The position numbers and the translations under genes are program-made. DNA of 59,531 nt from a virus (Duplodnaviria > Caudoviricetes), in the IMG/VR virus record IMGVR_UViG_3300021959_000043, positions 1-59,531 of that record. One strand, given 5' to 3'. Shown one piece after another: positions 1 through 59,531 of this stretch (its first letter is position 1; the number at the start of each line of letters is the position of its first letter). A model generated the notes under the pieces. It did no database searches. It saw nothing but the letters and a program-made list of their open reading frames with translations, and was not told where the DNA came from.

Positions 1-33
1 TATATACATACACACGAGGTGTGTATAGCATAG

Positions 34-312
34 TTATAAGTTATACTTCTTCTTGTATTTTTCTATTTTAATAAGCAATACAGATGCTTTAGCATATTCT
101 TCAGCGTCTTCTAGTTCTTTTAAATCTAAGTATAAATCGTCTAGTTCTTGTTTAATTAATTCTTGCTGCGTTATAGTACCATACTCTAATTCAGGGTTTT
201 GTTTTGATATTTCTTCTAAGTCTTCTTTAAACTTCTCATCATATTCTATTTGATGCTTCATTATTTTATCTACTATTAAATCAGCGAGTTCGTTCATTTG
301 TTTTTTATTCAT
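34..312 (-). CDS. hypothetical early protein, acidic and helical (92 aa)
   Basis: ORF track; ATG lies just downstream of the promoter-like motif at 319-349. Confidence 0.75.
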   Translation of the reverse strand: MNKKQMNELADLIVDKIMKHQIEYDEKFKEDLEEISKQNPELEYGTITQQELIKQELDDLYLDLKELEDAEEYAKASVLLIKIEKYKKKYNL

Positions 313-318
313 ATTTAT

Positions 319-349
319 ATTATCTATTTATTAATTTATTAAGTCCGTG
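319..349 (-). promoter_or_regulatory. early promoter-like motif, copy 1 (CACGGACT-N17-GATAAT on minus strand)
   Basis: + strand ATTATC 319-324, 17-nt spacer, AGTCCGTG 342-349; motif recurs seven times in 1-3.75 kb. Confidence 0.75.
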
Positions 350-458
350 TGTCTGTCATAATCCTAGCTCCCATTGTTTAACTTTAAATGACAAGTAAAA
401 AAGAAATAATATAAATAATATTGTAGTTATTCTATTATATTTGTTTCTTTTAATCATA

Positions 459-668
459 TTAGTTGCCATTTCTATTAAGTGTTAGACCAAGTTGGTCTGC
501 TGCATAGTTAATATGCCTTTGAGTTGTTACACTCCACCAACCTAGCTGATCAAGTGTTTGATTACAATAGTCTATCTTAGCTACCCTAGTTGTATAACTC
601 ATTACGTAATCGTTTCCGTCCCATTGTATTACACATAGGTTTTGCTTGTATTTGCTAAATTTTCTCAT
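459..668 (-). CDS. hypothetical early protein (69 aa)
   Basis: ORF track; SYxTxVA...WSxTTxRHIN pattern typical of small phage proteins; ATGA overlap with upstream ORF. Confidence 0.75.
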   Translation of the reverse strand: MRKFSKYKQNLCVIQWDGNDYVMSYTTRVAKIDYCNQTLDQLGWWSVTTQRHINYAADQLGLTLNRNGN

Positions 669-826
669 AATATGTCTAATGTTTTTTTGTTTAATATTAT
701 TGGTGATTCATCTTTATGTGTTGAAACAAAGTATATGCCTGATGTTTCTTTAATTAACACGTTTTTATCTTTAAATTTCTTAGGATATTTATCCTTAACA
801 TATTGTTCTATTTTTTTTCTATTCAT
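665..826 (-). CDS. hypothetical protein (53 aa, MNRKKIEQYVKDKYP...)
   Basis: Translated by hand; ATGA-coupled to both neighbours; below the ORF-track cutoff. Confidence 0.6.
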   Translation of the reverse strand: MNRKKIEQYVKDKYPKKFKDKNVLIKETSGIYFVSTHKDESPIILNKKTLDIL

Positions 827-1305
827 AATTCTATTTTTATTTCTTGTTGTTTATAGCCTTTACTTTCTAATTCATCAATAATATCTTCTTCAAATCTTTC
901 AGATAAATACTCAAACAATTGGCTTATAGCATCATCAATATACTGTTGATGTAGATCATCTACATATATAATTTCAGGGTAGTCTTCATCACCATTAGAA
1001 TATTTAATAAATTCTTCAAGCGCATCGCCTAAATCACTATCATAATAATATACGTTTTCGCTTATGTTTATATTATTCATATCATGTGTAGCAACGTGAA
1101 CTGAATAACCATCAACTGTTGATTCTTCATATATATAAAAGTCTGCCTTATTATTCCAGTTATCTACAAACTCTATATTAAAATGCTTTAACACTGATTC
1201 TTTAGCTAGATCTTGATCACTAGCTTGTTCATCACCAAAGCCTATAGCTTCTAGTTTTTCATTAATTAATTCGTTTGTGATTAGTTTTTCTTTAGTCATT
1301 GTCAT
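823..1305 (-). CDS. hypothetical acidic early protein
   Basis: ORF 823..1380; more likely start is ATG at 1305 or 1299, which avoids a long overlap with 1292..1549. Confidence 0.7.
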   Translation of the reverse strand: MTMTKEKLITNELINEKLEAIGFGDEQASDQDLAKESVLKHFNIEFVDNWNNKADFYIYEESTVDGYSVHVATHDMNNINISENVYYYDSDLGDALEEFIKYSNGDEDYPEIIYVDDLHQQYIDDAISQLFEYLSERFEEDIIDELESKGYKQQEIKIEL

Positions 1306-1549
1306 TTTTTTTAAAGTTATTAAATAAGTTATCGCCATATTTCCAATCCCACGATGATACCATAGACATATTAAGATCACCGAATAGATGTATATTTTTT
1401 ATAGTAGACATAGGTAGATCGTCGTAGAACATAGCATTGTCTAACTCTGCAAGTGTATAGCATACTGTTGAGTAACTATCTACGTTGTTTATAAGAGCAT
1501 TGTGTATCTCTGGTTTTAATCTGTGTAATAAAGTTTCTAGTTCTGCCAT
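1292..1549 (-). CDS. hypothetical early protein (85 aa)
   Basis: ORF track; downstream of promoter copy at 1571-1601. Confidence 0.7.
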   Translation of the reverse strand: MAELETLLHRLKPEIHNALINNVDSYSTVCYTLAELDNAMFYDDLPMSTIKNIHLFGDLNMSMVSSWDWKYGDNLFNNFKKNDND

Positions 1550-1570
1550 TGTTTTTGTTTTTATAATTAT

Positions 1571-1601
1571 ATTATCTATAAACTAATTTGTTTTATCCGT
1601 G
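1571..1601 (-). promoter_or_regulatory. early promoter-like motif, copy 2 (CACGGATA-N17-GATAAT)
   Basis: + ATTATC 1571-1576, 17-nt spacer, TATCCGTG 1594-1601. Confidence 0.7.
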
Positions 1602-1611
1602 TAGCTATTTT

Positions 1612-1695
1612 GTAACTAGTGAGGAATCGAACCTCAATACCCGTCAGTAAGTCTTATCTCCGTACTTAAACGTGTGATTTTTCCAGACCTAGTTA
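1612..1695 (-). ncRNA. tRNA-like element: acceptor stem and T-arm intact, D and anticodon arms not canonical
   Basis: Minus strand: TAACTAG...TGAGG-TTCGATT-CCTCA-CTAGTTA-C; 7-bp acceptor stem, 5-bp T stem with TTCGATT loop; no encoded CCA. Confidence 0.55.
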
Positions 1696-1835
1696 TTCAG
1701 CCTTCCTTCCTCTTTGTAGCGTCATATATCTTGCTACCAGTGCTCGGGTTCAGGCATACTAGCGATTCACTTATGTGTAATTCCAGAGGCAGGAATTTAC
1801 TGACCTTGATTTACCTAATTAAGCTACTCGTCTAG

Positions 1836-2030
1836 TTATTTTCTCCGCCATGACCTATGAACCACGGCGGAGAGAGACTGACTTACTATTTGTATAGTGT
1901 TGCCTGTCTTGTGATTGATTATTGGTATATAAGAATATGTTTCTGTTGTTGAACAATCTACACACGTTTTATAACCTAAGGCTAACCTGCCTTCAGGTAT
2001 TTTTGTATTTGGTTTACATTTACAGTACAT
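1836..2030 (-). CDS. small Cys-rich putative Zn-binding protein (64 aa)
   Basis: CxC...IPEGRLALGYKTCVDCS, loosely like a DksA/TraR C4 finger. Confidence 0.7.
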   Translation of the reverse strand: MYCKCKPNTKIPEGRLALGYKTCVDCSTTETYSYIPIINHKTGNTIQIVSQSLSAVVHRSWRRK

Positions 2031-2055
2031 AATTATATTTTTTTGTTACACATAT

Positions 2056-2086
2056 ATTATCTATAGTAATTTTAAATTAGTCAGTG
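2056..2086 (-). promoter_or_regulatory. early promoter-like motif, copy 3 (CACTGACT-N17-GATAAT)
   Basis: + ATTATC 2056-2061, AGTCAGTG 2079-2086. Confidence 0.75.
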
Positions 2087-2092
2087 TAGTAA

Positions 2093-2218
2093 TTACATCA
2101 TATCTACCTCAAAACAAACTTGTGAATTGCAATATCCATTTGTATCTAAAGCACTTCCACATTCTTCACAGCTTACAGGTAAATGCTCGTCCCAGTTATT
2201 ATAGTCATACCAATTCAT
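2093..2218 (-). CDS. 41-aa putative Zn-ribbon microprotein (CEEC...CNSQVC)
   Basis: Hand translation MNWYDYNNWDEHLPVSCEECGSALDTNGYCNSQVCFEVDMM; ATGA overlap with 2215..2622. Confidence 0.6.
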   Translation of the reverse strand: MNWYDYNNWDEHLPVSCEECGSALDTNGYCNSQVCFEVDMM

Positions 2219-2622
2219 ATTGAATACATTGTTAAGTTTCTCATGTTATAATTTCTTTTGCAAAATTCTACGATATATATAAGTCGTGCAAGTGGATCAT
2301 GTATTAATTCTCTAGCATAACATATAGCTTTAAGTGTTTTTAGTTTGCCATCTTGTATGACTGTCCATCGCTCTTCACGCTTATACTGTTTGTTTAGTTG
2401 ATATATTCTGTCGCTTGAATTACATCTTCTGACATAACCTGTTTTGTATGAGGCTATTTGATCACCATTAGGCAATACAAATTGTCTTGTGCCATTTTTC
2501 TTTTGTCTGTCAGTAGTCATTTCTTTGATATTGTACTCTACAAACATACGTTTAGCAAATAAATCTACTAATTCTACACGTCTCTGTCGCCAGTCCATAT
2601 GCTCTTGTTCTAAGTTTCTCAT
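2215..2622 (-). CDS. hypothetical early protein (135 aa)
   Basis: ORF track; downstream of promoter copy 4. Confidence 0.75.
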   Translation of the reverse strand: MRNLEQEHMDWRQRRVELVDLFAKRMFVEYNIKEMTTDRQKKNGTRQFVLPNGDQIASYKTGYVRRCNSSDRIYQLNKQYKREERWTVIQDGKLKTLKAICYARELIHDPLARLIYIVEFCKRNYNMRNLTMYSI

Positions 2623-2792
2623 AGCTTTTTTTGTTTTACATTTATATTATCTGTAGTTTTATAAATTAAGTCAGTGTAGTCTTTGTACACAGCTTCTACT
2701 ATTAAGTCTCGCTCGTCGTCACTACAAGTGGCAAAGCCAAACTCGCCAAACCACTCTTGTGCTAATGTATCTAATTTCTTTGTTACGCTCAT
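2619..2792 (-). CDS. hypothetical protein (57 aa, MSVTKKLDTLAQEWFGEFGFATC...)
   Basis: Hand translation; TGA overlaps the next ATG. Confidence 0.55.
   Translation of the reverse strand: MSVTKKLDTLAQEWFGEFGFATCSDDERDLIVEAVYKDYTDLIYKTTDNINVKQKKL
2646..2676 (-). promoter_or_regulatory. early promoter-like motif, copy 4 (CACTGACT-N17-GATAAT)
   Basis: + ATTATC 2646-2651, AGTCAGTG 2669-2676. Confidence 0.75.
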
Positions 2793-2794
2793 AA

Positions 2795-3037
2795 TTATTG
2801 TATGTTAAATGGTGATGGTACGTATTCTACATAGGTAAGACCTTTATAATTAAAGAATTCAGTAATACCTTCTTGATCTTTTTCTTCGTTATAAATAAAC
2901 GCAAAGCGTTTTGGTAGCTCACCTACAGGATAACCTTTGTATATCACATTATTTAGCGATATAGTAGTTTTGTTTTTGAATTTAATAGTGTTAATCTCCA
3001 TAGTTTCTGGGTTGATTTTGATGTTTGTTTCTCGCAT
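2795..3037 (-). CDS. hypothetical early protein (80 aa)
   Basis: ORF track. Confidence 0.7.
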   Translation of the reverse strand: MRETNIKINPETMEINTIKFKNKTTISLNNVIYKGYPVGELPKRFAFIYNEEKDQEGITEFFNYKGLTYVEYVPSPFNIQ

Positions 3038-3040
3038 AGT

Positions 3041-3169
3041 TTAAAATATTAATTTAGTTGTTATTTTTTGATATAAGTAATCTTGTATAGTTTCTGTGTA
3101 CTTTTCTACGCAGTCTGTACTTGGATTAAATGGAAACTTTTCCTGTAAGTTGGTTATTAGTTTTTCCAT
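3041..3169 (-). CDS. hypothetical protein (42 aa, MEKLITNLQEKFPFNP...)
   Basis: Hand translation; tightly packed against the next gene. Confidence 0.5.
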   Translation of the reverse strand: MEKLITNLQEKFPFNPSTDCVEKYTETIQDYLYQKITTKLIF

Positions 3170-3266
3170 AGTTTAAAGGTGTTATTTTGTTTAGTTAATA
3201 AAAAAGGTGTTAAGGTACAATGCACTATGTGACTGCCTGTAACTAATAAATTATGATTTCGAATAT

Positions 3267-3297
3267 ATTATCTGTAGTTTGTTGACGCAAGTCCGTG
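3267..3297 (-). promoter_or_regulatory. early promoter-like motif, copy 5
   Basis: + ATTATC 3267-3272, AGTCCGTG 3290-3297. Confidence 0.75.
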
Positions 3298-3322
3298 CGA
3301 GAAACGTAAATGGTAATAAAAA

Positions 3323-3368
3323 ACTGACAAAAGCTAATTAAGTATATAAGTAACTAGCTAATGTCAGT
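3323..3368. repeat. palindromic element A: TGACA-N9-TAAGTATATAAGTA-N9-TGTCA
   Basis: ACTGACA-AA-AGCTA-N18-TAGCT-AA-TGTCAGT; second copy at 3938-3979. Confidence 0.75.
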
Positions 3369-3375
3369 GTGAGGT

Positions 3376-3615
3376 TTATACTATTTTATCTAAGTCTCTT
3401 ACAAATTTTGGTAGATTATTAGAGTTTGTATAAGAGCTGTACTTGTCGAAGCAAGGCATTGAATCAAACTTGCTTTTTAATTGATTGTAAACTAGGTCAT
3501 GGTCGTAAGTACATTGTTCTTTGTTTTTGTTAGTAAATGTAATCACTGTATTTTTACCGATTAGTGACTTACGGATTACAAATCTTTTTGTTGTTAGTTT
3601 TTGTTGAGTTTTCAT
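3376..3615 (-). CDS. hypothetical protein, first early gene
   Basis: ORF 3376..3678; likely start ATG 3615 (MKTQQKL), downstream of promoter copies 6 and 7. Confidence 0.7.
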   Translation of the reverse strand: MKTQQKLTTKRFVIRKSLIGKNTVITFTNKNKEQCTYDHDLVYNQLKSKFDSMPCFDKYSSYTNSNNLPKFVRDLDKIV

Positions 3616-3654
3616 AGAATATAATTTAATATAAGCTTCGTTGCTTACAAACAT

Positions 3655-3685
3655 ATTATCATTTATACCAATACGCAAGTCCGTG
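3655..3685 (-). promoter_or_regulatory. early promoter-like motif, copy 6, overlapping a Bacteroidota-type TAnnTTTG (TATGTTTG)
   Basis: + ATTATC 3655-3660, AGTCCGTG 3678-3685; CAAACATA 3648-3655. Confidence 0.75.
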
Positions 3686-3703
3686 CGAGTAGATTAGTAG
3701 GTA

Positions 3704-3734
3704 CATATCAGTATAATGTAGTCGCAAGTCCGTG
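3704..3734 (-). promoter_or_regulatory. early promoter-like motif, copy 7 (degenerate downstream box GATATG)
   Basis: + CATATC 3704-3709, 17-nt spacer, AGTCCGTG 3727-3734. Confidence 0.55.
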
Positions 3735-3937
3735 AGTGAGGGTAATAATAACATTAGTATTATAAAAAAAGTCTAAAAGGCTAGACGAAAACCAAACGAT
3801 GGCTTAAAGCTTACAACTCTAGAGCCTAGAAATTGGGCAACCCCGCTAAATCAAAACGATTTTACATTTCAAAAAACTTTTTCAAAAACTAGTAGTAACA
3901 CCATACCCCTCTATTTGTGACAATTTATTATTTTATG

Positions 3938-3979
3938 TGACACAAGGTACCTAAGTATATAAGTAGCCGCCTATTGTCA
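3938..3979. repeat. palindromic element B: TGACA-N9-TAAGTATATAAGTA-N9-TGTCA
   Basis: Same 14-nt core and same spacing as 3325-3366. Confidence 0.75.
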
Positions 3980-4011
3980 GTCTATTTAAAGGTAAAAAAC
4001 CATAAATCTAT

Positions 4012-4027
4012 GTAAGTATATATAATA
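4012..4027 (+). promoter_or_regulatory. late promoter-like motif GTRAnnATATAWATA
   Basis: GTAAGTATATATAATA just upstream of the first plus-strand gene; recurs at 14886, 22992, 24213, 33727, 41388. Confidence 0.55.
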
Positions 4028-4044
4028 TACCAAAACATTATACA

Positions 4045-4278
4045 ATGGCACAGAAATTAAGCGATAAAGCAAGAAAAGATAAAGCTAAAAGAGATCTTGA
4101 GTATGCTAAAACAGACAGCAGAAGATCTAAAAAAGCTGAAAATCAAAGAAAACGCAGGAAAGCAGAAAAAAAACATGGTAAAAACTGGTTATTAGATAAA
4201 GATTATGACCATACTAAGAAAAGATTTGTTAGTGTTAAAAAAAATAGAGGTAATTACGGAAAAGGAACTAAAAAATAA
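4045..4278 (+). CDS. highly basic hypothetical protein (77 aa)
   Basis: K/R-rich ORF; C-terminal DYDH...NRGN resembles a degenerate HNH-like tail. Confidence 0.75.
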   Translation: MAQKLSDKARKDKAKRDLEYAKTDSRRSKKAENQRKRRKAEKKHGKNWLLDKDYDHTKKRFVSVKKNRGNYGKGTKK

Positions 4279-4284
4279 ATAAAA

Positions 4285-4812
4285 ATGGCTAATTTAACAG
4301 CATACCCAATAGGTACACCTAAATCAGGAGATCTTATAATAGGAACATCAGTACCAATACCTGGAACAAATCAAAAATCTACTACTAAAAACTTCTCAAT
4401 AAATGAAGTAGTTACATTAGCTACTGAAAATTACGTTGAGTTAACAAAGCAATTGACAAATGCGCAGTGGCTTGCATTAAAAACTACTAGTATAGAGATA
4501 GTGCCAGCTCAAGGTGCAGGCACGGTTGTCCAAGTATTAGCGGCGCATGTTAAATGGACAGCATCGGGTGCTAATTTTGCTTTCAACCAACCTCTAACTC
4601 TAGGTAATGGAACTAGTGGCGTTGTGGGTGTTGTGACTCAAGGTACACTACCAGCAACCTACACGGATATTGATTCTGATGCTACTCAAATATTTACAAT
4701 ATCTGGAGCTGATGCTTCATTGAATTCTTCTATTAACTTTGGATGTGCTTCATCTGCTACACTTGCTGGAGGGGGAACTCTACAGGTTACAGTGAGATAC
4801 CAAGTAATATAA
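4285..4812 (+). CDS. putative virion structural protein (tail-fibre region)
   Basis: T/G/A/S-rich beta-type composition; N-terminus (YP...DLIIGT) resembles that of 4819..5499. Confidence 0.65.
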   Translation: MANLTAYPIGTPKSGDLIIGTSVPIPGTNQKSTTKNFSINEVVTLATENYVELTKQLTNAQWLALKTTSIEIVPAQGAGTVVQVLAAHVKWTASGANFAFNQPLTLGNGTSGVVGVVTQGTLPATYTDIDSDATQIFTISGADASLNSSINFGCASSATLAGGGTLQVTVRYQVI

Positions 4813-4818
4813 CAACAC

Positions 4819-5499
4819 ATGGCTAGAATAAGTTCATACGGATTTGATAACAATGTTACAGACCTCGATGCTTGGATAGGCACCGATGCTGGTAATCGTA
4901 GAACAAAACAATTTTCTGCAGAAGCTGTAGCTAAATACCTCAACATAAAAGGTAAAATATCTATATCTGCCCAAATGGTATTTAAGTTTACACAAAATAA
5001 TCCTCCAGCTAGCGGTGAATTTTCAGGACCAGCAAACGATAGTAATATATCAGCTATAACTACAATGCAAATATCAAGCGTTGATGCTTCTGACCAGAAC
5101 ACTGTACAGTTCATGGAATACCTAGTAGGTAATGATATACTAATTAGTGAGCAAAACGATATAAGTAAGTTTGGTCATTTTAATATAACATCTTACAATG
5201 TAAACGGTAATGCATATACACTGGTATTAGCAAACATTGGAGGCAACGGAACTTTAGATTTAGATAAGTTCTATGACTTTGCTGTTTTTACTTTATCTTC
5301 ACCTGACAAAACATTTGAGTTTACGCAAGGTCAACCTGCGACAACATGGAACATACAACACGATTTAAATAAATTTCCTTCAGTATCCGTAATTAACAAC
5401 AATAACGTCGTTATTAACGGTGAAGTAACATATATAGATAAAAATAACGTACAAATAAACTTTTCTGCTGGCTTCTCTGGCAAAGCATACTTAAACTAA
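4819..5499 (+). CDS. putative tail-fibre-associated protein
   Basis: C-terminal WNIQHDLNKFPSVSV...FSGKAYLN, a small beta domain typical of phage fibre accessory proteins. Confidence 0.7.
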   Translation: MARISSYGFDNNVTDLDAWIGTDAGNRRTKQFSAEAVAKYLNIKGKISISAQMVFKFTQNNPPASGEFSGPANDSNISAITTMQISSVDASDQNTVQFMEYLVGNDILISEQNDISKFGHFNITSYNVNGNAYTLVLANIGGNGTLDLDKFYDFAVFTLSSPDKTFEFTQGQPATTWNIQHDLNKFPSVSVINNNNVVINGEVTYIDKNNVQINFSAGFSGKAYLN

Positions 5500-5505
5500 C
5501 AAAAC

Positions 5506-7425
5506 ATGGCAATAAATTTTTTAAACAATGTAGCCCTCAACAAAAACGAACTAAGAGGTGCGGCTATAGAAAACCAACCAAATGATTCGGCTGTACCAAA
5601 TCCAGTATCAGGTCAGATATACTTTAACACAACGTCTGATAATCTTAAGATTTACACAGGTGCTGCATGGGAAGAAGTAGGTGGTGGTGTTGAAACCTTA
5701 ACTATAAACCCAGGGACATATGTAAGTCCTAATTCAACTGGTACTGCAAAAAACCCTATTTTCGCCCCAGATCTATCCGCAGTAGATGGATCTGTAGCAG
5801 CAAACGAACGCTTTTTAACTAAAAGTAACAAATGGGCAACTGTAGCTTCTATACCTGGAACGTATACTTGGAAAATATTAACAAACAGTGGCGGGGGTGC
5901 TCTTGCAACTGTTGCTTCAGCGGATACTGTTACTTTTACAAGTGGTAATAGTACTCTTGATATAACAAACTCTGGTTTAAGTGTCAGTATTGGTATGCCT
6001 GCAACAGGTGTAACAGCTGGATCTTATACACGTGCTTCAATTACAGTTGATGCATATGGTAGAATAACTACAGCTTCAAGTGGAGCAGCTCCGGTTATAA
6101 GCGACGCAACTATAACTTTAACAGGCGGTAGCGGTTTAGCAAACGCGGGCGGTGCTTTTACTCTTAACCAATCGGCTGATGAAACAATTAACTTTGAAGT
6201 TGGAGCAGGTGCTGGTATACAAGTTAATGCCAACGATGTAGCCATTGATTATTCTGGTGCAAACAATATTATTGATTCTGCCCCTAATGGTGGTAATATA
6301 GCTACAGTAGATAAAATACTATATGAAGACGCCACAGATACAACAGTAAAAGAAATTGCTGTATCTAGTTTAATAGCTTTAGCACCTCAAGGAGATGTTA
6401 CTGGTATTGACGCTGGTACTTATATATCTATAGACGATCCGAACACAGCAACCCCTACGGTTAATGCTTTAGGAACTGAAGCAGCAACAGCATCTAGACT
6501 TGTAGCAAGAGACTCTAGTGGTTTTGGTTATGTAGCAACTCCTTCAACAGGTGACAGTACAACTAAAATAGCTACAACTGCTTTCGTACAAGCTGCGGTT
6601 ACAGGTTTATTAGAATTTAAAGGTGGGTTTAACGCTAACACTGGTGATTTAGATTCACCATTAAGTGGTGATTTATACGTGGACGTTGCTATATTAGTAG
6701 GTGATTACTACGTAGTAACTACTGCTGGTAATTTCTTTGGAAATACAGCTACACCTTTAACACCTGGAGATTCAGTTATATGTCAAACTGCTAAAACAGC
6801 GGGTAATGCTACTGAAGCAGACTTTATAGTTGTACAATCTGATACAGATCTTGCAACTAACTCCACGCCTGGTTTAATGTTTATAAACCCAACTGGAAGT
6901 GGTATAACTTCAAACATTGCAACAGGTCAAGCAACCTTAACAAACACAGATAAAGGTTCTTCTCAAAACATATTTAAAAGAGTTGACTCTGATTCAGGTA
7001 CAGCAATAGCTGATAATAATGATGACACGTTAAGTATACAAGGTGCTGGAAGTATAACTACATCAGTATCTGGAGATGTGCTTACAATAACAGGTACTGA
7101 CAATCAAGGAGCAATTGGAAAAAGCGTATTGCTAAACAGCGCTTTAGCTTATGTTAGTGCGAGTACTTCTGGAGGCATTACAACCTTTGCTGTAGACGTT
7201 GCAAATTCATCTGTCTTTGGATCAGGTGTTACTGCTATAGATGTTAAGTGCGAAGTTGTAGATGCATCAACGTCAGGAGCTACTGCAGGTCAAACAGTTT
7301 ATGCTGATATAACAAGAGGCGTAAATGCAGGCGGCGCTACTTTTGGTACAGCATCTTTAAACATAGCCTTTACAGGCACAGTATCTAGTTCAGTGTACAA
7401 AGTACTACTTACGTACTTAGGATAA
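5506..7425 (+). CDS. tail fibre protein (639 aa)
   Basis: Fibre motifs GVTAGSYTRASITVDAYGRIT, DSTTKIATTAFV, GQIYFNTT. Confidence 0.8.
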   Translation: MAINFLNNVALNKNELRGAAIENQPNDSAVPNPVSGQIYFNTTSDNLKIYTGAAWEEVGGGVETLTINPGTYVSPNSTGTAKNPIFAPDLSAVDGSVAANERFLTKSNKWATVASIPGTYTWKILTNSGGGALATVASADTVTFTSGNSTLDITNSGLSVSIGMPATGVTAGSYTRASITVDAYGRITTASSGAAPVISDATITLTGGSGLANAGGAFTLNQSADETINFEVGAGAGIQVNANDVAIDYSGANNIIDSAPNGGNIATVDKILYEDATDTTVKEIAVSSLIALAPQGDVTGIDAGTYISIDDPNTATPTVNALGTEAATASRLVARDSSGFGYVATPSTGDSTTKIATTAFVQAAVTGLLEFKGGFNANTGDLDSPLSGDLYVDVAILVGDYYVVTTAGNFFGNTATPLTPGDSVICQTAKTAGNATEADFIVVQSDTDLATNSTPGLMFINPTGSGITSNIATGQATLTNTDKGSSQNIFKRVDSDSGTAIADNNDDTLSIQGAGSITTSVSGDVLTITGTDNQGAIGKSVLLNSALAYVSASTSGGITTFAVDVANSSVFGSGVTAIDVKCEVVDASTSGATAGQTVYADITRGVNAGGATFGTASLNIAFTGTVSSSVYKVLLTYLG

Positions 7426-7449
7426 TAATAATGTAATTAAATACAATAT

Positions 7450-10400
7450 ATGGCTTTAAATTTTTTAAGTAACGGAATTTTTGCAGGTGATGTAACTATA
7501 CCAGAATATATATATCATACTGGTAATACCTCACAAGACAAATTTGGTTTTGCTGGTAATGACACTTTTGTTATATCAACTAACGGAACTGACAAATTTA
7601 CAGCTGACGCTAATTCTGCTATATTATTAGAAGCTGGAATAACTAAATTACAAACCACAAGCACAGGTGTTGGTATAACAGGAACAGCTACGGCTACTAC
7701 ATTCTCAGGTGCTGTATCAACTGGGAATGTTGACGGACAAGCAAATATTCCTTTTAAGCTTAGTGTTGACTATAACTCTTACATGGTGGCTGCTGCTGGT
7801 ACTACTTGGGGATTGTTTTGGGCTGGAAATTCTGGGGCAAGATACGGTACAAATGGAAATGGCGGTCCTGGTAATATATGGGGAAACAGTGGTAATCCAA
7901 ATGAATTTGTTTTTGTAGGTGGTGATAGTACAAGATGGACAGTTAATGGCAATAGTGGTGATACTTGGCAATCCGGAGATATATACGTTGGTGGTGGTGA
8001 TATAATTTTATCAGGTACAGGACGTATTCAAGGTGTAGATACAGTAAGTGCTAATACAGACGCGGCTAATAAACTTTATGTAGATAACGCTGTGGCAGCC
8101 TCTCCTCAAGGTACGGTAACTATTAGTGGCACTCCAGTTAATAATCAATTAGCCGTATGGACATCTGCTACAAGCATAGAAGGTGAGTCAGAACTAACAT
8201 ATGATGGTAATACATTTACAGTAGGTGGAACAGGTAATACTACAACTTATTTAGATGTTATAGGTACCAATACAGCAGGAGCACCAGCTACAGCTGCTGC
8301 AATAAGAATATACGGTTACGAAGGAAGAGGTGAAGGAATATTTTATTATGATTCTGCTTACGCTAGTTCAGAGTGGTATAGCGGTGTACCTTATAGCGGC
8401 GGTGACACTTGGCAGATTGGACATGACACGGGAGGTCAAGCACAATATACTGCTAATGCTCTTTTAAGATTTACTACAGCTGGCGCCGCAACTTTTTCAG
8501 GTAATATTACAATGTTGCAAACATCAGGTAATAACACGCTTACTATAGATAGCTCAGGCGGTGGTAACCCTGTAATATATTTAGAAGATCCAACTCGTAA
8601 ATGGGGTCAATTTGTTGCAAGTGGAGATTTATATTTTAAAAATGAAACCACAAATGTAAATACATTATTATTAAGCGGTAGTGATGCAACTTTTGCAGGT
8701 TCTCTTACTATACCAGATTACGTTATACACGCTGGTGATACAACCACCCGTTTTGGTTTTGCGGCTGCTGATACTTTTCAAATAGATACTGACGGTTCAT
8801 TAAGATTTGGGGTAAACAATAGCGGTATGAAATTAGGCGGTGCCAACGCTAGGGTTACAACAATATATGATCAAGACAACATGTCTAGCAATAGCGCAAC
8901 GGCGTTAGCTACGCAACAAAGTATAAAACAATATGTAGATACTGCGGTTTCAAACGCTGGTACAGTAACTGGAACTGGTTCAGCTGGAAGAGTTGCTTTT
9001 TGGAATGGTACAAGCGCCATAGCTTCTAGTTCAAATTTATATTGGGACAATGCAAGTGCTGAACTAGGGGTTGGAACAAGTTCCCCAACTACTTCTTTTA
9101 CAATTCAATCTGGTCACAGTACAACACGAGCAAACTTATATTATAATGGAAGTACTAACGCAAATAATGCTTATATAGACATGTGGGCCTCTGAACCAGG
9201 TGTTACTTATAACGGTTCTGGTATTGGTTCAAATATAAATGGATCTCCTTATTATGGAAGAAAAGTTACAGAACAAGGGCAAACATATATAAGATTTATT
9301 GACGGTCAGTTTGAAGTTTATACTGGAACAAACTCTTCTGGTACAAGTTCAACTGCGGTAAGAAGATTATATATTGAAGATAACGGCTTAGCTACATTTT
9401 CAACCACTCCAGAAGTAGGTACAAGATCAGTTGGTGATAACACAGGCAGAGCGGCATCAACAGCCTTTGTAACAACTGCTATTGGAAATGTAGATACAGG
9501 CGTTCAAAGTGTTAGCGATGATGGAGGCTCAACAATAAACGTAAGTGGTTCAACGACTCAACGTGTAGTAACAGCCGTAACAGGTGCAGTAAGTTCATCT
9601 TCTGCTAATTTAGCAACTGGAGCGCAGATACAAACAGCTATAAATACAGCTATAGGTACAATACCTTCAGGATTAGCATTTGAAGGAAACTGGGATGCTA
9701 GCACAGGTAATCCACCATCTTCATCGCCAAGTAATGGTCAATTTTGGATTGTTACAGTTGCTGGTTCAACTAGTTTAAGTGGAATTACTGATTGGAAAGT
9801 TGGTGATTGGGCTATATACGTAGAACAAGGAGCAGGCACAGATGCTTGGCAAAAAGTAGATAACACTTCTACACTATCTGGTGATGGTGTTGCAAACCAA
9901 TTAACATACTGGACTAGTACATCAAATGTAGCAGGCGACACAGGTTTAACATACAATGCTTCAACAAACAAATTAACTGTTGCTGGAAACTTAAGTGCCG
10001 CTGGATATAATATATTTGGATTAGGTTTATCAACAGGTTCTTGGTATGGTGATTTAGGCAGCAATGGTTATACCCGTGAAACTGGATTGCAAATGACAAG
10101 TGGTTCTGAGTTTGTTGTTGTATCTAAAAACGGGCAAGGATCTACTTTAGTAGATGGTGCTTATTTAGCTTATGAAAGTGCAAATGGATTTTTTGGTTCT
10201 TATAATTCAACCTATGGTAATTTAACAGGAATAAGAGCTACAGCAGCAAATACTTTAACAGTAACACAACTTGATGGCGGGACTGCTAACTTAGCTATAA
10301 CAAGTATTGCAAACGCTACTACTGACACTGATAAATTCTTAGTATCAGACAGTGGAGTTGTTAAGTACAGAACTGGTGCGCAAGTGCTAAGTGACATTGG

Positions 10401-13400
10401 TGCACAAGCATCTGGAAATTACTTACCAGTTGCAAATCCAACTTTTACAGGAACACTTACAGGACCAACAGTTAGGGTTACATCAGGATTATCAGTTGAT
10501 GGCGCTATGCTTGCTGGTAATACTTTTTCTGATCCTGATTTAGTTTTGACAGTTTTAGATACCGATACAACACAATCTATAAGGGATAAAATAAATGACA
10601 CCACAGCTATAACAAAAGTTAGTGATAGCACAGCACCCGCACCTGGTGTTTTTGCAGTTGACGGCGCTAATTATCCACAAGGTTTTGGTCCTTTTTATAC
10701 AATAGACGAAGGTGATACATTTACTTTTGAATTTTGGGTAAAAAAAGAATCTGGCGCTGCTACATCAGCTCTATTATATGCAGGCTCTAATTTTTACAAT
10801 GCCTCAGGAACTTACCTAGGTAACTCACAAAGGTATTGGGGTGAATCTGGACTTCAATTGGCCAACTTTACTGATTGGTATCACGTGAGCGGCACATTGG
10901 GACCTACTAGAGGTAGTAGTACTAGTCAAATACCTACAACAGCTGTTTCTATGAGATTGTTGTTTTTATTTAATTATAATCCTAACGCGTCAATAGTAAC
11001 ACATTATTGTGGCTTAAAAGTATACAAGTCAAGTAAAACGGTAACTCAGTTATATAGAAAAACCTTAGGCAGTGAGGCTAACACAACACGAAACAGAGAT
11101 TTAGTAGTTGATCAAAACGGTGATCTTTATGGTAGCAATTTAACCATTACCGGTAATCTTATTGGTAATACTTCTAACACTACAGAATTAGGTACATATT
11201 CTACAGGTGCTATAAAAAGAATTAGGATGTGTCAAGGTGGTGAATTACACTTTGGTGATACTACTACTAGTGCACCTCTTGGTATAACTGAAGGTCAATG
11301 GAATAGTTTTAGTGACCAAGATAGGTTAAGTATTTATGGAAGAAGCTCAATCACCTTTTATGCAGGTTCAACTGCAGCAGTTTTAGCTGCCACATTACAA
11401 TCAACAGGGCTTACATTAAACACTATAACAAATGCTACTGCAGATACTGATAAATTCTTAGTATCAGACTCAGGTGTAATTAAATATAGAACAGGTGCAC
11501 AGGTTTTATCTGATATTGGCGCAGCTTCTTCTGGTTCTTTAGGTAATTACTTACCTTTAGCAGGCGGCACAATGTCTGGCACTATTAATTCAACCGCGAC
11601 TACAGCTCTTCAAATGGATGGAGCAGCATCAGCTCAAGGTATATTAATGCGAGCAGATTCATCAGGTACTTACCCTGTATTTTTAAGAGAACAAAATCCA
11701 GCTTCTGGAGGAGAGACTTCATCTTGGTTATTTAAAGATGCTGTTTCACCTTGGGGTATATGGCACAATAATCCAAATGATTCATTTGATTGGACTAGAG
11801 CTGGAAACAATCTTGGTATTGCAAATAATGTAGGTGGCGAAACAAATAGCGTTATGATTCGCTTAAGAAGCGCAGATGGTAGTGGAACTTTTGCTGGGAA
11901 CGTAACAGCCACGGGTGATGTAACCGCTGATCAATTTTTCTCTACCAACAATGGTAATGGACAAAACTATAAAATAGGAGATGATGTTTATATTGGTGAT
12001 ATTAATGTAGCTAATACGTTTAGAGTTCAAGGAGCACAAACTCCTGCTAATGGTTATATAACATTTGGTAATTCAAGCAACACCCAATTAGGTAGAGCTG
12101 GAACTGGTCCTTTAACTTGGGGTGGAAACTTTGAAGTTAGCGGAACAACAACCTTAAACAATCAGTTAACATTCCCATATGCATATTTAGGCGATTATAT
12201 TTATCACACCGGGGATGGTAATACTTATTTTGGTTTTCCAAGTAATGACATTTTTAGAGTTGTTACTGGCGGTACAGCAAGATTTGAAATAACTACTTCA
12301 ACTGTTAATGTAAGTAACGCATCTTTCAAAGCTTTAGGCGCTTTAGCTACAGGCCCTGGAATGGCTGAAACAGGAGTTGGATTAGGTCAAGCATCAAACT
12401 ATGCCCACGCTCAATTTAGTGGTTCCGCTGGTGGCTATATTGATTTTGCGGAACCTAATGTAGATTGGTCTGGTCGTATTATTTATACTCATAGTTCTGA
12501 TTCTATGGTATTTTATACAGCAACAACTGCGGTTTTAACGTTAGACAGCTCTAACAACGCAACTTTTACAGGCAATATTGTAATGGGTGATAATGACATT
12601 ACCGGTATAGATGAATTACTATGGAGTTCAGGAACAAAAATAGGAGACGATGGGGCTGGTTTGTTAAAATTAACATCTGCTGCCTCAACAGAATCTGGGA
12701 TACGATTTGATGATGCTGATGGGCAATTACAGGGATATGTGTACGGAGATGGTGGTGCAGCATCTTCTTTTGGTTTATTAGATGGTACCGGTCAATGGGC
12801 AGTAAGATGTTTGGAAAATCAATATGTAGAATTACGTTATGATAATGCTGCAAAGTTTCAAACTCTTACAGATGGAGTGTATGTAGCTGGAAAATTAGGA
12901 ATAGGAACGTCAACTCCAGACACAGATGGTTATGGTTATGCTGAAGACTTAGTTATAAAAGGAGGTGCTTCAGCTCAAGATGGTGCTGGAATTACAATAG
13001 CAGGTAACGGAAAAAGATATGGTGTCATAGCGTTTGGTGATGCCGCAGATGTTAATGCAGGTGAAATATTCTATGACCATAACATAAATGCTCTGTATTT
13101 TAGAACAAACGGTAGCGGTTATAATGTTTTTATTAACTCTGCTGGTAAAGTAACAGCTGGCGCAGCTACAAGTTCTAGTGATGGTTCAAGTACACTTACA
13201 ACTAAAGGCTACGTAGATGCTCATCCAGGTTCAGGCGGTACAGTAACATCTGTTGCAACTGGAGGCGGCTTAGATGGTGGAACTATAACAAATGCCGGAA
13301 CAATAGAAGTAGAATACGACGGTGTTCCTACTAACATAATACAATCAGGTTTTGATTTTACTGGAGATACTGTAGTATCAGGAGATTATATAATGATATC

Positions 13401-14475
13401 AGACCCTGGTTCAACAACTACTAATAGAAGAATTGGTTATGTTACTGTTGGTGATTTGCCTTTTACTAATAATTCAGGTGACATAACAAGTGTTACCGCT
13501 GGCACAGGATTAACTGGTGGTGGTACATCAGGAGGTGTAACTTTAAATGTTGATTATTTAGGTAGTGATAGTATTATAAAAGCAGCGCCAACATTAAGTG
13601 CTGCTGTTGCTTCATCTGATTTTTTACTAATGGCTGCTTCTAATGGTAATGTATTCGAAACAACTTTTAGTAATTTGCCGTTTGTGTCGTCAAATGATAG
13701 TACAGTTATAAGAACTACAGGTGGTCAAACACGTCAAGGTAATAATACATTTGCGGCTACAAGTACTAGTACTAGCTACACCAATGCAGGTGTAGAATTA
13801 AGAGAATCTAATTTATCAGGTTCTTCTGGAACTGCTCCATTTATAAGTTGGCATTGGGGCGGAGTTGTAGCCTCGTCAATGGCGATTGAAGCAAACGGTA
13901 CAATAGCTGTTAGAAACAATCCGGGAACTGCATATGAGAAATTTGCATGCGGTAATTTAACAGCTCACGGCGGCACCTTTGTTTTAGGTAGCGGCGGGGT
14001 TGGTGATATGTACATAGGTAATAACGCAACAAATAAGTATTTTAGGTTTCATACTAATAATAATCAGACCTACTTTGACATGAACTGCGGCACCATTAAC
14101 TGGAGAGAAGGAAGTTCAACTAGGTATTATTTTTATCCTTCGTCTGCTAACATGACTATCAATGGTACGTTGACACAAAACTCTGATGAAAGAGTAAAAG
14201 AAAATATAGTTGAAATAAACGATTGTATTGGTAAGGTTCAAGCAATGAAAGGTGTTTACTATAATAGAACTGATTTTAACACAGAGGTTACAAAGGTGGG
14301 TGTTATAGCCCAAGATGTTGAAGCTGTCTTACCAGAACTTATATTAGAAGCTCCTGATACAGGACTTAAGTCTGTGGCTTATGCAGAATTAACAGCTGTG
14401 CTAATAAACGCAATAAAAGAGCAGCAAGAAATAATAGAAGATTTAAAAACAAGAGTGCAACAATTAGAAAAATAA
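7450..14475 (+). CDS. long tail fibre / receptor-binding protein with C-terminal peptidase S74 intramolecular chaperone (2341 aa)
   Basis: G/T/S-rich modules, DAANKLYVD repeats; C-terminal SDERVKENI...GVIAQDVEAVLPELI...YAELTAVLINAIKEQ coiled coil. Confidence 0.9.
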   Translation: MALNFLSNGIFAGDVTIPEYIYHTGNTSQDKFGFAGNDTFVISTNGTDKFTADANSAILLEAGITKLQTTSTGVGITGTATATTFSGAVSTGNVDGQANIPFKLSVDYNSYMVAAAGTTWGLFWAGNSGARYGTNGNGGPGNIWGNSGNPNEFVFVGGDSTRWTVNGNSGDTWQSGDIYVGGGDIILSGTGRIQGVDTVSANTDAANKLYVDNAVAASPQGTVTISGTPVNNQLAVWTSATSIEGESELTYDGNTFTVGGTGNTTTYLDVIGTNTAGAPATAAAIRIYGYEGRGEGIFYYDSAYASSEWYSGVPYSGGDTWQIGHDTGGQAQYTANALLRFTTAGAATFSGNITMLQTSGNNTLTIDSSGGGNPVIYLEDPTRKWGQFVASGDLYFKNETTNVNTLLLSGSDATFAGSLTIPDYVIHAGDTTTRFGFAAADTFQIDTDGSLRFGVNNSGMKLGGANARVTTIYDQDNMSSNSATALATQQSIKQYVDTAVSNAGTVTGTGSAGRVAFWNGTSAIASSSNLYWDNASAELGVGTSSPTTSFTIQSGHSTTRANLYYNGSTNANNAYIDMWASEPGVTYNGSGIGSNINGSPYYGRKVTEQGQTYIRFIDGQFEVYTGTNSSGTSSTAVRRLYIEDNGLATFSTTPEVGTRSVGDNTGRAASTAFVTTAIGNVDTGVQSVSDDGGSTINVSGSTTQRVVTAVTGAVSSSSANLATGAQIQTAINTAIGTIPSGLAFEGNWDASTGNPPSSSPSNGQFWIVTVAGSTSLSGITDWKVGDWAIYVEQGAGTDAWQKVDNTSTLSGDGVANQLTYWTSTSNVAGDTGLTYNASTNKLTVAGNLSAAGYNIFGLGLSTGSWYGDLGSNGYTRETGLQMTSGSEFVVVSKNGQGSTLVDGAYLAYESANGFFGSYNSTYGNLTGIRATAANTLTVTQLDGGTANLAITSIANATTDTDKFLVSDSGVVKYRTGAQVLSDIGAQASGNYLPVANPTFTGTLTGPTVRVTSGLSVDGAMLAGNTFSDPDLVLTVLDTDTTQSIRDKINDTTAITKVSDSTAPAPGVFAVDGANYPQGFGPFYTIDEGDTFTFEFWVKKESGAATSALLYAGSNFYNASGTYLGNSQRYWGESGLQLANFTDWYHVSGTLGPTRGSSTSQIPTTAVSMRLLFLFNYNPNASIVTHYCGLKVYKSSKTVTQLYRKTLGSEANTTRNRDLVVDQNGDLYGSNLTITGNLIGNTSNTTELGTYSTGAIKRIRMCQGGELHFGDTTTSAPLGITEGQWNSFSDQDRLSIYGRSSITFYAGSTAAVLAATLQSTGLTLNTITNATADTDKFLVSDSGVIKYRTGAQVLSDIGAASSGSLGNYLPLAGGTMSGTINSTATTALQMDGAASAQGILMRADSSGTYPVFLREQNPASGGETSSWLFKDAVSPWGIWHNNPNDSFDWTRAGNNLGIANNVGGETNSVMIRLRSADGSGTFAGNVTATGDVTADQFFSTNNGNGQNYKIGDDVYIGDINVANTFRVQGAQTPANGYITFGNSSNTQLGRAGTGPLTWGGNFEVSGTTTLNNQLTFPYAYLGDYIYHTGDGNTYFGFPSNDIFRVVTGGTARFEITTSTVNVSNASFKALGALATGPGMAETGVGLGQASNYAHAQFSGSAGGYIDFAEPNVDWSGRIIYTHSSDSMVFYTATTAVLTLDSSNNATFTGNIVMGDNDITGIDELLWSSGTKIGDDGAGLLKLTSAASTESGIRFDDADGQLQGYVYGDGGAASSFGLLDGTGQWAVRCLENQYVELRYDNAAKFQTLTDGVYVAGKLGIGTSTPDTDGYGYAEDLVIKGGASAQDGAGITIAGNGKRYGVIAFGDAADVNAGEIFYDHNINALYFRTNGSGYNVFINSAGKVTAGAATSSSDGSSTLTTKGYVDAHPGSGGTVTSVATGGGLDGGTITNAGTIEVEYDGVPTNIIQSGFDFTGDTVVSGDYIMISDPGSTTTNRRIGYVTVGDLPFTNNSGDITSVTAGTGLTGGGTSGGVTLNVDYLGSDSIIKAAPTLSAAVASSDFLLMAASNGNVFETTFSNLPFVSSNDSTVIRTTGGQTRQGNNTFAATSTSTSYTNAGVELRESNLSGSSGTAPFISWHWGGVVASSMAIEANGTIAVRNNPGTAYEKFACGNLTAHGGTFVLGSGGVGDMYIGNNATNKYFRFHTNNNQTYFDMNCGTINWREGSSTRYYFYPSSANMTINGTLTQNSDERVKENIVEINDCIGKVQAMKGVYYNRTDFNTEVTKVGVIAQDVEAVLPELILEAPDTGLKSVAYAELTAVLINAIKEQQEIIEDLKTRVQQLEK

Positions 14476-14484
14476 AATAAAATT

Positions 14485-14865
14485 ATGGCAATTACTTATA
14501 AGTGGGAAATATCACAAATGAATGCTCATATTCAATCAGAAGGCGAAGACAATGTAATCTTTAGAGTGGAATATAATTACGTAGGTTACGAAGAATCCGG
14601 AGGTGTTACTTATACATTCAGTATTATGAGCTTTGAAGATTTTGTTTATGTAGCAGGCGAACCTTTTGTACCTTACGAGGATACTGAAGATTTTGAAAAT
14701 GTAGTTATTGGGTGGTTAGAAGATGCTGCAGATGTTTCTACAATGCAATCTCGCATAGCTGCAGATATACAGTCTCAAATTACACCAGTAAATGAAGAGT
14801 TGTATTTTACATGGCAAAATCCAACGCCAGTACCAACACCAGATGTTGAAGAAGAAGAGGAGTAG
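14485..14865 (+). CDS. acidic protein following the tail fibre (possible fibre assembly factor)
   Basis: ORF track; position after the S74 fibre. Confidence 0.7.
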   Translation: MAITYKWEISQMNAHIQSEGEDNVIFRVEYNYVGYEESGGVTYTFSIMSFEDFVYVAGEPFVPYEDTEDFENVVIGWLEDAADVSTMQSRIAADIQSQITPVNEELYFTWQNPTPVPTPDVEEEEE

Positions 14866-14885
14866 GTAAATATTACTAAAAACCA

Positions 14886-14900
14886 GTGATAATATAAATA
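14886..14900 (+). promoter_or_regulatory. late promoter-like motif upstream of the chaperonin operon
   Basis: GTGATAATATAAATA in an intergenic gap. Confidence 0.55.
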
Positions 14901-14951
14901 TACCCTGCTCGGGATAGAGCAATAACCAAAATTAATTTAAAACCAATACCG

Positions 14952-15272
14952 ATGACGTATTTTTATTACAAGACTAATACGTGGAATAGTCAACCACAAA
15001 TCTCCGAAGACCAAATAAAACTTTGGAAACATCTCTCAGAAAAGAAAAACTGGAGAATTGTTCAACTACCAAATGGATTCTTTCAAACAGAGCACAAAGA
15101 TTTTAATTGTGACTGTGATCCTGAAAAAGACACGTGCTGTGAAAACTGGCTAGATGTTACTAGAAGGGAAACAATTGAAGGAGCCGAGCAAGCTATAGAT
15201 AGTTCTGTAAGTCATTACTCTAAAAAAATAGAGTATACTAAAGGGCCAAAGGTTGTAAAAACATTTAAATAA
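14952..15272 (+). CDS. hypothetical protein (106 aa), first gene of the chaperonin operon
   Basis: ORF track. Confidence 0.75.
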   Translation: MTYFYYKTNTWNSQPQISEDQIKLWKHLSEKKNWRIVQLPNGFFQTEHKDFNCDCDPEKDTCCENWLDVTRRETIEGAEQAIDSSVSHYSKKIEYTKGPKVVKTFK

Positions 15273-15304
15273 AAACAATTTAATTCAATTTAATTTAATT
15301 CAAA

Positions 15305-16858
15305 ATGTCAGACAAAATAGTAAAAAACCTTAGTTTTGGAAAACAAGCTAAGGAAGAGGTTTTTATTGGTATAGAAAAACTAGCAAAAGCTGTTAGCTCA
15401 ACTTTAGGAGCTGGTGGTAGTTGCGTTTTATTAGAAGACCAGTTTGGAAACCCAATGATAACAAAAGATGGAGTTACAGTCGCTGAAAGCGTAGTGTTAA
15501 GAAACCCAGTAGAAAACTTAGGTTGCAACTTATTAAAGCAAGCTGCAAAAAAAACTGTAAAAGAAGCGGGAGACGGCACTACCACAGCCACTGTTTTAGC
15601 CTACGCAATACTGCAAGAGGCTTATAAAGTACAAGAAAAAACAAACAATAGAGAGTTAAAAGAAGGTATAAACAAAGCTGTTGATGAGGTTATAGAGTAT
15701 TTATGTAAAATATCAAAACCCATAAAGAATAACATGGTTAATCAAATAGCTACTATATCTACTAATAATGATAAAAAACTAGGTAACTTAATAGGTGAAG
15801 CTTTTAAATCTGTAAATAATACAGGTGTAGTAATGATGGAGCAGTCAGACTCTGATAAAACAGAGTTAGAAACAATAGAAGGCTCTCAGTATTTTAAAGG
15901 ATTATTAAGCCCTCACTTTGTTACTAATAAAATTAAAAAAACAGCAGAACTAAACAACCCTTTAGTTTTGTTGATAGAAAATAACGTTGAAAACATAAGA
16001 CAAATACAAAGTGTCTTAGAATATGTTATAAAAAATAATAAACCATTATTAATTATAGCTGACTTAAGCCCCGAGGTTTTATCTGCTTTAGCAATGAATA
16101 AAACTAAAGGTAACATAAAAGTAAACGTTATATCAGCACCAGTTTTAGGTGTAAACAGAAAACAAATGTTTGATGATCTAGCGCTTCTAACTGGCGCTAC
16201 TTTAATAAACGAGGATTTAGGTGACGATATGGATTTAATTGAAATAGAACACTTAGGAGCATGTTTTAAATCAATAACTAGCGATCAAGATACTATACTT
16301 CAGTTTGAATCTCAGAATAACGAGTGCTTTGAAATAATTAAAGACATAAAGAAAAAGCTTTTAACATGTAAGATACCTGATCAAATAATAAGTTTAGAAA
16401 AAAGATTAGCAATGTTATCTTCAAAGATAGCTGTAGTAAAAGTAGGTGCTAATTCTGAAATAGAACTTAAAGAGAAGATGGATAGGGTTGAAGATGCTAT
16501 TTGTGCTACAAAAGCCGCTGTTAAAGAAGGTATTGTTCCTGGAGGTGGTATAGCTTTGTTAAATGCTTCTAACCATATAAATGCAGAAACTATTGCAGGT
16601 AAGGTTTTAGCTAAAGCTATTAAAGCTCCTTACGAAACAATACTAACAAACGCTGGACTAAAAATAAATTATCCAAAAAATGATTGTTTTGGTTTAGATG
16701 TGGTTACAGGAAATATGGTAAATATGACTAATCAAGGAATAATTGATCCCTTATTAGTTACTAAAAGCGCTTTAAAAAATGCGGCTTCTGTGGCAACAAC
16801 TATTTTATCTACAAATTGTGTAATCAATAATTTAAGAATAGATGAAAGCAATAGGTAG
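15305..16858 (+). CDS. groL: phage chaperonin GroEL (Cpn60)
   Basis: ITKDGVTVA, AGDGTTTATVLA, DRVEDAICATKAA, GIVPGGG, IIDPLLVTKSAL motifs; no GGM tail. Confidence 0.97.
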   Translation: MSDKIVKNLSFGKQAKEEVFIGIEKLAKAVSSTLGAGGSCVLLEDQFGNPMITKDGVTVAESVVLRNPVENLGCNLLKQAAKKTVKEAGDGTTTATVLAYAILQEAYKVQEKTNNRELKEGINKAVDEVIEYLCKISKPIKNNMVNQIATISTNNDKKLGNLIGEAFKSVNNTGVVMMEQSDSDKTELETIEGSQYFKGLLSPHFVTNKIKKTAELNNPLVLLIENNVENIRQIQSVLEYVIKNNKPLLIIADLSPEVLSALAMNKTKGNIKVNVISAPVLGVNRKQMFDDLALLTGATLINEDLGDDMDLIEIEHLGACFKSITSDQDTILQFESQNNECFEIIKDIKKKLLTCKIPDQIISLEKRLAMLSSKIAVVKVGANSEIELKEKMDRVEDAICATKAAVKEGIVPGGGIALLNASNHINAETIAGKVLAKAIKAPYETILTNAGLKINYPKNDCFGLDVVTGNMVNMTNQGIIDPLLVTKSALKNAASVATTILSTNCVINNLRIDESNR

Positions 16859-17102
16859 AAATTTAATTATAGATATAAAAAAAGAAGGTACAACAACCAC
16901 AAAAGGTGGTTTACTTCTTTCAGAAAATCAAAAAGAAGATTTAAGATACAGAGAAGCTAAAGTAATTAGTGTAGGCTTGGATGTAGAGGGAGTTAAAGAA
17001 AAAGATGAAATATTTTTTGATAGGCACGCTGGTCATAAAATAGAATTTAATAAAAAAATATACCACATAATAAAATCACAAGATGTGGTCGTTGTTAAAT
17101 GA
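16842..17102 (+). CDS. groS: co-chaperonin GroES (Cpn10)
   Basis: TTKGGLLL mobile loop, AKVISVG, VKEKDEIFF; overlaps the groL 3' end. Confidence 0.9.
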   Translation: MKAIGRNLIIDIKKEGTTTTKGGLLLSENQKEDLRYREAKVISVGLDVEGVKEKDEIFFDRHAGHKIEFNKKIYHIIKSQDVVVVK

Positions 17103-17545
17103 GAAAGCTAGATGCAGATGATTTGAAAGAATTAAACCTGCTAAAACATTACCGTATAATACGCAAATGGGCTTGTAAAAACAACGGCTTAACAGATGCT
17201 GAGCTTGAGTTATTGATATATTTAGATTCTATAGAGTACTTTACTAAAAAAGATTTTATAAAAGGTACTTATTCATACAGTTGGAATAATAGAAGATGGA
17301 ATAAGCTTAAAAACAAAGATTGGATTGTTGTTTGGAGAAATAGAAATAGAACAACTCAAAAATATAATATATATAAAGTATCTTTTAAATTTAAGCAACT
17401 TATTAATAAAATATACAAAATAATGTTAGGTGAAGAAGATATACCTACTAGCATTAGAAGAAATAACATTATAAAATGCAAAAGTTATACTGATAAAGTA
17501 CTTACAAAAGCTATTTATAATGTTAATAAAGATAAAAATAGATAA
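17099..17545 (+). CDS. basic protein, possible winged-helix (MarR-like) DNA-binding fold
   Basis: GLTDAELELLIYL...KLKNKDWIV...IYKVSFK pattern; ATGA-coupled to groS. Confidence 0.55.
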   Translation: MRKLDADDLKELNLLKHYRIIRKWACKNNGLTDAELELLIYLDSIEYFTKKDFIKGTYSYSWNNRRWNKLKNKDWIVVWRNRNRTTQKYNIYKVSFKFKQLINKIYKIMLGEEDIPTSIRRNNIIKCKSYTDKVLTKAIYNVNKDKNR

Positions 17546-17546
17546 A

Positions 17547-18563
17547 ATGGGCTTTAGATCAAATAGATTATATTCTCACGGAACTCAATTAGCAAATCAA
17601 GTTGAAGAAAAAAAAATAGCAGATCAAGCTAGAATTGATTCAATGAAATCCGTTCCTGGTTCTGTTTATTATGACCCAACTTTTCAACAAAAAAGCGTTG
17701 ATAAATATGGTGCTGATATAAGTAATAACCAAAACGTATATGATCCTCTTGGAACATCTAAGCCGTCTTTACATTCTGGCCAACTAACAATGCAACAGTT
17801 TATGGATCAAAAACAATCACAATATATGAAATCACAGCAAGAATTAAACCAATTTGGACCAGCAGGTGCACCTAATATAATACCTAGCCAATCAAATGTA
17901 CCTAGCACTTTCAGTCAAAGCGCAGTATCTAATGCTAATGCTATGTATGGAAATAACATGGAAAGAAATGCTGCTGTAAATAATGGTATAGTACCTTCTT
18001 ACATTCAAGAACAAGCAAACTCACCTATAGCTTTTACAAATCCTCCTGGATCTGCGTATAGCGCTTTAGATACTTTAAAAAATTCTATGAAAAGCTTAGG
18101 AGACATTGCTTCTAGTGGAGGTAAAACAAACTACAACAGAGATACTAAAGGTGTTTATAACTCTATGCCTGGATTAGCACCATTACCAACAGATTCAACA
18201 GGTTCTAATTTAACTGGTTCTTATTCGAACCCATCTAGCAGTTCTAAAACACCATCTGTTACTATAAACAATACTCCAAATAGTGAAAACAAATATGATT
18301 TTTTAGAAAATCCGTCAACTCAAACTAAGATAGAGGTTACAAACCCACATATGAATTCATATACTGGTGCTTGGAAAAAAGACAACAAAACTTACGAAGC
18401 TAGAATACAAGAAGCAAAAGACGCTGGTAAAGTAAACAAAGCAGCTAGAATACAAAAAAAATATGACGATTTTACAAATAGAGGTGGTGATAGTAAAGTA
18501 AGACACGCTTTAGGTAAAATAGCAGGTGCTTTTAAATCAAAAAAAAATAAAAAAACAACATAA
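17547..18563 (+). CDS. low-complexity hypothetical protein (Q/S/N-rich, basic C-terminus)
   Basis: ORF 17520..18563; likely start ATG 17547 just after the upstream stop. Confidence 0.7.
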   Translation: MGFRSNRLYSHGTQLANQVEEKKIADQARIDSMKSVPGSVYYDPTFQQKSVDKYGADISNNQNVYDPLGTSKPSLHSGQLTMQQFMDQKQSQYMKSQQELNQFGPAGAPNIIPSQSNVPSTFSQSAVSNANAMYGNNMERNAAVNNGIVPSYIQEQANSPIAFTNPPGSAYSALDTLKNSMKSLGDIASSGGKTNYNRDTKGVYNSMPGLAPLPTDSTGSNLTGSYSNPSSSSKTPSVTINNTPNSENKYDFLENPSTQTKIEVTNPHMNSYTGAWKKDNKTYEARIQEAKDAGKVNKAARIQKKYDDFTNRGGDSKVRHALGKIAGAFKSKKNKKTT

Positions 18564-18574
18564 AAACATAAATT

Positions 18575-18796
18575 ATGCATCATTCAAAATATGATCCAGC
18601 AATGGAAAAATTAAAACCAGGAACTAAAGTTGGTATAGTTGGAGAATCTCACGTTTGGGATGGTCCTTTAGATCAAACAGGAAGATCTCATGGAGAAGGT
18701 TCAAGTTCAGGCATAAGCGGTATGCAAATACTAAAAGCTCCTTGTCGTACATGTGAATCTAGTATACCAATTACTAAACGCGCTAAATTAGGATAA
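18575..18796 (+). CDS. hypothetical protein (73 aa)
   Basis: ORF track; packed operon. Confidence 0.7.
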   Translation: MHHSKYDPAMEKLKPGTKVGIVGESHVWDGPLDQTGRSHGEGSSSGISGMQILKAPCRTCESSIPITKRAKLG

Positions 18797-18797
18797 T

Positions 18798-19229
18798 ATG
18801 TTTATAGGTAAAATTCAACACTCGGCTAAAACAAGTCCTTTGCAAAAAAAAGGGCCTTGTTGGAAAAACTACGAAATGGTAGGTATGAAAACAAAAGGAG
18901 GTAAAAAAGTTCCTAATTGTGTTCCTGTAAAAATGGAAGGTGACGTTTTAGACGGTCCATTAAAAAAAAAACGTGCAAAAAAGGAAATAAGAAAAACTAC
19001 TAAGGGTAAAGGAAGAAACTTTAGAACAAAGGAGGAAGGCGCTGGCATGACCAGTAAAGGCGTTAAAGAATATAGAAGAAAAAACCCAGGTAGTAAATTA
19101 AAGACAGCAGTTACAGGTGACGTAAAACCAGGTAGCAAAGCTGCTAAAAGAAGAAAATCATTTTGTGCTAGGTCCAAAGGTTGGACTGGCGAAAGAGGTA
19201 AAGCGGCGCGTAAGCGTTGGAAATGCTAA
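18798..19229 (+). CDS. very basic protein with a PCWxxY...VPNCVP module and a DUF6321-like RRKSFCARS...RWKC module
   Basis: Motifs read from the translation; DUF assignment is from recall. Confidence 0.7.
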   Translation: MFIGKIQHSAKTSPLQKKGPCWKNYEMVGMKTKGGKKVPNCVPVKMEGDVLDGPLKKKRAKKEIRKTTKGKGRNFRTKEEGAGMTSKGVKEYRRKNPGSKLKTAVTGDVKPGSKAAKRRKSFCARSKGWTGERGKAARKRWKC

Positions 19230-19242
19230 AAAAAATATAACA

Positions 19243-19539
19243 ATGCCATCACCAATTAAAAATCATCACGATAAAAAAAACGTATTGCAAGACGACGGTT
19301 CTTCAATACAAGTGTCTAGCTCTGATCTTAAAAGTAAAGGAGTAGACGCTATTAAAAGCCAAATGTTAAAAGACAATCCTCCTGGTAGTGAGGGAAGAAG
19401 AGATGTTTACAATAAGTTAGACTGGAAGTATGACAATACTGTGCCAAAAACTTTTAGTGAAAAAGTAAGTCTTTTTGCAAAAACAGCTAAACATATGATT
19501 GGTAAAAAAGCAACAAACATATTAGATAAACTTAAATAA
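19243..19539 (+). CDS. hypothetical protein (MPSPIKNHH...)
   Basis: ORF 19165..19539; likely ATG 19243. Confidence 0.65.
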   Translation: MPSPIKNHHDKKNVLQDDGSSIQVSSSDLKSKGVDAIKSQMLKDNPPGSEGRRDVYNKLDWKYDNTVPKTFSEKVSLFAKTAKHMIGKKATNILDKLK

Positions 19540-19547
19540 ATAAAAAA

Positions 19548-20006
19548 ATGGGACAATACTCAGGAAATCACCCAAGATACTCGGGACAAAAATATGACGC
19601 TAAAGAAGCTTATAATAAAGACTTAACAGATAAGGCTAGATTACATTATCTAGAAAACAGTGAGCACGATAAGCATGCCCCTAAGATGTGTGGCAGCGAT
19701 CACGCACCTAAGATGTACGGAGAACCAGCAGCTAAATTTAATTCTGGTCTTAGAGAAGCTTCTGACTTAGGAAAGTTAGATAATAATCCTAAATTCAAAG
19801 CAGCTGTTGATGCAGCTCCTAAAATGTCTGGCGACATGGGTCACAACGTTTTAGCGGAAGACATGACATCTAATTCACAATCAATAGTAGGTGGAGATGC
19901 TGGATACGCAGGAGACGGAGCACCAGCAGCTATGATGAAAGCTTTAGGTAAACCAGCTATGTTGATGAAAAAAGGTATTTCATCAATGTGCGGTATGAAA
20001 AAATAA
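19548..20006 (+). CDS. hypothetical protein with APKM repeats (152 aa)
   Basis: HAPKMC, HAPKMY, AAPKMS. Confidence 0.7.
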   Translation: MGQYSGNHPRYSGQKYDAKEAYNKDLTDKARLHYLENSEHDKHAPKMCGSDHAPKMYGEPAAKFNSGLREASDLGKLDNNPKFKAAVDAAPKMSGDMGHNVLAEDMTSNSQSIVGGDAGYAGDGAPAAMMKALGKPAMLMKKGISSMCGMKK

Positions 20007-20007
20007 A

Positions 20008-20029
20008 ACAGTAGGGAACTGTAAAACCC
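20008..20029 (+). promoter_or_regulatory. predicted H-type RNA pseudoknot in a 5' leader
   Basis: S1 ACAGT 20008-12 / ACTGT 20018-22; S2 GGG 20014-16 / CCC 20027-29. Confidence 0.5.
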
Positions 20030-20033
20030 AAGT

Positions 20034-20071
20034 CAAACACAAACACAAACACAAACACAAACACAAACACA
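20034..20071 (+). repeat. (CAAACA)6 hexanucleotide tandem repeat abutting a start codon
   Basis: Six perfect units 20034-20069 plus CA, then ATG at 20072. Confidence 0.95.
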
Positions 20072-20356
20072 ATGGCAAAATTTATCGAAATCCCAGTAAC
20101 AAGCTCAACTGCTTACGAAGCTGGAAAAAAATTAATCAACGTAGAAGATGTATCACTAGGAGTATGTAGTGCTGCTAACACTGTTAAACTATTTTTAGGA
20201 ACAGGAGGAAAGCATATTGCACTTACAACATCTGCTGGTAAAGGTCTTGATGTATTAAACGCTTGTAACGCGGCTATGACAGCTAACCCAGGGGGTATCA
20301 AAGCTAAAGTACAATTACCAACTGGAGTAGCAATTTCAGCAGTAGCAGTAGCTTAA
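20072..20356 (+). CDS. small A/V/G/T-rich protein, probable virion (decoration-type) protein
   Basis: ORF track; structural-protein composition; followed by a strong terminator. Confidence 0.7.
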   Translation: MAKFIEIPVTSSTAYEAGKKLINVEDVSLGVCSAANTVKLFLGTGGKHIALTTSAGKGLDVLNACNAAMTANPGGIKAKVQLPTGVAISAVAVA

Positions 20357-20375
20357 TTTAAAAAAAAACAAATAT

Positions 20376-20407
20376 CCCCGTAGCTAAATAGTTGCGGGGT
20401 TTATTTT
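20376..20407 (+). terminator. Rho-independent terminator
   Basis: CCCCGTAGCT-AAAT-AGTTGCGGGG followed by TTTATTTT. Confidence 0.85.
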
Positions 20408-20421
20408 AAAAAAATCAATAT

Positions 20422-20889
20422 ATGAGTTCACCTATAAAACACTGTTGGAGCTCTATGATGCATAATCCTGAATGGGGTAAAATGCGTGGTAGAAGTGGTT
20501 CTGGAACCGGTAATGACGCTGCTTTTAAAGCCGCTAAGGAAAAAAGAACATCTCCATTAAAAATGGGTTTTAAGATGAAAGGATCTCCATATAATGAAGA
20601 ATCAGGCAATACACCTATATTACACGTTGATATGGATGAAGGCACATTAGGTATGGCTACTAATAATGGTAGCATACTTGTAAATAAAGACATTAAAGAT
20701 CCAAAACAACAACAAGAAGTTGTAGACCATGAAATGGTACACATTAAGCAGATAAAAGACGGTAGGCTAAGCTACGATGAAGATAACGTTTATTGGGAAG
20801 GAAAAAAGTTTTCAAGAGACGATATGAATGAAGGTGCTAAAAACTTACCATGGGAAAAAGAGGCTTATAGTCAAACTAAAGACGCGTAG
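20422..20889 (+). CDS. putative zincin metalloprotease
   Basis: G-x-A...GSILVN...EVVDHEMVHIKQ...PWEKEAY (HExxH plus downstream E). Confidence 0.75.
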   Translation: MSSPIKHCWSSMMHNPEWGKMRGRSGSGTGNDAAFKAAKEKRTSPLKMGFKMKGSPYNEESGNTPILHVDMDEGTLGMATNNGSILVNKDIKDPKQQQEVVDHEMVHIKQIKDGRLSYDEDNVYWEGKKFSRDDMNEGAKNLPWEKEAYSQTKDA

Positions 20890-20891
20890 AT

Positions 20892-22970
20892 ATGGCATTT
20901 AAGAAAAATTATTTTAAAGGATTACAAAGTGGTGTTAATCACAGTCCACTTAAAATGCATGACGGTAAACCTCATAGTAAAAAAGATTTTAAAGGTTTAC
21001 TAGCACATAAGCTTGCTAGTAAAGAACCTGTAGTCAACGAAAGACTACAAAACCAAAATACTTCAGATAATCTAACTGTAGAAAAATTTAGAAAAAATAA
21101 CAATATATCTTCAGAAAATTTAAAAAATAACGCGGCCGTAATAAAAGAGCGAAAGGTAAGAAAAATACAGGAAAATCAAAACAAAAACAGAGCAAGTATT
21201 AGCCAAGGAGCTGTAACAGAACAAGAAAAAGAACAAGCAGCAATAGAAAGTAAAAGAGGCGAAGAAATAAACAACGCATCATTAAGCTTACTAGAAAGAC
21301 CTCTAGCTTACTTAAATGATCCCTCTGCTGTTTTAGGTGATATGGGTATTAATTCTTTTTTAGGTTTTAATACTGGAAACACAACACAGTTAGCTAAAGA
21401 TATAGAAACAATGAGGCAAGATCCTAACTTGTCTTATTTTGATAAACTAAAAGCTAAAACTAAAATGGGTGTTGATATGGTTCCAGCAGCAACTGTTAAT
21501 ACTGCGTTAGGTATGATAGGTGCTGGAGGTGTAGGTACTGGAGCTAAAGGAGCAGCTAGTTATATGGGAAATATTTTAAACAATGCTCTTAATCCTTTAG
21601 CTGGTCTAGGTAAACCTACGGGGCAAGTTTTTAATAATATTGTTAAAAACGTTGATAACAAAGCTGCTAATGCGGTTACAAAATTTGGCAAAGAAAACGC
21701 AAGTACTTGGAATAAAATAACTGGAAGGTTTAAGCCTAAAGTTAAGGAAGATATGTATAATACACTTTCTGGTTTGGCCGAAGGAGCAGACATGAGCACT
21801 GCTCAAAGAGAAGCTTTAATTGAAAGAATTAATTCACCAGAAGGTAGGAAAAGATTATTTGATCAAGAACTCAGTTATTTAGAAAGTCAACTTGAATCTA
21901 CAGGAGAATTAATTAAAAATCCTAAATCACATTATCATCCTTGGATAAGAAATCAAGATCCTTTAAATCCAAACTTAAGTATTACTGAAAACTCATTAGG
22001 AGGTGTTTTGCAAAATCAAAAAAACTTATTCAGCGATGACTTAAGTACTCAAGCAATGAAAAACGTTGATTTTAGAATAAAAGAATTATCTAAACCTAAC
22101 ATAAATGAGTTAGCAAAAGATGCAATAGAAGGTGGTAAGTTAAATTATAGCAAAGGATCAGATTTATTATATAGTGACAAACTTCCAGAAAATTTTTTAA
22201 ATAATAATGCAACTTTTGGTGGTCAAATAGATGGTAGTACAGCAAGTCAGATGACTAACCCTATAGGTGAAGCTATTTATGGACCTCAACAAAGTTCACA
22301 ATTAAACGACGGGGTTTTTGTATTAGGAGGTAAAGGAACTAAAAACAAACAAACGTGGGCACATGAAATACAACATGGTGGTCAAGCAGGTCGTGTAACG
22401 CCTCTTGATGATGAACTTCGTGCTATAATTAAACCAAATAAAGCTATAAAAAAATACGAACAAACTGTTCAAGACCTTATAGAAGCTAGAGATGTTCACG
22501 CTATGGGAAGCGAAAAGGGATATTCTATGCAAGGGTATCGCAAAGGTCAACAAGCCTTAGATGATTATATAGAAGTTTCTGATAAATTTATAGGAGATCA
22601 GTTGTTTGATTATAATTATTTTCAAACTGGTTCTGCAGGAAAAGAACCATTAGCTTTTGCAGGTGAATTAAGGCAAAGTCTAATAGATGGTGGTTTTTTG
22701 AAACATGAATATGATAACATAACGCCAAATGTTTTATTAAAAGCAAAAAAACATTTTAAATCAAACCCAGTTATTAGCAAAGCTACTATTGCCCCTGGCT
22801 CAACTGCAAATGTTAGTGCTCATAGAATTTTTGATTTTATGGATGACTCGATGGAAAACATGAAAAAATTATCAAGCTCACTAAACAAATTACCATTATC
22901 TGTGGCTCCAATAATAGGTGCCAGCGCTATGCTTTCGCAAAATAAAGAACAAGAACAAGAACAACAGTAA
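20892..22970 (+). CDS. 692-aa putative virion-internal protein with C-terminal zincin-like motif
   Basis: WAHEIQHG at 22362-22376 and downstream EPLAFAGELR; G/A-rich central segment. Confidence 0.65.
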   Translation: MAFKKNYFKGLQSGVNHSPLKMHDGKPHSKKDFKGLLAHKLASKEPVVNERLQNQNTSDNLTVEKFRKNNNISSENLKNNAAVIKERKVRKIQENQNKNRASISQGAVTEQEKEQAAIESKRGEEINNASLSLLERPLAYLNDPSAVLGDMGINSFLGFNTGNTTQLAKDIETMRQDPNLSYFDKLKAKTKMGVDMVPAATVNTALGMIGAGGVGTGAKGAASYMGNILNNALNPLAGLGKPTGQVFNNIVKNVDNKAANAVTKFGKENASTWNKITGRFKPKVKEDMYNTLSGLAEGADMSTAQREALIERINSPEGRKRLFDQELSYLESQLESTGELIKNPKSHYHPWIRNQDPLNPNLSITENSLGGVLQNQKNLFSDDLSTQAMKNVDFRIKELSKPNINELAKDAIEGGKLNYSKGSDLLYSDKLPENFLNNNATFGGQIDGSTASQMTNPIGEAIYGPQQSSQLNDGVFVLGGKGTKNKQTWAHEIQHGGQAGRVTPLDDELRAIIKPNKAIKKYEQTVQDLIEARDVHAMGSEKGYSMQGYRKGQQALDDYIEVSDKFIGDQLFDYNYFQTGSAGKEPLAFAGELRQSLIDGGFLKHEYDNITPNVLLKAKKHFKSNPVISKATIAPGSTANVSAHRIFDFMDDSMENMKKLSSSLNKLPLSVAPIIGASAMLSQNKEQEQEQQ

Positions 22971-22991
22971 TGTAATAAACTTAACTAATAT

Positions 22992-23006
22992 GTAATTATT
23001 TACATA
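22992..23006 (+). promoter_or_regulatory. late promoter-like motif upstream of the gldL-like gene
   Basis: GTAATTATTTACATA in a 78-nt intergenic gap. Confidence 0.5.
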
Positions 23007-23048
23007 GAGATTATATATTGAATCTTTATAATAATTAAATCAAATATT

Positions 23049-23474
23049 ATGTTAAAAAACTTAAGTGCAACAAACATGCTTTATGGAATTGGAGCTGCAA
23101 TCGTTATTTTAGGAGCTTTGTTTAAAATTCAACACTGGCAAGGTGGTTCTTTATTATTAACCATAGGTATGATAACAGAAGCTATTGTTTTTACTTATTC
23201 TGCTTTTGAAAAAAAAGAAGATAAAATAATTAGTAGTGATCCATATGATCCTACTGTTATTATAAGTGCTCAAAAAGAATATGTTAAACAAATTAAAGAC
23301 GCTGTTAAAAATGTTTCTTTAATGAATGAAGTTCATGAAAATCAACTTAAACTCGCTAAGAGTTCAACCGGTGCTTATAAAACAATTAATACAGAAGCTA
23401 ATTCTTTAGCTCAACATACTTATTTTATGAGTAAAACTTATTATTCAATATTAAAAGCAATGAAAAGCAAATAA
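23049..23474 (+). CDS. gldL: GldL/PorL-like T9SS-gliding motor subunit homologue, internally shortened (141 aa)
   Basis: NMLYGIGAAIVILGALFKIQHW...IGMITEAIVFTYSAFE matches the GldL two-TM signature; C-terminal YYSILKAM resembles the GldL C-terminal YGGMLSAM. Confidence 0.85.
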   Translation: MLKNLSATNMLYGIGAAIVILGALFKIQHWQGGSLLLTIGMITEAIVFTYSAFEKKEDKIISSDPYDPTVIISAQKEYVKQIKDAVKNVSLMNEVHENQLKLAKSSTGAYKTINTEANSLAQHTYFMSKTYYSILKAMKSK

Positions 23475-23476
23475 CT

Positions 23477-23878
23477 ATGAAAAAAATATGGGAATGGTTA
23501 AGTGGTAGCGTTATAAAAGAGGTTGGTGAAGTTATTGATAAACTAACTACTACTAAAGAAGAAAAGCTTTTAATAAAAAAAGAAATACAAAAAATATTAG
23601 AAGAAGCAGATAATAAAGCTCAAGAGCAAGTTACTAAAAGATGGGAGTCAGACATGCAGTCAGACAGTATATTGTCAAAGAACATAAGACCTTTAGTGCT
23701 TATATATTTAACTGTTATATTTACTGCTTGCGCTTTTTTTCACGGTAATGTAGGAGAGTTTAAAATAGCAGAAGAATATATACCAATATTTCAAACATTA
23801 TTAGTAACTGTTTACGGTGCTTATTTTGTTGGTAGAACTTGGGAAAAAGCAAAAAAAATAACAAATAAAAAAGATTAA
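23477..23878 (+). CDS. holin (3TM / GTA-type family)
   Basis: RWESDMQSDSILSKNIRPLVLIYL...YGAYFVGRTWEK with hydrophobic helices. Confidence 0.75.
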   Translation: MKKIWEWLSGSVIKEVGEVIDKLTTTKEEKLLIKKEIQKILEEADNKAQEQVTKRWESDMQSDSILSKNIRPLVLIYLTVIFTACAFFHGNVGEFKIAEEYIPIFQTLLVTVYGAYFVGRTWEKAKKITNKKD

Positions 23879-23880
23879 AA

Positions 23881-24201
23881 ATGGGACAATTTAAAATACA
23901 AGACTCTACTATAAGTCAAGCTATGCCTTTGACGGCGGCTATGATAGCTAGTATTGACGTTAGACCAGCTTGGGCATTTGAAAACCAAAGTGGAACATTA
24001 GGTACTAACCTAAATTCATCTGTAATATATTGCGGTGTAATGCCAGCTGACGCATCAATAAGCGTAAGACTACCAGGTAATTCACAAGTAATAGAATTTA
24101 AAGGTTTACAATCTGGATCAATACTTCCAGTAGTTGTTGATTACGTTACAGCTGTGGCAGGCACTGGTGTAACAGTAAGTGACTTTATAGTAGGAAAATA
24201 A
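23881..24201 (+). CDS. hypothetical beta-rich protein, probably virion
   Basis: ORF track; FKGLQSGSILPVVVDYV. Confidence 0.65.
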   Translation: MGQFKIQDSTISQAMPLTAAMIASIDVRPAWAFENQSGTLGTNLNSSVIYCGVMPADASISVRLPGNSQVIEFKGLQSGSILPVVVDYVTAVAGTGVTVSDFIVGK

Positions 24202-24212
24202 AAACAAAACAA

Positions 24213-24227
24213 GTAACTATATAAATA
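24213..24227 (+). promoter_or_regulatory. late promoter-like motif upstream of the packaging/head operon
   Basis: GTAACTATATAAATA. Confidence 0.55.
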
Positions 24228-24251
24228 TTAATAATCAAATAAAATCAAATT

Positions 24252-24512
24252 ATGAGTGAAGTAAAAGAGTTAACAAAAAAAATTACAGAAGAACAACTTA
24301 AGACAGTTCAAGACCAACAAGGTAAGCTACAGGAAGCTTTGAGAACTATAGGTGTTTTAGATGTTCAAAAACAAAACGTTCACGGTCAAATATCTTTATT
24401 ATCTAAAGAAATAGAAGAGACAAAGAAAGGACTAGAAGAAGAGTACGGTCAAGTAAATATTAACTTACAAGATGGTACATATGAAGAGATTGTAGAAGAA
24501 GATGAAAAATAA
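24252..24512 (+). CDS. coiled-coil hypothetical protein (86 aa)
   Basis: Heptad pattern. Confidence 0.75.
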   Translation: MSEVKELTKKITEEQLKTVQDQQGKLQEALRTIGVLDVQKQNVHGQISLLSKEIEETKKGLEEEYGQVNINLQDGTYEEIVEEDEK

Positions 24513-24729
24513 TATAAGAAAAATAAGCATAGGTTCTGATTATAAAAACGACGCTATGCATTATTCTATTGGTCAACAAGTTTATGGCGGTCACGAGATA
24601 TCGCATATAATATTTGAAGAGCAAGATAATTCTTATAATATACATATAAAGAAAAAAGACGAGGTATTGCCATGGAAGAAATTTAATTCTAACATGGCTA
24701 TATCAGTTGAGTATGATCTACAGTATTAA
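24502..24729 (+). CDS. hypothetical protein (75 aa)
   Basis: ORF track; coupled to neighbours. Confidence 0.75.
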   Translation: MKNNIRKISIGSDYKNDAMHYSIGQQVYGGHEISHIIFEEQDNSYNIHIKKKDEVLPWKKFNSNMAISVEYDLQY

Positions 24730-25334
24730 TGAAAAGTATATATGACTTTATAGTTAAACCTTTAGGTGAAAAATATAATAATAAAATAAACATAAAAAAT
24801 AAAGAGTTATATTTAAACACAAAAATAGAAGGATGGAAATTTGTTAATAGACTTGCTATTGTTGTGGAAACACCTCTAGCATTTGATATTGGTATAAAAA
24901 AAGGTGATACCGTTGTTATACATCAAAATGTTTTTAGAACTTTTTATAACAGTAAAGGTGTTAAGAAAAAAAGTAGATCTTTTTTTAAAGAAGATTTATA
25001 TTTTTGTGCTTTAGATCAAATATATTTATATAAAAATAACTCAACATGGAAGTCTATCGGTGATAGATGTTTTGTTATGCCTATAATTAATAACGATCAG
25101 TTTAGCAACAAAAAAGAAAAAGACCTTATTGGTGTATTAAAATACGACAATAGCTCTTTAAACGCGCTAGAAATAACATCTGGAGATCTTGTTGGTTATA
25201 CGCCAAATAGTGAATGGGAGTTTTTAATAGAAGGGCAAAGACTTTATTGTATGAAATCTAATGATATTGTAATTAAATATGAATACCAAGGAAACGAAAA
25301 AGAATATAATCCAAGCTGGGCACGTAGCGGTTGA
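24729..25334 (+). CDS. tandem GroES-like co-chaperonin protein (201 aa)
   Basis: Two repeats: FIVKP...AIVV...IKKGDTVV and SIGDRCFVMP...GVL...ITSGDLVGY...IEGQRLYCMKSNDIV. Confidence 0.6.
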   Translation: MKSIYDFIVKPLGEKYNNKINIKNKELYLNTKIEGWKFVNRLAIVVETPLAFDIGIKKGDTVVIHQNVFRTFYNSKGVKKKSRSFFKEDLYFCALDQIYLYKNNSTWKSIGDRCFVMPIINNDQFSNKKEKDLIGVLKYDNSSLNALEITSGDLVGYTPNSEWEFLIEGQRLYCMKSNDIVIKYEYQGNEKEYNPSWARSG

Positions 25335-25554
25335 GGAATTAATAAAGGTTGCTAAGGAAGCTATTGTTGATTCAGACGACGATATTTCTGCTGATAGATT
25401 AAAAAACGCGGCTGCAACTAAAAAACTAGCTATATTTGATGCATTTGAAATATTAAGCCGTATCGAGGAAGAAGAGAATTTATTAAATAATAAGCCTAAA
25501 GAAGTTAAAGAAGAAAGAACTTTTAAAGGTTTTGCAGAAGGTAGATCTAAGTAA
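25279..25554 (+). CDS. putative terminase small subunit
   Basis: Small helical protein directly upstream of and coupled to TerL; call rests on position. Confidence 0.45.
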   Translation: MNTKETKKNIIQAGHVAVEELIKVAKEAIVDSDDDISADRLKNAAATKKLAIFDAFEILSRIEEEENLLNNKPKEVKEERTFKGFAEGRSK

Positions 25555-27767
25555 TGTATATTCAAAGTTTATATAAAGTATTAAAAAACCACATTAAACC
25601 AAAAGTTCTTAATAGAATGAATAGGTACAATAAATGGGAGTATGGATATAATGAAGAGCACGATATAATTGTAATAAGCAAAGATGGAACTGTAGGTGAA
25701 GTATATGAAATACAAAATTTAAAAATAGCTTTACCTAAAAAACCAGAAAAACCTCACGGGTTTGTTTCTAATAAATGGGAATACACTGAATATCCTAAAG
25801 AATTAAAAAAGATTAAATCTGTTTTTGATTGGGAAGAGTATTCTATTAATTTTAAAGAAAAATGGTATGATTACATCGATAATGAGTTTAATAAAAGAGA
25901 ACAAGGTTTTTGGTTCAATAATAAAAACGTGGCTACTTACATTACTGGTACTCACTATATGTACTTGCAGTGGAGCAAAATTGACGTTGGGCAGCCAGAC
26001 TTTAGGGAGTCAAACAGATTATTCTACATATTCTGGGAAGCTTGCAAAGCAGATGACAGGTGTTATGGAATGTGTTATCTTAAAAACCGTCGAAGCGGAT
26101 TCTCATTTATGTCCTCAGCTGAGTCAGTTAACCTTGCGACAATATCAACGGATTCACGGTTCGGCATACTGTCCAAATCTGGTCCCGATGCTAAAAAGAT
26201 GTTCACAGATAAGGTTGTACCAATTTCCGTTAACTATCCCTTCTTCTTCAAACCAATCCAGGACGGTATGGACAGACCAAAAACCGAGCTCGCGTACAGA
26301 GTACCCGCGTCAAAATTCACAAGAAGAAAACTTGAATCCAATGAAGCCATTGCAGAAATCACAGGGCTTGACACCACCATCGACTGGAAAAATACAGGTG
26401 ACAATTCCTATGATGGAGAAAAACTTAAACTTCTAGTACACGATGAATCAGGTAAATGGGAAAAGCCAAATAATATACTCAACAACTGGAGAGTTACAAA
26501 AACAACATTAAGATTAGGTGGTACAATAATAGGTAAGTGTATGATGGGTTCTACCTCTAACGCTTTAGATAAGGGTGGTAGTAATTTTAAAAAATTATAT
26601 TATGATTCAAATGTTGAGGAAAGAAACGCCAATGGAGAGACTCGCTCAGGATTATATTCTCTGTTCATACCTATGGAATGGAACTACGAAGGATACATTG
26701 ATTCTTATGGCTTACCTGTCTTCGAAGATCCAAAAAAAGATAGATTTAGTCCGCAAGGAAAAAGAATAAGAATAGGTGTAATAGAATATTGGCAAAACGA
26801 AGTAGATGGATTAAAAAAAGACCAAGATGGTTTAAATGAATTCTACAGACAATTCCCAAGAACAGAGCAACACGCTTTTAGAGATGAAGCAAAACAATCT
26901 TTGTTTAATTTGACAAAGATATATGAGCAAATAGATTATAATCAAGATGTAAGAAACGAATCATTAGTTACAAAAGGTTCTTTTCAATGGCAAAACGGAA
27001 TACAAGACAGTAGTGTTTTATTTGTACCTAACAAAAACGGTAGGTTTTTAGTAACATGGGTTCCACCTATAGAGCTACAAAATAGAGTTATTTTAAAAAA
27101 TGGTTTAAAATACCCTGGTAATGAACATTGTGGAGCTTTTGGATGTGATCCATATGATATATCTGGTACAGTTGACTCAAGAGGTTCTAACGGTTCACTG
27201 CACGGTTTAACTAAATTTTCAATGGAAAAAGTACCTAATAGTTTATTTTTCTTAGAATACATAGCTAGACCACAAACTGCTGAAATATTTTTTGAAGATG
27301 TGCTTATGGCTTGTGTTTTTTATGGTATGCCAATATTAGCTGAAAACAATAAACCTAGATTATTATATCATTTCAAAAGAAGAGGTTACAGAGGTTATAG
27401 TATGAATAGACCAGATAAGGTTTATATGAAGCTATCTATAACAGAAAGAGAAATAGGTGGTATACCTAACTCTAGTCAAGATATAAAGCAAGCTCATGCT
27501 GCTGCTATAGAGTCTTATATAGAAAACTATGTAGGTAATTTAGATGGTAGATATGGAGATATTTATTTTCAAAGAACATTAGAAGACTGGTCAAGGTTTG
27601 ATATAAATAATAGAACAAAGCACGATGCTTCTATTAGTTCTGGTTTAGCTTTAATGGCGTGCAATAAAAATTTATATACTCCAGTTTTTAAAAGACAATT
27701 AGAGCAAAAACCTTTAGGTTTTAAAAAGTATGATAACAAAGGATTTAGTTCAAAAATAATAAGATAA
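25554..27767 (+). CDS. terL: terminase large subunit
   Basis: Walker A-like LKNRRSGFS, Walker B LLVHDESGKW, coupling motif GSTS, nuclease FGCDPYD and HDASISSGLA. Confidence 0.92.
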   Translation: MYIQSLYKVLKNHIKPKVLNRMNRYNKWEYGYNEEHDIIVISKDGTVGEVYEIQNLKIALPKKPEKPHGFVSNKWEYTEYPKELKKIKSVFDWEEYSINFKEKWYDYIDNEFNKREQGFWFNNKNVATYITGTHYMYLQWSKIDVGQPDFRESNRLFYIFWEACKADDRCYGMCYLKNRRSGFSFMSSAESVNLATISTDSRFGILSKSGPDAKKMFTDKVVPISVNYPFFFKPIQDGMDRPKTELAYRVPASKFTRRKLESNEAIAEITGLDTTIDWKNTGDNSYDGEKLKLLVHDESGKWEKPNNILNNWRVTKTTLRLGGTIIGKCMMGSTSNALDKGGSNFKKLYYDSNVEERNANGETRSGLYSLFIPMEWNYEGYIDSYGLPVFEDPKKDRFSPQGKRIRIGVIEYWQNEVDGLKKDQDGLNEFYRQFPRTEQHAFRDEAKQSLFNLTKIYEQIDYNQDVRNESLVTKGSFQWQNGIQDSSVLFVPNKNGRFLVTWVPPIELQNRVILKNGLKYPGNEHCGAFGCDPYDISGTVDSRGSNGSLHGLTKFSMEKVPNSLFFLEYIARPQTAEIFFEDVLMACVFYGMPILAENNKPRLLYHFKRRGYRGYSMNRPDKVYMKLSITEREIGGIPNSSQDIKQAHAAAIESYIENYVGNLDGRYGDIYFQRTLEDWSRFDINNRTKHDASISSGLALMACNKNLYTPVFKRQLEQKPLGFKKYDNKGFSSKIIR

Positions 27768-30182
27768 ATGATTTATAGCAATTACGTAGGTTCGTTTCCT
27801 AGTCAGGTAGTATCTGATGAAGAAAAGCAAGGTTATGATTATGGTTACGCCGTAGGACGAGCTATTGAAGGAGAGTGGTTTTCTGGAGATAGAGGTGGAC
27901 TAGGTAATAGGTATCAAAACAGTTGGTTAAATTTTCATAGACTAAGATTATATGCTAGAGGTGAACAACCTGTTCAAAAATATAAAGATGAATTGTCTAT
28001 AAATGGTGATTTGTCTTATTTAAATTTAGACTGGAAGCCAGTGCCTATAATACCTAAATTTGTTGATATTATAGTTAATGGTATGTCTCAAAAAATATTT
28101 GACATAAAAGCTTTTGCTCAAGATCCAGAGTCGTTAAAGAAAAGAACAAAATATGCAGACTCTATAATGAGAGATATGTACGCTAAAGAAATAATACAAG
28201 CTACTAACCAAGCAACAGGCATGGATTTCTTTAACAGCAACGACCCTAATAACATACCTGAAACTCAACAAGAACTAGATCTTCACATGCAGTTAAGTTA
28301 CAAGCAGTCAATTGAAATAGCAGAAGAAGAAGCTATTGAGAATGTTTTAGCTTTTAATAAATATGATTTAATAAAGAAAAGATTAATTCAAGATTTAACA
28401 ATAATAGGTATAAGTGCTGTTAAAACAGATTTTAATTTAGCTAATGGCGTTACAATAAATTATGTTGACCCAGCTAATTTAGTTTATTCTTATACAGAAG
28501 ACCCTAATTTTGATGACATATATTATGCAGGTGAAGTTAAGTCTATAAGTTTAGTTGAATTAAAAAAGCAATTTCCTAGCTTATCAGACGAAGAGTTGAA
28601 AAAAATAGAAAAATTTCCTGGTGATGCTAATTACACTAGAAACTTTTATGCTCAACAAGATTCTCAAAATCAAGTTCAAGTATTGTATTTTGAATATAAA
28701 ACATATTCAAATCAAATATTTAAAATAAAACAAACAGAGCAAGGATTAGAAAAAGCTTTAGAAAAACCAGACACGTTTAATCCTCAACCAAATGATAATT
28801 TTGAAAGAGTAGGTAGAGCTATAGAAGTTTTATATACTGGTGCTAAAATACTAGGCCACGAAATGATGTTAGAGTGGAAAATGTCAGAAAATATGACTAG
28901 ACCTAATTCTAATTTAACTAAAGTTAATATGAATTATTCTATATGTGCACCACGCATGTATAAAGGTATGATAGAATCAACAGTTAGCAGAGTAACTGGT
29001 TTTGCTGATATGATTCAATTAACTCATTTAAAGTTACAACAAGTGTTGTCTAGAATGGTACCAGATGGTGTTTTTGTAGACGTAGATGGATTAGCTGAAG
29101 TTGATTTAGGTAATGGAACAAACTATAATGCTCAAGAAGCACTTAACATGTATTTCCAAACAGGTTCTATAGTTGGTAGGTCAATGACGCAAGATGGTGA
29201 TTTAAATAGAGGTAAAGTGCCTATTCAAGAACTACAAACAGGTAGTGGAGGTGCTAAAATACAAAGCTTAATACAAACGTATCAATACTATTTACAAATG
29301 ATACGTGATGTAACAGGGCTTAATGAAGCAACAGACGCTAGTACTCCTGATGCTCACGCTTTAGTTGGTTTACAGAAAATGGCAGCAGCAAATTCTAATA
29401 CAGCACTTAGACACGTAATGCAAGGTGGTTTATACTTAACACTAAGAACGTGTGAGAATATATCACTAAGAATAGCTGATGCTTTAGGTTATCCTTTAAC
29501 TAGAGCCGCGTTGATAGACTCTATATCATCTTATAATACAGGTACTTTAGAAGAGTTGCAAGAAAAAAATCTTCAAGATTTTGGTATATTTTTAGAACTA
29601 GAACCAGACGAAGAAATAAAAGCTCAACTAGAACAAAATATACAAATAGCTCTTCAAAGCGGAGGTATAGACTTAGATGATGCAATAGATATCAGGCAAG
29701 TTAAAAACATGAAACTTGCTAATGCTTTGTTAAAGCAAAAAAGAAAACAAAAAGCAAAACAAGACCAAGCTAACCAACAAGCTAATATTCAAGCACAGGC
29801 ACAAGCTAATTCTCAAGCTTCACAAGAAGCAATTGAAGCAGAAATGCACAAGCAGCAGGCTCTTGCTGAGACTACAATTCAAATAGAAACATCTAAAATG
29901 CAGCTTGAAATAAAAAAGATGCTACAAGAAGCCGAGATAAAAAAAGGTTTAATGGCGGAAGAGTTTCAATACAATATACAATTAGCTGAAATAAAATCTA
30001 AAGCTGAGACTCAAAAAGAGTCTGAAATAGAAAATAGAAAAGATAATAGAGTACAAATGCAAGGTACTCAAGAGTCTAAATTAATAAACCAAAGACAAAA
30101 CAACACATTACCACAAGAGTTTGAATCCGCTGGATTTGATAACTTAGGTGGTTTTGGATTAGAGCAATTTGATCCTAGATAA
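27768..30182 (+). CDS. portal protein
   Basis: Follows TerL; LDWKPVPIIPKFVDIIVNG, VDPANLVYSY, IRDVTGLNEA; Q/E-rich C-terminal coiled coil. Confidence 0.85.
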   Translation: MIYSNYVGSFPSQVVSDEEKQGYDYGYAVGRAIEGEWFSGDRGGLGNRYQNSWLNFHRLRLYARGEQPVQKYKDELSINGDLSYLNLDWKPVPIIPKFVDIIVNGMSQKIFDIKAFAQDPESLKKRTKYADSIMRDMYAKEIIQATNQATGMDFFNSNDPNNIPETQQELDLHMQLSYKQSIEIAEEEAIENVLAFNKYDLIKKRLIQDLTIIGISAVKTDFNLANGVTINYVDPANLVYSYTEDPNFDDIYYAGEVKSISLVELKKQFPSLSDEELKKIEKFPGDANYTRNFYAQQDSQNQVQVLYFEYKTYSNQIFKIKQTEQGLEKALEKPDTFNPQPNDNFERVGRAIEVLYTGAKILGHEMMLEWKMSENMTRPNSNLTKVNMNYSICAPRMYKGMIESTVSRVTGFADMIQLTHLKLQQVLSRMVPDGVFVDVDGLAEVDLGNGTNYNAQEALNMYFQTGSIVGRSMTQDGDLNRGKVPIQELQTGSGGAKIQSLIQTYQYYLQMIRDVTGLNEATDASTPDAHALVGLQKMAAANSNTALRHVMQGGLYLTLRTCENISLRIADALGYPLTRAALIDSISSYNTGTLEELQEKNLQDFGIFLELEPDEEIKAQLEQNIQIALQSGGIDLDDAIDIRQVKNMKLANALLKQKRKQKAKQDQANQQANIQAQAQANSQASQEAIEAEMHKQQALAETTIQIETSKMQLEIKKMLQEAEIKKGLMAEEFQYNIQLAEIKSKAETQKESEIENRKDNRVQMQGTQESKLINQRQNNTLPQEFESAGFDNLGGFGLEQFDPR

Positions 30183-30213
30183 ACAATTATCAATTTTTTA
30201 ATTATATTATATT

Positions 30214-31425
30214 ATGTCAGAAAAAACAAATGAACCTGTTAAGCAGGAAGGTGACTTTAAAATGAAGTCAAAGAAAAAAGCTCCGAAAAAGCTAGTAACC
30301 CCAGTAGAAACTATAAAAATGGATCTTGCTGCGGTTAATAAAGAAGAACCTATAAAGGTTGACTTAACAAAAAAAGAAAAAACAGATGCCGTTCAAAAGC
30401 AAGAAACAGAGAGCAGCGTGCTACGCGAAAAACGATCCGAGGTGGAATTGCAAGCAGTGGGACAAGGAGACGAAAAACCCGTTGAGAATGTTATTAAAGA
30501 AATACAAGAAGTAAAAGCTACTGATAAAAAAGTAGAAGAAGTAAAAAAAGAAATAAAAGAAGCTGTAAGAGATGAAAAAGTTTTAGGTAAAAAACTACCT
30601 GAAAACATTGAAAAGTTAGTTTCTTTTATGGAAGAAATACCTGGTTCAACAATAGAAGATTACGTTAGGTTAAACGCTGATTATTCTAATGTTGACAGTG
30701 ACACTTTACTTAGAGAGTATTATAAAAACACGCGTCCTCATTTAGAATATGATGAAGTTAATTTCTTGTTAGAAGATAACTTTAAATACAATGAAGATGA
30801 AGACGAAGAAAGAGATGTTAGAAAGAAAAAACTAGCATATAAAGAAGAAATTGGAAAAGCCAAAAGCTATTTAGAAGGTCTTAAGGATAAATATTATGAT
30901 GAAATCAAGTTGAAATCATCTTTAAGTCCAGACCAACAAAAAGCAACTGACTTTTTTAATAGATATAATGAAGATCAAAGAATGATATCTAAACAACGCG
31001 AAGAATTTGAGCGTGTAACTAAAAATACTTTTAACGATGAATTTGAAGGTTTCGATTTTGACTTAGGAGAGAAAAAATTTAGATACGGCGTAAAAAACAG
31101 AACCGATGTTATTGAAAATCAGTTAGACATTAGTAATTTCGTTAAGACGTTCTTAAACGAAAAAAATGAACTCACTGACCCAAAGGGATATCATAAAGCC
31201 ATGTATGCTGCACGAAACTCAGATACTATAGCTAGACATTTTTATGAACAAGGTAAAGCTGACGCGGTTAAAGACGTGGTGGCTAAGTCTAAAAATATTA
31301 CTACTGAAACAAGAAAAGAAAGTGGTAATAATAGTGGAAATGTTTTTGTTAATGGATTAAAAGTTAGAGCAATAAGTGGCGCTGATTCTTCTAAATTAAA
31401 AATAAAAAGTAAAAAATTTAACTAA
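30214..31425 (+). CDS. putative capsid scaffolding protein
   Basis: E/K-rich helical protein between portal and MCP. Confidence 0.65.
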   Translation: MSEKTNEPVKQEGDFKMKSKKKAPKKLVTPVETIKMDLAAVNKEEPIKVDLTKKEKTDAVQKQETESSVLREKRSEVELQAVGQGDEKPVENVIKEIQEVKATDKKVEEVKKEIKEAVRDEKVLGKKLPENIEKLVSFMEEIPGSTIEDYVRLNADYSNVDSDTLLREYYKNTRPHLEYDEVNFLLEDNFKYNEDEDEERDVRKKKLAYKEEIGKAKSYLEGLKDKYYDEIKLKSSLSPDQQKATDFFNRYNEDQRMISKQREEFERVTKNTFNDEFEGFDFDLGEKKFRYGVKNRTDVIENQLDISNFVKTFLNEKNELTDPKGYHKAMYAARNSDTIARHFYEQGKADAVKDVVAKSKNITTETRKESGNNSGNVFVNGLKVRAISGADSSKLKIKSKKFN

Positions 31426-31439
31426 AAAAACTTAAAATT

Positions 31440-32882
31440 ATGAGTTTAAACAAACAATTTGGGAGTATAATCCCATCTCAATCACAAGAAATATTAAACA
31501 GTAACTACTTACAGTGGACTGATAAGACTGGTGCTGATTTCGTTGATTTTGCACAGCAATATCTACCTGAAGTATATGAACAAGAAGTAGAGCGTTATGG
31601 AAACAGAACGTTATCTGGATTCTTAAGAATGGTTGGTGCTGAAATGCCAATGACTTCTGATCAAGTAATCTGGTCTGAACAAAACAGATTACACATTGCG
31701 TATGACGGACTTACACCTGCTTATGGAACTAGTAACGTTATTGCATTTACTGGAACACCAGCTGATGTACTAAATGTTATTTCTGTTGGAGCAACTGTTG
31801 TGGTAATGGACGATTTTGGAGCTGAAGTAAAATGTTATGTTAGCGCATCAGTTCCTGGTGGAGCTGGAACAGGGCAAATAACTGCTTTACCTTATACGGC
31901 TAACACTATTGCTCTTGCTGGATTATCAGGTACTGTTAAAGTATTTGTATATGGTTCTGAATACCAAAAAGGTTCTTCTACACCTAATTACTCAGCTACT
32001 CAAACAGATGGATATATTAGTGTTGATCCTCAGTTTAGTCAATTTAGTAACTCACCTATCATAATCAGAAATAAATACGTTGTAAACGGATCTGATATGG
32101 CACAAATAGGTTGGGTTGAAGTTGCAACTGAAGATGGAACTTCTGGGTATTTATGGTATTTAAAAGCTGAATCTGAAACAAGATTACGTTTTGAAGATTA
32201 CTTAGAAATGGCGTTAGTAGAAGGTGAAATCGCTACTGGAACTGCTGCTGTTGCTGCTAAAGTAAATGGTACAGAAGGTATGTTTGCTGCTATCTCAAAT
32301 AGAGGTAATGTAAACACAGGATTTACTGCTGCTGCAGGAATTGATTCTTTTGATGCTATTTTGAAAAACTTAGATACTCAAGGAGCTATTGAAGAAAACA
32401 TGCTATTTTTACAAAGACAAACTGCTTTGGATTTTGACGATATGTTAGCTTCTATTTCTGGCGGATATGCTGGAGGTACTGCTTTTGGATTATTTGAAAA
32501 TTCTGAAGAAATGGCTTTAAACTTAGGCTTTAGCGGATTCCGTAGAGGATCTTACGACTTCTATAAAACAGATTGGAAATACTTAAATGATGCTTCTACA
32601 AGAGGTGCTATGGTAGGACCTTCTTCTATTGAAGGTGTATTAATTCCTGCTGGAACTTCTACAGTTTACGATCAAATTCTAGGAACAAACATTAGAAGAC
32701 CATTCTTACACGTACGTTATAGAGCATCTCAAGGAGATGACAGACGTATGAAGTCTTGGTTAACTGGTTCTGCTGGTGGTGCATTTACATCTGATCTTGA
32801 TGCTATGGAAGTAAACTTCCTATCTGAAAGATGTTTAGTTGTACAAGCTGCTAACAATTTCGTATTGTTCAAAGGATTATAA
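31440..32882 (+). CDS. major capsid protein
   Basis: Position, size (480 aa), biased codon usage, downstream terminator. Confidence 0.85.
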   Translation: MSLNKQFGSIIPSQSQEILNSNYLQWTDKTGADFVDFAQQYLPEVYEQEVERYGNRTLSGFLRMVGAEMPMTSDQVIWSEQNRLHIAYDGLTPAYGTSNVIAFTGTPADVLNVISVGATVVVMDDFGAEVKCYVSASVPGGAGTGQITALPYTANTIALAGLSGTVKVFVYGSEYQKGSSTPNYSATQTDGYISVDPQFSQFSNSPIIIRNKYVVNGSDMAQIGWVEVATEDGTSGYLWYLKAESETRLRFEDYLEMALVEGEIATGTAAVAAKVNGTEGMFAAISNRGNVNTGFTAAAGIDSFDAILKNLDTQGAIEENMLFLQRQTALDFDDMLASISGGYAGGTAFGLFENSEEMALNLGFSGFRRGSYDFYKTDWKYLNDASTRGAMVGPSSIEGVLIPAGTSTVYDQILGTNIRRPFLHVRYRASQGDDRRMKSWLTGSAGGAFTSDLDAMEVNFLSERCLVVQAANNFVLFKGL

Positions 32883-32897
32883 GAATCCAAAATTAAT

Positions 32898-32943
32898 GTA
32901 ATTTTTACCCTCGTTTTATCAACGGGGGTAATTATTACTTTTA
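32898..32943 (+). terminator. Rho-independent terminator after MCP
   Basis: TTACCCTCGTT-TTATC-AACGGGGGTAA followed by a T-rich tail. Confidence 0.75.
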
Positions 32944-32967
32944 TCAATTATTTAATTATATTATATT

Positions 32968-33723
32968 ATGAAAAAAGAAAACACACAGAAGTGGGACATA
33001 AAAGATAGAAGATATATTCTTTCAAACAATATGGAACCACTTACATATACTATACCGTCTAAACACACGAAAAAACACGCTTTATTGTTTTTTGATGAAA
33101 CAACCGGTAAACAAAAAGAAATTAGATATGCAACTAATCAAGATTCTCCATTTGTAGAAGAACAAAAAGGAGAAGCAACATTAGGTCATATTATATTTAA
33201 AGATGGTGTTCTTATGGTGCCAAAAGAAAAACAAAATCTACAAAGGTTGCTTTCGCTATATCACCCATCAAGAAATAAAAGTTTTTATGAATACGATCCA
33301 GTTGAAGTTGCTGTAGATGAATTAGATTTATTAAACCTACAAGTAGACGCTCTTAACGCTGCCAGACAAGTAGATATAGATACAGCTGAAGCTATAATGA
33401 GAGTCGAGATAGGATCTAAGGTATCTACGATGAGTTCTAAAGAACTTAAAAGAGATTTACTTATATTTGCTAGATCAAACCCGCAGTTATTCATAGAACT
33501 TGTAAGTGATGATAATGTTCAGCTAAGAAATGTAGCTATAAAAGCTGTTGAAGCTAAAATAATATCATTATCTCAAGATCAAAGATTTTTCACTTGGACA
33601 TCAAATGGCAAGAAACTAATGACGGTTCCTTTTGATGAAAACCCTTACTCAGCTATGGCTGCTTTCTTTAAAACGGATGAAGGTGTTGAAATATTTAAAT
33701 CTATCGAGAAAAAGTTTAAATAA
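32968..33723 (+). CDS. hypothetical protein downstream of MCP (251 aa)
   Basis: ORF track. Confidence 0.8.
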   Translation: MKKENTQKWDIKDRRYILSNNMEPLTYTIPSKHTKKHALLFFDETTGKQKEIRYATNQDSPFVEEQKGEATLGHIIFKDGVLMVPKEKQNLQRLLSLYHPSRNKSFYEYDPVEVAVDELDLLNLQVDALNAARQVDIDTAEAIMRVEIGSKVSTMSSKELKRDLLIFARSNPQLFIELVSDDNVQLRNVAIKAVEAKIISLSQDQRFFTWTSNGKKLMTVPFDENPYSAMAAFFKTDEGVEIFKSIEKKFK

Positions 33724-33726
33724 CAT

Positions 33727-33760
33727 GTAATACTAATATAGGGCTCGTTCACTCGGGCCC
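33727..33760 (+). promoter_or_regulatory. weak late-promoter motif followed by a GC-rich hairpin
   Basis: GTAATACTAATATA then GGGCTCG-TTCACT-CGGGCCC. Confidence 0.4.
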
Positions 33761-33783
33761 AATATTATAATAAAAATACTAAA

Positions 33784-34728
33784 ATGGCGATAAACGTAGA
33801 TCAAGTTTATAAAACAATCTTGTTAATCATAAACAAAGAGCAAAGAGGTTATTTAACTCCTTCAGAGTTTAACAAGCTAGCAACTCAAGTTCAACTAGAA
33901 ATAGTTGATACTTATTTTGAGACTATTAACCAGCAAATGCGTGTGCCACAAAATGACAGTGAATACGGTGATAGATATAAAAACGTACAAGAAAAATTAG
34001 ATGTTTTTAAAACTATAGGCTCCTGCGCCTACACAGCACCTACTAATACGGTTCCAGGTTATTTTACAACCCCATCTTCTTCAGGTGTAGCATCAGGAAC
34101 TCAAACTATAGCCACCTTAACAGGTGAAGTATCATACCCTCTCACAACAATAACTCAAGCTCAAGTAGAAACTAGTTCTGTTTTTGTAACTTTAGAAACA
34201 CCAACAGGTAGTGCTGGTGCTGCTTACGCTGACTTTACTATAACAGGCGGCGCACTTCAATTAACTTCAGGTGCTATAGCTACTGGTAATACGTTAAGAA
34301 TAGTTTTATATCCAAAAGATTTTTATAAATTAGGCACTGTTTTTTATAAAGAAGATAGAGCTGTTGAAATGGTTAGAAGAAACGAACTAGCATTAATGAA
34401 ACTATCTCCAATAACAAAGCCTTCAGAACACTTTCCTGTCTTTGTGTATGAAAACTCAAGAATAATAATACACCCTCAAACTATAAACTCATCTATTGAA
34501 GCCACATATATAAGAAAACCATCTGACGTAGTTTGGAATTTTTCTTCTACAGCTGGCTATTATGTTTGGGATCCAGCTAATTCTGTTGATTTTGAATTAG
34601 ATATAACAGAACAAACAAATGTTATATTACAAATATTACAATATGCAGGTATTATTATAAAAGATCCTATGATAATTCAAGCAGCTACAGCAGAAATACA
34701 GCAGGAAAAACAAAACGAAAGAAACTAA
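33784..34728 (+). CDS. tail tubular / ring (head-tail adaptor) protein
   Basis: INKEQRGYLTPSEFN...YIRKP...W pattern; position after MCP. Confidence 0.65.
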   Translation: MAINVDQVYKTILLIINKEQRGYLTPSEFNKLATQVQLEIVDTYFETINQQMRVPQNDSEYGDRYKNVQEKLDVFKTIGSCAYTAPTNTVPGYFTTPSSSGVASGTQTIATLTGEVSYPLTTITQAQVETSSVFVTLETPTGSAGAAYADFTITGGALQLTSGAIATGNTLRIVLYPKDFYKLGTVFYKEDRAVEMVRRNELALMKLSPITKPSEHFPVFVYENSRIIIHPQTINSSIEATYIRKPSDVVWNFSSTAGYYVWDPANSVDFELDITEQTNVILQILQYAGIIIKDPMIIQAATAEIQQEKQNERN

Positions 34729-34734
34729 TATAAC

Positions 34735-36003
34735 ATGGCAATACAACCAACAAACGATGGACTTATAACTGAAAATGCTCAGCAATATTACTCTGGCGCT
34801 CAAGGATTTAGAGCTTTATCTAATAACGCTAATAATCAAGAATTTGTAACGACTTTTAATACAGAGTTATATTTAGGTAGTTGGAATCAAAGCAATGTTG
34901 ATTATGGTTTAAACAACTTTAAAGTATATACTAGTGAAACAGGTCTACCTAATTCTTATACAGAATGGTTAACTGAAATGTCAGTTGGTTCTGACAATAG
35001 AACCTTAACGCTAGCTGCCGGACCAGGCGTTAACGCTTATGTTGTTGTTCAACTAACAATATTAACAGGTGGTAAATATGGTCAAACAGAATCTCAAAAA
35101 GCATATGGTGAAGCTACTGAAGATAATTACGGTAGTTATCAATACATTAAACTAAACGATATTATAAACAACTTTCAAGTTGGGTACGTTGGTCAAGATA
35201 AAATATTACCACGTGTAAAAAGAAGTGATTTAATATTTTTTGCTAAAAGGTCAATGCAAGAGTTTAGCTACGATACATTAAAAAGTATTAAGTCGGCAGA
35301 ATTAACCGTTCCACCAACTCTAACATTAGTATTACCACAAGACTATGTTAATTACGTTAGATGTTCTTGGATAGATAATTTAGGTGTTAAGCACATAATA
35401 TATCCAACAAACAATATAACTATAAGTCCTTATTATACTCAAGTTCAAGACTCTACAGGTATACCAACTCAAGACAATTTTGGTAATGATATAGAAGGAA
35501 CTTCAATAACTCAAGACAGGTGGCACAACTCGGACTCTAATTTAGTAGATGGAGTTGCTCAAACTGGTAATGATTTTTCAGAATCAGACTGGTATGGCTA
35601 TGGGTATGGTTGGGGTGTAACAGGTGGTTACGGATATGGTCAGTTATACGGCATGGATCCTCAAGCATCACAAGGTAATGGTTGGTTTAATATAAACGAA
35701 AGAGAAAACAAACTTTCTTTTTCTAGCAACTTAGTTGATAAGTTAATTGTTCTTGAATATGTATCAGACGGATTAGCTTATGATCTAGATAGTAGAGTAC
35801 CTAAGATGGCTGAAGAAGCTATGTACGCTGCTATATTATACTCATTAGTATCTGGAAGGATAAATCAACCAGAGTATGTAGTACAAAGATTAAGAAAGGA
35901 TAAAATATCTAAACTAAGAAATGCTAAGATAAGATTATCAAATATAAAACTAGATGAAATATCTCAAGTAATGAGAGGTAAATCTAAATGGATTAAACAC
36001 TAA
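34735..36003 (+). CDS. tail ring / structural protein
   Basis: LPQDYVNYVR, LEYVSDGL motifs; position. Confidence 0.65.
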   Translation: MAIQPTNDGLITENAQQYYSGAQGFRALSNNANNQEFVTTFNTELYLGSWNQSNVDYGLNNFKVYTSETGLPNSYTEWLTEMSVGSDNRTLTLAAGPGVNAYVVVQLTILTGGKYGQTESQKAYGEATEDNYGSYQYIKLNDIINNFQVGYVGQDKILPRVKRSDLIFFAKRSMQEFSYDTLKSIKSAELTVPPTLTLVLPQDYVNYVRCSWIDNLGVKHIIYPTNNITISPYYTQVQDSTGIPTQDNFGNDIEGTSITQDRWHNSDSNLVDGVAQTGNDFSESDWYGYGYGWGVTGGYGYGQLYGMDPQASQGNGWFNINERENKLSFSSNLVDKLIVLEYVSDGLAYDLDSRVPKMAEEAMYAAILYSLVSGRINQPEYVVQRLRKDKISKLRNAKIRLSNIKLDEISQVMRGKSKWIKH

Positions 36004-36007
36004 GAAA

Positions 36008-36340
36008 ATGCATCATCATAATTTCCCTAAATTATTTCCAAAAGCTCACGCTAGAAAGTCTAGAGGGGAAAATACTATTTATGTTACAGGTAATCAAGGT
36101 AATTATGAATTTCATAACACACCTCAATTCGAAAATCATAAACCATCTAGTCATTTAATGGCAGATGACAATGAAAGTAAAGCGTGGCCTTCTATATATA
36201 GAGACGAGGCTGGTAATTGGTCTAATCAAACGTTTGATCAAGCCAGTGAAAGAAAAGAGGTTTATACTTTTAAAGGTAAAAATGCTAAGAATAAAATGAT
36301 TGAATTTGCTAGAAAAGGCAGTTGGAAACCAAAAAATTAA
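36008..36340 (+). CDS. hypothetical protein inserted in the tail operon (110 aa)
   Basis: ORF track. Confidence 0.65.
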   Translation: MHHHNFPKLFPKAHARKSRGENTIYVTGNQGNYEFHNTPQFENHKPSSHLMADDNESKAWPSIYRDEAGNWSNQTFDQASERKEVYTFKGKNAKNKMIEFARKGSWKPKN

Positions 36341-36343
36341 GAA

Positions 36344-39300
36344 ATGGCAGAAGCTAAAAATAGTTTCATTAAGTCTAGAATGAACAAAGACTTAGATGAA
36401 AGATTAATTCCAAATAACGAATACAGAGATGCTTTAAATATAGCTATATCTAGATCAGAAGGTAGTGACGTTGGCGCTGTTGAATCTATATTGGGTAACT
36501 CTTCTACAGCTGTAAAACCTGATAGTGGTAATCATATAATAGGTCTTTATTCTGATGAAGCAAATAATAAATTATATTATTTTAGAACAAACCACACTAA
36601 TACAAAAGAAAACGCACCTTTATCTGCTATTTGCACTATAGGTTATTTAAATACATTAAACAACACAAACGTAGTTTTAGTTCAAGGTTCTTTTTTAAAC
36701 TTTTGTAGCGAAGACTTTGTAAACGGTATAAGTTTAATTGAAAATCAATTGTTTTTTACAGACAATAGAAACCAACCAAGAAAAATAAACGTAGAGCAAA
36801 AGCTAGGTTATTACACAAATGAAGACCAAATATCTGTTGCTAAATTTGCACCATACACGCCACCTTCTTTTATTAACTTAAGAGCAGGTGCTTCTTATTA
36901 TGCTAATTTTACAAACACAACAAAACCTTCTACAATGTCGGATGCTCAAGATCCACCAATTGTACAGATAGGTATATACAAATTATCACAAAATAACTTA
37001 AGTGTTAAAAAATATAGAAACGGCGATGTGATACCAGAGTCAACCACGTTGTCTGATTGGAATCAAAAAAATACAAATGAAATAGGTTCTTGGTGTTATT
37101 ACGCTAATTACAATGGTAACGGTATAACATATGGACTTCTTTATAATAAGTGGGCTATTATGGATGCTAGAGGTTTAGCCCCAGTAGGTCACACTATACC
37201 TTCATTAGCAGATTGGAATGGCATTATTTCAGCAGGAACAACAAATGCTAATTTATATAAAAGCACCGATTTATGGAGTTCAGGACCTGGAAGTAACCAA
37301 ATAGGTTCAGATGTTTTACCTGCTGGTTTTAGAGACGGTACAACTACTAGTTCAGATGGGTTTATTAACTTAACAGCAGAATCTAGATTTTGGACAAGTG
37401 ACGCTATTTCAAATAGTAGCGCCCCTTATGTTAAGTTTGATACCACAGCAAATATTAATGTATCTGGTACTTCACCTACTGTTGATGGTTATTCTGTTAG
37501 AGTTTTAAGAGATGGAAACTATACAGGCTGGAACGGTGATCCAGATTATTTATCAGATAAATTTGTAAAATTTTCTTATAGGTTTAAATTTGATGACAAT
37601 GAGTATTCTACTGTAGCTCCTTTTAGTCAAGATGTTTTTATACCTTATCAAGAAGGTGAGTTTGTTAATGACGATGAAAATCAAGCTTTCATATCTAGCG
37701 TTGTTGAATTTATGCAGAACTCTATTAATAATGCTGTATTAAATATAGAATTACCTTGTATTGATATAATAAACAAATACAAAGTAAAAGCTATTGATAT
37801 AATTATTAAGCAGTCAGACATGCAGGCTTATCAAGTTATAGAAACAGTAAAAGTAGATTCTAACTTTATATCAAATCTTAACAATACTAATATTTATCAA
37901 TATTCTTATGAATCAACAATTCCGATTCAAACCCTACCTGATAGTCAATCAACTAGAGTTTTTGACAAAGTACCTGTAAAAGCTTTAGCTCAAGAATCTA
38001 CTGGCAACAGAATAATGTATTCAAACTATTTAGAAAGCCATAGCGCACCTAATGGTTTAGACTATTATGTAGGTATTGGTAATAAAAGTTTACAACAGTT
38101 TGTTGAATACCCTCAGCATTCATTGAAACAAAATAGAAATTATCAAGTTGGTATAATACTTGTTGATAAATATGGAAGACAGACAGATGTTATACTTTCT
38201 AATTATGATGGTGTTTTAGATGAAAATGGAAACCCACAACCAGGTTCTAATTACTATAGTGATTATAAACCAATTAGTTGGAGTAGTTTACAATTACCAA
38301 CATGGCCTGGGGATACGTTAGAATTAAAATATTTGCAACCTATACCAGAAGGTGATATAGGTATTAATGGTTATCCTGGCGCTTATGCTGTTGGTAATTA
38401 CTATGAGGTTGACACAGAAACAGCTAGTTCACCAAGTGCTTTATATGCTTATTTTCACAGTATAGGAACACAATGTATTATACCCACAGCTCTACAAACT
38501 GTTTTTAACACAGCTATAGTTTATGCTGATGCAACAGCTTCTTCAAATACTTTTAATGTATATGTAGATTCAGGTAATGGATGGATATTACAAAACCCTT
38601 CAACAACTCCACCAACTTATACTGTTTTAGATAATTCTGGAAGTGTTAGAGTAACCTTTAATTCAGGTCTTGCGGTAAATCAAGTTGTTAAGTTTGAAGT
38701 TCTTTACACTAATGACAAATACTACAAATACGCGACAGGAGCCGCATCTAGTACAACTAGACCTCTTTTTCCTAATTTTCCAGCTCAATATTCAAAATAT
38801 TATTCTGTTGGTAAGAAGTTAAAAGGATTATATATAGATTATACAGAAATAGCTAGTGTAACACCTATATCTGATTCTAATGGTGTTAGAGCTGTAACTT
38901 TTTTTACAAAACAAGAAGTTGATACTAATTATCTTTTTGACGAAACACCTGCGGCTAGACCTGAGCCTTCTAAATTTGATCAAAAAAACACTTATGCTAC
39001 ATACAATATAAATGTTTTAGGTTTTTATATTTATAAGTCAGCGGTAAAACAACAACAACAAGATTACTATAATGTGTATCTTCCTGGTATTGTAAATGGA
39101 TACCCAATTAGTGGCGAAACTTTAGAACAAGGTGAAATAGCGTTTACTACATTAATAAGTGACAACATAAATAAAGTTCCTAGAAACCTACAAGACGTAG
39201 GCCCTAATCAAGAGCAGTTTACTAGTGACGTGACAATGTGGCCTAGGGTAACTAATATGACAGAGGTTGAATCAAGTACAATTACATATTCTACTTTCAA

Positions 39301-41371
39301 CAAGCAGGTAGATCCTGAAGCTTCTGCAGATCAAGTAGATTTAGTGGGAGGATTAAAAGATATATTTCCAGGTTTAGTAAGTGATGTCCTACCACCTGTT
39401 ATTGCAACTGGAAAAGTTAATCCTTTTTCTATATATAATTTTAGTACTAAACCTTTTGTTGCTAAAATAGCAACACAAAAATCCGTTGGATTAGGTGAGT
39501 CGGCTTACACAGCTCCATCAACTAACAATGGTAACTATCCATATTCACCAGATATGGGGTTAGCTGTATATGAAACATCGCCATATGTTTCTCCATTAGA
39601 GTTATTTTATGAATCATCTACTGCTGATTTAATTTCATCTTTAAATTTAGATATAGAAAACGAAAATACAAACATAACAGGTATAAGTGCTTTTACATAT
39701 GTGTTTGAAGAAAGTTTTGCTTTGGGTACACAAGTAACTTCAGACTTTTTTCCAGTAGCTAGCGGTACGAATTTAGTAGACACAACGTTATCGCCTTCAA
39801 TACCATTTACATGTTTTAGTTATTTTCCGCAAAACTCTGGCGCTAGTGCCGGCTCATTAGATACTAACACCCCACAAGATGGAAGATTTGTATTAGAAAC
39901 CGGAGCTCAATCAGGTAGTTATAGAATTAGAACAAATGATAGATTTTATGCTGGTTCTTCTACAGAAAACGAAGACGTAACAAATAGAGGTAGATTTTTA
40001 TTCACTATTAATTTTGTTCAATCAGACGGAACGGAAGTTTCACAACAATTAACACTTCAACTAGCTAATTCAGCACCTGTTTGTGCACCTACAATTGTTT
40101 CTCCAACTATTACACAATCAACTCAAACATTGGTTGACTACACGTCGTCTAATGGCGGAAGAAATGGTTCTGCTAGAAACGTAAATTTAAATGATTCAAC
40201 CCCAGTAGGAACAACTTTTGGATCTGCTAATCTTACATCAGGTTGGACAATTGATAGAATAACTAAAACGGCAGCAACTACAGGTAACGTACAAGTTATA
40301 ACTACAACTAGCACGCCTGATATTAATGATGTTGTTAAAACTTACCAAGGCACAGACGATTTTCCAACAGCTCAACAAGGTCAATTTGGAGCTATTGGTG
40401 GAAGTGATGATCAAGCTAACTTTATTTTACAATCAAAAACTGATATAAACGGCAACATGCCAGGTTTCATGAATGAAGCTGGTTTTTCATATGAAATTTA
40501 TATGAACTTAACCGATACGCTAGGAGCTCAAAGTACACAGATAGGTGGTGCTAATAGTGCTAAAATAGAATATTCTGTTGGTGCAGCTACTTTTATAGGT
40601 AAAGTTATAATATTACCTTATAATAATAATGATGCTACAAGCTCTCTTACAGGAGACGGTATTACTGTTAACAATGGTGGTTCTAGCGCAGCTAGAGTCA
40701 ATCGTTATCAAATACAAAACTGGACGGATCAAGATGTTTATATATATATTGAAGCCTCTGTAGCTACTAGTACCACAGCACAAAGCACATCTGTAACAAC
40801 TCAAAGCCCATCATCAACGGGTAAGTATGGAAATAATACTATAAGCATCACCGCAAACGCATCTAATGGTTATCCATATTTTTCACAGGCCTCAACGTAT
40901 GTTATAAACGCAAACACTCAAGCATCTAGTCAAACAACTTTCACGAATGGCTTAGGTAGTAGCGCTGGTCCAATTAGTAGGCTTCAGTGTATTAAACTTC
41001 AACGCTTTAACCGACAAGGTATAACAACACCTAATTTAAATATAAACCAAAGAGACGTTGGTTTTCAAGATATCATACAAGGTGGTGTTAGGCCTGGACA
41101 AAAAAGTACAGTACAAAACAACCTATATAAATATGATTTTTCAGCTTGCGCTGTTGTTAACTTTCCAATTTCTATGATTCCTGGAAACAACGCTAATACA
41201 ACCGGTTCTTTTTCACTTAGTTGGTCTCATTCGCCAGGTCAAACAACTCCTTCAAGCTCTGTTAACCAACTAACATATGTTAACAATGTTTCGCCACCAT
41301 TTTATACGAATACAACTGGAGTGGCTCCTGGGTACCCAACCGTTTTACCTGTACCTGCTGGCCCTAACTAA
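36344..41371 (+). CDS. tail nozzle / stabilization protein, N-terminal part, with inserted Fib_succ_major (FISUMP) domain
   Basis: MNKDLDERL...YRDALN, LFFTDNRNQPRKIN, FSYRFKFDDNEYS, GNRIMYSNY, SLKQNRNYQVGI; FISUMP at about 36962-37513. Confidence 0.75.
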   Translation: MAEAKNSFIKSRMNKDLDERLIPNNEYRDALNIAISRSEGSDVGAVESILGNSSTAVKPDSGNHIIGLYSDEANNKLYYFRTNHTNTKENAPLSAICTIGYLNTLNNTNVVLVQGSFLNFCSEDFVNGISLIENQLFFTDNRNQPRKINVEQKLGYYTNEDQISVAKFAPYTPPSFINLRAGASYYANFTNTTKPSTMSDAQDPPIVQIGIYKLSQNNLSVKKYRNGDVIPESTTLSDWNQKNTNEIGSWCYYANYNGNGITYGLLYNKWAIMDARGLAPVGHTIPSLADWNGIISAGTTNANLYKSTDLWSSGPGSNQIGSDVLPAGFRDGTTTSSDGFINLTAESRFWTSDAISNSSAPYVKFDTTANINVSGTSPTVDGYSVRVLRDGNYTGWNGDPDYLSDKFVKFSYRFKFDDNEYSTVAPFSQDVFIPYQEGEFVNDDENQAFISSVVEFMQNSINNAVLNIELPCIDIINKYKVKAIDIIIKQSDMQAYQVIETVKVDSNFISNLNNTNIYQYSYESTIPIQTLPDSQSTRVFDKVPVKALAQESTGNRIMYSNYLESHSAPNGLDYYVGIGNKSLQQFVEYPQHSLKQNRNYQVGIILVDKYGRQTDVILSNYDGVLDENGNPQPGSNYYSDYKPISWSSLQLPTWPGDTLELKYLQPIPEGDIGINGYPGAYAVGNYYEVDTETASSPSALYAYFHSIGTQCIIPTALQTVFNTAIVYADATASSNTFNVYVDSGNGWILQNPSTTPPTYTVLDNSGSVRVTFNSGLAVNQVVKFEVLYTNDKYYKYATGAASSTTRPLFPNFPAQYSKYYSVGKKLKGLYIDYTEIASVTPISDSNGVRAVTFFTKQEVDTNYLFDETPAARPEPSKFDQKNTYATYNINVLGFYIYKSAVKQQQQDYYNVYLPGIVNGYPISGETLEQGEIAFTTLISDNINKVPRNLQDVGPNQEQFTSDVTMWPRVTNMTEVESSTITYSTFNKQVDPEASADQVDLVGGLKDIFPGLVSDVLPPVIATGKVNPFSIYNFSTKPFVAKIATQKSVGLGESAYTAPSTNNGNYPYSPDMGLAVYETSPYVSPLELFYESSTADLISSLNLDIENENTNITGISAFTYVFEESFALGTQVTSDFFPVASGTNLVDTTLSPSIPFTCFSYFPQNSGASAGSLDTNTPQDGRFVLETGAQSGSYRIRTNDRFYAGSSTENEDVTNRGRFLFTINFVQSDGTEVSQQLTLQLANSAPVCAPTIVSPTITQSTQTLVDYTSSNGGRNGSARNVNLNDSTPVGTTFGSANLTSGWTIDRITKTAATTGNVQVITTTSTPDINDVVKTYQGTDDFPTAQQGQFGAIGGSDDQANFILQSKTDINGNMPGFMNEAGFSYEIYMNLTDTLGAQSTQIGGANSAKIEYSVGAATFIGKVIILPYNNNDATSSLTGDGITVNNGGSSAARVNRYQIQNWTDQDVYIYIEASVATSTTAQSTSVTTQSPSSTGKYGNNTISITANASNGYPYFSQASTYVINANTQASSQTTFTNGLGSSAGPISRLQCIKLQRFNRQGITTPNLNINQRDVGFQDIIQGGVRPGQKSTVQNNLYKYDFSACAVVNFPISMIPGNNANTTGSFSLSWSHSPGQTTPSSSVNQLTYVNNVSPPFYTNTTGVAPGYPTVLPVPAGPN

Positions 41372-41387
41372 AAAATAAATAAAACAA

Positions 41388-41402
41388 GTGATTATATAAT
41401 AA
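41388..41402 (+). promoter_or_regulatory. late promoter-like motif
   Basis: GTGATTATATAATAA immediately before ATG 41404. Confidence 0.5.
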
Positions 41403-41403
41403 T

Positions 41404-42699
41404 ATGGCATCAATACCTGTTAAATACTATAATACCTTTGTGTTAAGAAAATTTGCACAAGGAGACGTTAATGCCGCTTTTAATTGGTATATTGAAGAAT
41501 CTAGAATAAAAGGTGGTTACAATAATGTACAAACGGGTCTAGCTCCTAGGGCTTTTTTAAGAGCTGAGAGCAATAGACAAGAAACATTAAGTAACTCTAT
41601 AATATACTCTGGTATATTAAACTCTAGAACAGGTATAAATCAAACAAATCAATTTCCTTCTGGTGAAGACATCACTAGAACAGTAGATCCTAGCAAAGGG
41701 TCTATACAAAAACTATATGCAGAAGATACTAATTTAATTATTTTTCAAGAAAATAAAGTAAATAGAGCTTTAATAGACAAAGACGCTGTTTACACACAAG
41801 AAGGAGTACCTATGCAAACAACATCTAATGTCGTAATAGGTGCAATACAACCTTATGCTGGTGAATTTGGTATTTCTAAAAACCCTGAGTCATTTGCTGT
41901 ATATGGTTATAGAAAGTACTTCACAGACGCTAGCCAAGGAGCTGTTTTAAGGCTGTCTAGAGATGGTATAACAGAAATATCAGCTAATGGTATGTATGAT
42001 TTCTTTAGAGATCAATTTGCTACATTAGGTACGGGTCGATCTGTTGGTGGTTGGGATATTCACAACAAATGTTATACGTTGTCAATACAACCTTCTATTG
42101 GTTCTAATTTTGAAACTTTAAGTTTTGATGAAATAGCTAAGGGTTGGGTTAGTAGATATAGTTATAAACCAGATTTATTTTCAAACGTACAGAATAATTT
42201 TTATTCTACCAAGGATGGTGGTATATACTTACACTATGTTAGCAGTGTAAATAGAGCTAATTTTTATGGTAATGGAAGTAGTTCTACTGTTACTACTGTA
42301 TTTAACGCTAATCCTTCTTTAGTTAAAAACTTTCAAACAATAAACTACGAAGGCGCTGGTAATTGGGAATTAACTAGTATTTCTACTGACTCTAATGACT
42401 CAGCCAACAGCGTACAACCATTTACTCAACCTACAAGCTTAGTTGAACTAGATAATCAGTTATTTAAAAACGAGTTTAAAAGAAAAGAAAATAAATATTT
42501 TGCCAACTTAGTTAACACATCTAGTTTTAATCAAGGTGAAGTAACGCCTCTTTTCTTAGGTGGTAACACAACTAATTGGTCAGTATCTGGAATAAAAGGT
42601 TTTACAGCTCAAGCATTACTTACAGCAACAAACAATGCTGGATCAGGTAATAATGAATTATTTGCTGTTTCAACTAATTATAAAGAATCTTCTTACTAA
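41404..42699 (+). CDS. tail nozzle / stabilization protein, C-terminal part
   Basis: GSIQKL...LIIFQENKV, YAGEFGISKNPESFA, YFTD...VLRLSRDGITEIS (beta-propeller type). Confidence 0.7.
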   Translation: MASIPVKYYNTFVLRKFAQGDVNAAFNWYIEESRIKGGYNNVQTGLAPRAFLRAESNRQETLSNSIIYSGILNSRTGINQTNQFPSGEDITRTVDPSKGSIQKLYAEDTNLIIFQENKVNRALIDKDAVYTQEGVPMQTTSNVVIGAIQPYAGEFGISKNPESFAVYGYRKYFTDASQGAVLRLSRDGITEISANGMYDFFRDQFATLGTGRSVGGWDIHNKCYTLSIQPSIGSNFETLSFDEIAKGWVSRYSYKPDLFSNVQNNFYSTKDGGIYLHYVSSVNRANFYGNGSSSTVTTVFNANPSLVKNFQTINYEGAGNWELTSISTDSNDSANSVQPFTQPTSLVELDNQLFKNEFKRKENKYFANLVNTSSFNQGEVTPLFLGGNTTNWSVSGIKGFTAQALLTATNNAGSGNNELFAVSTNYKESSY

Positions 42700-42706
42700 A
42701 AAATAA

Positions 42707-43111
42707 ATGATAGAAATTAAAAATATAGACATAAGCTTATATTTTGAAAAAATAAACGATTGGTTTAAATATTACAATAAAGTAGATTTAAATATAAAAC
42801 TATTACCTAAAGGAGAAGAATACTGCTTAGGTGCTTTTGTTAATAATAAAATTGTAGCATGTACCTTTATATATACAACAAACTCATGTGTTTGGTATTG
42901 TGATTTTTTAATAGCAGATTATAAATATAGGAATAGTAATAGAAATAAAGTTTTATTAAAACTAATAAATGAAGCCGTAGAGTCTTCATTAAAAAAAGGA
43001 GCAGAGGCTGTATGGTGTACAACACCTTATGAATCTGTTCTAGAAAAATTAAAAAAATTAAAATATAGTGTATCTAATAAAAAACACTATATAATATGTA
43101 AAAACAAATAA
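42707..43111 (+). CDS. putative GNAT-fold acetyltransferase
   Basis: IVAC...CDFLIADYKYRN...LINEAV...KGAEAVW...KKLKY; sits before the ejection proteins as in many podoviruses. Confidence 0.6.
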   Translation: MIEIKNIDISLYFEKINDWFKYYNKVDLNIKLLPKGEEYCLGAFVNNKIVACTFIYTTNSCVWYCDFLIADYKYRNSNRNKVLLKLINEAVESSLKKGAEAVWCTTPYESVLEKLKKLKYSVSNKKHYIICKNK

Positions 43112-43113
43112 GT

Positions 43114-43824
43114 ATGGGAGCAGTTAGTGGAATAACCAGCATAGTTAGCGGTGTTGGTGGTATGGTCCAGGCTAATCAAGCACAAAAGCAAGCTAAAGGA
43201 GCTATGAATAATGCTAGAAACGAAAAGAAAAGATTACAAGCAGAGCTAGAGTCTTTAGAAAATAGTAGACAACCTATCATAAATCCATATGCTAATGTTA
43301 AAGACACTACAGGTAACTTAAGTAATACCTACGCTAACCTAGGTGTTGCTACTCAAGCTGCTGAATTTCAAGCCGAGCAAGCTGAAATATCTTTATCAAA
43401 CACTTTAGATACGTTAAGAGCTACAGGCGCTTCTGCAGGTGGCGCAACAGCTTTAGCTCAAGCAGCTTTAGCTAGTAAAAAACAAATATCAGCTAGTTTA
43501 GAAATGCAAGAAGGTGCTAATCAAAAGCTTTTTGCTAAAGGAGAAGAACAATTGCAGAGGTTAAAAATGGCAGAGGATCAAAGGCTTCAAAATGCCGACG
43601 TAATGGGTAAACAATTTATGTTTGGTCAACAGGACAAAAGAGAAATGCAAAGACTAAACAGAAAAGCTGGTCAGTTAGATAACGCCACAGCTGATCTAAG
43701 ACAAGCAGAAGCGACATATGCTTCAGCAGAAGCAAATAAACAAGGAGCTTTATTTAGCGGTATTACTGATGTATTGTCAGGAGGTGGAGATTTATATGTT
43801 AATAGAGATAACCTTTTCGGCTAA
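43114..43824 (+). CDS. internal virion / ejection (pilot-type) protein
   Basis: G/A-rich N-terminus, A/Q-rich helices, GASAGGATALAQAA. Confidence 0.65.
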   Translation: MGAVSGITSIVSGVGGMVQANQAQKQAKGAMNNARNEKKRLQAELESLENSRQPIINPYANVKDTTGNLSNTYANLGVATQAAEFQAEQAEISLSNTLDTLRATGASAGGATALAQAALASKKQISASLEMQEGANQKLFAKGEEQLQRLKMAEDQRLQNADVMGKQFMFGQQDKREMQRLNRKAGQLDNATADLRQAEATYASAEANKQGALFSGITDVLSGGGDLYVNRDNLFG

Positions 43825-43844
43825 AAAATATAAAAATATAAAAA

Positions 43845-45575
43845 ATGAGTTACGAAAATCCACAAAGACTATATACGGGAGACACACCAGCTGGAGCTTA
43901 TTTGAAGCAAATTCAAATGCAACAAAACCAAAGAGACGCTGAAGAAAAGCAAAGAAAAGCTGACACCTTAAGAAAGCAAGCTGAGGAAAAGCAGCTTATT
44001 CAAAGAATGCAAAGAGTTCAAGGTGATGCTGATGTTTGGAACTTAGAGCAGATGAGTAATTTGGCTACCGCTCCAAAGACTAGCGCTATACAAGATGAAT
44101 TAATGAAAACATTGAATAGTAGAATAGATATAGCAACTCAAGCACAAATATATTTAAAAACACAATTTGGTGATAGTGAAAAAAGAAACTTAGCTAAAAA
44201 AGCAATACAAGATTATTACGATTTACTTAATTTAACATCAAAGACAACTAAAAACTTTGTTGCAACTGGAGATTACTGGAAAGAAAATGCACCTCAAATA
44301 GGTAAAAAAATAACTATATTAGGTGATACTCCTGATGAAATAGCAAATAATCAGTTTTTAGTAAATGCTCTTGGTGGTATATACAGTAATGCAAACTTTG
44401 AAATGGTTTATGACGAAGAAAAAAACGACATAATGGTAAAAGTTTCAGGTAATGAACCACAAAGATTACAAGACGGTAAACTAATAGAAGGAGATTATAG
44501 AGAAAAATATATAAGTGCTAGAGCGTGGGATGCCAACGTTGTCCAAGGGGATAACTTTTCTTTTATATCTACAGTTCCACAGTTGGTAAACGAATCTATA
44601 GAAATGATGAAACCAGCTGATAAAACCAAAAACGGCAATGGCTTAGGTATAGTAGGTGCAAATGGTCAGTTTGCTAACAAGTACTGGTCTGAACCTGTTA
44701 TATTTAGAGATAGAATACAAATAGAAGGTAGTAAAAGAAGTAGAAGAACTGAAGAAATAAGATCTTATTTAAACATGGATTTAGTTAAACAAGACATGGA
44801 ATCTATATTAGCTTCAAAAATAAAAGGCGTTACTTCAAACGTTCAACAAGCAGCTAATGGATGGAACGTTGACCTTAAAAAACTTGACGAAGGAATAGAA
44901 AATGATTATCAAACTCTTCAGCCTTCAGAGCAAGAATATAAAGATGCTTTGTTTCAACAAATAATGGAAGCAAGAACAAACGGTTTAGTTCAAGATAGTC
45001 AAGGTAGGTGGTATAAAGCTCAAAACAAAAGTATAACTCAACCAACTGGCAAAGGTAGTGGAAAAACAATAACACCACCAGGGTATAGATCAGAATATTA
45101 TGACAATATAATAATGGCTGATGGAGACAACAATGAAGACACTATTATAGAAAACTTAACTAAAATAACTGGTCCTAATAGTAGATACATGAGTAGAGAT
45201 AAAGCTTATTCTTACTGGCTTAGTGCTCCTAAAAACAGCAAGTTTCCAAACGGCTCAACTAATGAAGAATACTACGAAGATAAAGACGAAGACCCGAGAG
45301 CTGCTTTTAATAAAAAGCTACCTAAAGATGGTCTTTACAAGTACGTCAATGGTCAGTTAAGATACGCTGGTGATTATGACCTTAATAGCGCTGAAGAAAG
45401 ACTTAATTTTGCTTTAGATAACTCAACTGCGTCTGAAAGAAAAGTAATAGATAAATCTGGATTAAGATTAAAAGCTATAAAAATAGATTGGATGAGTAAT
45501 AATCCTATGAGAGGCATGGAGACGCCAGAAGGATATGCTTTAAGAATGAATGAAGCTTTAAAAATAAAAAAATAA
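43845..45575 (+). CDS. internal virion / ejection protein (576 aa)
   Basis: Position between the pilot and the giant protein; Q-rich N-terminus. Confidence 0.6.
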   Translation: MSYENPQRLYTGDTPAGAYLKQIQMQQNQRDAEEKQRKADTLRKQAEEKQLIQRMQRVQGDADVWNLEQMSNLATAPKTSAIQDELMKTLNSRIDIATQAQIYLKTQFGDSEKRNLAKKAIQDYYDLLNLTSKTTKNFVATGDYWKENAPQIGKKITILGDTPDEIANNQFLVNALGGIYSNANFEMVYDEEKNDIMVKVSGNEPQRLQDGKLIEGDYREKYISARAWDANVVQGDNFSFISTVPQLVNESIEMMKPADKTKNGNGLGIVGANGQFANKYWSEPVIFRDRIQIEGSKRSRRTEEIRSYLNMDLVKQDMESILASKIKGVTSNVQQAANGWNVDLKKLDEGIENDYQTLQPSEQEYKDALFQQIMEARTNGLVQDSQGRWYKAQNKSITQPTGKGSGKTITPPGYRSEYYDNIIMADGDNNEDTIIENLTKITGPNSRYMSRDKAYSYWLSAPKNSKFPNGSTNEEYYEDKDEDPRAAFNKKLPKDGLYKYVNGQLRYAGDYDLNSAEERLNFALDNSTASERKVIDKSGLRLKAIKIDWMSNNPMRGMETPEGYALRMNEALKIKK

Positions 45576-48500
45576 ATGGAAATATATATTCTACCTAACG
45601 GACAAGAGATAGATTTATCTAATTATTCTCAACAAGAAAAAATATTGTGGCTTTCGGAAAACACTGGTGCTAAATTAAAAAAAGAACAGGGTGTTGCAGC
45701 GAGTGCAAATGCGATGCCATCAAACATGTTTGCACAAGAGCAAAATGGGGGTTTAGTTTCGGAAAATACTTTATCGGTATCTCCAGGTAGTTTAGATATA
45801 AATAGTTTTCAATATTTTAATGAAGACCCACAAGAAACAGAAGAACTAACTAATTCAATAGGATCTGCTTTAGGTAAGTATAATAGTAACGAAAAACCTA
45901 GCATCAATAGGTTTGGGTTATATGAAGATCAAAATATTCAATTAGCTATAGATGGAAACTTTATAAACGAAGAAGATTTAATAAATGCTGGTTATAAAGA
46001 TGATCCTTCTGGTTTGTCAGCTATAAAACCTGTAACTGCAGAGCAAAGATTAACAGCTAGAAATAAAATAGCAACGTATCAAAGCAAGAGTGAAAATGAA
46101 ATATCTTCTTATATAGATATTTTAAAACTAAACGAACCTTATATATATGAAGATAAAAGCTCTAATGATGAGTTTGTTAATGAAATATACGGTGATGTAG
46201 AATTAGATGGATTTAATACCACTGATTTTGATGGGTATATGGAATCTAAAGGTTATAAAAATGACTTAAAAAGATTTTTAGAATTAGAAATGGATACTAA
46301 GTCTTATGGTACTAATGTTGATACTGAACTTTCTTACGAGCAAAAAAAGCTGCAGTATCTTAACATGTATATAAATGACCAAATACAGAGAGATATAAAA
46401 CAACAGCAGTTAATGTATCAAGCTGAAACAGGTATTGATCCTAAACTGAAAGGTGTTAAATTTAATTTATCAGAAGGTAACATAAAACTTCAAAATTATG
46501 AAAATTATTTAAGACAAGATTTTCCTGTTTTATCTTCTAAAATGCAAGCTGTTGATGAAAAAAATCAATTAGAATACCAAAAATTAATAGACTCTGATGG
46601 AAACATAGGAGCTGGTCAGTTTCTTTTAAATATAGGTGGCAATGGTTTAAATGGTTTATCTGATGCTATATCTCAATTTAGTGCTTCTGTATATGGTGCA
46701 TTACCAGGTGATTACTTTGAGGGTATAGCCGAGCAAACAAGACAAGAATTGCTGTTGGAAGAAATGGGTTTAGATACTGATGGAACATTTTATACAGGTC
46801 CAGGTAGATTTGTTAGTGGAATAGGAAAATCCATAATAGATAAAGACACAGGTACTAAATATTTAGTTACAGAAAACGGTAGAATATTTGACAAAGATAG
46901 ATCTTTGGATGCAACCAACTTTTTAAGTCAACAAAAGGCAAATCAAATAAGAAAAGAAGCCAGAAAAAGAGGCGTAAAAGATAACGCATTTAGTGTTCTT
47001 GGTGCTTTTGATTCTGGAGCTAATGTTGTTGGTGACTTATTTTTTCAAATAGCTTTAACAAGAAGCATAGGTAACGGTATTAGATCTGTTGGTGGTTTTA
47101 CCGCAGGTTTAGGTGTTTTAGGAAAAACAAAAGGTTTTTTAAAATCTATTCCTATTAAGAAAAGCATGGGAGATGCTATAATAGGTCAATCCACATTAGG
47201 TTTTTCTAGAGGATATGAAGAAACGTTATCTCAAGCTAGAAAAATGGGTTTAAATGATAACGAAGCTTCTGAACTAGCGGCTATAGCATCTGTTCAAACA
47301 GGTATACTATATGCTTTAACAGCACCAATATCCCCTCAAACTAAAGCAACAGACGCTATATTTGGTAAATTGACAACTTCAAACATAGTGGGTAATGCTT
47401 TAAAAGAATATACTAAAAAAGGAAAAAAAGGTTTTTTAGACTACTTTAGAACTGGCAAGCTTGGCACACTTGTAAATGTAAGTGGAGAAGGAATTAAAGA
47501 AGTGTTTCAAGAAAATGTTCAACAGTCGGGTGAAATGTTTGTTGTAAACAAAAACACAAACGATAGAGCCGCTAGAAAAATAATGAAAGATACCATAAGT
47601 CTTCAAGATTTTATAGATACTACTGTTTTATCTTTCTTTGCTGGCGCTATAATACCTGGAGCTGGAGTTACTTTAAATTTAGCTAAGAAAACAGCTAGAG
47701 ACATGTTAGGTATGTCTAATGTAGATAGATTTAATAATTTAAGTTATTTATCATATAATAAAGAAAAAGTAAAAAGCTTGTTGGCTACTCAAGTTGAACA
47801 AGGTATATATACGCAACAAGAGGCTGATCAAGTTATTGAGGAAATGAATGTTTTTAATGATAACATAAACAGAATGCCTCAAGATTTATCTGCAGACGCT
47901 GCTACAGAAATTCTAGGAGATGTTAACGAGGTAGGTAAGCTTAGACAACAAAGAAAAACAGAAAGTCCATCTTTTCATGCTGAAACAGATAAGAGAATAA
48001 AGGAGTTAGATGATAAAATACAAAGAGCATATTATAATGATATAACTAAAAGAAAATCTGGTGTTATAGTTAAAGCTATAAAAAAAGGTGTTATAAAGAA
48101 TATTTCTTGGAATGAATTTGAATCCACAGACAAGGTAGTTGATTTTTTAGTTAATGAATTAAACTATACTAAAGCTAAAGCTGTAGAGACAGCTTCTAAA
48201 TATGGTATTGCTGTTCAAAGAGATGGAAAACAATATATACTTATAAACAACGAAAAATCTGCTAAAGATGGTAAAATAACTGTTAAAGAGCACGAGTTTT
48301 TACATGCTGTTATATATGAAACTATAAAAAACGACACGGAAGCACAGGTATTATTAGGTAGATCTTTATTAAGTGAGGTTTTAAAACTACAAGATAAAAT
48401 AAACTTAACTGACTCAGATAAAAAAGCTCTTCCAGAAGAGTTTCTTCAAGATTATGCTGGTTATATTGCTTTTTATAATAAATTAATAAAAGGTCTTGAC

Positions 48501-51500
48501 TTAGATTTAAAATCTGGAATTATAAATAAAATAGAGTACGACAATAAAGTAAGTCAAGCTATAGGTAATCAATGGGAAGAGGTGTTAACATTGTATTCAG
48601 ATGCTATAACAGTAGGAGCCGTTAGTTACGATCAAGACACCATGACTAGACTAGGAGACGTGCTTAGGCAAGTCTTGCAATTTTTAGGTTTAAAAGATAT
48701 AAAATTTTCTAGTGCTAAAGATGTTTATAATTTTATAAAAGACTATAACAATAGTATAAATAATAGAATACTAAGTATAGATAAAAACAGATCAATAAAA
48801 AAATTAGCTACTAAAGGAACAACTATAGATAAAGAAGCTTTAAAAACTGAAATTAAAAAATCAGAAAATAAGTTTAAAAAAGAAGCTCCTAAAGAACCTA
48901 TACTTGATAGAGAACCAACAATAGATGAAATAGAAGAAATAGAAGACATTTATAATTTTGATGAAAAGTTTTCTTTAAAACCAAATAGAAGATATACTCA
49001 AGATGAATTTCAAGCTGGTATAAATTCTTTATATAATAAAAATAAATGGGAAAAACCTAGCGGTATTGACGCTGTTCTTTATGATGTGTTAAGTAACTAT
49101 GAAAAAATAATACTTGACAAAGCTTACTCAATGTATAGCCAACTACCTGATTATAGTTCTGAAGATATGCTAGCAGAAACAACTATAGCTTTAATTCCAC
49201 ATATAAGAAATTTTAATAAAGAATTTTTACAATTAAGAAGTAAAAAAAGAAAAGAACTACAAGATAAGGGTTTATCATCTAGCGAAATAAATAGCACTTT
49301 AAACAAATTAGATGAAAAAGGTTATACTAACAGTAAAGGTGTAGTTGTAAAAGAAAACAATAATCTTAACGGTTGGATAAATAGTCAGTTGAGAAACAAA
49401 ATGAAAGTTGCTTTAAAGTCTGGAAATGTAACTAGCCAACAATATACAGATGAAATAGATGAAAAAATAACATCTATAGAAACTACTAACCCTGATGTTT
49501 TAGATCAAGAAAAACAAGAGTACGAAAAAAATCAAGATGAACTTGTTGTTTTACTTAAAAATCCTAACTTTGGTTTTTCAAATAAAGATGGTGAGCCTAT
49601 ATTAATAGAAGGCGTACCTGTTGGCGGTGACTTCGCTATAACAGCTGAAGATCCATCTATAGCTGTTAATAGAAAACTAAAAACAGTTAGTGATCCAGCC
49701 ATAAAATCTCAATTAGAACAAGAAAAAAGAGATTTAAAAAGAGGTTTAGAGTTAGAATCAAAAGAGTCTTTGAGTAATGACGAGGTAAAAGAATTAAAAG
49801 AATTAAAATCTTTTAAAACTTATAGTTTAGCGTCTGGTGGCATGATAAAAACATATAAGGCTTATTCTGAACAAATAAATCCAGCCGCAATAATAGCTGC
49901 TGAAGTTAGAAAAGAAATAATATCTTCACCTAATATAGAAACTTTAAATTTTAGATCTTTTAAAAAGAAACTAGCGTTGCTTTCTCAAACACTTACTAGA
50001 AGAATGACTTTTCAAAATAGTAAAGAACTAGAATCTTTTATGTTTAATAACTGGAAACTAATATGGGATGTTATAAATAACCCTATAGATCCAGTTACAG
50101 GTGAGTCAACTTATGCTATAAAGAAAATACCACCTAGGTTAAAACAAACTAATGATAAAGGTTTTCCTATAAAGACTAAAAATATAAATGTTGCTAGTTT
50201 TTTACAAAATTATTTTGGATTAGATGAAGCTACTAGAATAATACAAACTTTTAGTAAAAACCCTAACACTTTAATTAAAAAACTATCACCTATAGAACTA
50301 GGTAGAACTGGTAATAAACTTTGGTCAACGGCTTATTTTGATAGAAGAACAGCATTGATGGAGTTATTTGGAGATGTTGTTGTGCTTCAAGAAGCAAGAA
50401 AATCTATTAAAAACGATGCTTTTATAAATGAGATATCTAAAAGAAACCCAGGCTTAGCTAATGATTTGAAAGACTCAAACATTAGAAGTAAAGTTTTAAA
50501 CAATTTAGCTTCTGGTAAATCTTCAAACGTTAAATTTAGCCTAAAAAATGGTTCTAAAAATAACTCTAAAATAACATCTTACTTAAAATCAACTAATAAT
50601 ATAGATGAACAATTGTTCTTAGCTAGAATACTAGATAAAGCGACCTCAGAGGTTATAAAATATAACAGAAAAGCAATAAAGTTTAATGTTCCAGATCTTG
50701 GTAAAATGAATGATAAAGCGGTTTCTTATTATTTAATAAATAAAATATCTCAAGGCTATAATGATTTTTATTTTAAAAATGATAAAAACTGGAAAGGCAA
50801 AGAATCTAGAAATGTTTTAGATACATCTGATGTTAAGTTTTCTTTAAATAACGATAGAAATGAATTAAGCTCAAACTTGTCAACTGCTTTTAATCAAATA
50901 ATAGAAGAAAATTCTGGAATACCTTTTGATGAAACTTTTTCTAAAGCAAGAGCTGAAAACATGGGTAGAAAACTAGGCAAAGAAGGAGTATATCTTCCTT
51001 CTGGTGACTCTGACTTTTTAGGTTTAATGTATATGATAGCTTCTGCTAAAGGTAAAAAAGGTGAAAAACAACTTAAATGGCTAGATGATAATCTTATAAG
51101 TCTATACTCACAAGGTGTTTTAGATATGATAAACGCTAGAAACGCAGCTCATAGAGACTGGAAGAATTTATTTGACAAACCAACAAAAAAATTAATAAGA
51201 AAAGAATCTTCTTATGCAGGCTTTACAAATGATCAAGCTATAAGAGTTTATTTATGGAAAAAAGCAGGTTTTGAAATAAGTGACTTAGATAATAAAGATA
51301 TTTTTAATTTATCAGAGGTAGTAAGAAATAACCCTCGTCTTAGAAAGATAGCACAAGAAGTTAGTAGACTATCTAAGCAACCTGGTGGTTATTTAGAACC
51401 TCCAAGAGCTTGGCAAGAAGGTAACATACTTACTGATATTCAAAACATATTGTCTAAAGTAAATAGATTAAAGTATTTAACAAGGTTTAAACAAAATGTT

Positions 51501-52934
51501 GATTTGATATTTAGCAAGGAAAATATAAACAAACTAGAAGCTACTTTAGGTGAAGATTATGTTGAAGCTTTACAAAATATATTAGATAGAATGATATCAG
51601 GATCAAATAGACCTGATATAAAATCTAAAAATAGTAGAGCTTGGGTTGATTGGTTAAATGGTTCTATAGGTGTTACTATGTTTTTTAACATGAGATCAGC
51701 TGCTTTACAGTTGCTTTCTTCTACGAATTTTATTAACATGGATTTCAATAACCCTTTTGCTGCTGGTAAAGCTGTATTGAATTTACCTCAAATGCAAAAA
51801 GATTTTTTAACACTTTGGAATTCTCCATATTTAAAAGATAGAAGATCAGGTTTATTAAGTGATCTACAAGAATCAGAAATAGTTGACGTTGTTAATAATC
51901 CTAATAATAAAAACTGGATAGATAAATCAAAAGGTTTAATATTTTGGGCTTTAAAGAAAGGTTTTATACCAACTAGAGCCGCTGATAGTTTAGCTATAAC
52001 GTTAGGTGGTACTACTTTTTATAGAAACAGAATAAATGATCTAGTTAAAAAAGGCATGGAGCTAGAAGCCGCTGAAAAACAAGCTTTTAAAGAATTTTAT
52101 GAAACTGCTGAAATGAGTCAACAGTCAGCTGATCCTTCTAAAATATCTAAAAACCAAGCCTCTATAGAAGGTAGGTTGTTTTTATCATTTCAAAACACTC
52201 CATTACAGTACTCTAGAATAATGAAAAAATCATTTATAGATATAGCTAAAGGAAGAGGCAATGCATATGGACATGTTGCTAAAATAGCTTATTATGCTGC
52301 TGTACAAAATGTAGTATTTAACTTTTTACAAAATGCGTTATTTAGAATGTGGGACGATCCTGAAGATAGAGACTTAACTAGAAGTAAGAGTAGAGCTGTA
52401 CAAGGAAGTATAGATACATTATTAAAAGGTGCAGGATTATATGGAACTTATTTTGCTGCTATAAAAAACGTAATGCTAAAAGTTTATCAATTGTCTCAAG
52501 AAGAAAGAGGTGGAAGAGGAAAAGCTGCTGAGATATTAGTTGAAGCGTTACAAGTTATGCCACCTGTTGGTATAAAGGCTAGAAAAATAGAAAGAGCTTG
52601 GAATGATTACTCTTACAATACTGATTATTTTGATGAGTACGGGTGGAATCCTATTAAAAATAAATATGCTATCAACGCATTAACAACTTTAACAGCAGCA
52701 ACACTAAATGTTCCATTAGATAGATTATATCAAAAATCACAAAACCTAGCAGGTGCTATGGACTCTTCTTATGACACGTGGGAAAGAATTGCTATGTTTA
52801 GTGGATATAGTAAATGGAATTTAGATTTAGCAGATGAACAAATACAACAAAAAGGTAATAATAACGAATTAGACTTAGGTGTAGATCTAGATTTAGATTT
52901 AGACCTTGATTTAAATCTTGATTTAGGTTTTTAA
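45576..52934 (+). CDS. giant internal virion / ejection protein (2452 aa) with zincin-like HEFLH
   Basis: Size and position; HEFLH at 48291-48305; G-rich hydrophobic segments; (DL)n C-terminus. Confidence 0.7.
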   Translation: MEIYILPNGQEIDLSNYSQQEKILWLSENTGAKLKKEQGVAASANAMPSNMFAQEQNGGLVSENTLSVSPGSLDINSFQYFNEDPQETEELTNSIGSALGKYNSNEKPSINRFGLYEDQNIQLAIDGNFINEEDLINAGYKDDPSGLSAIKPVTAEQRLTARNKIATYQSKSENEISSYIDILKLNEPYIYEDKSSNDEFVNEIYGDVELDGFNTTDFDGYMESKGYKNDLKRFLELEMDTKSYGTNVDTELSYEQKKLQYLNMYINDQIQRDIKQQQLMYQAETGIDPKLKGVKFNLSEGNIKLQNYENYLRQDFPVLSSKMQAVDEKNQLEYQKLIDSDGNIGAGQFLLNIGGNGLNGLSDAISQFSASVYGALPGDYFEGIAEQTRQELLLEEMGLDTDGTFYTGPGRFVSGIGKSIIDKDTGTKYLVTENGRIFDKDRSLDATNFLSQQKANQIRKEARKRGVKDNAFSVLGAFDSGANVVGDLFFQIALTRSIGNGIRSVGGFTAGLGVLGKTKGFLKSIPIKKSMGDAIIGQSTLGFSRGYEETLSQARKMGLNDNEASELAAIASVQTGILYALTAPISPQTKATDAIFGKLTTSNIVGNALKEYTKKGKKGFLDYFRTGKLGTLVNVSGEGIKEVFQENVQQSGEMFVVNKNTNDRAARKIMKDTISLQDFIDTTVLSFFAGAIIPGAGVTLNLAKKTARDMLGMSNVDRFNNLSYLSYNKEKVKSLLATQVEQGIYTQQEADQVIEEMNVFNDNINRMPQDLSADAATEILGDVNEVGKLRQQRKTESPSFHAETDKRIKELDDKIQRAYYNDITKRKSGVIVKAIKKGVIKNISWNEFESTDKVVDFLVNELNYTKAKAVETASKYGIAVQRDGKQYILINNEKSAKDGKITVKEHEFLHAVIYETIKNDTEAQVLLGRSLLSEVLKLQDKINLTDSDKKALPEEFLQDYAGYIAFYNKLIKGLDLDLKSGIINKIEYDNKVSQAIGNQWEEVLTLYSDAITVGAVSYDQDTMTRLGDVLRQVLQFLGLKDIKFSSAKDVYNFIKDYNNSINNRILSIDKNRSIKKLATKGTTIDKEALKTEIKKSENKFKKEAPKEPILDREPTIDEIEEIEDIYNFDEKFSLKPNRRYTQDEFQAGINSLYNKNKWEKPSGIDAVLYDVLSNYEKIILDKAYSMYSQLPDYSSEDMLAETTIALIPHIRNFNKEFLQLRSKKRKELQDKGLSSSEINSTLNKLDEKGYTNSKGVVVKENNNLNGWINSQLRNKMKVALKSGNVTSQQYTDEIDEKITSIETTNPDVLDQEKQEYEKNQDELVVLLKNPNFGFSNKDGEPILIEGVPVGGDFAITAEDPSIAVNRKLKTVSDPAIKSQLEQEKRDLKRGLELESKESLSNDEVKELKELKSFKTYSLASGGMIKTYKAYSEQINPAAIIAAEVRKEIISSPNIETLNFRSFKKKLALLSQTLTRRMTFQNSKELESFMFNNWKLIWDVINNPIDPVTGESTYAIKKIPPRLKQTNDKGFPIKTKNINVASFLQNYFGLDEATRIIQTFSKNPNTLIKKLSPIELGRTGNKLWSTAYFDRRTALMELFGDVVVLQEARKSIKNDAFINEISKRNPGLANDLKDSNIRSKVLNNLASGKSSNVKFSLKNGSKNNSKITSYLKSTNNIDEQLFLARILDKATSEVIKYNRKAIKFNVPDLGKMNDKAVSYYLINKISQGYNDFYFKNDKNWKGKESRNVLDTSDVKFSLNNDRNELSSNLSTAFNQIIEENSGIPFDETFSKARAENMGRKLGKEGVYLPSGDSDFLGLMYMIASAKGKKGEKQLKWLDDNLISLYSQGVLDMINARNAAHRDWKNLFDKPTKKLIRKESSYAGFTNDQAIRVYLWKKAGFEISDLDNKDIFNLSEVVRNNPRLRKIAQEVSRLSKQPGGYLEPPRAWQEGNILTDIQNILSKVNRLKYLTRFKQNVDLIFSKENINKLEATLGEDYVEALQNILDRMISGSNRPDIKSKNSRAWVDWLNGSIGVTMFFNMRSAALQLLSSTNFINMDFNNPFAAGKAVLNLPQMQKDFLTLWNSPYLKDRRSGLLSDLQESEIVDVVNNPNNKNWIDKSKGLIFWALKKGFIPTRAADSLAITLGGTTFYRNRINDLVKKGMELEAAEKQAFKEFYETAEMSQQSADPSKISKNQASIEGRLFLSFQNTPLQYSRIMKKSFIDIAKGRGNAYGHVAKIAYYAAVQNVVFNFLQNALFRMWDDPEDRDLTRSKSRAVQGSIDTLLKGAGLYGTYFAAIKNVMLKVYQLSQEERGGRGKAAEILVEALQVMPPVGIKARKIERAWNDYSYNTDYFDEYGWNPIKNKYAINALTTLTAATLNVPLDRLYQKSQNLAGAMDSSYDTWERIAMFSGYSKWNLDLADEQIQQKGNNNELDLGVDLDLDLDLDLNLDLGF

Positions 52935-52935
52935 A

Positions 52936-53376
52936 ATGAGAAAAATAAACAAAATTATAGTACACTGCTCGGCGACACAAGAAGGCAGAGACTTAGATGC
53001 AGCTGAAATAAATCGCTGGCACTTAAAAAGAGGATGGAATGGTATAGGTTATCATTATGTAGTTTTGCTAGACGGCACTATAGAATACGGTCGTAGTATA
53101 TACAAACAAGGAGCTCACGTTAAAGGTGAAAATGAAGGTTCTATAGGAATTTGTTACATTGGAGGCGTTGAATCAGAACGTGGTTCTAATGGCAAATGGA
53201 TTGCTAAAGATACTAGAACACCTGAACAAAAAGAAAGCTTGTTATTATTGCTTAAAACATTAAAAAAAATGCATAAAAATGCTACGATACATGGCCACAA
53301 TGAGTTTGCTGCGAAAAGTTGCCCGTGTTTTGACGCTAATAAAGAATATTGTAACATAAATAATACATCAATATAA
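52936..53376 (+). CDS. N-acetylmuramoyl-L-alanine amidase (T7 lysozyme-like endolysin)
   Basis: IIVHCSAT, GIGYHYV, GAHVKG, SIGICYIGG, GHNEF..KSCPCF. Confidence 0.93.
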   Translation: MRKINKIIVHCSATQEGRDLDAAEINRWHLKRGWNGIGYHYVVLLDGTIEYGRSIYKQGAHVKGENEGSIGICYIGGVESERGSNGKWIAKDTRTPEQKESLLLLLKTLKKMHKNATIHGHNEFAAKSCPCFDANKEYCNINNTSI

Positions 53377-53379
53377 AAA

Positions 53380-53535
53380 ATGGACATACAACAAGCTAAA
53401 CTTTACATTATAAATGCGTCAACACTAGGCGTAACAACATTTACTAACATAGAAATGGGTCTAAAAATAATACTTTTGCTAGTAACAATAGGTTACACCG
53501 TAGACAAATGGTTAAAATTTAAAAAAAATAAATAA
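53380..53535 (+). CDS. 51-aa membrane protein, holin-like
   Basis: Hand translation MDIQQAKLYIINASTLGVTTFTNIEMGLKIILLLVTIGYTVDKWLKFKKNK; TM helix plus basic tail, next to the amidase. Confidence 0.65.
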   Translation: MDIQQAKLYIINASTLGVTTFTNIEMGLKIILLLVTIGYTVDKWLKFKKNK

Positions 53536-53536
53536 T

Positions 53537-53770
53537 ATGTGGAAATTAACAAAACAATACTTAATAGACGTTTGGAATTTACTTTGGAGTAAAACAAGCA
53601 TTGATGAAAAAGCGATAAAAACAGCTCAAGAAATAAAAAGGAGATATAAATTGACATCTAAAGAGTTGAAAGATGTAGCTAATGCTATAAGAGAGGTTGG
53701 TAATCAAATAGGTGATATTGATGACGCTATAATGGGTGGTAAAAGAAAAGGTAGAAAATTAAAAAAATAA
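53537..53770 (+). CDS. hypothetical protein (77 aa)
   Basis: ORF track. Confidence 0.7.
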   Translation: MWKLTKQYLIDVWNLLWSKTSIDEKAIKTAQEIKRRYKLTSKELKDVANAIREVGNQIGDIDDAIMGGKRKGRKLKK

Positions 53771-53773
53771 AAT

Positions 53774-54472
53774 ATGGAAGACGAAGAATTACTTTTAAGA
53801 AGAACAACTCCAGATCCAAGTTCAAACAGGCTTTCTGATGAAGATTTTCAAGCACAGTTTAATCAGGGACAATTAATTCAAGGTGGTGAAGATGTAGATC
53901 TTGGTTTTGTAAAAACTAAAACAGGTGAAGGTAGTTTAAATCAAAAGGTGCAAGATATGAAAAATATGTTACAACAAAGAGCAGAAGCAAATGGAATTTC
54001 TGTTGCTCAAGCGCCTCCTTCTCTTAATCCAAAATCTGGAACAGATAAAGATGGTATTTTAGATAAACTATCTTTTGCTGTTCAAAATCCTATGACTGCA
54101 GCTAGTATGATGTTTAAACCTGGAAGCGCTGGTTACATACCTAGTGGTGCTCAAAAAGCTGTAGATGCTGGTGGCTTACAAAGAAATGATTTAGATTCTT
54201 TTGGAACTGATGTAATAAACTTACCTGGAGCAATGACAAAATTATCAGAAGGCTTATTTGGTGGTGATTATGCTAAAGCAGGAAAAGGCCTTTTGTATTC
54301 TTTACCTTATGCTAAAACTATAAGTAAAGCTTTTGGAGGTATAAATGCAGTAGAAAAAGCTGGAAAAGCATACAAAGCAACTGCAAATGCAATTACTCCA
54401 TCTGCTGTATCTGCTGGAAATTCTAAATTATTAGCAAAAGTACTACAAAAAAAGCTGTTAGATAGAAGTTAA
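53774..54472 (+). CDS. hypothetical protein (232 aa)
   Basis: ORF track; last plus-strand gene. Confidence 0.7.
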   Translation: MEDEELLLRRTTPDPSSNRLSDEDFQAQFNQGQLIQGGEDVDLGFVKTKTGEGSLNQKVQDMKNMLQQRAEANGISVAQAPPSLNPKSGTDKDGILDKLSFAVQNPMTAASMMFKPGSAGYIPSGAQKAVDAGGLQRNDLDSFGTDVINLPGAMTKLSEGLFGGDYAKAGKGLLYSLPYAKTISKAFGGINAVEKAGKAYKATANAITPSAVSAGNSKLLAKVLQKKLLDRS

Positions 54473-54524
54473 AAAAAAGGAACAAAATAAAATGGGCGTA
54501 CCATACCCAAAGTTCCTGTAACCG

Positions 54525-54557
54525 AAAAAGGGCCCTCAATTACGAGAGCCCTTTTTT
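54525..54557. terminator. bidirectional terminator between converging blocks
   Basis: AAAAAGGGCCCTC-AATTAC-GAGAGCCCTTTTTT. Confidence 0.8.
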
Positions 54558-54561
54558 GATT

Positions 54562-56280
54562 TTAACCATCACACGCTAAACAGTCTTCACTCATTGCTTG
54601 CTGTGCTATATCGCCTCGTAAAACGCTTTCTGTTCTTGTATAGTATAAAGTCTTAACTCCTTTCTTCCACGCATCAAAATGTACTTTATTAAGCCATTTA
54701 GGCGTTGCTATGCTAGGAAAAGCTAAGTTTAAACTAACTGACTGATCTACATACTGCTGTCTCAGCCCAGCTTGATTAACTAACTCTAGTTGATTAATCT
54801 CCTTAAAAGTTTTAAATACCTCCTTTGCGGATGTTTCGTGTGCCATAACAACATCATCAAGCTCAGCAATATTTTGCACGCTACCACCGTCTGCCATGAT
54901 TTTTTCCCATGTTTCATTGTTGTTTATTTTAAGTTTTCTTAATAATTTAACAAGAGTAGGATTTTTTCTTATAAATGTACCTTTTGCTGATTGCTCTGTA
55001 AAAACATTCGCTGCCCAAGGTTCTATTCCCGGCGAGACATTGCCGCTGAGCTTACTATTGCTAACGGTAGGAGCAACAGCGCGAAGATGAGTATTACGCA
55101 TGCCAGTTCCAGAACACCATAAAGGCTCTCCATAAGTTTCAGCAAGCGACATGGAAGCTCTTTCACTTTCAATTTTGATCTGACTAAAAATTTTCCTAGT
55201 TTCAAACTGAGCAAGTAAACCTTCGAACGATATACCTTTTTCTTGTAGGTATGTGTGCCAGCCCAAAACTCCCAAGCCAAGCGCTCTTCCTTTCGTAGCC
55301 GATCGTACTGCATTCTCGAAGCCTCGTAAACCTTTAGCTCTCTGTATAAACTCTTCCATGACTCCATCAAGGAACCATATACTGTCATAAATAAGACTTG
55401 TACCTTTCCACTCTTCATATTTTGCTAAATTTAATGATGACAAACAACAAACAAAACTGTGATTTTCATCGGTGTGTAATGTAATCTCAGAACATATATT
55501 AGTCATATGTACTTTTAATCCATTTTCTTTATAAGCTTTAGGATTCTTTTTGTTAACGTTGCCTTTAAACATAATATACGGCTCTCCAGTTGCTTTTCGC
55601 TTTCTAAGTAGTTTACTCCATCTATTCCTAGCTGCTGCATCTCCTTGTTCAAGTTTACGCATAAACTTATCGCCAACAATTGCGCACTGATGTAAGTTAA
55701 GCGATTGTCTGTTAATATCTCCCTTAGGTTCTCTAATTTCAAGCCACTCTTCGAAATCGTCATGCTCAATGTTAATATTAACTGACGCAGCTCCTCGTCT
55801 AACTGATCCTTGATTAGTGGCAAGAATTGTTGAATCGTATATTTTACAAAAAGGGACGACTCCATCTGATGTTCCATTTCCTGTTATTCTAGCGCCGGCG
55901 GGTCTTATTTGATTTATACCGATACCAACTCCACCGCCATGCTTAGCGAGTAGCATCATCTCTAAGTTCTTACCACCTATGTCTTGTATACTATCAGCCA
56001 CATCAATACCAAAGCAACTAATAGGCAAACCACGATCAGTACCTGTATTAGATAATACTGGCGAAGCGAGGCAAAGCCACCCGTTCCATATGTACTCGAA
56101 GAATTTCTCAGCCATTTCAGGCTTATAAAGTCTTCTAGCAACAGTTTTAGCCACACGATTGTAAGCATCGCGAGGAGTTTCACCGTGTAGAAGATATCCT
56201 CCAGATATTGTTTTTTTATACACTTCTGTGTCTCCCCATTTTGGGTAATCTTTTCCTTTAATCCACTCATTATTCCACAT
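54562..56280 (-). CDS. nrdA: ribonucleotide reductase class I alpha subunit (short, no ATP cone)
   Basis: PISCF, GGGVG, TNICSEI (radical Cys), LGLGVLG, APTVS, DQSVSLN, KTLYY, C-terminal CLACDG. Confidence 0.95.
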   Translation of the reverse strand: MWNNEWIKGKDYPKWGDTEVYKKTISGGYLLHGETPRDAYNRVAKTVARRLYKPEMAEKFFEYIWNGWLCLASPVLSNTGTDRGLPISCFGIDVADSIQDIGGKNLEMMLLAKHGGGVGIGINQIRPAGARITGNGTSDGVVPFCKIYDSTILATNQGSVRRGAASVNINIEHDDFEEWLEIREPKGDINRQSLNLHQCAIVGDKFMRKLEQGDAAARNRWSKLLRKRKATGEPYIMFKGNVNKKNPKAYKENGLKVHMTNICSEITLHTDENHSFVCCLSSLNLAKYEEWKGTSLIYDSIWFLDGVMEEFIQRAKGLRGFENAVRSATKGRALGLGVLGWHTYLQEKGISFEGLLAQFETRKIFSQIKIESERASMSLAETYGEPLWCSGTGMRNTHLRAVAPTVSNSKLSGNVSPGIEPWAANVFTEQSAKGTFIRKNPTLVKLLRKLKINNNETWEKIMADGGSVQNIAELDDVVMAHETSAKEVFKTFKEINQLELVNQAGLRQQYVDQSVSLNLAFPSIATPKWLNKVHFDAWKKGVKTLYYTRTESVLRGDIAQQAMSEDCLACDG

Positions 56281-56283
56281 ATT

Positions 56284-56550
56284 TTATCCTATAAAATGTT
56301 TTGTCCAAGCTATTAAACCATTTAAGTTTAAAGCTACTAAATTCCATTGTTTTCTTGACGCTGTTTGTATCATAACACAAATAAAACCTAAGATATAAAG
56401 CTTAGGTTCTAATGTCCACTGTGCTGCAATTAAAAAACCAGCACCCATGTATCCTGCTCTAGTCGCTAGACGTTTCCAAGGACTTAGCCTTTTCTGTCTT
56501 ACTAGATTCTTTAACAATATCTTCTTTAATTTTGTTAATTGCTTTTTCAT
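56284..56550 (-). CDS. small membrane protein (start uncertain)
   Basis: Hydrophobic C-terminal half; overlaps the upstream ORF by about 90 nt if the first ATG is used. Confidence 0.6.
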   Translation of the reverse strand: MKKQLTKLKKILLKNLVRQKRLSPWKRLATRAGYMGAGFLIAAQWTLEPKLYILGFICVMIQTASRKQWNLVALNLNGLIAWTKHFIG

Positions 56551-56695
56551 AACCTTTTTTATCCATTATTTTTAAACATTCTAAAGTTCCTACTGCTAAA
56601 TCTCTTATGTTACTAATTTCGTTTAGTATATGCTCTATTATTCTACTTTGAGCATCAAGAGTTCTTTTCATCTCTATTAATTTGCTTTCTTTCAT
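56459..56695 (-). CDS. hypothetical protein (78 aa)
   Basis: ORF track. Confidence 0.65.
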   Translation of the reverse strand: MKESKLIEMKRTLDAQSRIIEHILNEISNIRDLAVGTLECLKIMDKKGYEKAINKIKEDIVKESSKTEKAKSLETSSD

Positions 56696-56870
56696 TTTTA
56701 TAATCTATTATAAACCCTACAAAAACAACTATATTCATACCTAAACTAGCTATAATTTTGTATACGTCTTGCATATCATTTACTGATAAATGTATGTGAC
56801 CTACTATCCAAAAAGGCATTGCTAAGTTTTGACTTATCCAAACTATAGTATATTTTATAAAGCTTTTCAT
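56655..56870 (-). CDS. small two-TM membrane protein (71 aa)
   Basis: WISQNLAMPFWIVGHIHL...IIASLGMNIVVFVGFII. Confidence 0.65.
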   Translation of the reverse strand: MKSFIKYTIVWISQNLAMPFWIVGHIHLSVNDMQDVYKIIASLGMNIVVFVGFIIDYKNERKQINRDEKNS

Positions 56871-56948
56871 TTATATTTTTTTTTAACAAAATCTCTCATA
56901 CCATTCCAGTTAAGATCTTTATATATATCTTCTTCTGTTATATCTATT

Positions 56949-57917
56949 TTACCAGATATCTTCGAAGTCTTCACCTTCGTTAGCCTTTGAATAATCAGTT
57001 GGCCTAATAGCGAAAAAATCAGTATGAGTGACGCCCCCGGTAAGATGGTAAAACCAATCAAGATTAGACGCTGCTTTTTTGTCATAAGCGAAATACGATC
57101 CCAAGTCGATATAACCAAGTTCCACAAGTTTTTCATTTGCTCTCTTTTTTATAAATTGTTTTAAATCATTAGCTGATATACCTTCAATGTCTCCAGCTTC
57201 AAACATCTTATCAATGTAACTGCTTTCAAGAATAACCATTGTTTCAGCAGCTTTTATTATATCTTCTCGACATAAATGTAGTAATTGCTCATTTTCTTTA
57301 CACATATCACGGTATAGCTTACAGCCCATTTTACTGTGTAATGATTCATCTCTTACTGACCATTTCATTTGTTGCCCGATACCCTTGAGTAAATTTCGAA
57401 GCTGAAAACTATACAACACTGCAAAAGCAGAATACAAACTGACTCCTTCAGCGAAGGCTGAAAATACAGCCAAGCTTTTCGCAATGCCCACAGGATTATT
57501 CCCGTCACAAGCAACCAAATTATCAAATCTTGCAGACGTCGCTGGTTCGTGTAAAAACGCTTCATAATCTTCTAGTTTTAAAGTTTCATTTAAGTAACTA
57601 TATGCTACAGCATGCACAGTTTCCTGTGAGCCAAACATCATAGCCATTTGTCTTATTTCGTGTTTAGGAAACCACGATACGACGTTCTGGGTCCAATAGT
57701 CTGATACCGCGCATTCCGTCTGCGCGAATCCAAGAAGTATGTTCCCGACAAGGTGTTTTTCTTTTTCGTTAAGTTTTTCATTCCAATCTTTTATATCGCT
57801 CTGCATTGATATTTCGGTGTGTAACCAAAATGCTTGAGCTTGTTTTAACCAACCTTCTGTGTAATATTCAGGGTATTCAAACGGTTTGTACGCTATGCGC
57901 TCATCAAACAATCCCAT
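56949..57917 (-). CDS. nrdB: ribonucleotide reductase class I beta subunit
   Basis: AFWLHTE, ETVHAVAY (radical Tyr), AEGVSLYSAF, RDESLH, TDFF. Confidence 0.95.
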   Translation of the reverse strand: MGLFDERIAYKPFEYPEYYTEGWLKQAQAFWLHTEISMQSDIKDWNEKLNEKEKHLVGNILLGFAQTECAVSDYWTQNVVSWFPKHEIRQMAMMFGSQETVHAVAYSYLNETLKLEDYEAFLHEPATSARFDNLVACDGNNPVGIAKSLAVFSAFAEGVSLYSAFAVLYSFQLRNLLKGIGQQMKWSVRDESLHSKMGCKLYRDMCKENEQLLHLCREDIIKAAETMVILESSYIDKMFEAGDIEGISANDLKQFIKKRANEKLVELGYIDLGSYFAYDKKAASNLDWFYHLTGGVTHTDFFAIRPTDYSKANEGEDFEDIW

Positions 57918-58069
57918 TATTTATACACAGTTAAGCAAAAGTCAATAAAAGGCACGTATAATACCCATGATACTTGCTCAGGTTCATCGTATGTTCTTAT
58001 TCCAAATAATAAGCCAGGATATAATCCTACCTCTATTGACCAATACGCTTTTTTATCTTTATTACCCAT
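57917..58069 (-). CDS. hypothetical protein
   Basis: ORF 57917..58102; likely ATG 58069. Confidence 0.6.
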   Translation of the reverse strand: MGNKDKKAYWSIEVGLYPGLLFGIRTYDEPEQVSWVLYVPFIDFCLTVYK

Positions 58070-58235
58070 AAACTTTAATCTCATATTTATCTTGAATTTC
58101 AATTAGTTCTTTATATTTAATTTTTCCTCTCATTTCCCAACTCCACTTACACCATTTATCTATTTGTCTTTCAGCATATTTTTGTCTAGCTAACCTTTTT
58201 GTTTGTTTAGGATTATTCCTACTGTTTCGTCGCAT
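58062..58235 (-). CDS. hypothetical basic protein (57 aa)
   Basis: Hand translation MRRNSRNNPKQTKRLARQKYAERQIDKWCKWSW...; fills the gap between neighbours. Confidence 0.5.
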   Translation of the reverse strand: MRRNSRNNPKQTKRLARQKYAERQIDKWCKWSWEMRGKIKYKELIEIQDKYEIKVYG

Positions 58236-58651
58236 TCTTTTTGATTTTGTGGTTTGTATAATGTATATCCTGGAAACTGTCTAACTATTAATTGTTTAAA
58301 TAATTTCCATCTCATAGGAAAAGACTCATTAGCCCTACCTTTTGTTTCAATTATAAAATTATCACCAATAAAATCAGGTGTATATTTTATAGGTAATATA
58401 CGTTTACAACCTCTGTTTTTATAATCACCCTTACCATTTGACTGCCTTTCATATACTTCGTTTTCAAAATGAAAACCATTTAATAAAACAAATGTTTCTC
58501 CTTCGTATTTACATTTTATTTTAGCTTTTCTTAAAGCCATATACATATAACGCTCTAGACCTGATGCAAAATTAATACCATCATATGTTACTCTTCTTGA
58601 TACAACAGGCCCACGTTTTTTGCTTTTTCTTTTATAAGGTATTTTTTTCAT
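58190..58651 (-). CDS. PD-(D/E)XK endonuclease, T7 endonuclease I-like (Holliday junction resolvase)
   Basis: FASGLE...YE...YTPDF...IIETKG. Confidence 0.8.
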   Translation of the reverse strand: MKKIPYKRKSKKRGPVVSRRVTYDGINFASGLERYMYMALRKAKIKCKYEGETFVLLNGFHFENEVYERQSNGKGDYKNRGCKRILPIKYTPDFIGDNFIIETKGRANESFPMRWKLFKQLIVRQFPGYTLYKPQNQKECDETVGIILNKQKG

Positions 58652-58928
58652 AATGTGTTCCTTCGTTACCGTTTTGTCCTATGATATTTATTCTGTTCAT
58701 CATTGCTTCTTCTATTTCATCTGTTAAACATCTTCTAGCAGCTTCTATGTACAGTAAAGCGTCCATAAGTTCTTCTTGAACATCAACTAAAAATCTATCA
58801 AGATCTTTTTTTTGACCTTGTATTTCTTCCATCATTGTTGCTCCATATTTTTTCTGACCTATCAAGCTACGCTTGTCCATCTTAGCTAATACAGCTTGTA
58901 CTATCTTATCTTCTGTTTTTATTCTCAT
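58632..58928 (-). CDS. hypothetical protein (GQKKYG...EELMDALLY; all-alpha NTP-PPase-like)
   Basis: Motif in translation. Confidence 0.65.
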   Translation of the reverse strand: MRIKTEDKIVQAVLAKMDKRSLIGQKKYGATMMEEIQGQKKDLDRFLVDVQEELMDALLYIEAARRCLTDEIEEAMMNRINIIGQNGNEGTHYEKNTL

Positions 58929-59479
58929 TATAGCGTGTTTTTTACAAAAGTTCCATTAATCATTTTACCTTTTCTTTTAGCTATTTCATTATAAGCATAG
59001 TCTATACAGTCTTCTATTTTCATATCCTCTAAGGTAGCTAAGTTAGTTAAAACAACTACAATATCACCAATAGCATCATATATTTCTTTTCTATCTTTTT
59101 TTAATAAAGCTTGAGCTAATTCACCTGATTCTTCCATCAGTTTAACGTACTGTGTATGTGAATTACCTTCAGTAGTTATACCTCTAACGTCAGCCCATTC
59201 TCTTATTAAATTAAATCTAGATATTTCTGGATCGCTAGAAGGATTATGCTTTGGATTTAAAAAAGATTCATAAAAAGCTTTATTATATATAAAACATCTT
59301 TCGTTGTCAAACATAGAAGATTTTGCATTTGCCATTATCCATCTTATAGTTTCTGTTGTTAGCTTAAAGTTTCCAAGATTTGTTTTCCACTTTAATCCAA
59401 CGTTATCCATTAATCTTCCTTTAAGTTTATTTAAAGGGCATGGAAAAGTTGAAGTTTGCTCTGTTGCGTTTATTTTCAT
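58928..59479 (-). CDS. MazG-like nucleoside triphosphate pyrophosphohydrolase with N-terminal extension
   Basis: WADVRGI...QYVKLMEESGELA...DAIGDIVVVL...AYNEIAKRKG. Confidence 0.85.
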   Translation of the reverse strand: MKINATEQTSTFPCPLNKLKGRLMDNVGLKWKTNLGNFKLTTETIRWIMANAKSSMFDNERCFIYNKAFYESFLNPKHNPSSDPEISRFNLIREWADVRGITTEGNSHTQYVKLMEESGELAQALLKKDRKEIYDAIGDIVVVLTNLATLEDMKIEDCIDYAYNEIAKRKGKMINGTFVKNTL

Positions 59480-59531
59480 TTTATTTAATATTGGATTTAA
59501 ATTATTATATTTATGAAGATCAATTTTATAG

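What the first reader, a model, noticed from the sequence alone, without database searches (positions are those of the whole stretch)
22992..23878. Phage-encoded mini-GldL (T9SS/gliding motor subunit) with its own late promoter, directly upstream of the holin
Seen: the 141-aa ORF begins with the two-TM GldL/PorL signature (N9, Y12, GAAxVIxGALFK26, H29, TE44A, SAFE54) and ends in YYSILKAMKSK, which resembles the GldL C-terminal helix (YGGMLSAM). It lacks the DWxxVYPEL segment and much of the cytoplasmic region. No gldK, gldM or gldN is in the window. A late-promoter-like motif precedes it, and the holin starts 2 nt after its stop. Established: GldL5-GldM2 is the proton-driven motor of T9SS and gliding in Bacteroidota; the TM2 glutamate (E49 in F. 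johnsoniae, here E44) is essential; gld mutants of F. johnsoniae are phage resistant. Inference: the phage subunit could enter host motors as a dominant-negative or uncoupling subunit. That would halt gliding and adhesin secretion, giving superinfection exclusion or preventing progeny from adsorbing to debris. Alternatively it could leak protons and time holin triggering. I do not know of a described phage motor-subunit mimic of this kind.
Basis: partly seen in the sequence, partly recalled or inferred. Interest (0 to 1): 0.92.

Follow-up and report, generated by a model that had tools for sequence, protein, structure and literature searches.

The report
Phage-encoded short GldL motor subunit
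A group of marine phages that infect Flavobacteria carries a shortened copy of GldL, the proton-channel subunit of the host's gliding and type IX secretion motor, and sister phages also carry its partner GldM, which suggests that these viruses tamper with or take over that motor.

Summary
Window 23049-23474 encodes a 141-aa GldL homologue (Pfam GldL_N E 9.5e-24; TIGR03513 above cut-off). It lies in a 59.5-kb, about 93% complete phage genome, 2 nt upstream of a holin.

It is GldL with an internal deletion. Both membrane helices, every motor residue tested in F. johnsoniae and the C-terminal helix are kept. The "cage" motif and about 60 cytoplasmic residues are lost.

It is not a contaminant:
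- Its GC content is phage-like.
- 18 further IMG/VR contigs of the same phage group carry a short GldL.
- 14 DNA runs hold the stretch.

The membrane hairpin is under strong purifying selection (dN/dS 0.07-0.24).

New here: sister phages (L018/L019) have the short gldL unlinked from the holin and followed by a complete gldM (R9 and Y17 kept). A distant phage (L074) has a 95-aa version.

Best reading (confidence 0.4): a phage-supplied stator subunit joins GldM in proton-conducting motor units that escape host cytoplasmic control. Dominant-negative exclusion and holin-linked proton leak remain live rivals.

The "late promoter" is not shown. I found no paper on phage-encoded GldL or GldM. First readers of this scan noted short phage GldLs on other DNA; those notes are unchecked.

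The parts
22971..23048 (+). 78-nt AT-rich spacer between the upstream 692-aa gene and the short gldL. It is conserved among related phages and may be a leader or promoter, but this is unproven.
   Evidence: It is one of only 11 gaps of 25 nt or more in the + strand gene array. Mean column identity is 81% over six phages. Promoter scans are not above chance.
23049..23474 (+). Short GldL (141 aa), homologue of the type IX secretion / gliding motor subunit GldL/PorL.
   Evidence: Pfam GldL_N E 9.5e-24. TIGR03513 86.3 bits, above the 68.3 cut-off. PDB GldL chains E 1e-15. dN/dS 0.28-0.40 against five relatives.
23067..23207 (+). Membrane hairpin: helix 1 (residues 7-27), periplasmic loop carrying K26 and H29, helix 2 (residues 33-53) carrying E44.
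   Evidence: AlphaFold model has H7-27 and H33-53. The top 8 Foldseek PDB hits are GldL/PorL chains, rmsd 0.9-4.1 A over 46-61 columns. dN/dS for residues 1-56 is 0.07-0.24.
23208..23249 (+). Short variable linker (residues 54-67) standing where bacterial GldL has the cage motif and about 60 further residues.
   Evidence: Alignment A1. pLDDT is under 50 for residues 57-63. dN/dS for residues 57-72 is 0.82-0.92 against L003 and L004, 0.21 against L005, and has no value against L015, where dS could not be computed.
23250..23468 (+). C-terminal cytoplasmic helix (residues 68-140), homologous to the last two helical segments of bacterial GldL and ending YYSILKAMKSK.
   Evidence: Second aligned stretch. 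Alignments A1 and A3. Modelled as one long helix, pLDDT 81-88.
23477..23878 (+). Holin, translationally coupled to the short gldL (2-nt gap).
   Evidence: phrog_3427 E 4e-28. Pfam GTA_holin_3TM E 2e-5. Homologues annotated as holin in Nonlabens and Vibrio phages.
20892..22970 (+). Upstream neighbour: fast-evolving 692-aa protein with an HEIQH motif, function unknown. It is context only, not part of the motor gene.
   Evidence: ORF and sequence. No family hit. dN/dS 0.62-0.70. The Atlas gives leads only: viral clusters, 'Peptidase' and LPD23, all with scores under 0.9.

Best explanation
The gene encodes a phage-made, shortened GldL.

Shown: it is a GldL homologue that keeps the two membrane helices, the periplasmic loop and the C-terminal helix. 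It lacks the cytoplasmic cage and mid-domain. It is a long-standing, selected gene of a group of marine flavobacterial phages. Sister phages carry it together with a complete gldM.

Inferred: late in infection it inserts into the host inner membrane. It assembles around GldM dimers, perhaps in mixed rings with host GldL. The GldM is the host's in this phage and the phage's own in the sister lineage. The result is GldL5GldM2-type proton-conducting units. Because the proton-path residues are kept while the part of GldL that faces host cytoplasmic partners is lost, I think these units are active but escape host control. The phage would then keep, or force, type IX secretion and the gliding motor in a state that suits it, rather than simply jamming it. 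What the phage gains from this is not known.
For: Family membership:
- Profile, sequence and fold matches to GldL.

Motor residues:
- All residues shown by mutagenesis to matter in F. johnsoniae are present (Y13, K27, H30, E49, E59; N10 was also mutated). The passages are in bioRxiv 10.1101/2020.05.11.089193 and PMC8986121; the alignment is.
- N, Y, K, H and the helix-2 Glu are present in all 9 phage-borne sequences that I read: window, L003, L004, L005, L010, L015, L066, L018 and L074.

Selection and similarity to host:
- The membrane hairpin is under strong purifying selection, dN/dS 0.07-0.24.
- It is 70-78% identical to Psychroserpens/Winogradskyella-type GldL over the hairpin.

Sister phages:
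- L018/L019 encode the short GldL followed 42 nt later by a 530-aa GldM. That GldM has all four GldM Pfam domains and an N-terminus carrying R9 and Y17. Phage genes flank the pair on both sides.

Loss of the cage need not inactivate:
- Deleting it in F. johnsoniae gave only a small gliding defect (10.1101/2022.01.28.478170, passage).

What the lost region does:
- The GldL cytoplasmic domain binds phosphorylated PorX (PMC10951265, passages).
- PorL is needed for a large cytoplasmic complex (PMC9170169, passages).

Not an artefact:
- GC is 27.2% against 33.2% for the phage.
- The same arrangement recurs in related contigs.
- The stretch is held at 0.86 or more of its sampled words in 14 DNA runs.
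Against: - No expression, binding or phenotype data exist.
- This phage has no gldM, so everything depends on pairing with host GldM. I did not model that.
- Every phage version has lost 60-100 cytoplasmic residues. In 401 Flavobacteriaceae-family genomes, all 150 listed GldL matches lie in frames of 200-278 aa. Such consistent truncation is also what a dominant-negative subunit would look like.
- The gene sits in the late, structural gene array and is translationally coupled to the holin in all 11 loci of its type that I examined. This fits a lysis role.
- The function of the retained C-terminal helix is unknown.
- Whether the GldL-GldM phages and the GldL-only phages share one gene capture is unresolved (AU test p 0.32).
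Confidence: 0.4

Rival explanations
1. Dominant-negative subunit. The short GldL enters host GldL rings or captures host GldM. Lacking the mid cytoplasmic domain, it stalls the motor. This stops export of surface adhesins that serve as phage receptors, giving superinfection exclusion or less loss of progeny on cell debris.
For: - All phage versions are truncated in the same region, while the listed bacterial frames are 200-278 aa.
- The hairpin is close enough to host GldL to mix with it.
- Phage resistance through gliding/T9SS gene mutations is reported for F. psychrophilum (PMC9804748) and F. columnare (10.1101/2020.10.02.323337). For both I saw the search listing only.
Against: - An inert plug does not need the proton-binding Glu or Y12, yet they are kept in all 9 phage sequences read.
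- Sister phages also carry a complete four-domain GldM with R9 and Y17. That is costly for a mere poison.
- Exclusion genes are usually expected early (my own knowledge), but this gene lies in the late gene array.
- Cage deletion alone is nearly neutral in F. johnsoniae.
Confidence: 0.2
2. Lysis-clock component. Made together with the holin, the short GldL forms rings that are in excess of, or not plugged by, GldM. These rings leak protons, lower the proton-motive force and so time or sharpen holin triggering. Alternatively it binds the holin as a regulator.
For: - The junction to the holin is 2 nt or a 1-nt overlap in 11 of 11 loci of the window and P0121 types that I examined: window, L001-L007, L010, L015, L066.
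- Both are small inner-membrane proteins with long predicted cytoplasmic helical parts.
- The proton-path residues are conserved.
- That holins fire on loss of proton-motive force is my own knowledge.
Against: - In L018/L019 the gene is 3.7 kb from the holin and coupled to gldM instead. In L074 no holin is adjacent.
- The 11 loci are related phages with conserved gene order, so they are not independent.
- K26 and H29, which contact the periplasmic domain of GldM in the solved motor, have no role in a free leak channel but are conserved.
Confidence: 0.2
3. Passenger or decaying remnant of a captured host gene, or an assembly chimera, with no function for the phage.
For: It is shorter than bacterial GldL. 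The linker and part of the C-terminal region evolve fast, with dN/dS up to 0.9.
Against: - The frame is intact in every related contig examined.
- dN/dS of the hairpin is 0.07-0.24.
- GC and GC3 are fully phage-like.
- Phage genes lie on both sides.
- 14 DNA runs hold the stretch.
- 37 listed clusters (P0001-P0037), 135-148 aa and 59-99% identical, come from several sources.
Confidence: 0.03

Closest known systems
GldL/PorL of the GldL5GldM2 (PorL5PorM2) proton-driven motor of type IX secretion and gliding (PDB 6YS8, 7SAT, 7SAU, 7SAX, 7SAZ)
   Same: Two-helix membrane hairpin with N, Y, K, H and the helix-2 Glu. It also has the Glu after helix 2 and the C-terminal helix motif. Profile scores are above the curated cut-offs.
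   Different: It is 141 aa instead of 200-278 aa. The cage motif and about 60 cytoplasmic residues are missing. It is encoded by a phage next to a holin, not in a gldK-L-M-N operon.
Short GldL plus GldM pair of sister phages (IMG/VR contigs behind L018/L019; protein cluster P0125/P0273)
   Same: Same phage group (large terminase 74% identical). The GldL is likewise shortened (133 aa) with the same conserved residues.
   Different: It is followed by a complete 530-aa GldM and is not adjacent to the holin. The deletion boundaries differ, and the C-terminus is closer to bacterial GldL.
Phage-encoded T9SS cargo proteins ('Cryophage', Nat Commun 2020, PMC7468147; passages read)
   Same: A phage of Bacteroidota that carries genes exploiting the host type IX secretion system.
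   Different: Those are secreted substrates with C-terminal sorting domains. Here a component of the motor itself is encoded, and no T9SS sorting domain was found in the window.
Short bacterial GldL, such as that of Cardinium endosymbiont cBtQ1 (P0142, 151 aa) and P0300 (154 aa, on a 388-kb contig)
   Same: The same kind of internal shortening, with hairpin and C-terminal helix kept.
   Different: These are bacterial, and in the tree they sit next to different full-length GldLs. The function of the Cardinium gld genes is itself debated (PMC12342168, passage).
Phage copies of host machine subunits that replace or retune the host part (cyanophage PsbA, T4 gp31 co-chaperonin, phage ribosomal protein bS21); recalled, not searched here
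   Same: A host-derived subunit kept under selection in a lytic phage. This phage also carries GroEL and a GroES-like gene.
   Different: No ion-driven motor subunit is among the cases I recall, and this copy is systematically truncated.
Antiholins and holin partners (lambda S107, T4 RI); recalled, not searched here
   Same: A small inner-membrane protein encoded beside, and co-translated with, a holin.
   Different: Those are not homologues of a host motor protein. The adjacency is lost in L018/L019 and L074.

Membership tests
GldL/PorL (Pfam PF22827 GldL_N; NCBIfam TIGR03513) | Profile match above the curated cut-offs | tested here: met
   PF22827 scores 83.8 bits against 24. TIGR03513 scores 86.3 bits against 68.3.
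GldL/PorL | Two membrane helices joined by a short periplasmic loop, with the fold of solved GldL chains | tested here: met
   The model has H7-27 and H33-53, mean pLDDT 77. The top 8 Foldseek PDB hits are GldL/PorL chains.
GldL/PorL | Functionally important residues of F. johnsoniae GldL (N10, Y13, K27, H30, E49, E59) | tested here: met
   N9, Y12, K26, H29, E44 and E54 correspond by the 6ys8 alignment. Y12, K26 and E44 are invariant and H29 nearly so in A1 and A3. The residue roles come from passages.
GldL/PorL | Membrane-proximal cytoplasmic cage (DW..VYPEL; F. johnsoniae E64-L74) | tested here: not met
   It is absent in alignment A1. The cage is defined in 10.1101/2022.01.28.478170.
GldL/PorL | Cytoplasmic domain of about 150 residues | tested here: not met
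   There are about 85 residues after helix 2. The listed bacterial frames are 200-278 aa.
GldL/PorL | Conserved C-terminal helix (..LN.VY..ML.AM..) | tested here: met
   The end, TYYSILKAMKSK, aligns with it. Y131 and L135 are nearly invariant.
GldL/PorL | Encoded with gldK, gldM and gldN | tested here: not met
   None of the three was found in the window. The GldN search had no positive control. Sister phages do have gldM.
GldL/PorL | Forms a GldL5GldM2 complex and couples proton flow to secretion and gliding | not testable with these tools
   This needs biochemistry and genetics.
Holin (phrog_3427; Pfam PF11351), for the downstream gene | Profile match and small membrane protein | tested here: met
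   phrog_3427 E 4e-28. PF11351 scores 25.5 bits against 24.8. Relatives are annotated as holin.
Antiholin / holin regulator | Binds the holin or changes its triggering time | not testable with these tools
   Only gene adjacency is known.
Phage auxiliary (host-derived) gene | Host homologue inside a phage genome, flanked by phage genes, adapted in composition and under selection | tested here: met
   Terminase, portal and virion genes are in the same array. Synteny holds in related contigs. GC is 27.2% against 33.2%. dN/dS is 0.28-0.40.

The most novel reading that the evidence does not exclude
A widespread group of marine flavobacterial phages encodes parts of an ion-driven rotary motor. Some carry a minimal GldL alone and some a GldL-GldM stator pair. 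In the infected cell these build active motor units that no longer answer to host cytoplasmic control. If true, this would be the first virus-encoded component of a rotary motor and a new way for a virus to seize a secretion and motility machine.
Probability: 0.35. Interest if true: 0.9.

Novelty: new variant of a known kind. Interest (0 to 1): 0.8.

Why it matters
The GldLM motor drives both protein secretion and gliding in Bacteroidota. Its surface products include likely phage receptors. Phage copies of its core subunits would be a new kind of host takeover.

They would also give motor researchers natural minimal GldL variants of 95 to 148 aa. These show which parts evolution keeps (the hairpin and the last helix) and which it discards (the cage and mid-domain).

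The phage is common in marine, estuarine and viral metagenomes. Any effect on secretion of polymer-degrading enzymes or on surface motility of infected Flavobacteria could therefore matter for carbon turnover in blooms.

The idea is directly testable in F. johnsoniae or Cellulophaga baltica with existing assays.

Tried and rejected
Host contaminant or chimera: rejected on composition, synteny and independent runs.

The only GenBank phage record that matched (MT839621.1, 26% identity) is a bacterial-type gldK-gldL-gldM-gldN operon with no annotation, so it is not a phage case.

Cultured relatives: Flavobacterium elemo phages, Cellulophaga, Tenacibaculum and Maribacter phages and MW202828.1 match the terminase. 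They gave no GldL hit by tblastn at E 1e-3.

Phage cargo for T9SS: no Por_Secre_tail or CHU_C domain in the window.

Promoter: the sigma-70 scan and my own motif were not above chance or were absent at this gene.

Other short GldL clusters: P0047 and P0196 were not found in viral contigs. I did not search for P0098, P0137, P0138, P0254 or P0218 singly, so whether any of these seven is phage-borne is unknown.

Genome-contig scan: 33 loci, none a close relative of the short form. The best cover residues 9-104 at 41-43% identity or 7-125 at 44-47%.

Metagenome-contig scan with the phage GldM: 80 loci kept. Of the three I examined (L075, L076, L077), all are bacterial operons with a 210-212-aa GldL ahead of GldM; frames of gldK and gldN size flank them but were not scanned. 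The other 77 were not examined.

One capture or two: unresolved. The tree splits the window type and the L018 type with weak support. The AU test does not reject one clade (p 0.32).

Rows for these trees: I kept 195 of the 302 stored proteins (105-330 aa, starting with M, with a C-terminal helix motif). I thinned them to 76 at 88% identity and added 5 locus-derived rows. For one search I used a 45-row subset.

Complex prediction of short GldL with the holin: no answer (score 0.00, controls not run). This is no evidence either way.

PMC7785012 matched 'PorL' only through a place name. Supplementary files of papers were not consulted; supplementary tables of viral gene catalogues could list such genes without my seeing them.
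Full report
WHAT IS THERE

The window is a whole IMG/VR virus record of 59,531 bases, linear, with a CheckV completeness estimate of 93%. It is a tailed phage. PHROG profiles identify:
- large terminase, phrog_6681, E 9e-166;
- portal, E 3e-142;
- several virion structural proteins;
- GroEL;
- a 2341-aa protein with a tail-fibre C-terminus;
- ribonucleotide reductase.

The terminase is nearest to cultured phages of Flavobacteriaceae. It is 44.7% identical to that of the Flavobacterium elemo phages. It also matches Cellulophaga, Tenacibaculum and Maribacter phages, and it is 63% identical to an uncultured record, MW202828.1.

At 23049-23474 on the + strand lies a 141-aa ORF. It matches:
- Pfam GldL_N, E 9.5e-24, 83.8 bits against a cut-off of 24;
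- NCBIfam TIGR03513 PorL/GldL, 86.3 bits against 68.3, two stretches;
- five solved GldL/PorL chains, with 7sau at 1.3e-15 and 6ys8 at 5.3e-15.

The next ORF, 23477-23878, starts 2 nt after the stop. It is a holin (phrog_3427 E 4e-28; Pfam GTA_holin_3TM E 2e-5). Its relatives in Nonlabens and Vibrio phages are annotated as holin.

ANATOMY

I aligned the protein with bacterial GldL of 207-212 aa and with other short forms (A1; A3). The alignment shows GldL with an internal deletion.
- Kept: helix 1, the periplasmic loop, helix 2, and the last two helical segments. The stretch DPYDPTVIISAQKEY... corresponds to ..SPTVDAMASQKKY.., and the end TYYSILKAMKSK corresponds to VYGGMLSAMNKN.
- Lost: the segment DWSLVYPEL and about 60 residues after it.

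By the 6ys8 alignment, N9, Y12, K26, H29, E44 and E54 are F. johnsoniae N10, Y13, K27, H30, E49 and E59.

What the papers say about these residues (I read passages only):
- E49 is invariant and forms the ion pair with GldM R9.
- Y13 is part of the proton path.
- K27 and H30 lie in the periplasmic loop and appear to contact the first periplasmic domain of GldM. These three points come from bioRxiv 10.1101/2020.05.11.089193.
- E49 is needed for adhesion and secretion. E59 is needed for gliding but not for SprB secretion (PMC8986121).

The lost DW..VYPEL stretch is the 'cage', F. johnsoniae E64-L74. Deleting it gave a small gliding defect. Replacing it with a linker of the same length gave none (10.1101/2022.01.28.478170).

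An AlphaFold model built on 32 aligned sequences has mean pLDDT 77. It shows helices 7-27 and 33-53, a disordered stretch at 54-67 and one long helix at 68-140. Its eight best Foldseek matches in the PDB are all GldL/PorL chains.

IT IS A PHAGE GENE, NOT A CONTAMINANT

Composition. GC is 27.2% (GC3 12.7%) against 33.2% for the whole phage.

Related contigs. Scans of IMG/VR found a short GldL gene on 18 further contigs of the same phage group (L001-L007, L010-L019, L066).

Gene order. I compared gene order in L001-L007, L010, L015, L018, L019 and L066. L011-L014, L016 and L017 were not examined.
- In the window, L001-L007, L010, L015 and L066 the order is: fast-evolving 630-690-aa protein, short GldL, holin, small genes, GroES-like gene, terminase, portal.
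- The GldL-holin junction is 2 nt or a 1-nt overlap in 11 of 11 of these loci.

Independent runs. The 4.66-kb stretch 20892-25554 is held at 0.86-1.00 of its sampled words in 14 DNA runs labelled marine, viral, estuary and sediment metagenomes. Six of these may be sources of the record; eight belong to other studies.

Protein databases.
- The 5.8-billion-protein search returned 1167 hits. Among the 120 listed, 37 clusters of 135-148 aa are 59-99% identical to the query. Next come five short clusters of 79-109 aa (P0038-P0042), probably fragments. Then come mainly full-length GldLs of 206-212 aa from Psychroserpens, Winogradskyella and relatives, interspersed with three shorter forms (P0047, P0076, P0098). 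The full-length GldLs are 70-78% identical over the hairpin, or about 52-56% over 70% of the query.
- The representative library gave 1547 hits at E 0.001 or lower, 114 at 1e-10 and 2 at 1e-30.

Bacterial genomes. In 401 genomes of one Flavobacteriaceae-level family sample, 395 had a match. All 150 listed matches lie in open frames of 200-278 aa; 257 further matches were not listed. The scan of 185,579 species genomes with six peptide patterns found no close relative of the short form.

SELECTION

Values are against five relatives.
- Whole gene: dN/dS 0.28-0.40.
- Residues 1-56: 0.07-0.24.
- Linker: 0.82-0.92 against L003 and L004, but 0.21 against L005. No value was obtained against L015.
- C-terminal part: 0.30-0.92.
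- Terminase: about 0.1. Holin: 0.12-0.50. Upstream 692-aa gene: 0.62-0.70.
- dS of the short gldL is 0.35-0.41 against four relatives. That is lower than the terminase dS of about 0.9, and I cannot explain it.

THE NEW FACT: SISTER PHAGES CARRY GldM AS WELL

L018 and L019 come from two different IMG/VR contigs. Their terminase is 74% identical to the window's.
- The holin lies at 1818-2228.
- A 133-aa GldL (Pfam E 8e-26) lies 3.7 kb downstream at 5974-6375.
- After a further 42 nt comes a 530-aa protein with all four GldM Pfam domains: GldM_1st 2.5e-31, 2nd 1.3e-14, 3rd 9e-17, 4th 8.7e-13.
- Its N-terminus carries R9 and Y17.
- Homologues of window genes flank the pair on both sides. A third contig fragment, L022, has the end of the same gldM followed by the same downstream genes.

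The phage GldM is 36% identical over 380 residues to a Flavobacteriaceae GldM, with the membrane helix almost identical. It is at most 56% identical to any GldM in the metagenome scan. The three best loci of that scan are bacterial operons with a 210-212-aa GldL ahead of GldM.

Other lengths exist in phages:
- 109 aa in L066 (terminase 74% identical; holin 2 nt downstream);
- 95 aa in L074.

L074 is a 55.7-kb viral contig that shares only 22-23% identical virion proteins with the window. Its version is a hairpin plus a short tail ending ..NSILKRVFNAQ, and it is not next to a holin.

N, Y, K, H and the helix-2 Glu are present in all 9 phage-borne sequences that I read. The shortest forms suggest that what phages keep is the hairpin plus the last helix.

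PHYLOGENY

I built a tree of 81 rows on the 141 columns occupied in the window protein (quick IQ-TREE).
- The window-type short forms are one clade (SH-aLRT 98).
- That clade is sister (89) to a clade of 125-134-aa proteins of unknown context (P0047, P0098, P0137).
- Both sit inside a 38-row clade (96) with GldLs of about 200-215 aa.
- The L018 type falls among the full-length GldLs, with weak support.
- Other short forms each sit beside a different full-length GldL or PorL: P0138, P0254, P0196 and the Cardinium GldL P0142. Shortening has therefore happened several times.

An AU test does not reject a single clade of the known phage forms (p 0.32; 45 rows). One capture or several cannot be decided.

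HOW IT MOST LIKELY WORKS

Shown: the points above.

Inferred:
1. The hairpin is nearly host-like.
2. The residues that touch GldM and carry protons are under strong constraint.
3. So the protein most likely assembles with GldM. In this phage, which has no gldM, that must be host GldM.

Three outcomes are conceivable.

(a) Active but deregulated motor units. I favour this (0.4) for four reasons:
- Sister phages keep a whole stator pair.
- The catalytic Glu and Tyr are conserved everywhere.
- Cage loss is nearly neutral in the laboratory.
- The part that is lost is the part known to bind phosphorylated PorX (PMC10951265). It is also implicated in a large cytoplasmic assembly (PMC9170169).

(b) A dominant-negative subunit that shuts down export of receptor adhesins (0.2). 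The uniform truncation fits this reading. So does the fact that gliding/T9SS mutants resist phages (titles and abstracts only).

(c) A proton leak or holin partner that times lysis (0.2). The conserved translational coupling to the holin fits this. Against it, the coupling is absent in L018/L019 and L074, and the 11 coupled loci are relatives rather than independent cases.

I found no T9SS sorting domain in the window. The idea that the phage needs the system to export its own cargo therefore has no support here.

COMPARISON WITH WHAT IS KNOWN, AND NOVELTY

The protein is a member of the GldL family by profile, fold and residues. It fails the features 'cage', 'full cytoplasmic domain' and 'gldKLMN operon'.

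Four full-text searches returned no paper describing a phage-encoded GldL, PorL or GldM among the papers listed:
- GldL + phage;
- gliding motility / auxiliary metabolic / viral / GldL;
- type IX secretion / phage-encoded / PorL / T9SS / virus-encoded / prophage;
- gliding motility protein / phage genome / Flavobacteri / holin.

First readers of this scan have noted short phage GldLs on other DNA: e1-6338956, e1-6349977 and e1-6289129. These notes are unchecked. L074 fits the description in e1-6349977.

VERDICT

The finding is broader than stated: a phage group carries GldL, with or without GldM. I rate it a new variant of a known kind (host-derived phage genes that act on a host machine), with high interest.

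Noticed in passing
L018 5974-8010 and L019 (same coordinates); L022 11-994: Sister phages encode a short GldL followed by a complete four-domain GldM with R9 and Y17. This is a whole stator pair inside a phage genome.
   Followed up: yes
L074 6977-7264: A distantly related 55.7-kb viral contig carries a 95-aa GldL_N protein, a hairpin plus a short tail. It lies beside a lipoprotein-like 265-aa gene and two Cpn10 genes, not beside a holin.
   Followed up: partly
L009 (GenBank MT839621.1) 5525-9885: This record is filed as 'Bacteriophage sp.' but carries a bacterial-type operon: FGE-domain GldK, 243-aa GldL, GldM and GldN. It looks like bacterial DNA.
   Followed up: partly
window 15305-16858 and 24729-25334: The phage encodes a GroEL (phrog_5725, E 1.7e-129) and a 201-aa GroES-like protein (phrog_13932, E 1.4e-22) just upstream of the terminase.
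   Followed up: partly
window 20892-22970: The 692-aa protein upstream of the short gldL has an HEIQH motif, no family hit and high dN/dS (0.62-0.70). The Atlas gives only leads, to viral 'Peptidase' and LPD23 clusters.
   Followed up: partly
window 20007-20071: The intergenic gap contains about seven tandem CAAACA units directly upstream of the ORF at 20072.
   Followed up: no
window 23049-23474 against neighbours: Synonymous divergence of the short gldL between related phages (dS 0.35-0.41) is less than half that of the terminase and holin (about 0.9-1.2). This is unexplained. It could reflect recent exchange between phages or a constraint at the nucleotide level.
   Followed up: no
window 14885-14898, 24212-24225, 41387-41400: Three intergenic gaps share the motif AGTRAYWATATAAW just upstream of genes. 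Counting one-mismatch hits, it occurs 6 times against 2.44 expected, which is not significant. It might be a phage promoter element.
   Followed up: partly
window 7450-14475, 36344-41371, 45576-52934: There are three very large ORFs of 2341, 1675 and 2452 aa. The first ends in a tail-fibre domain, the second starts like a virion structural protein, and the third has no PHROG hit.
   Followed up: no
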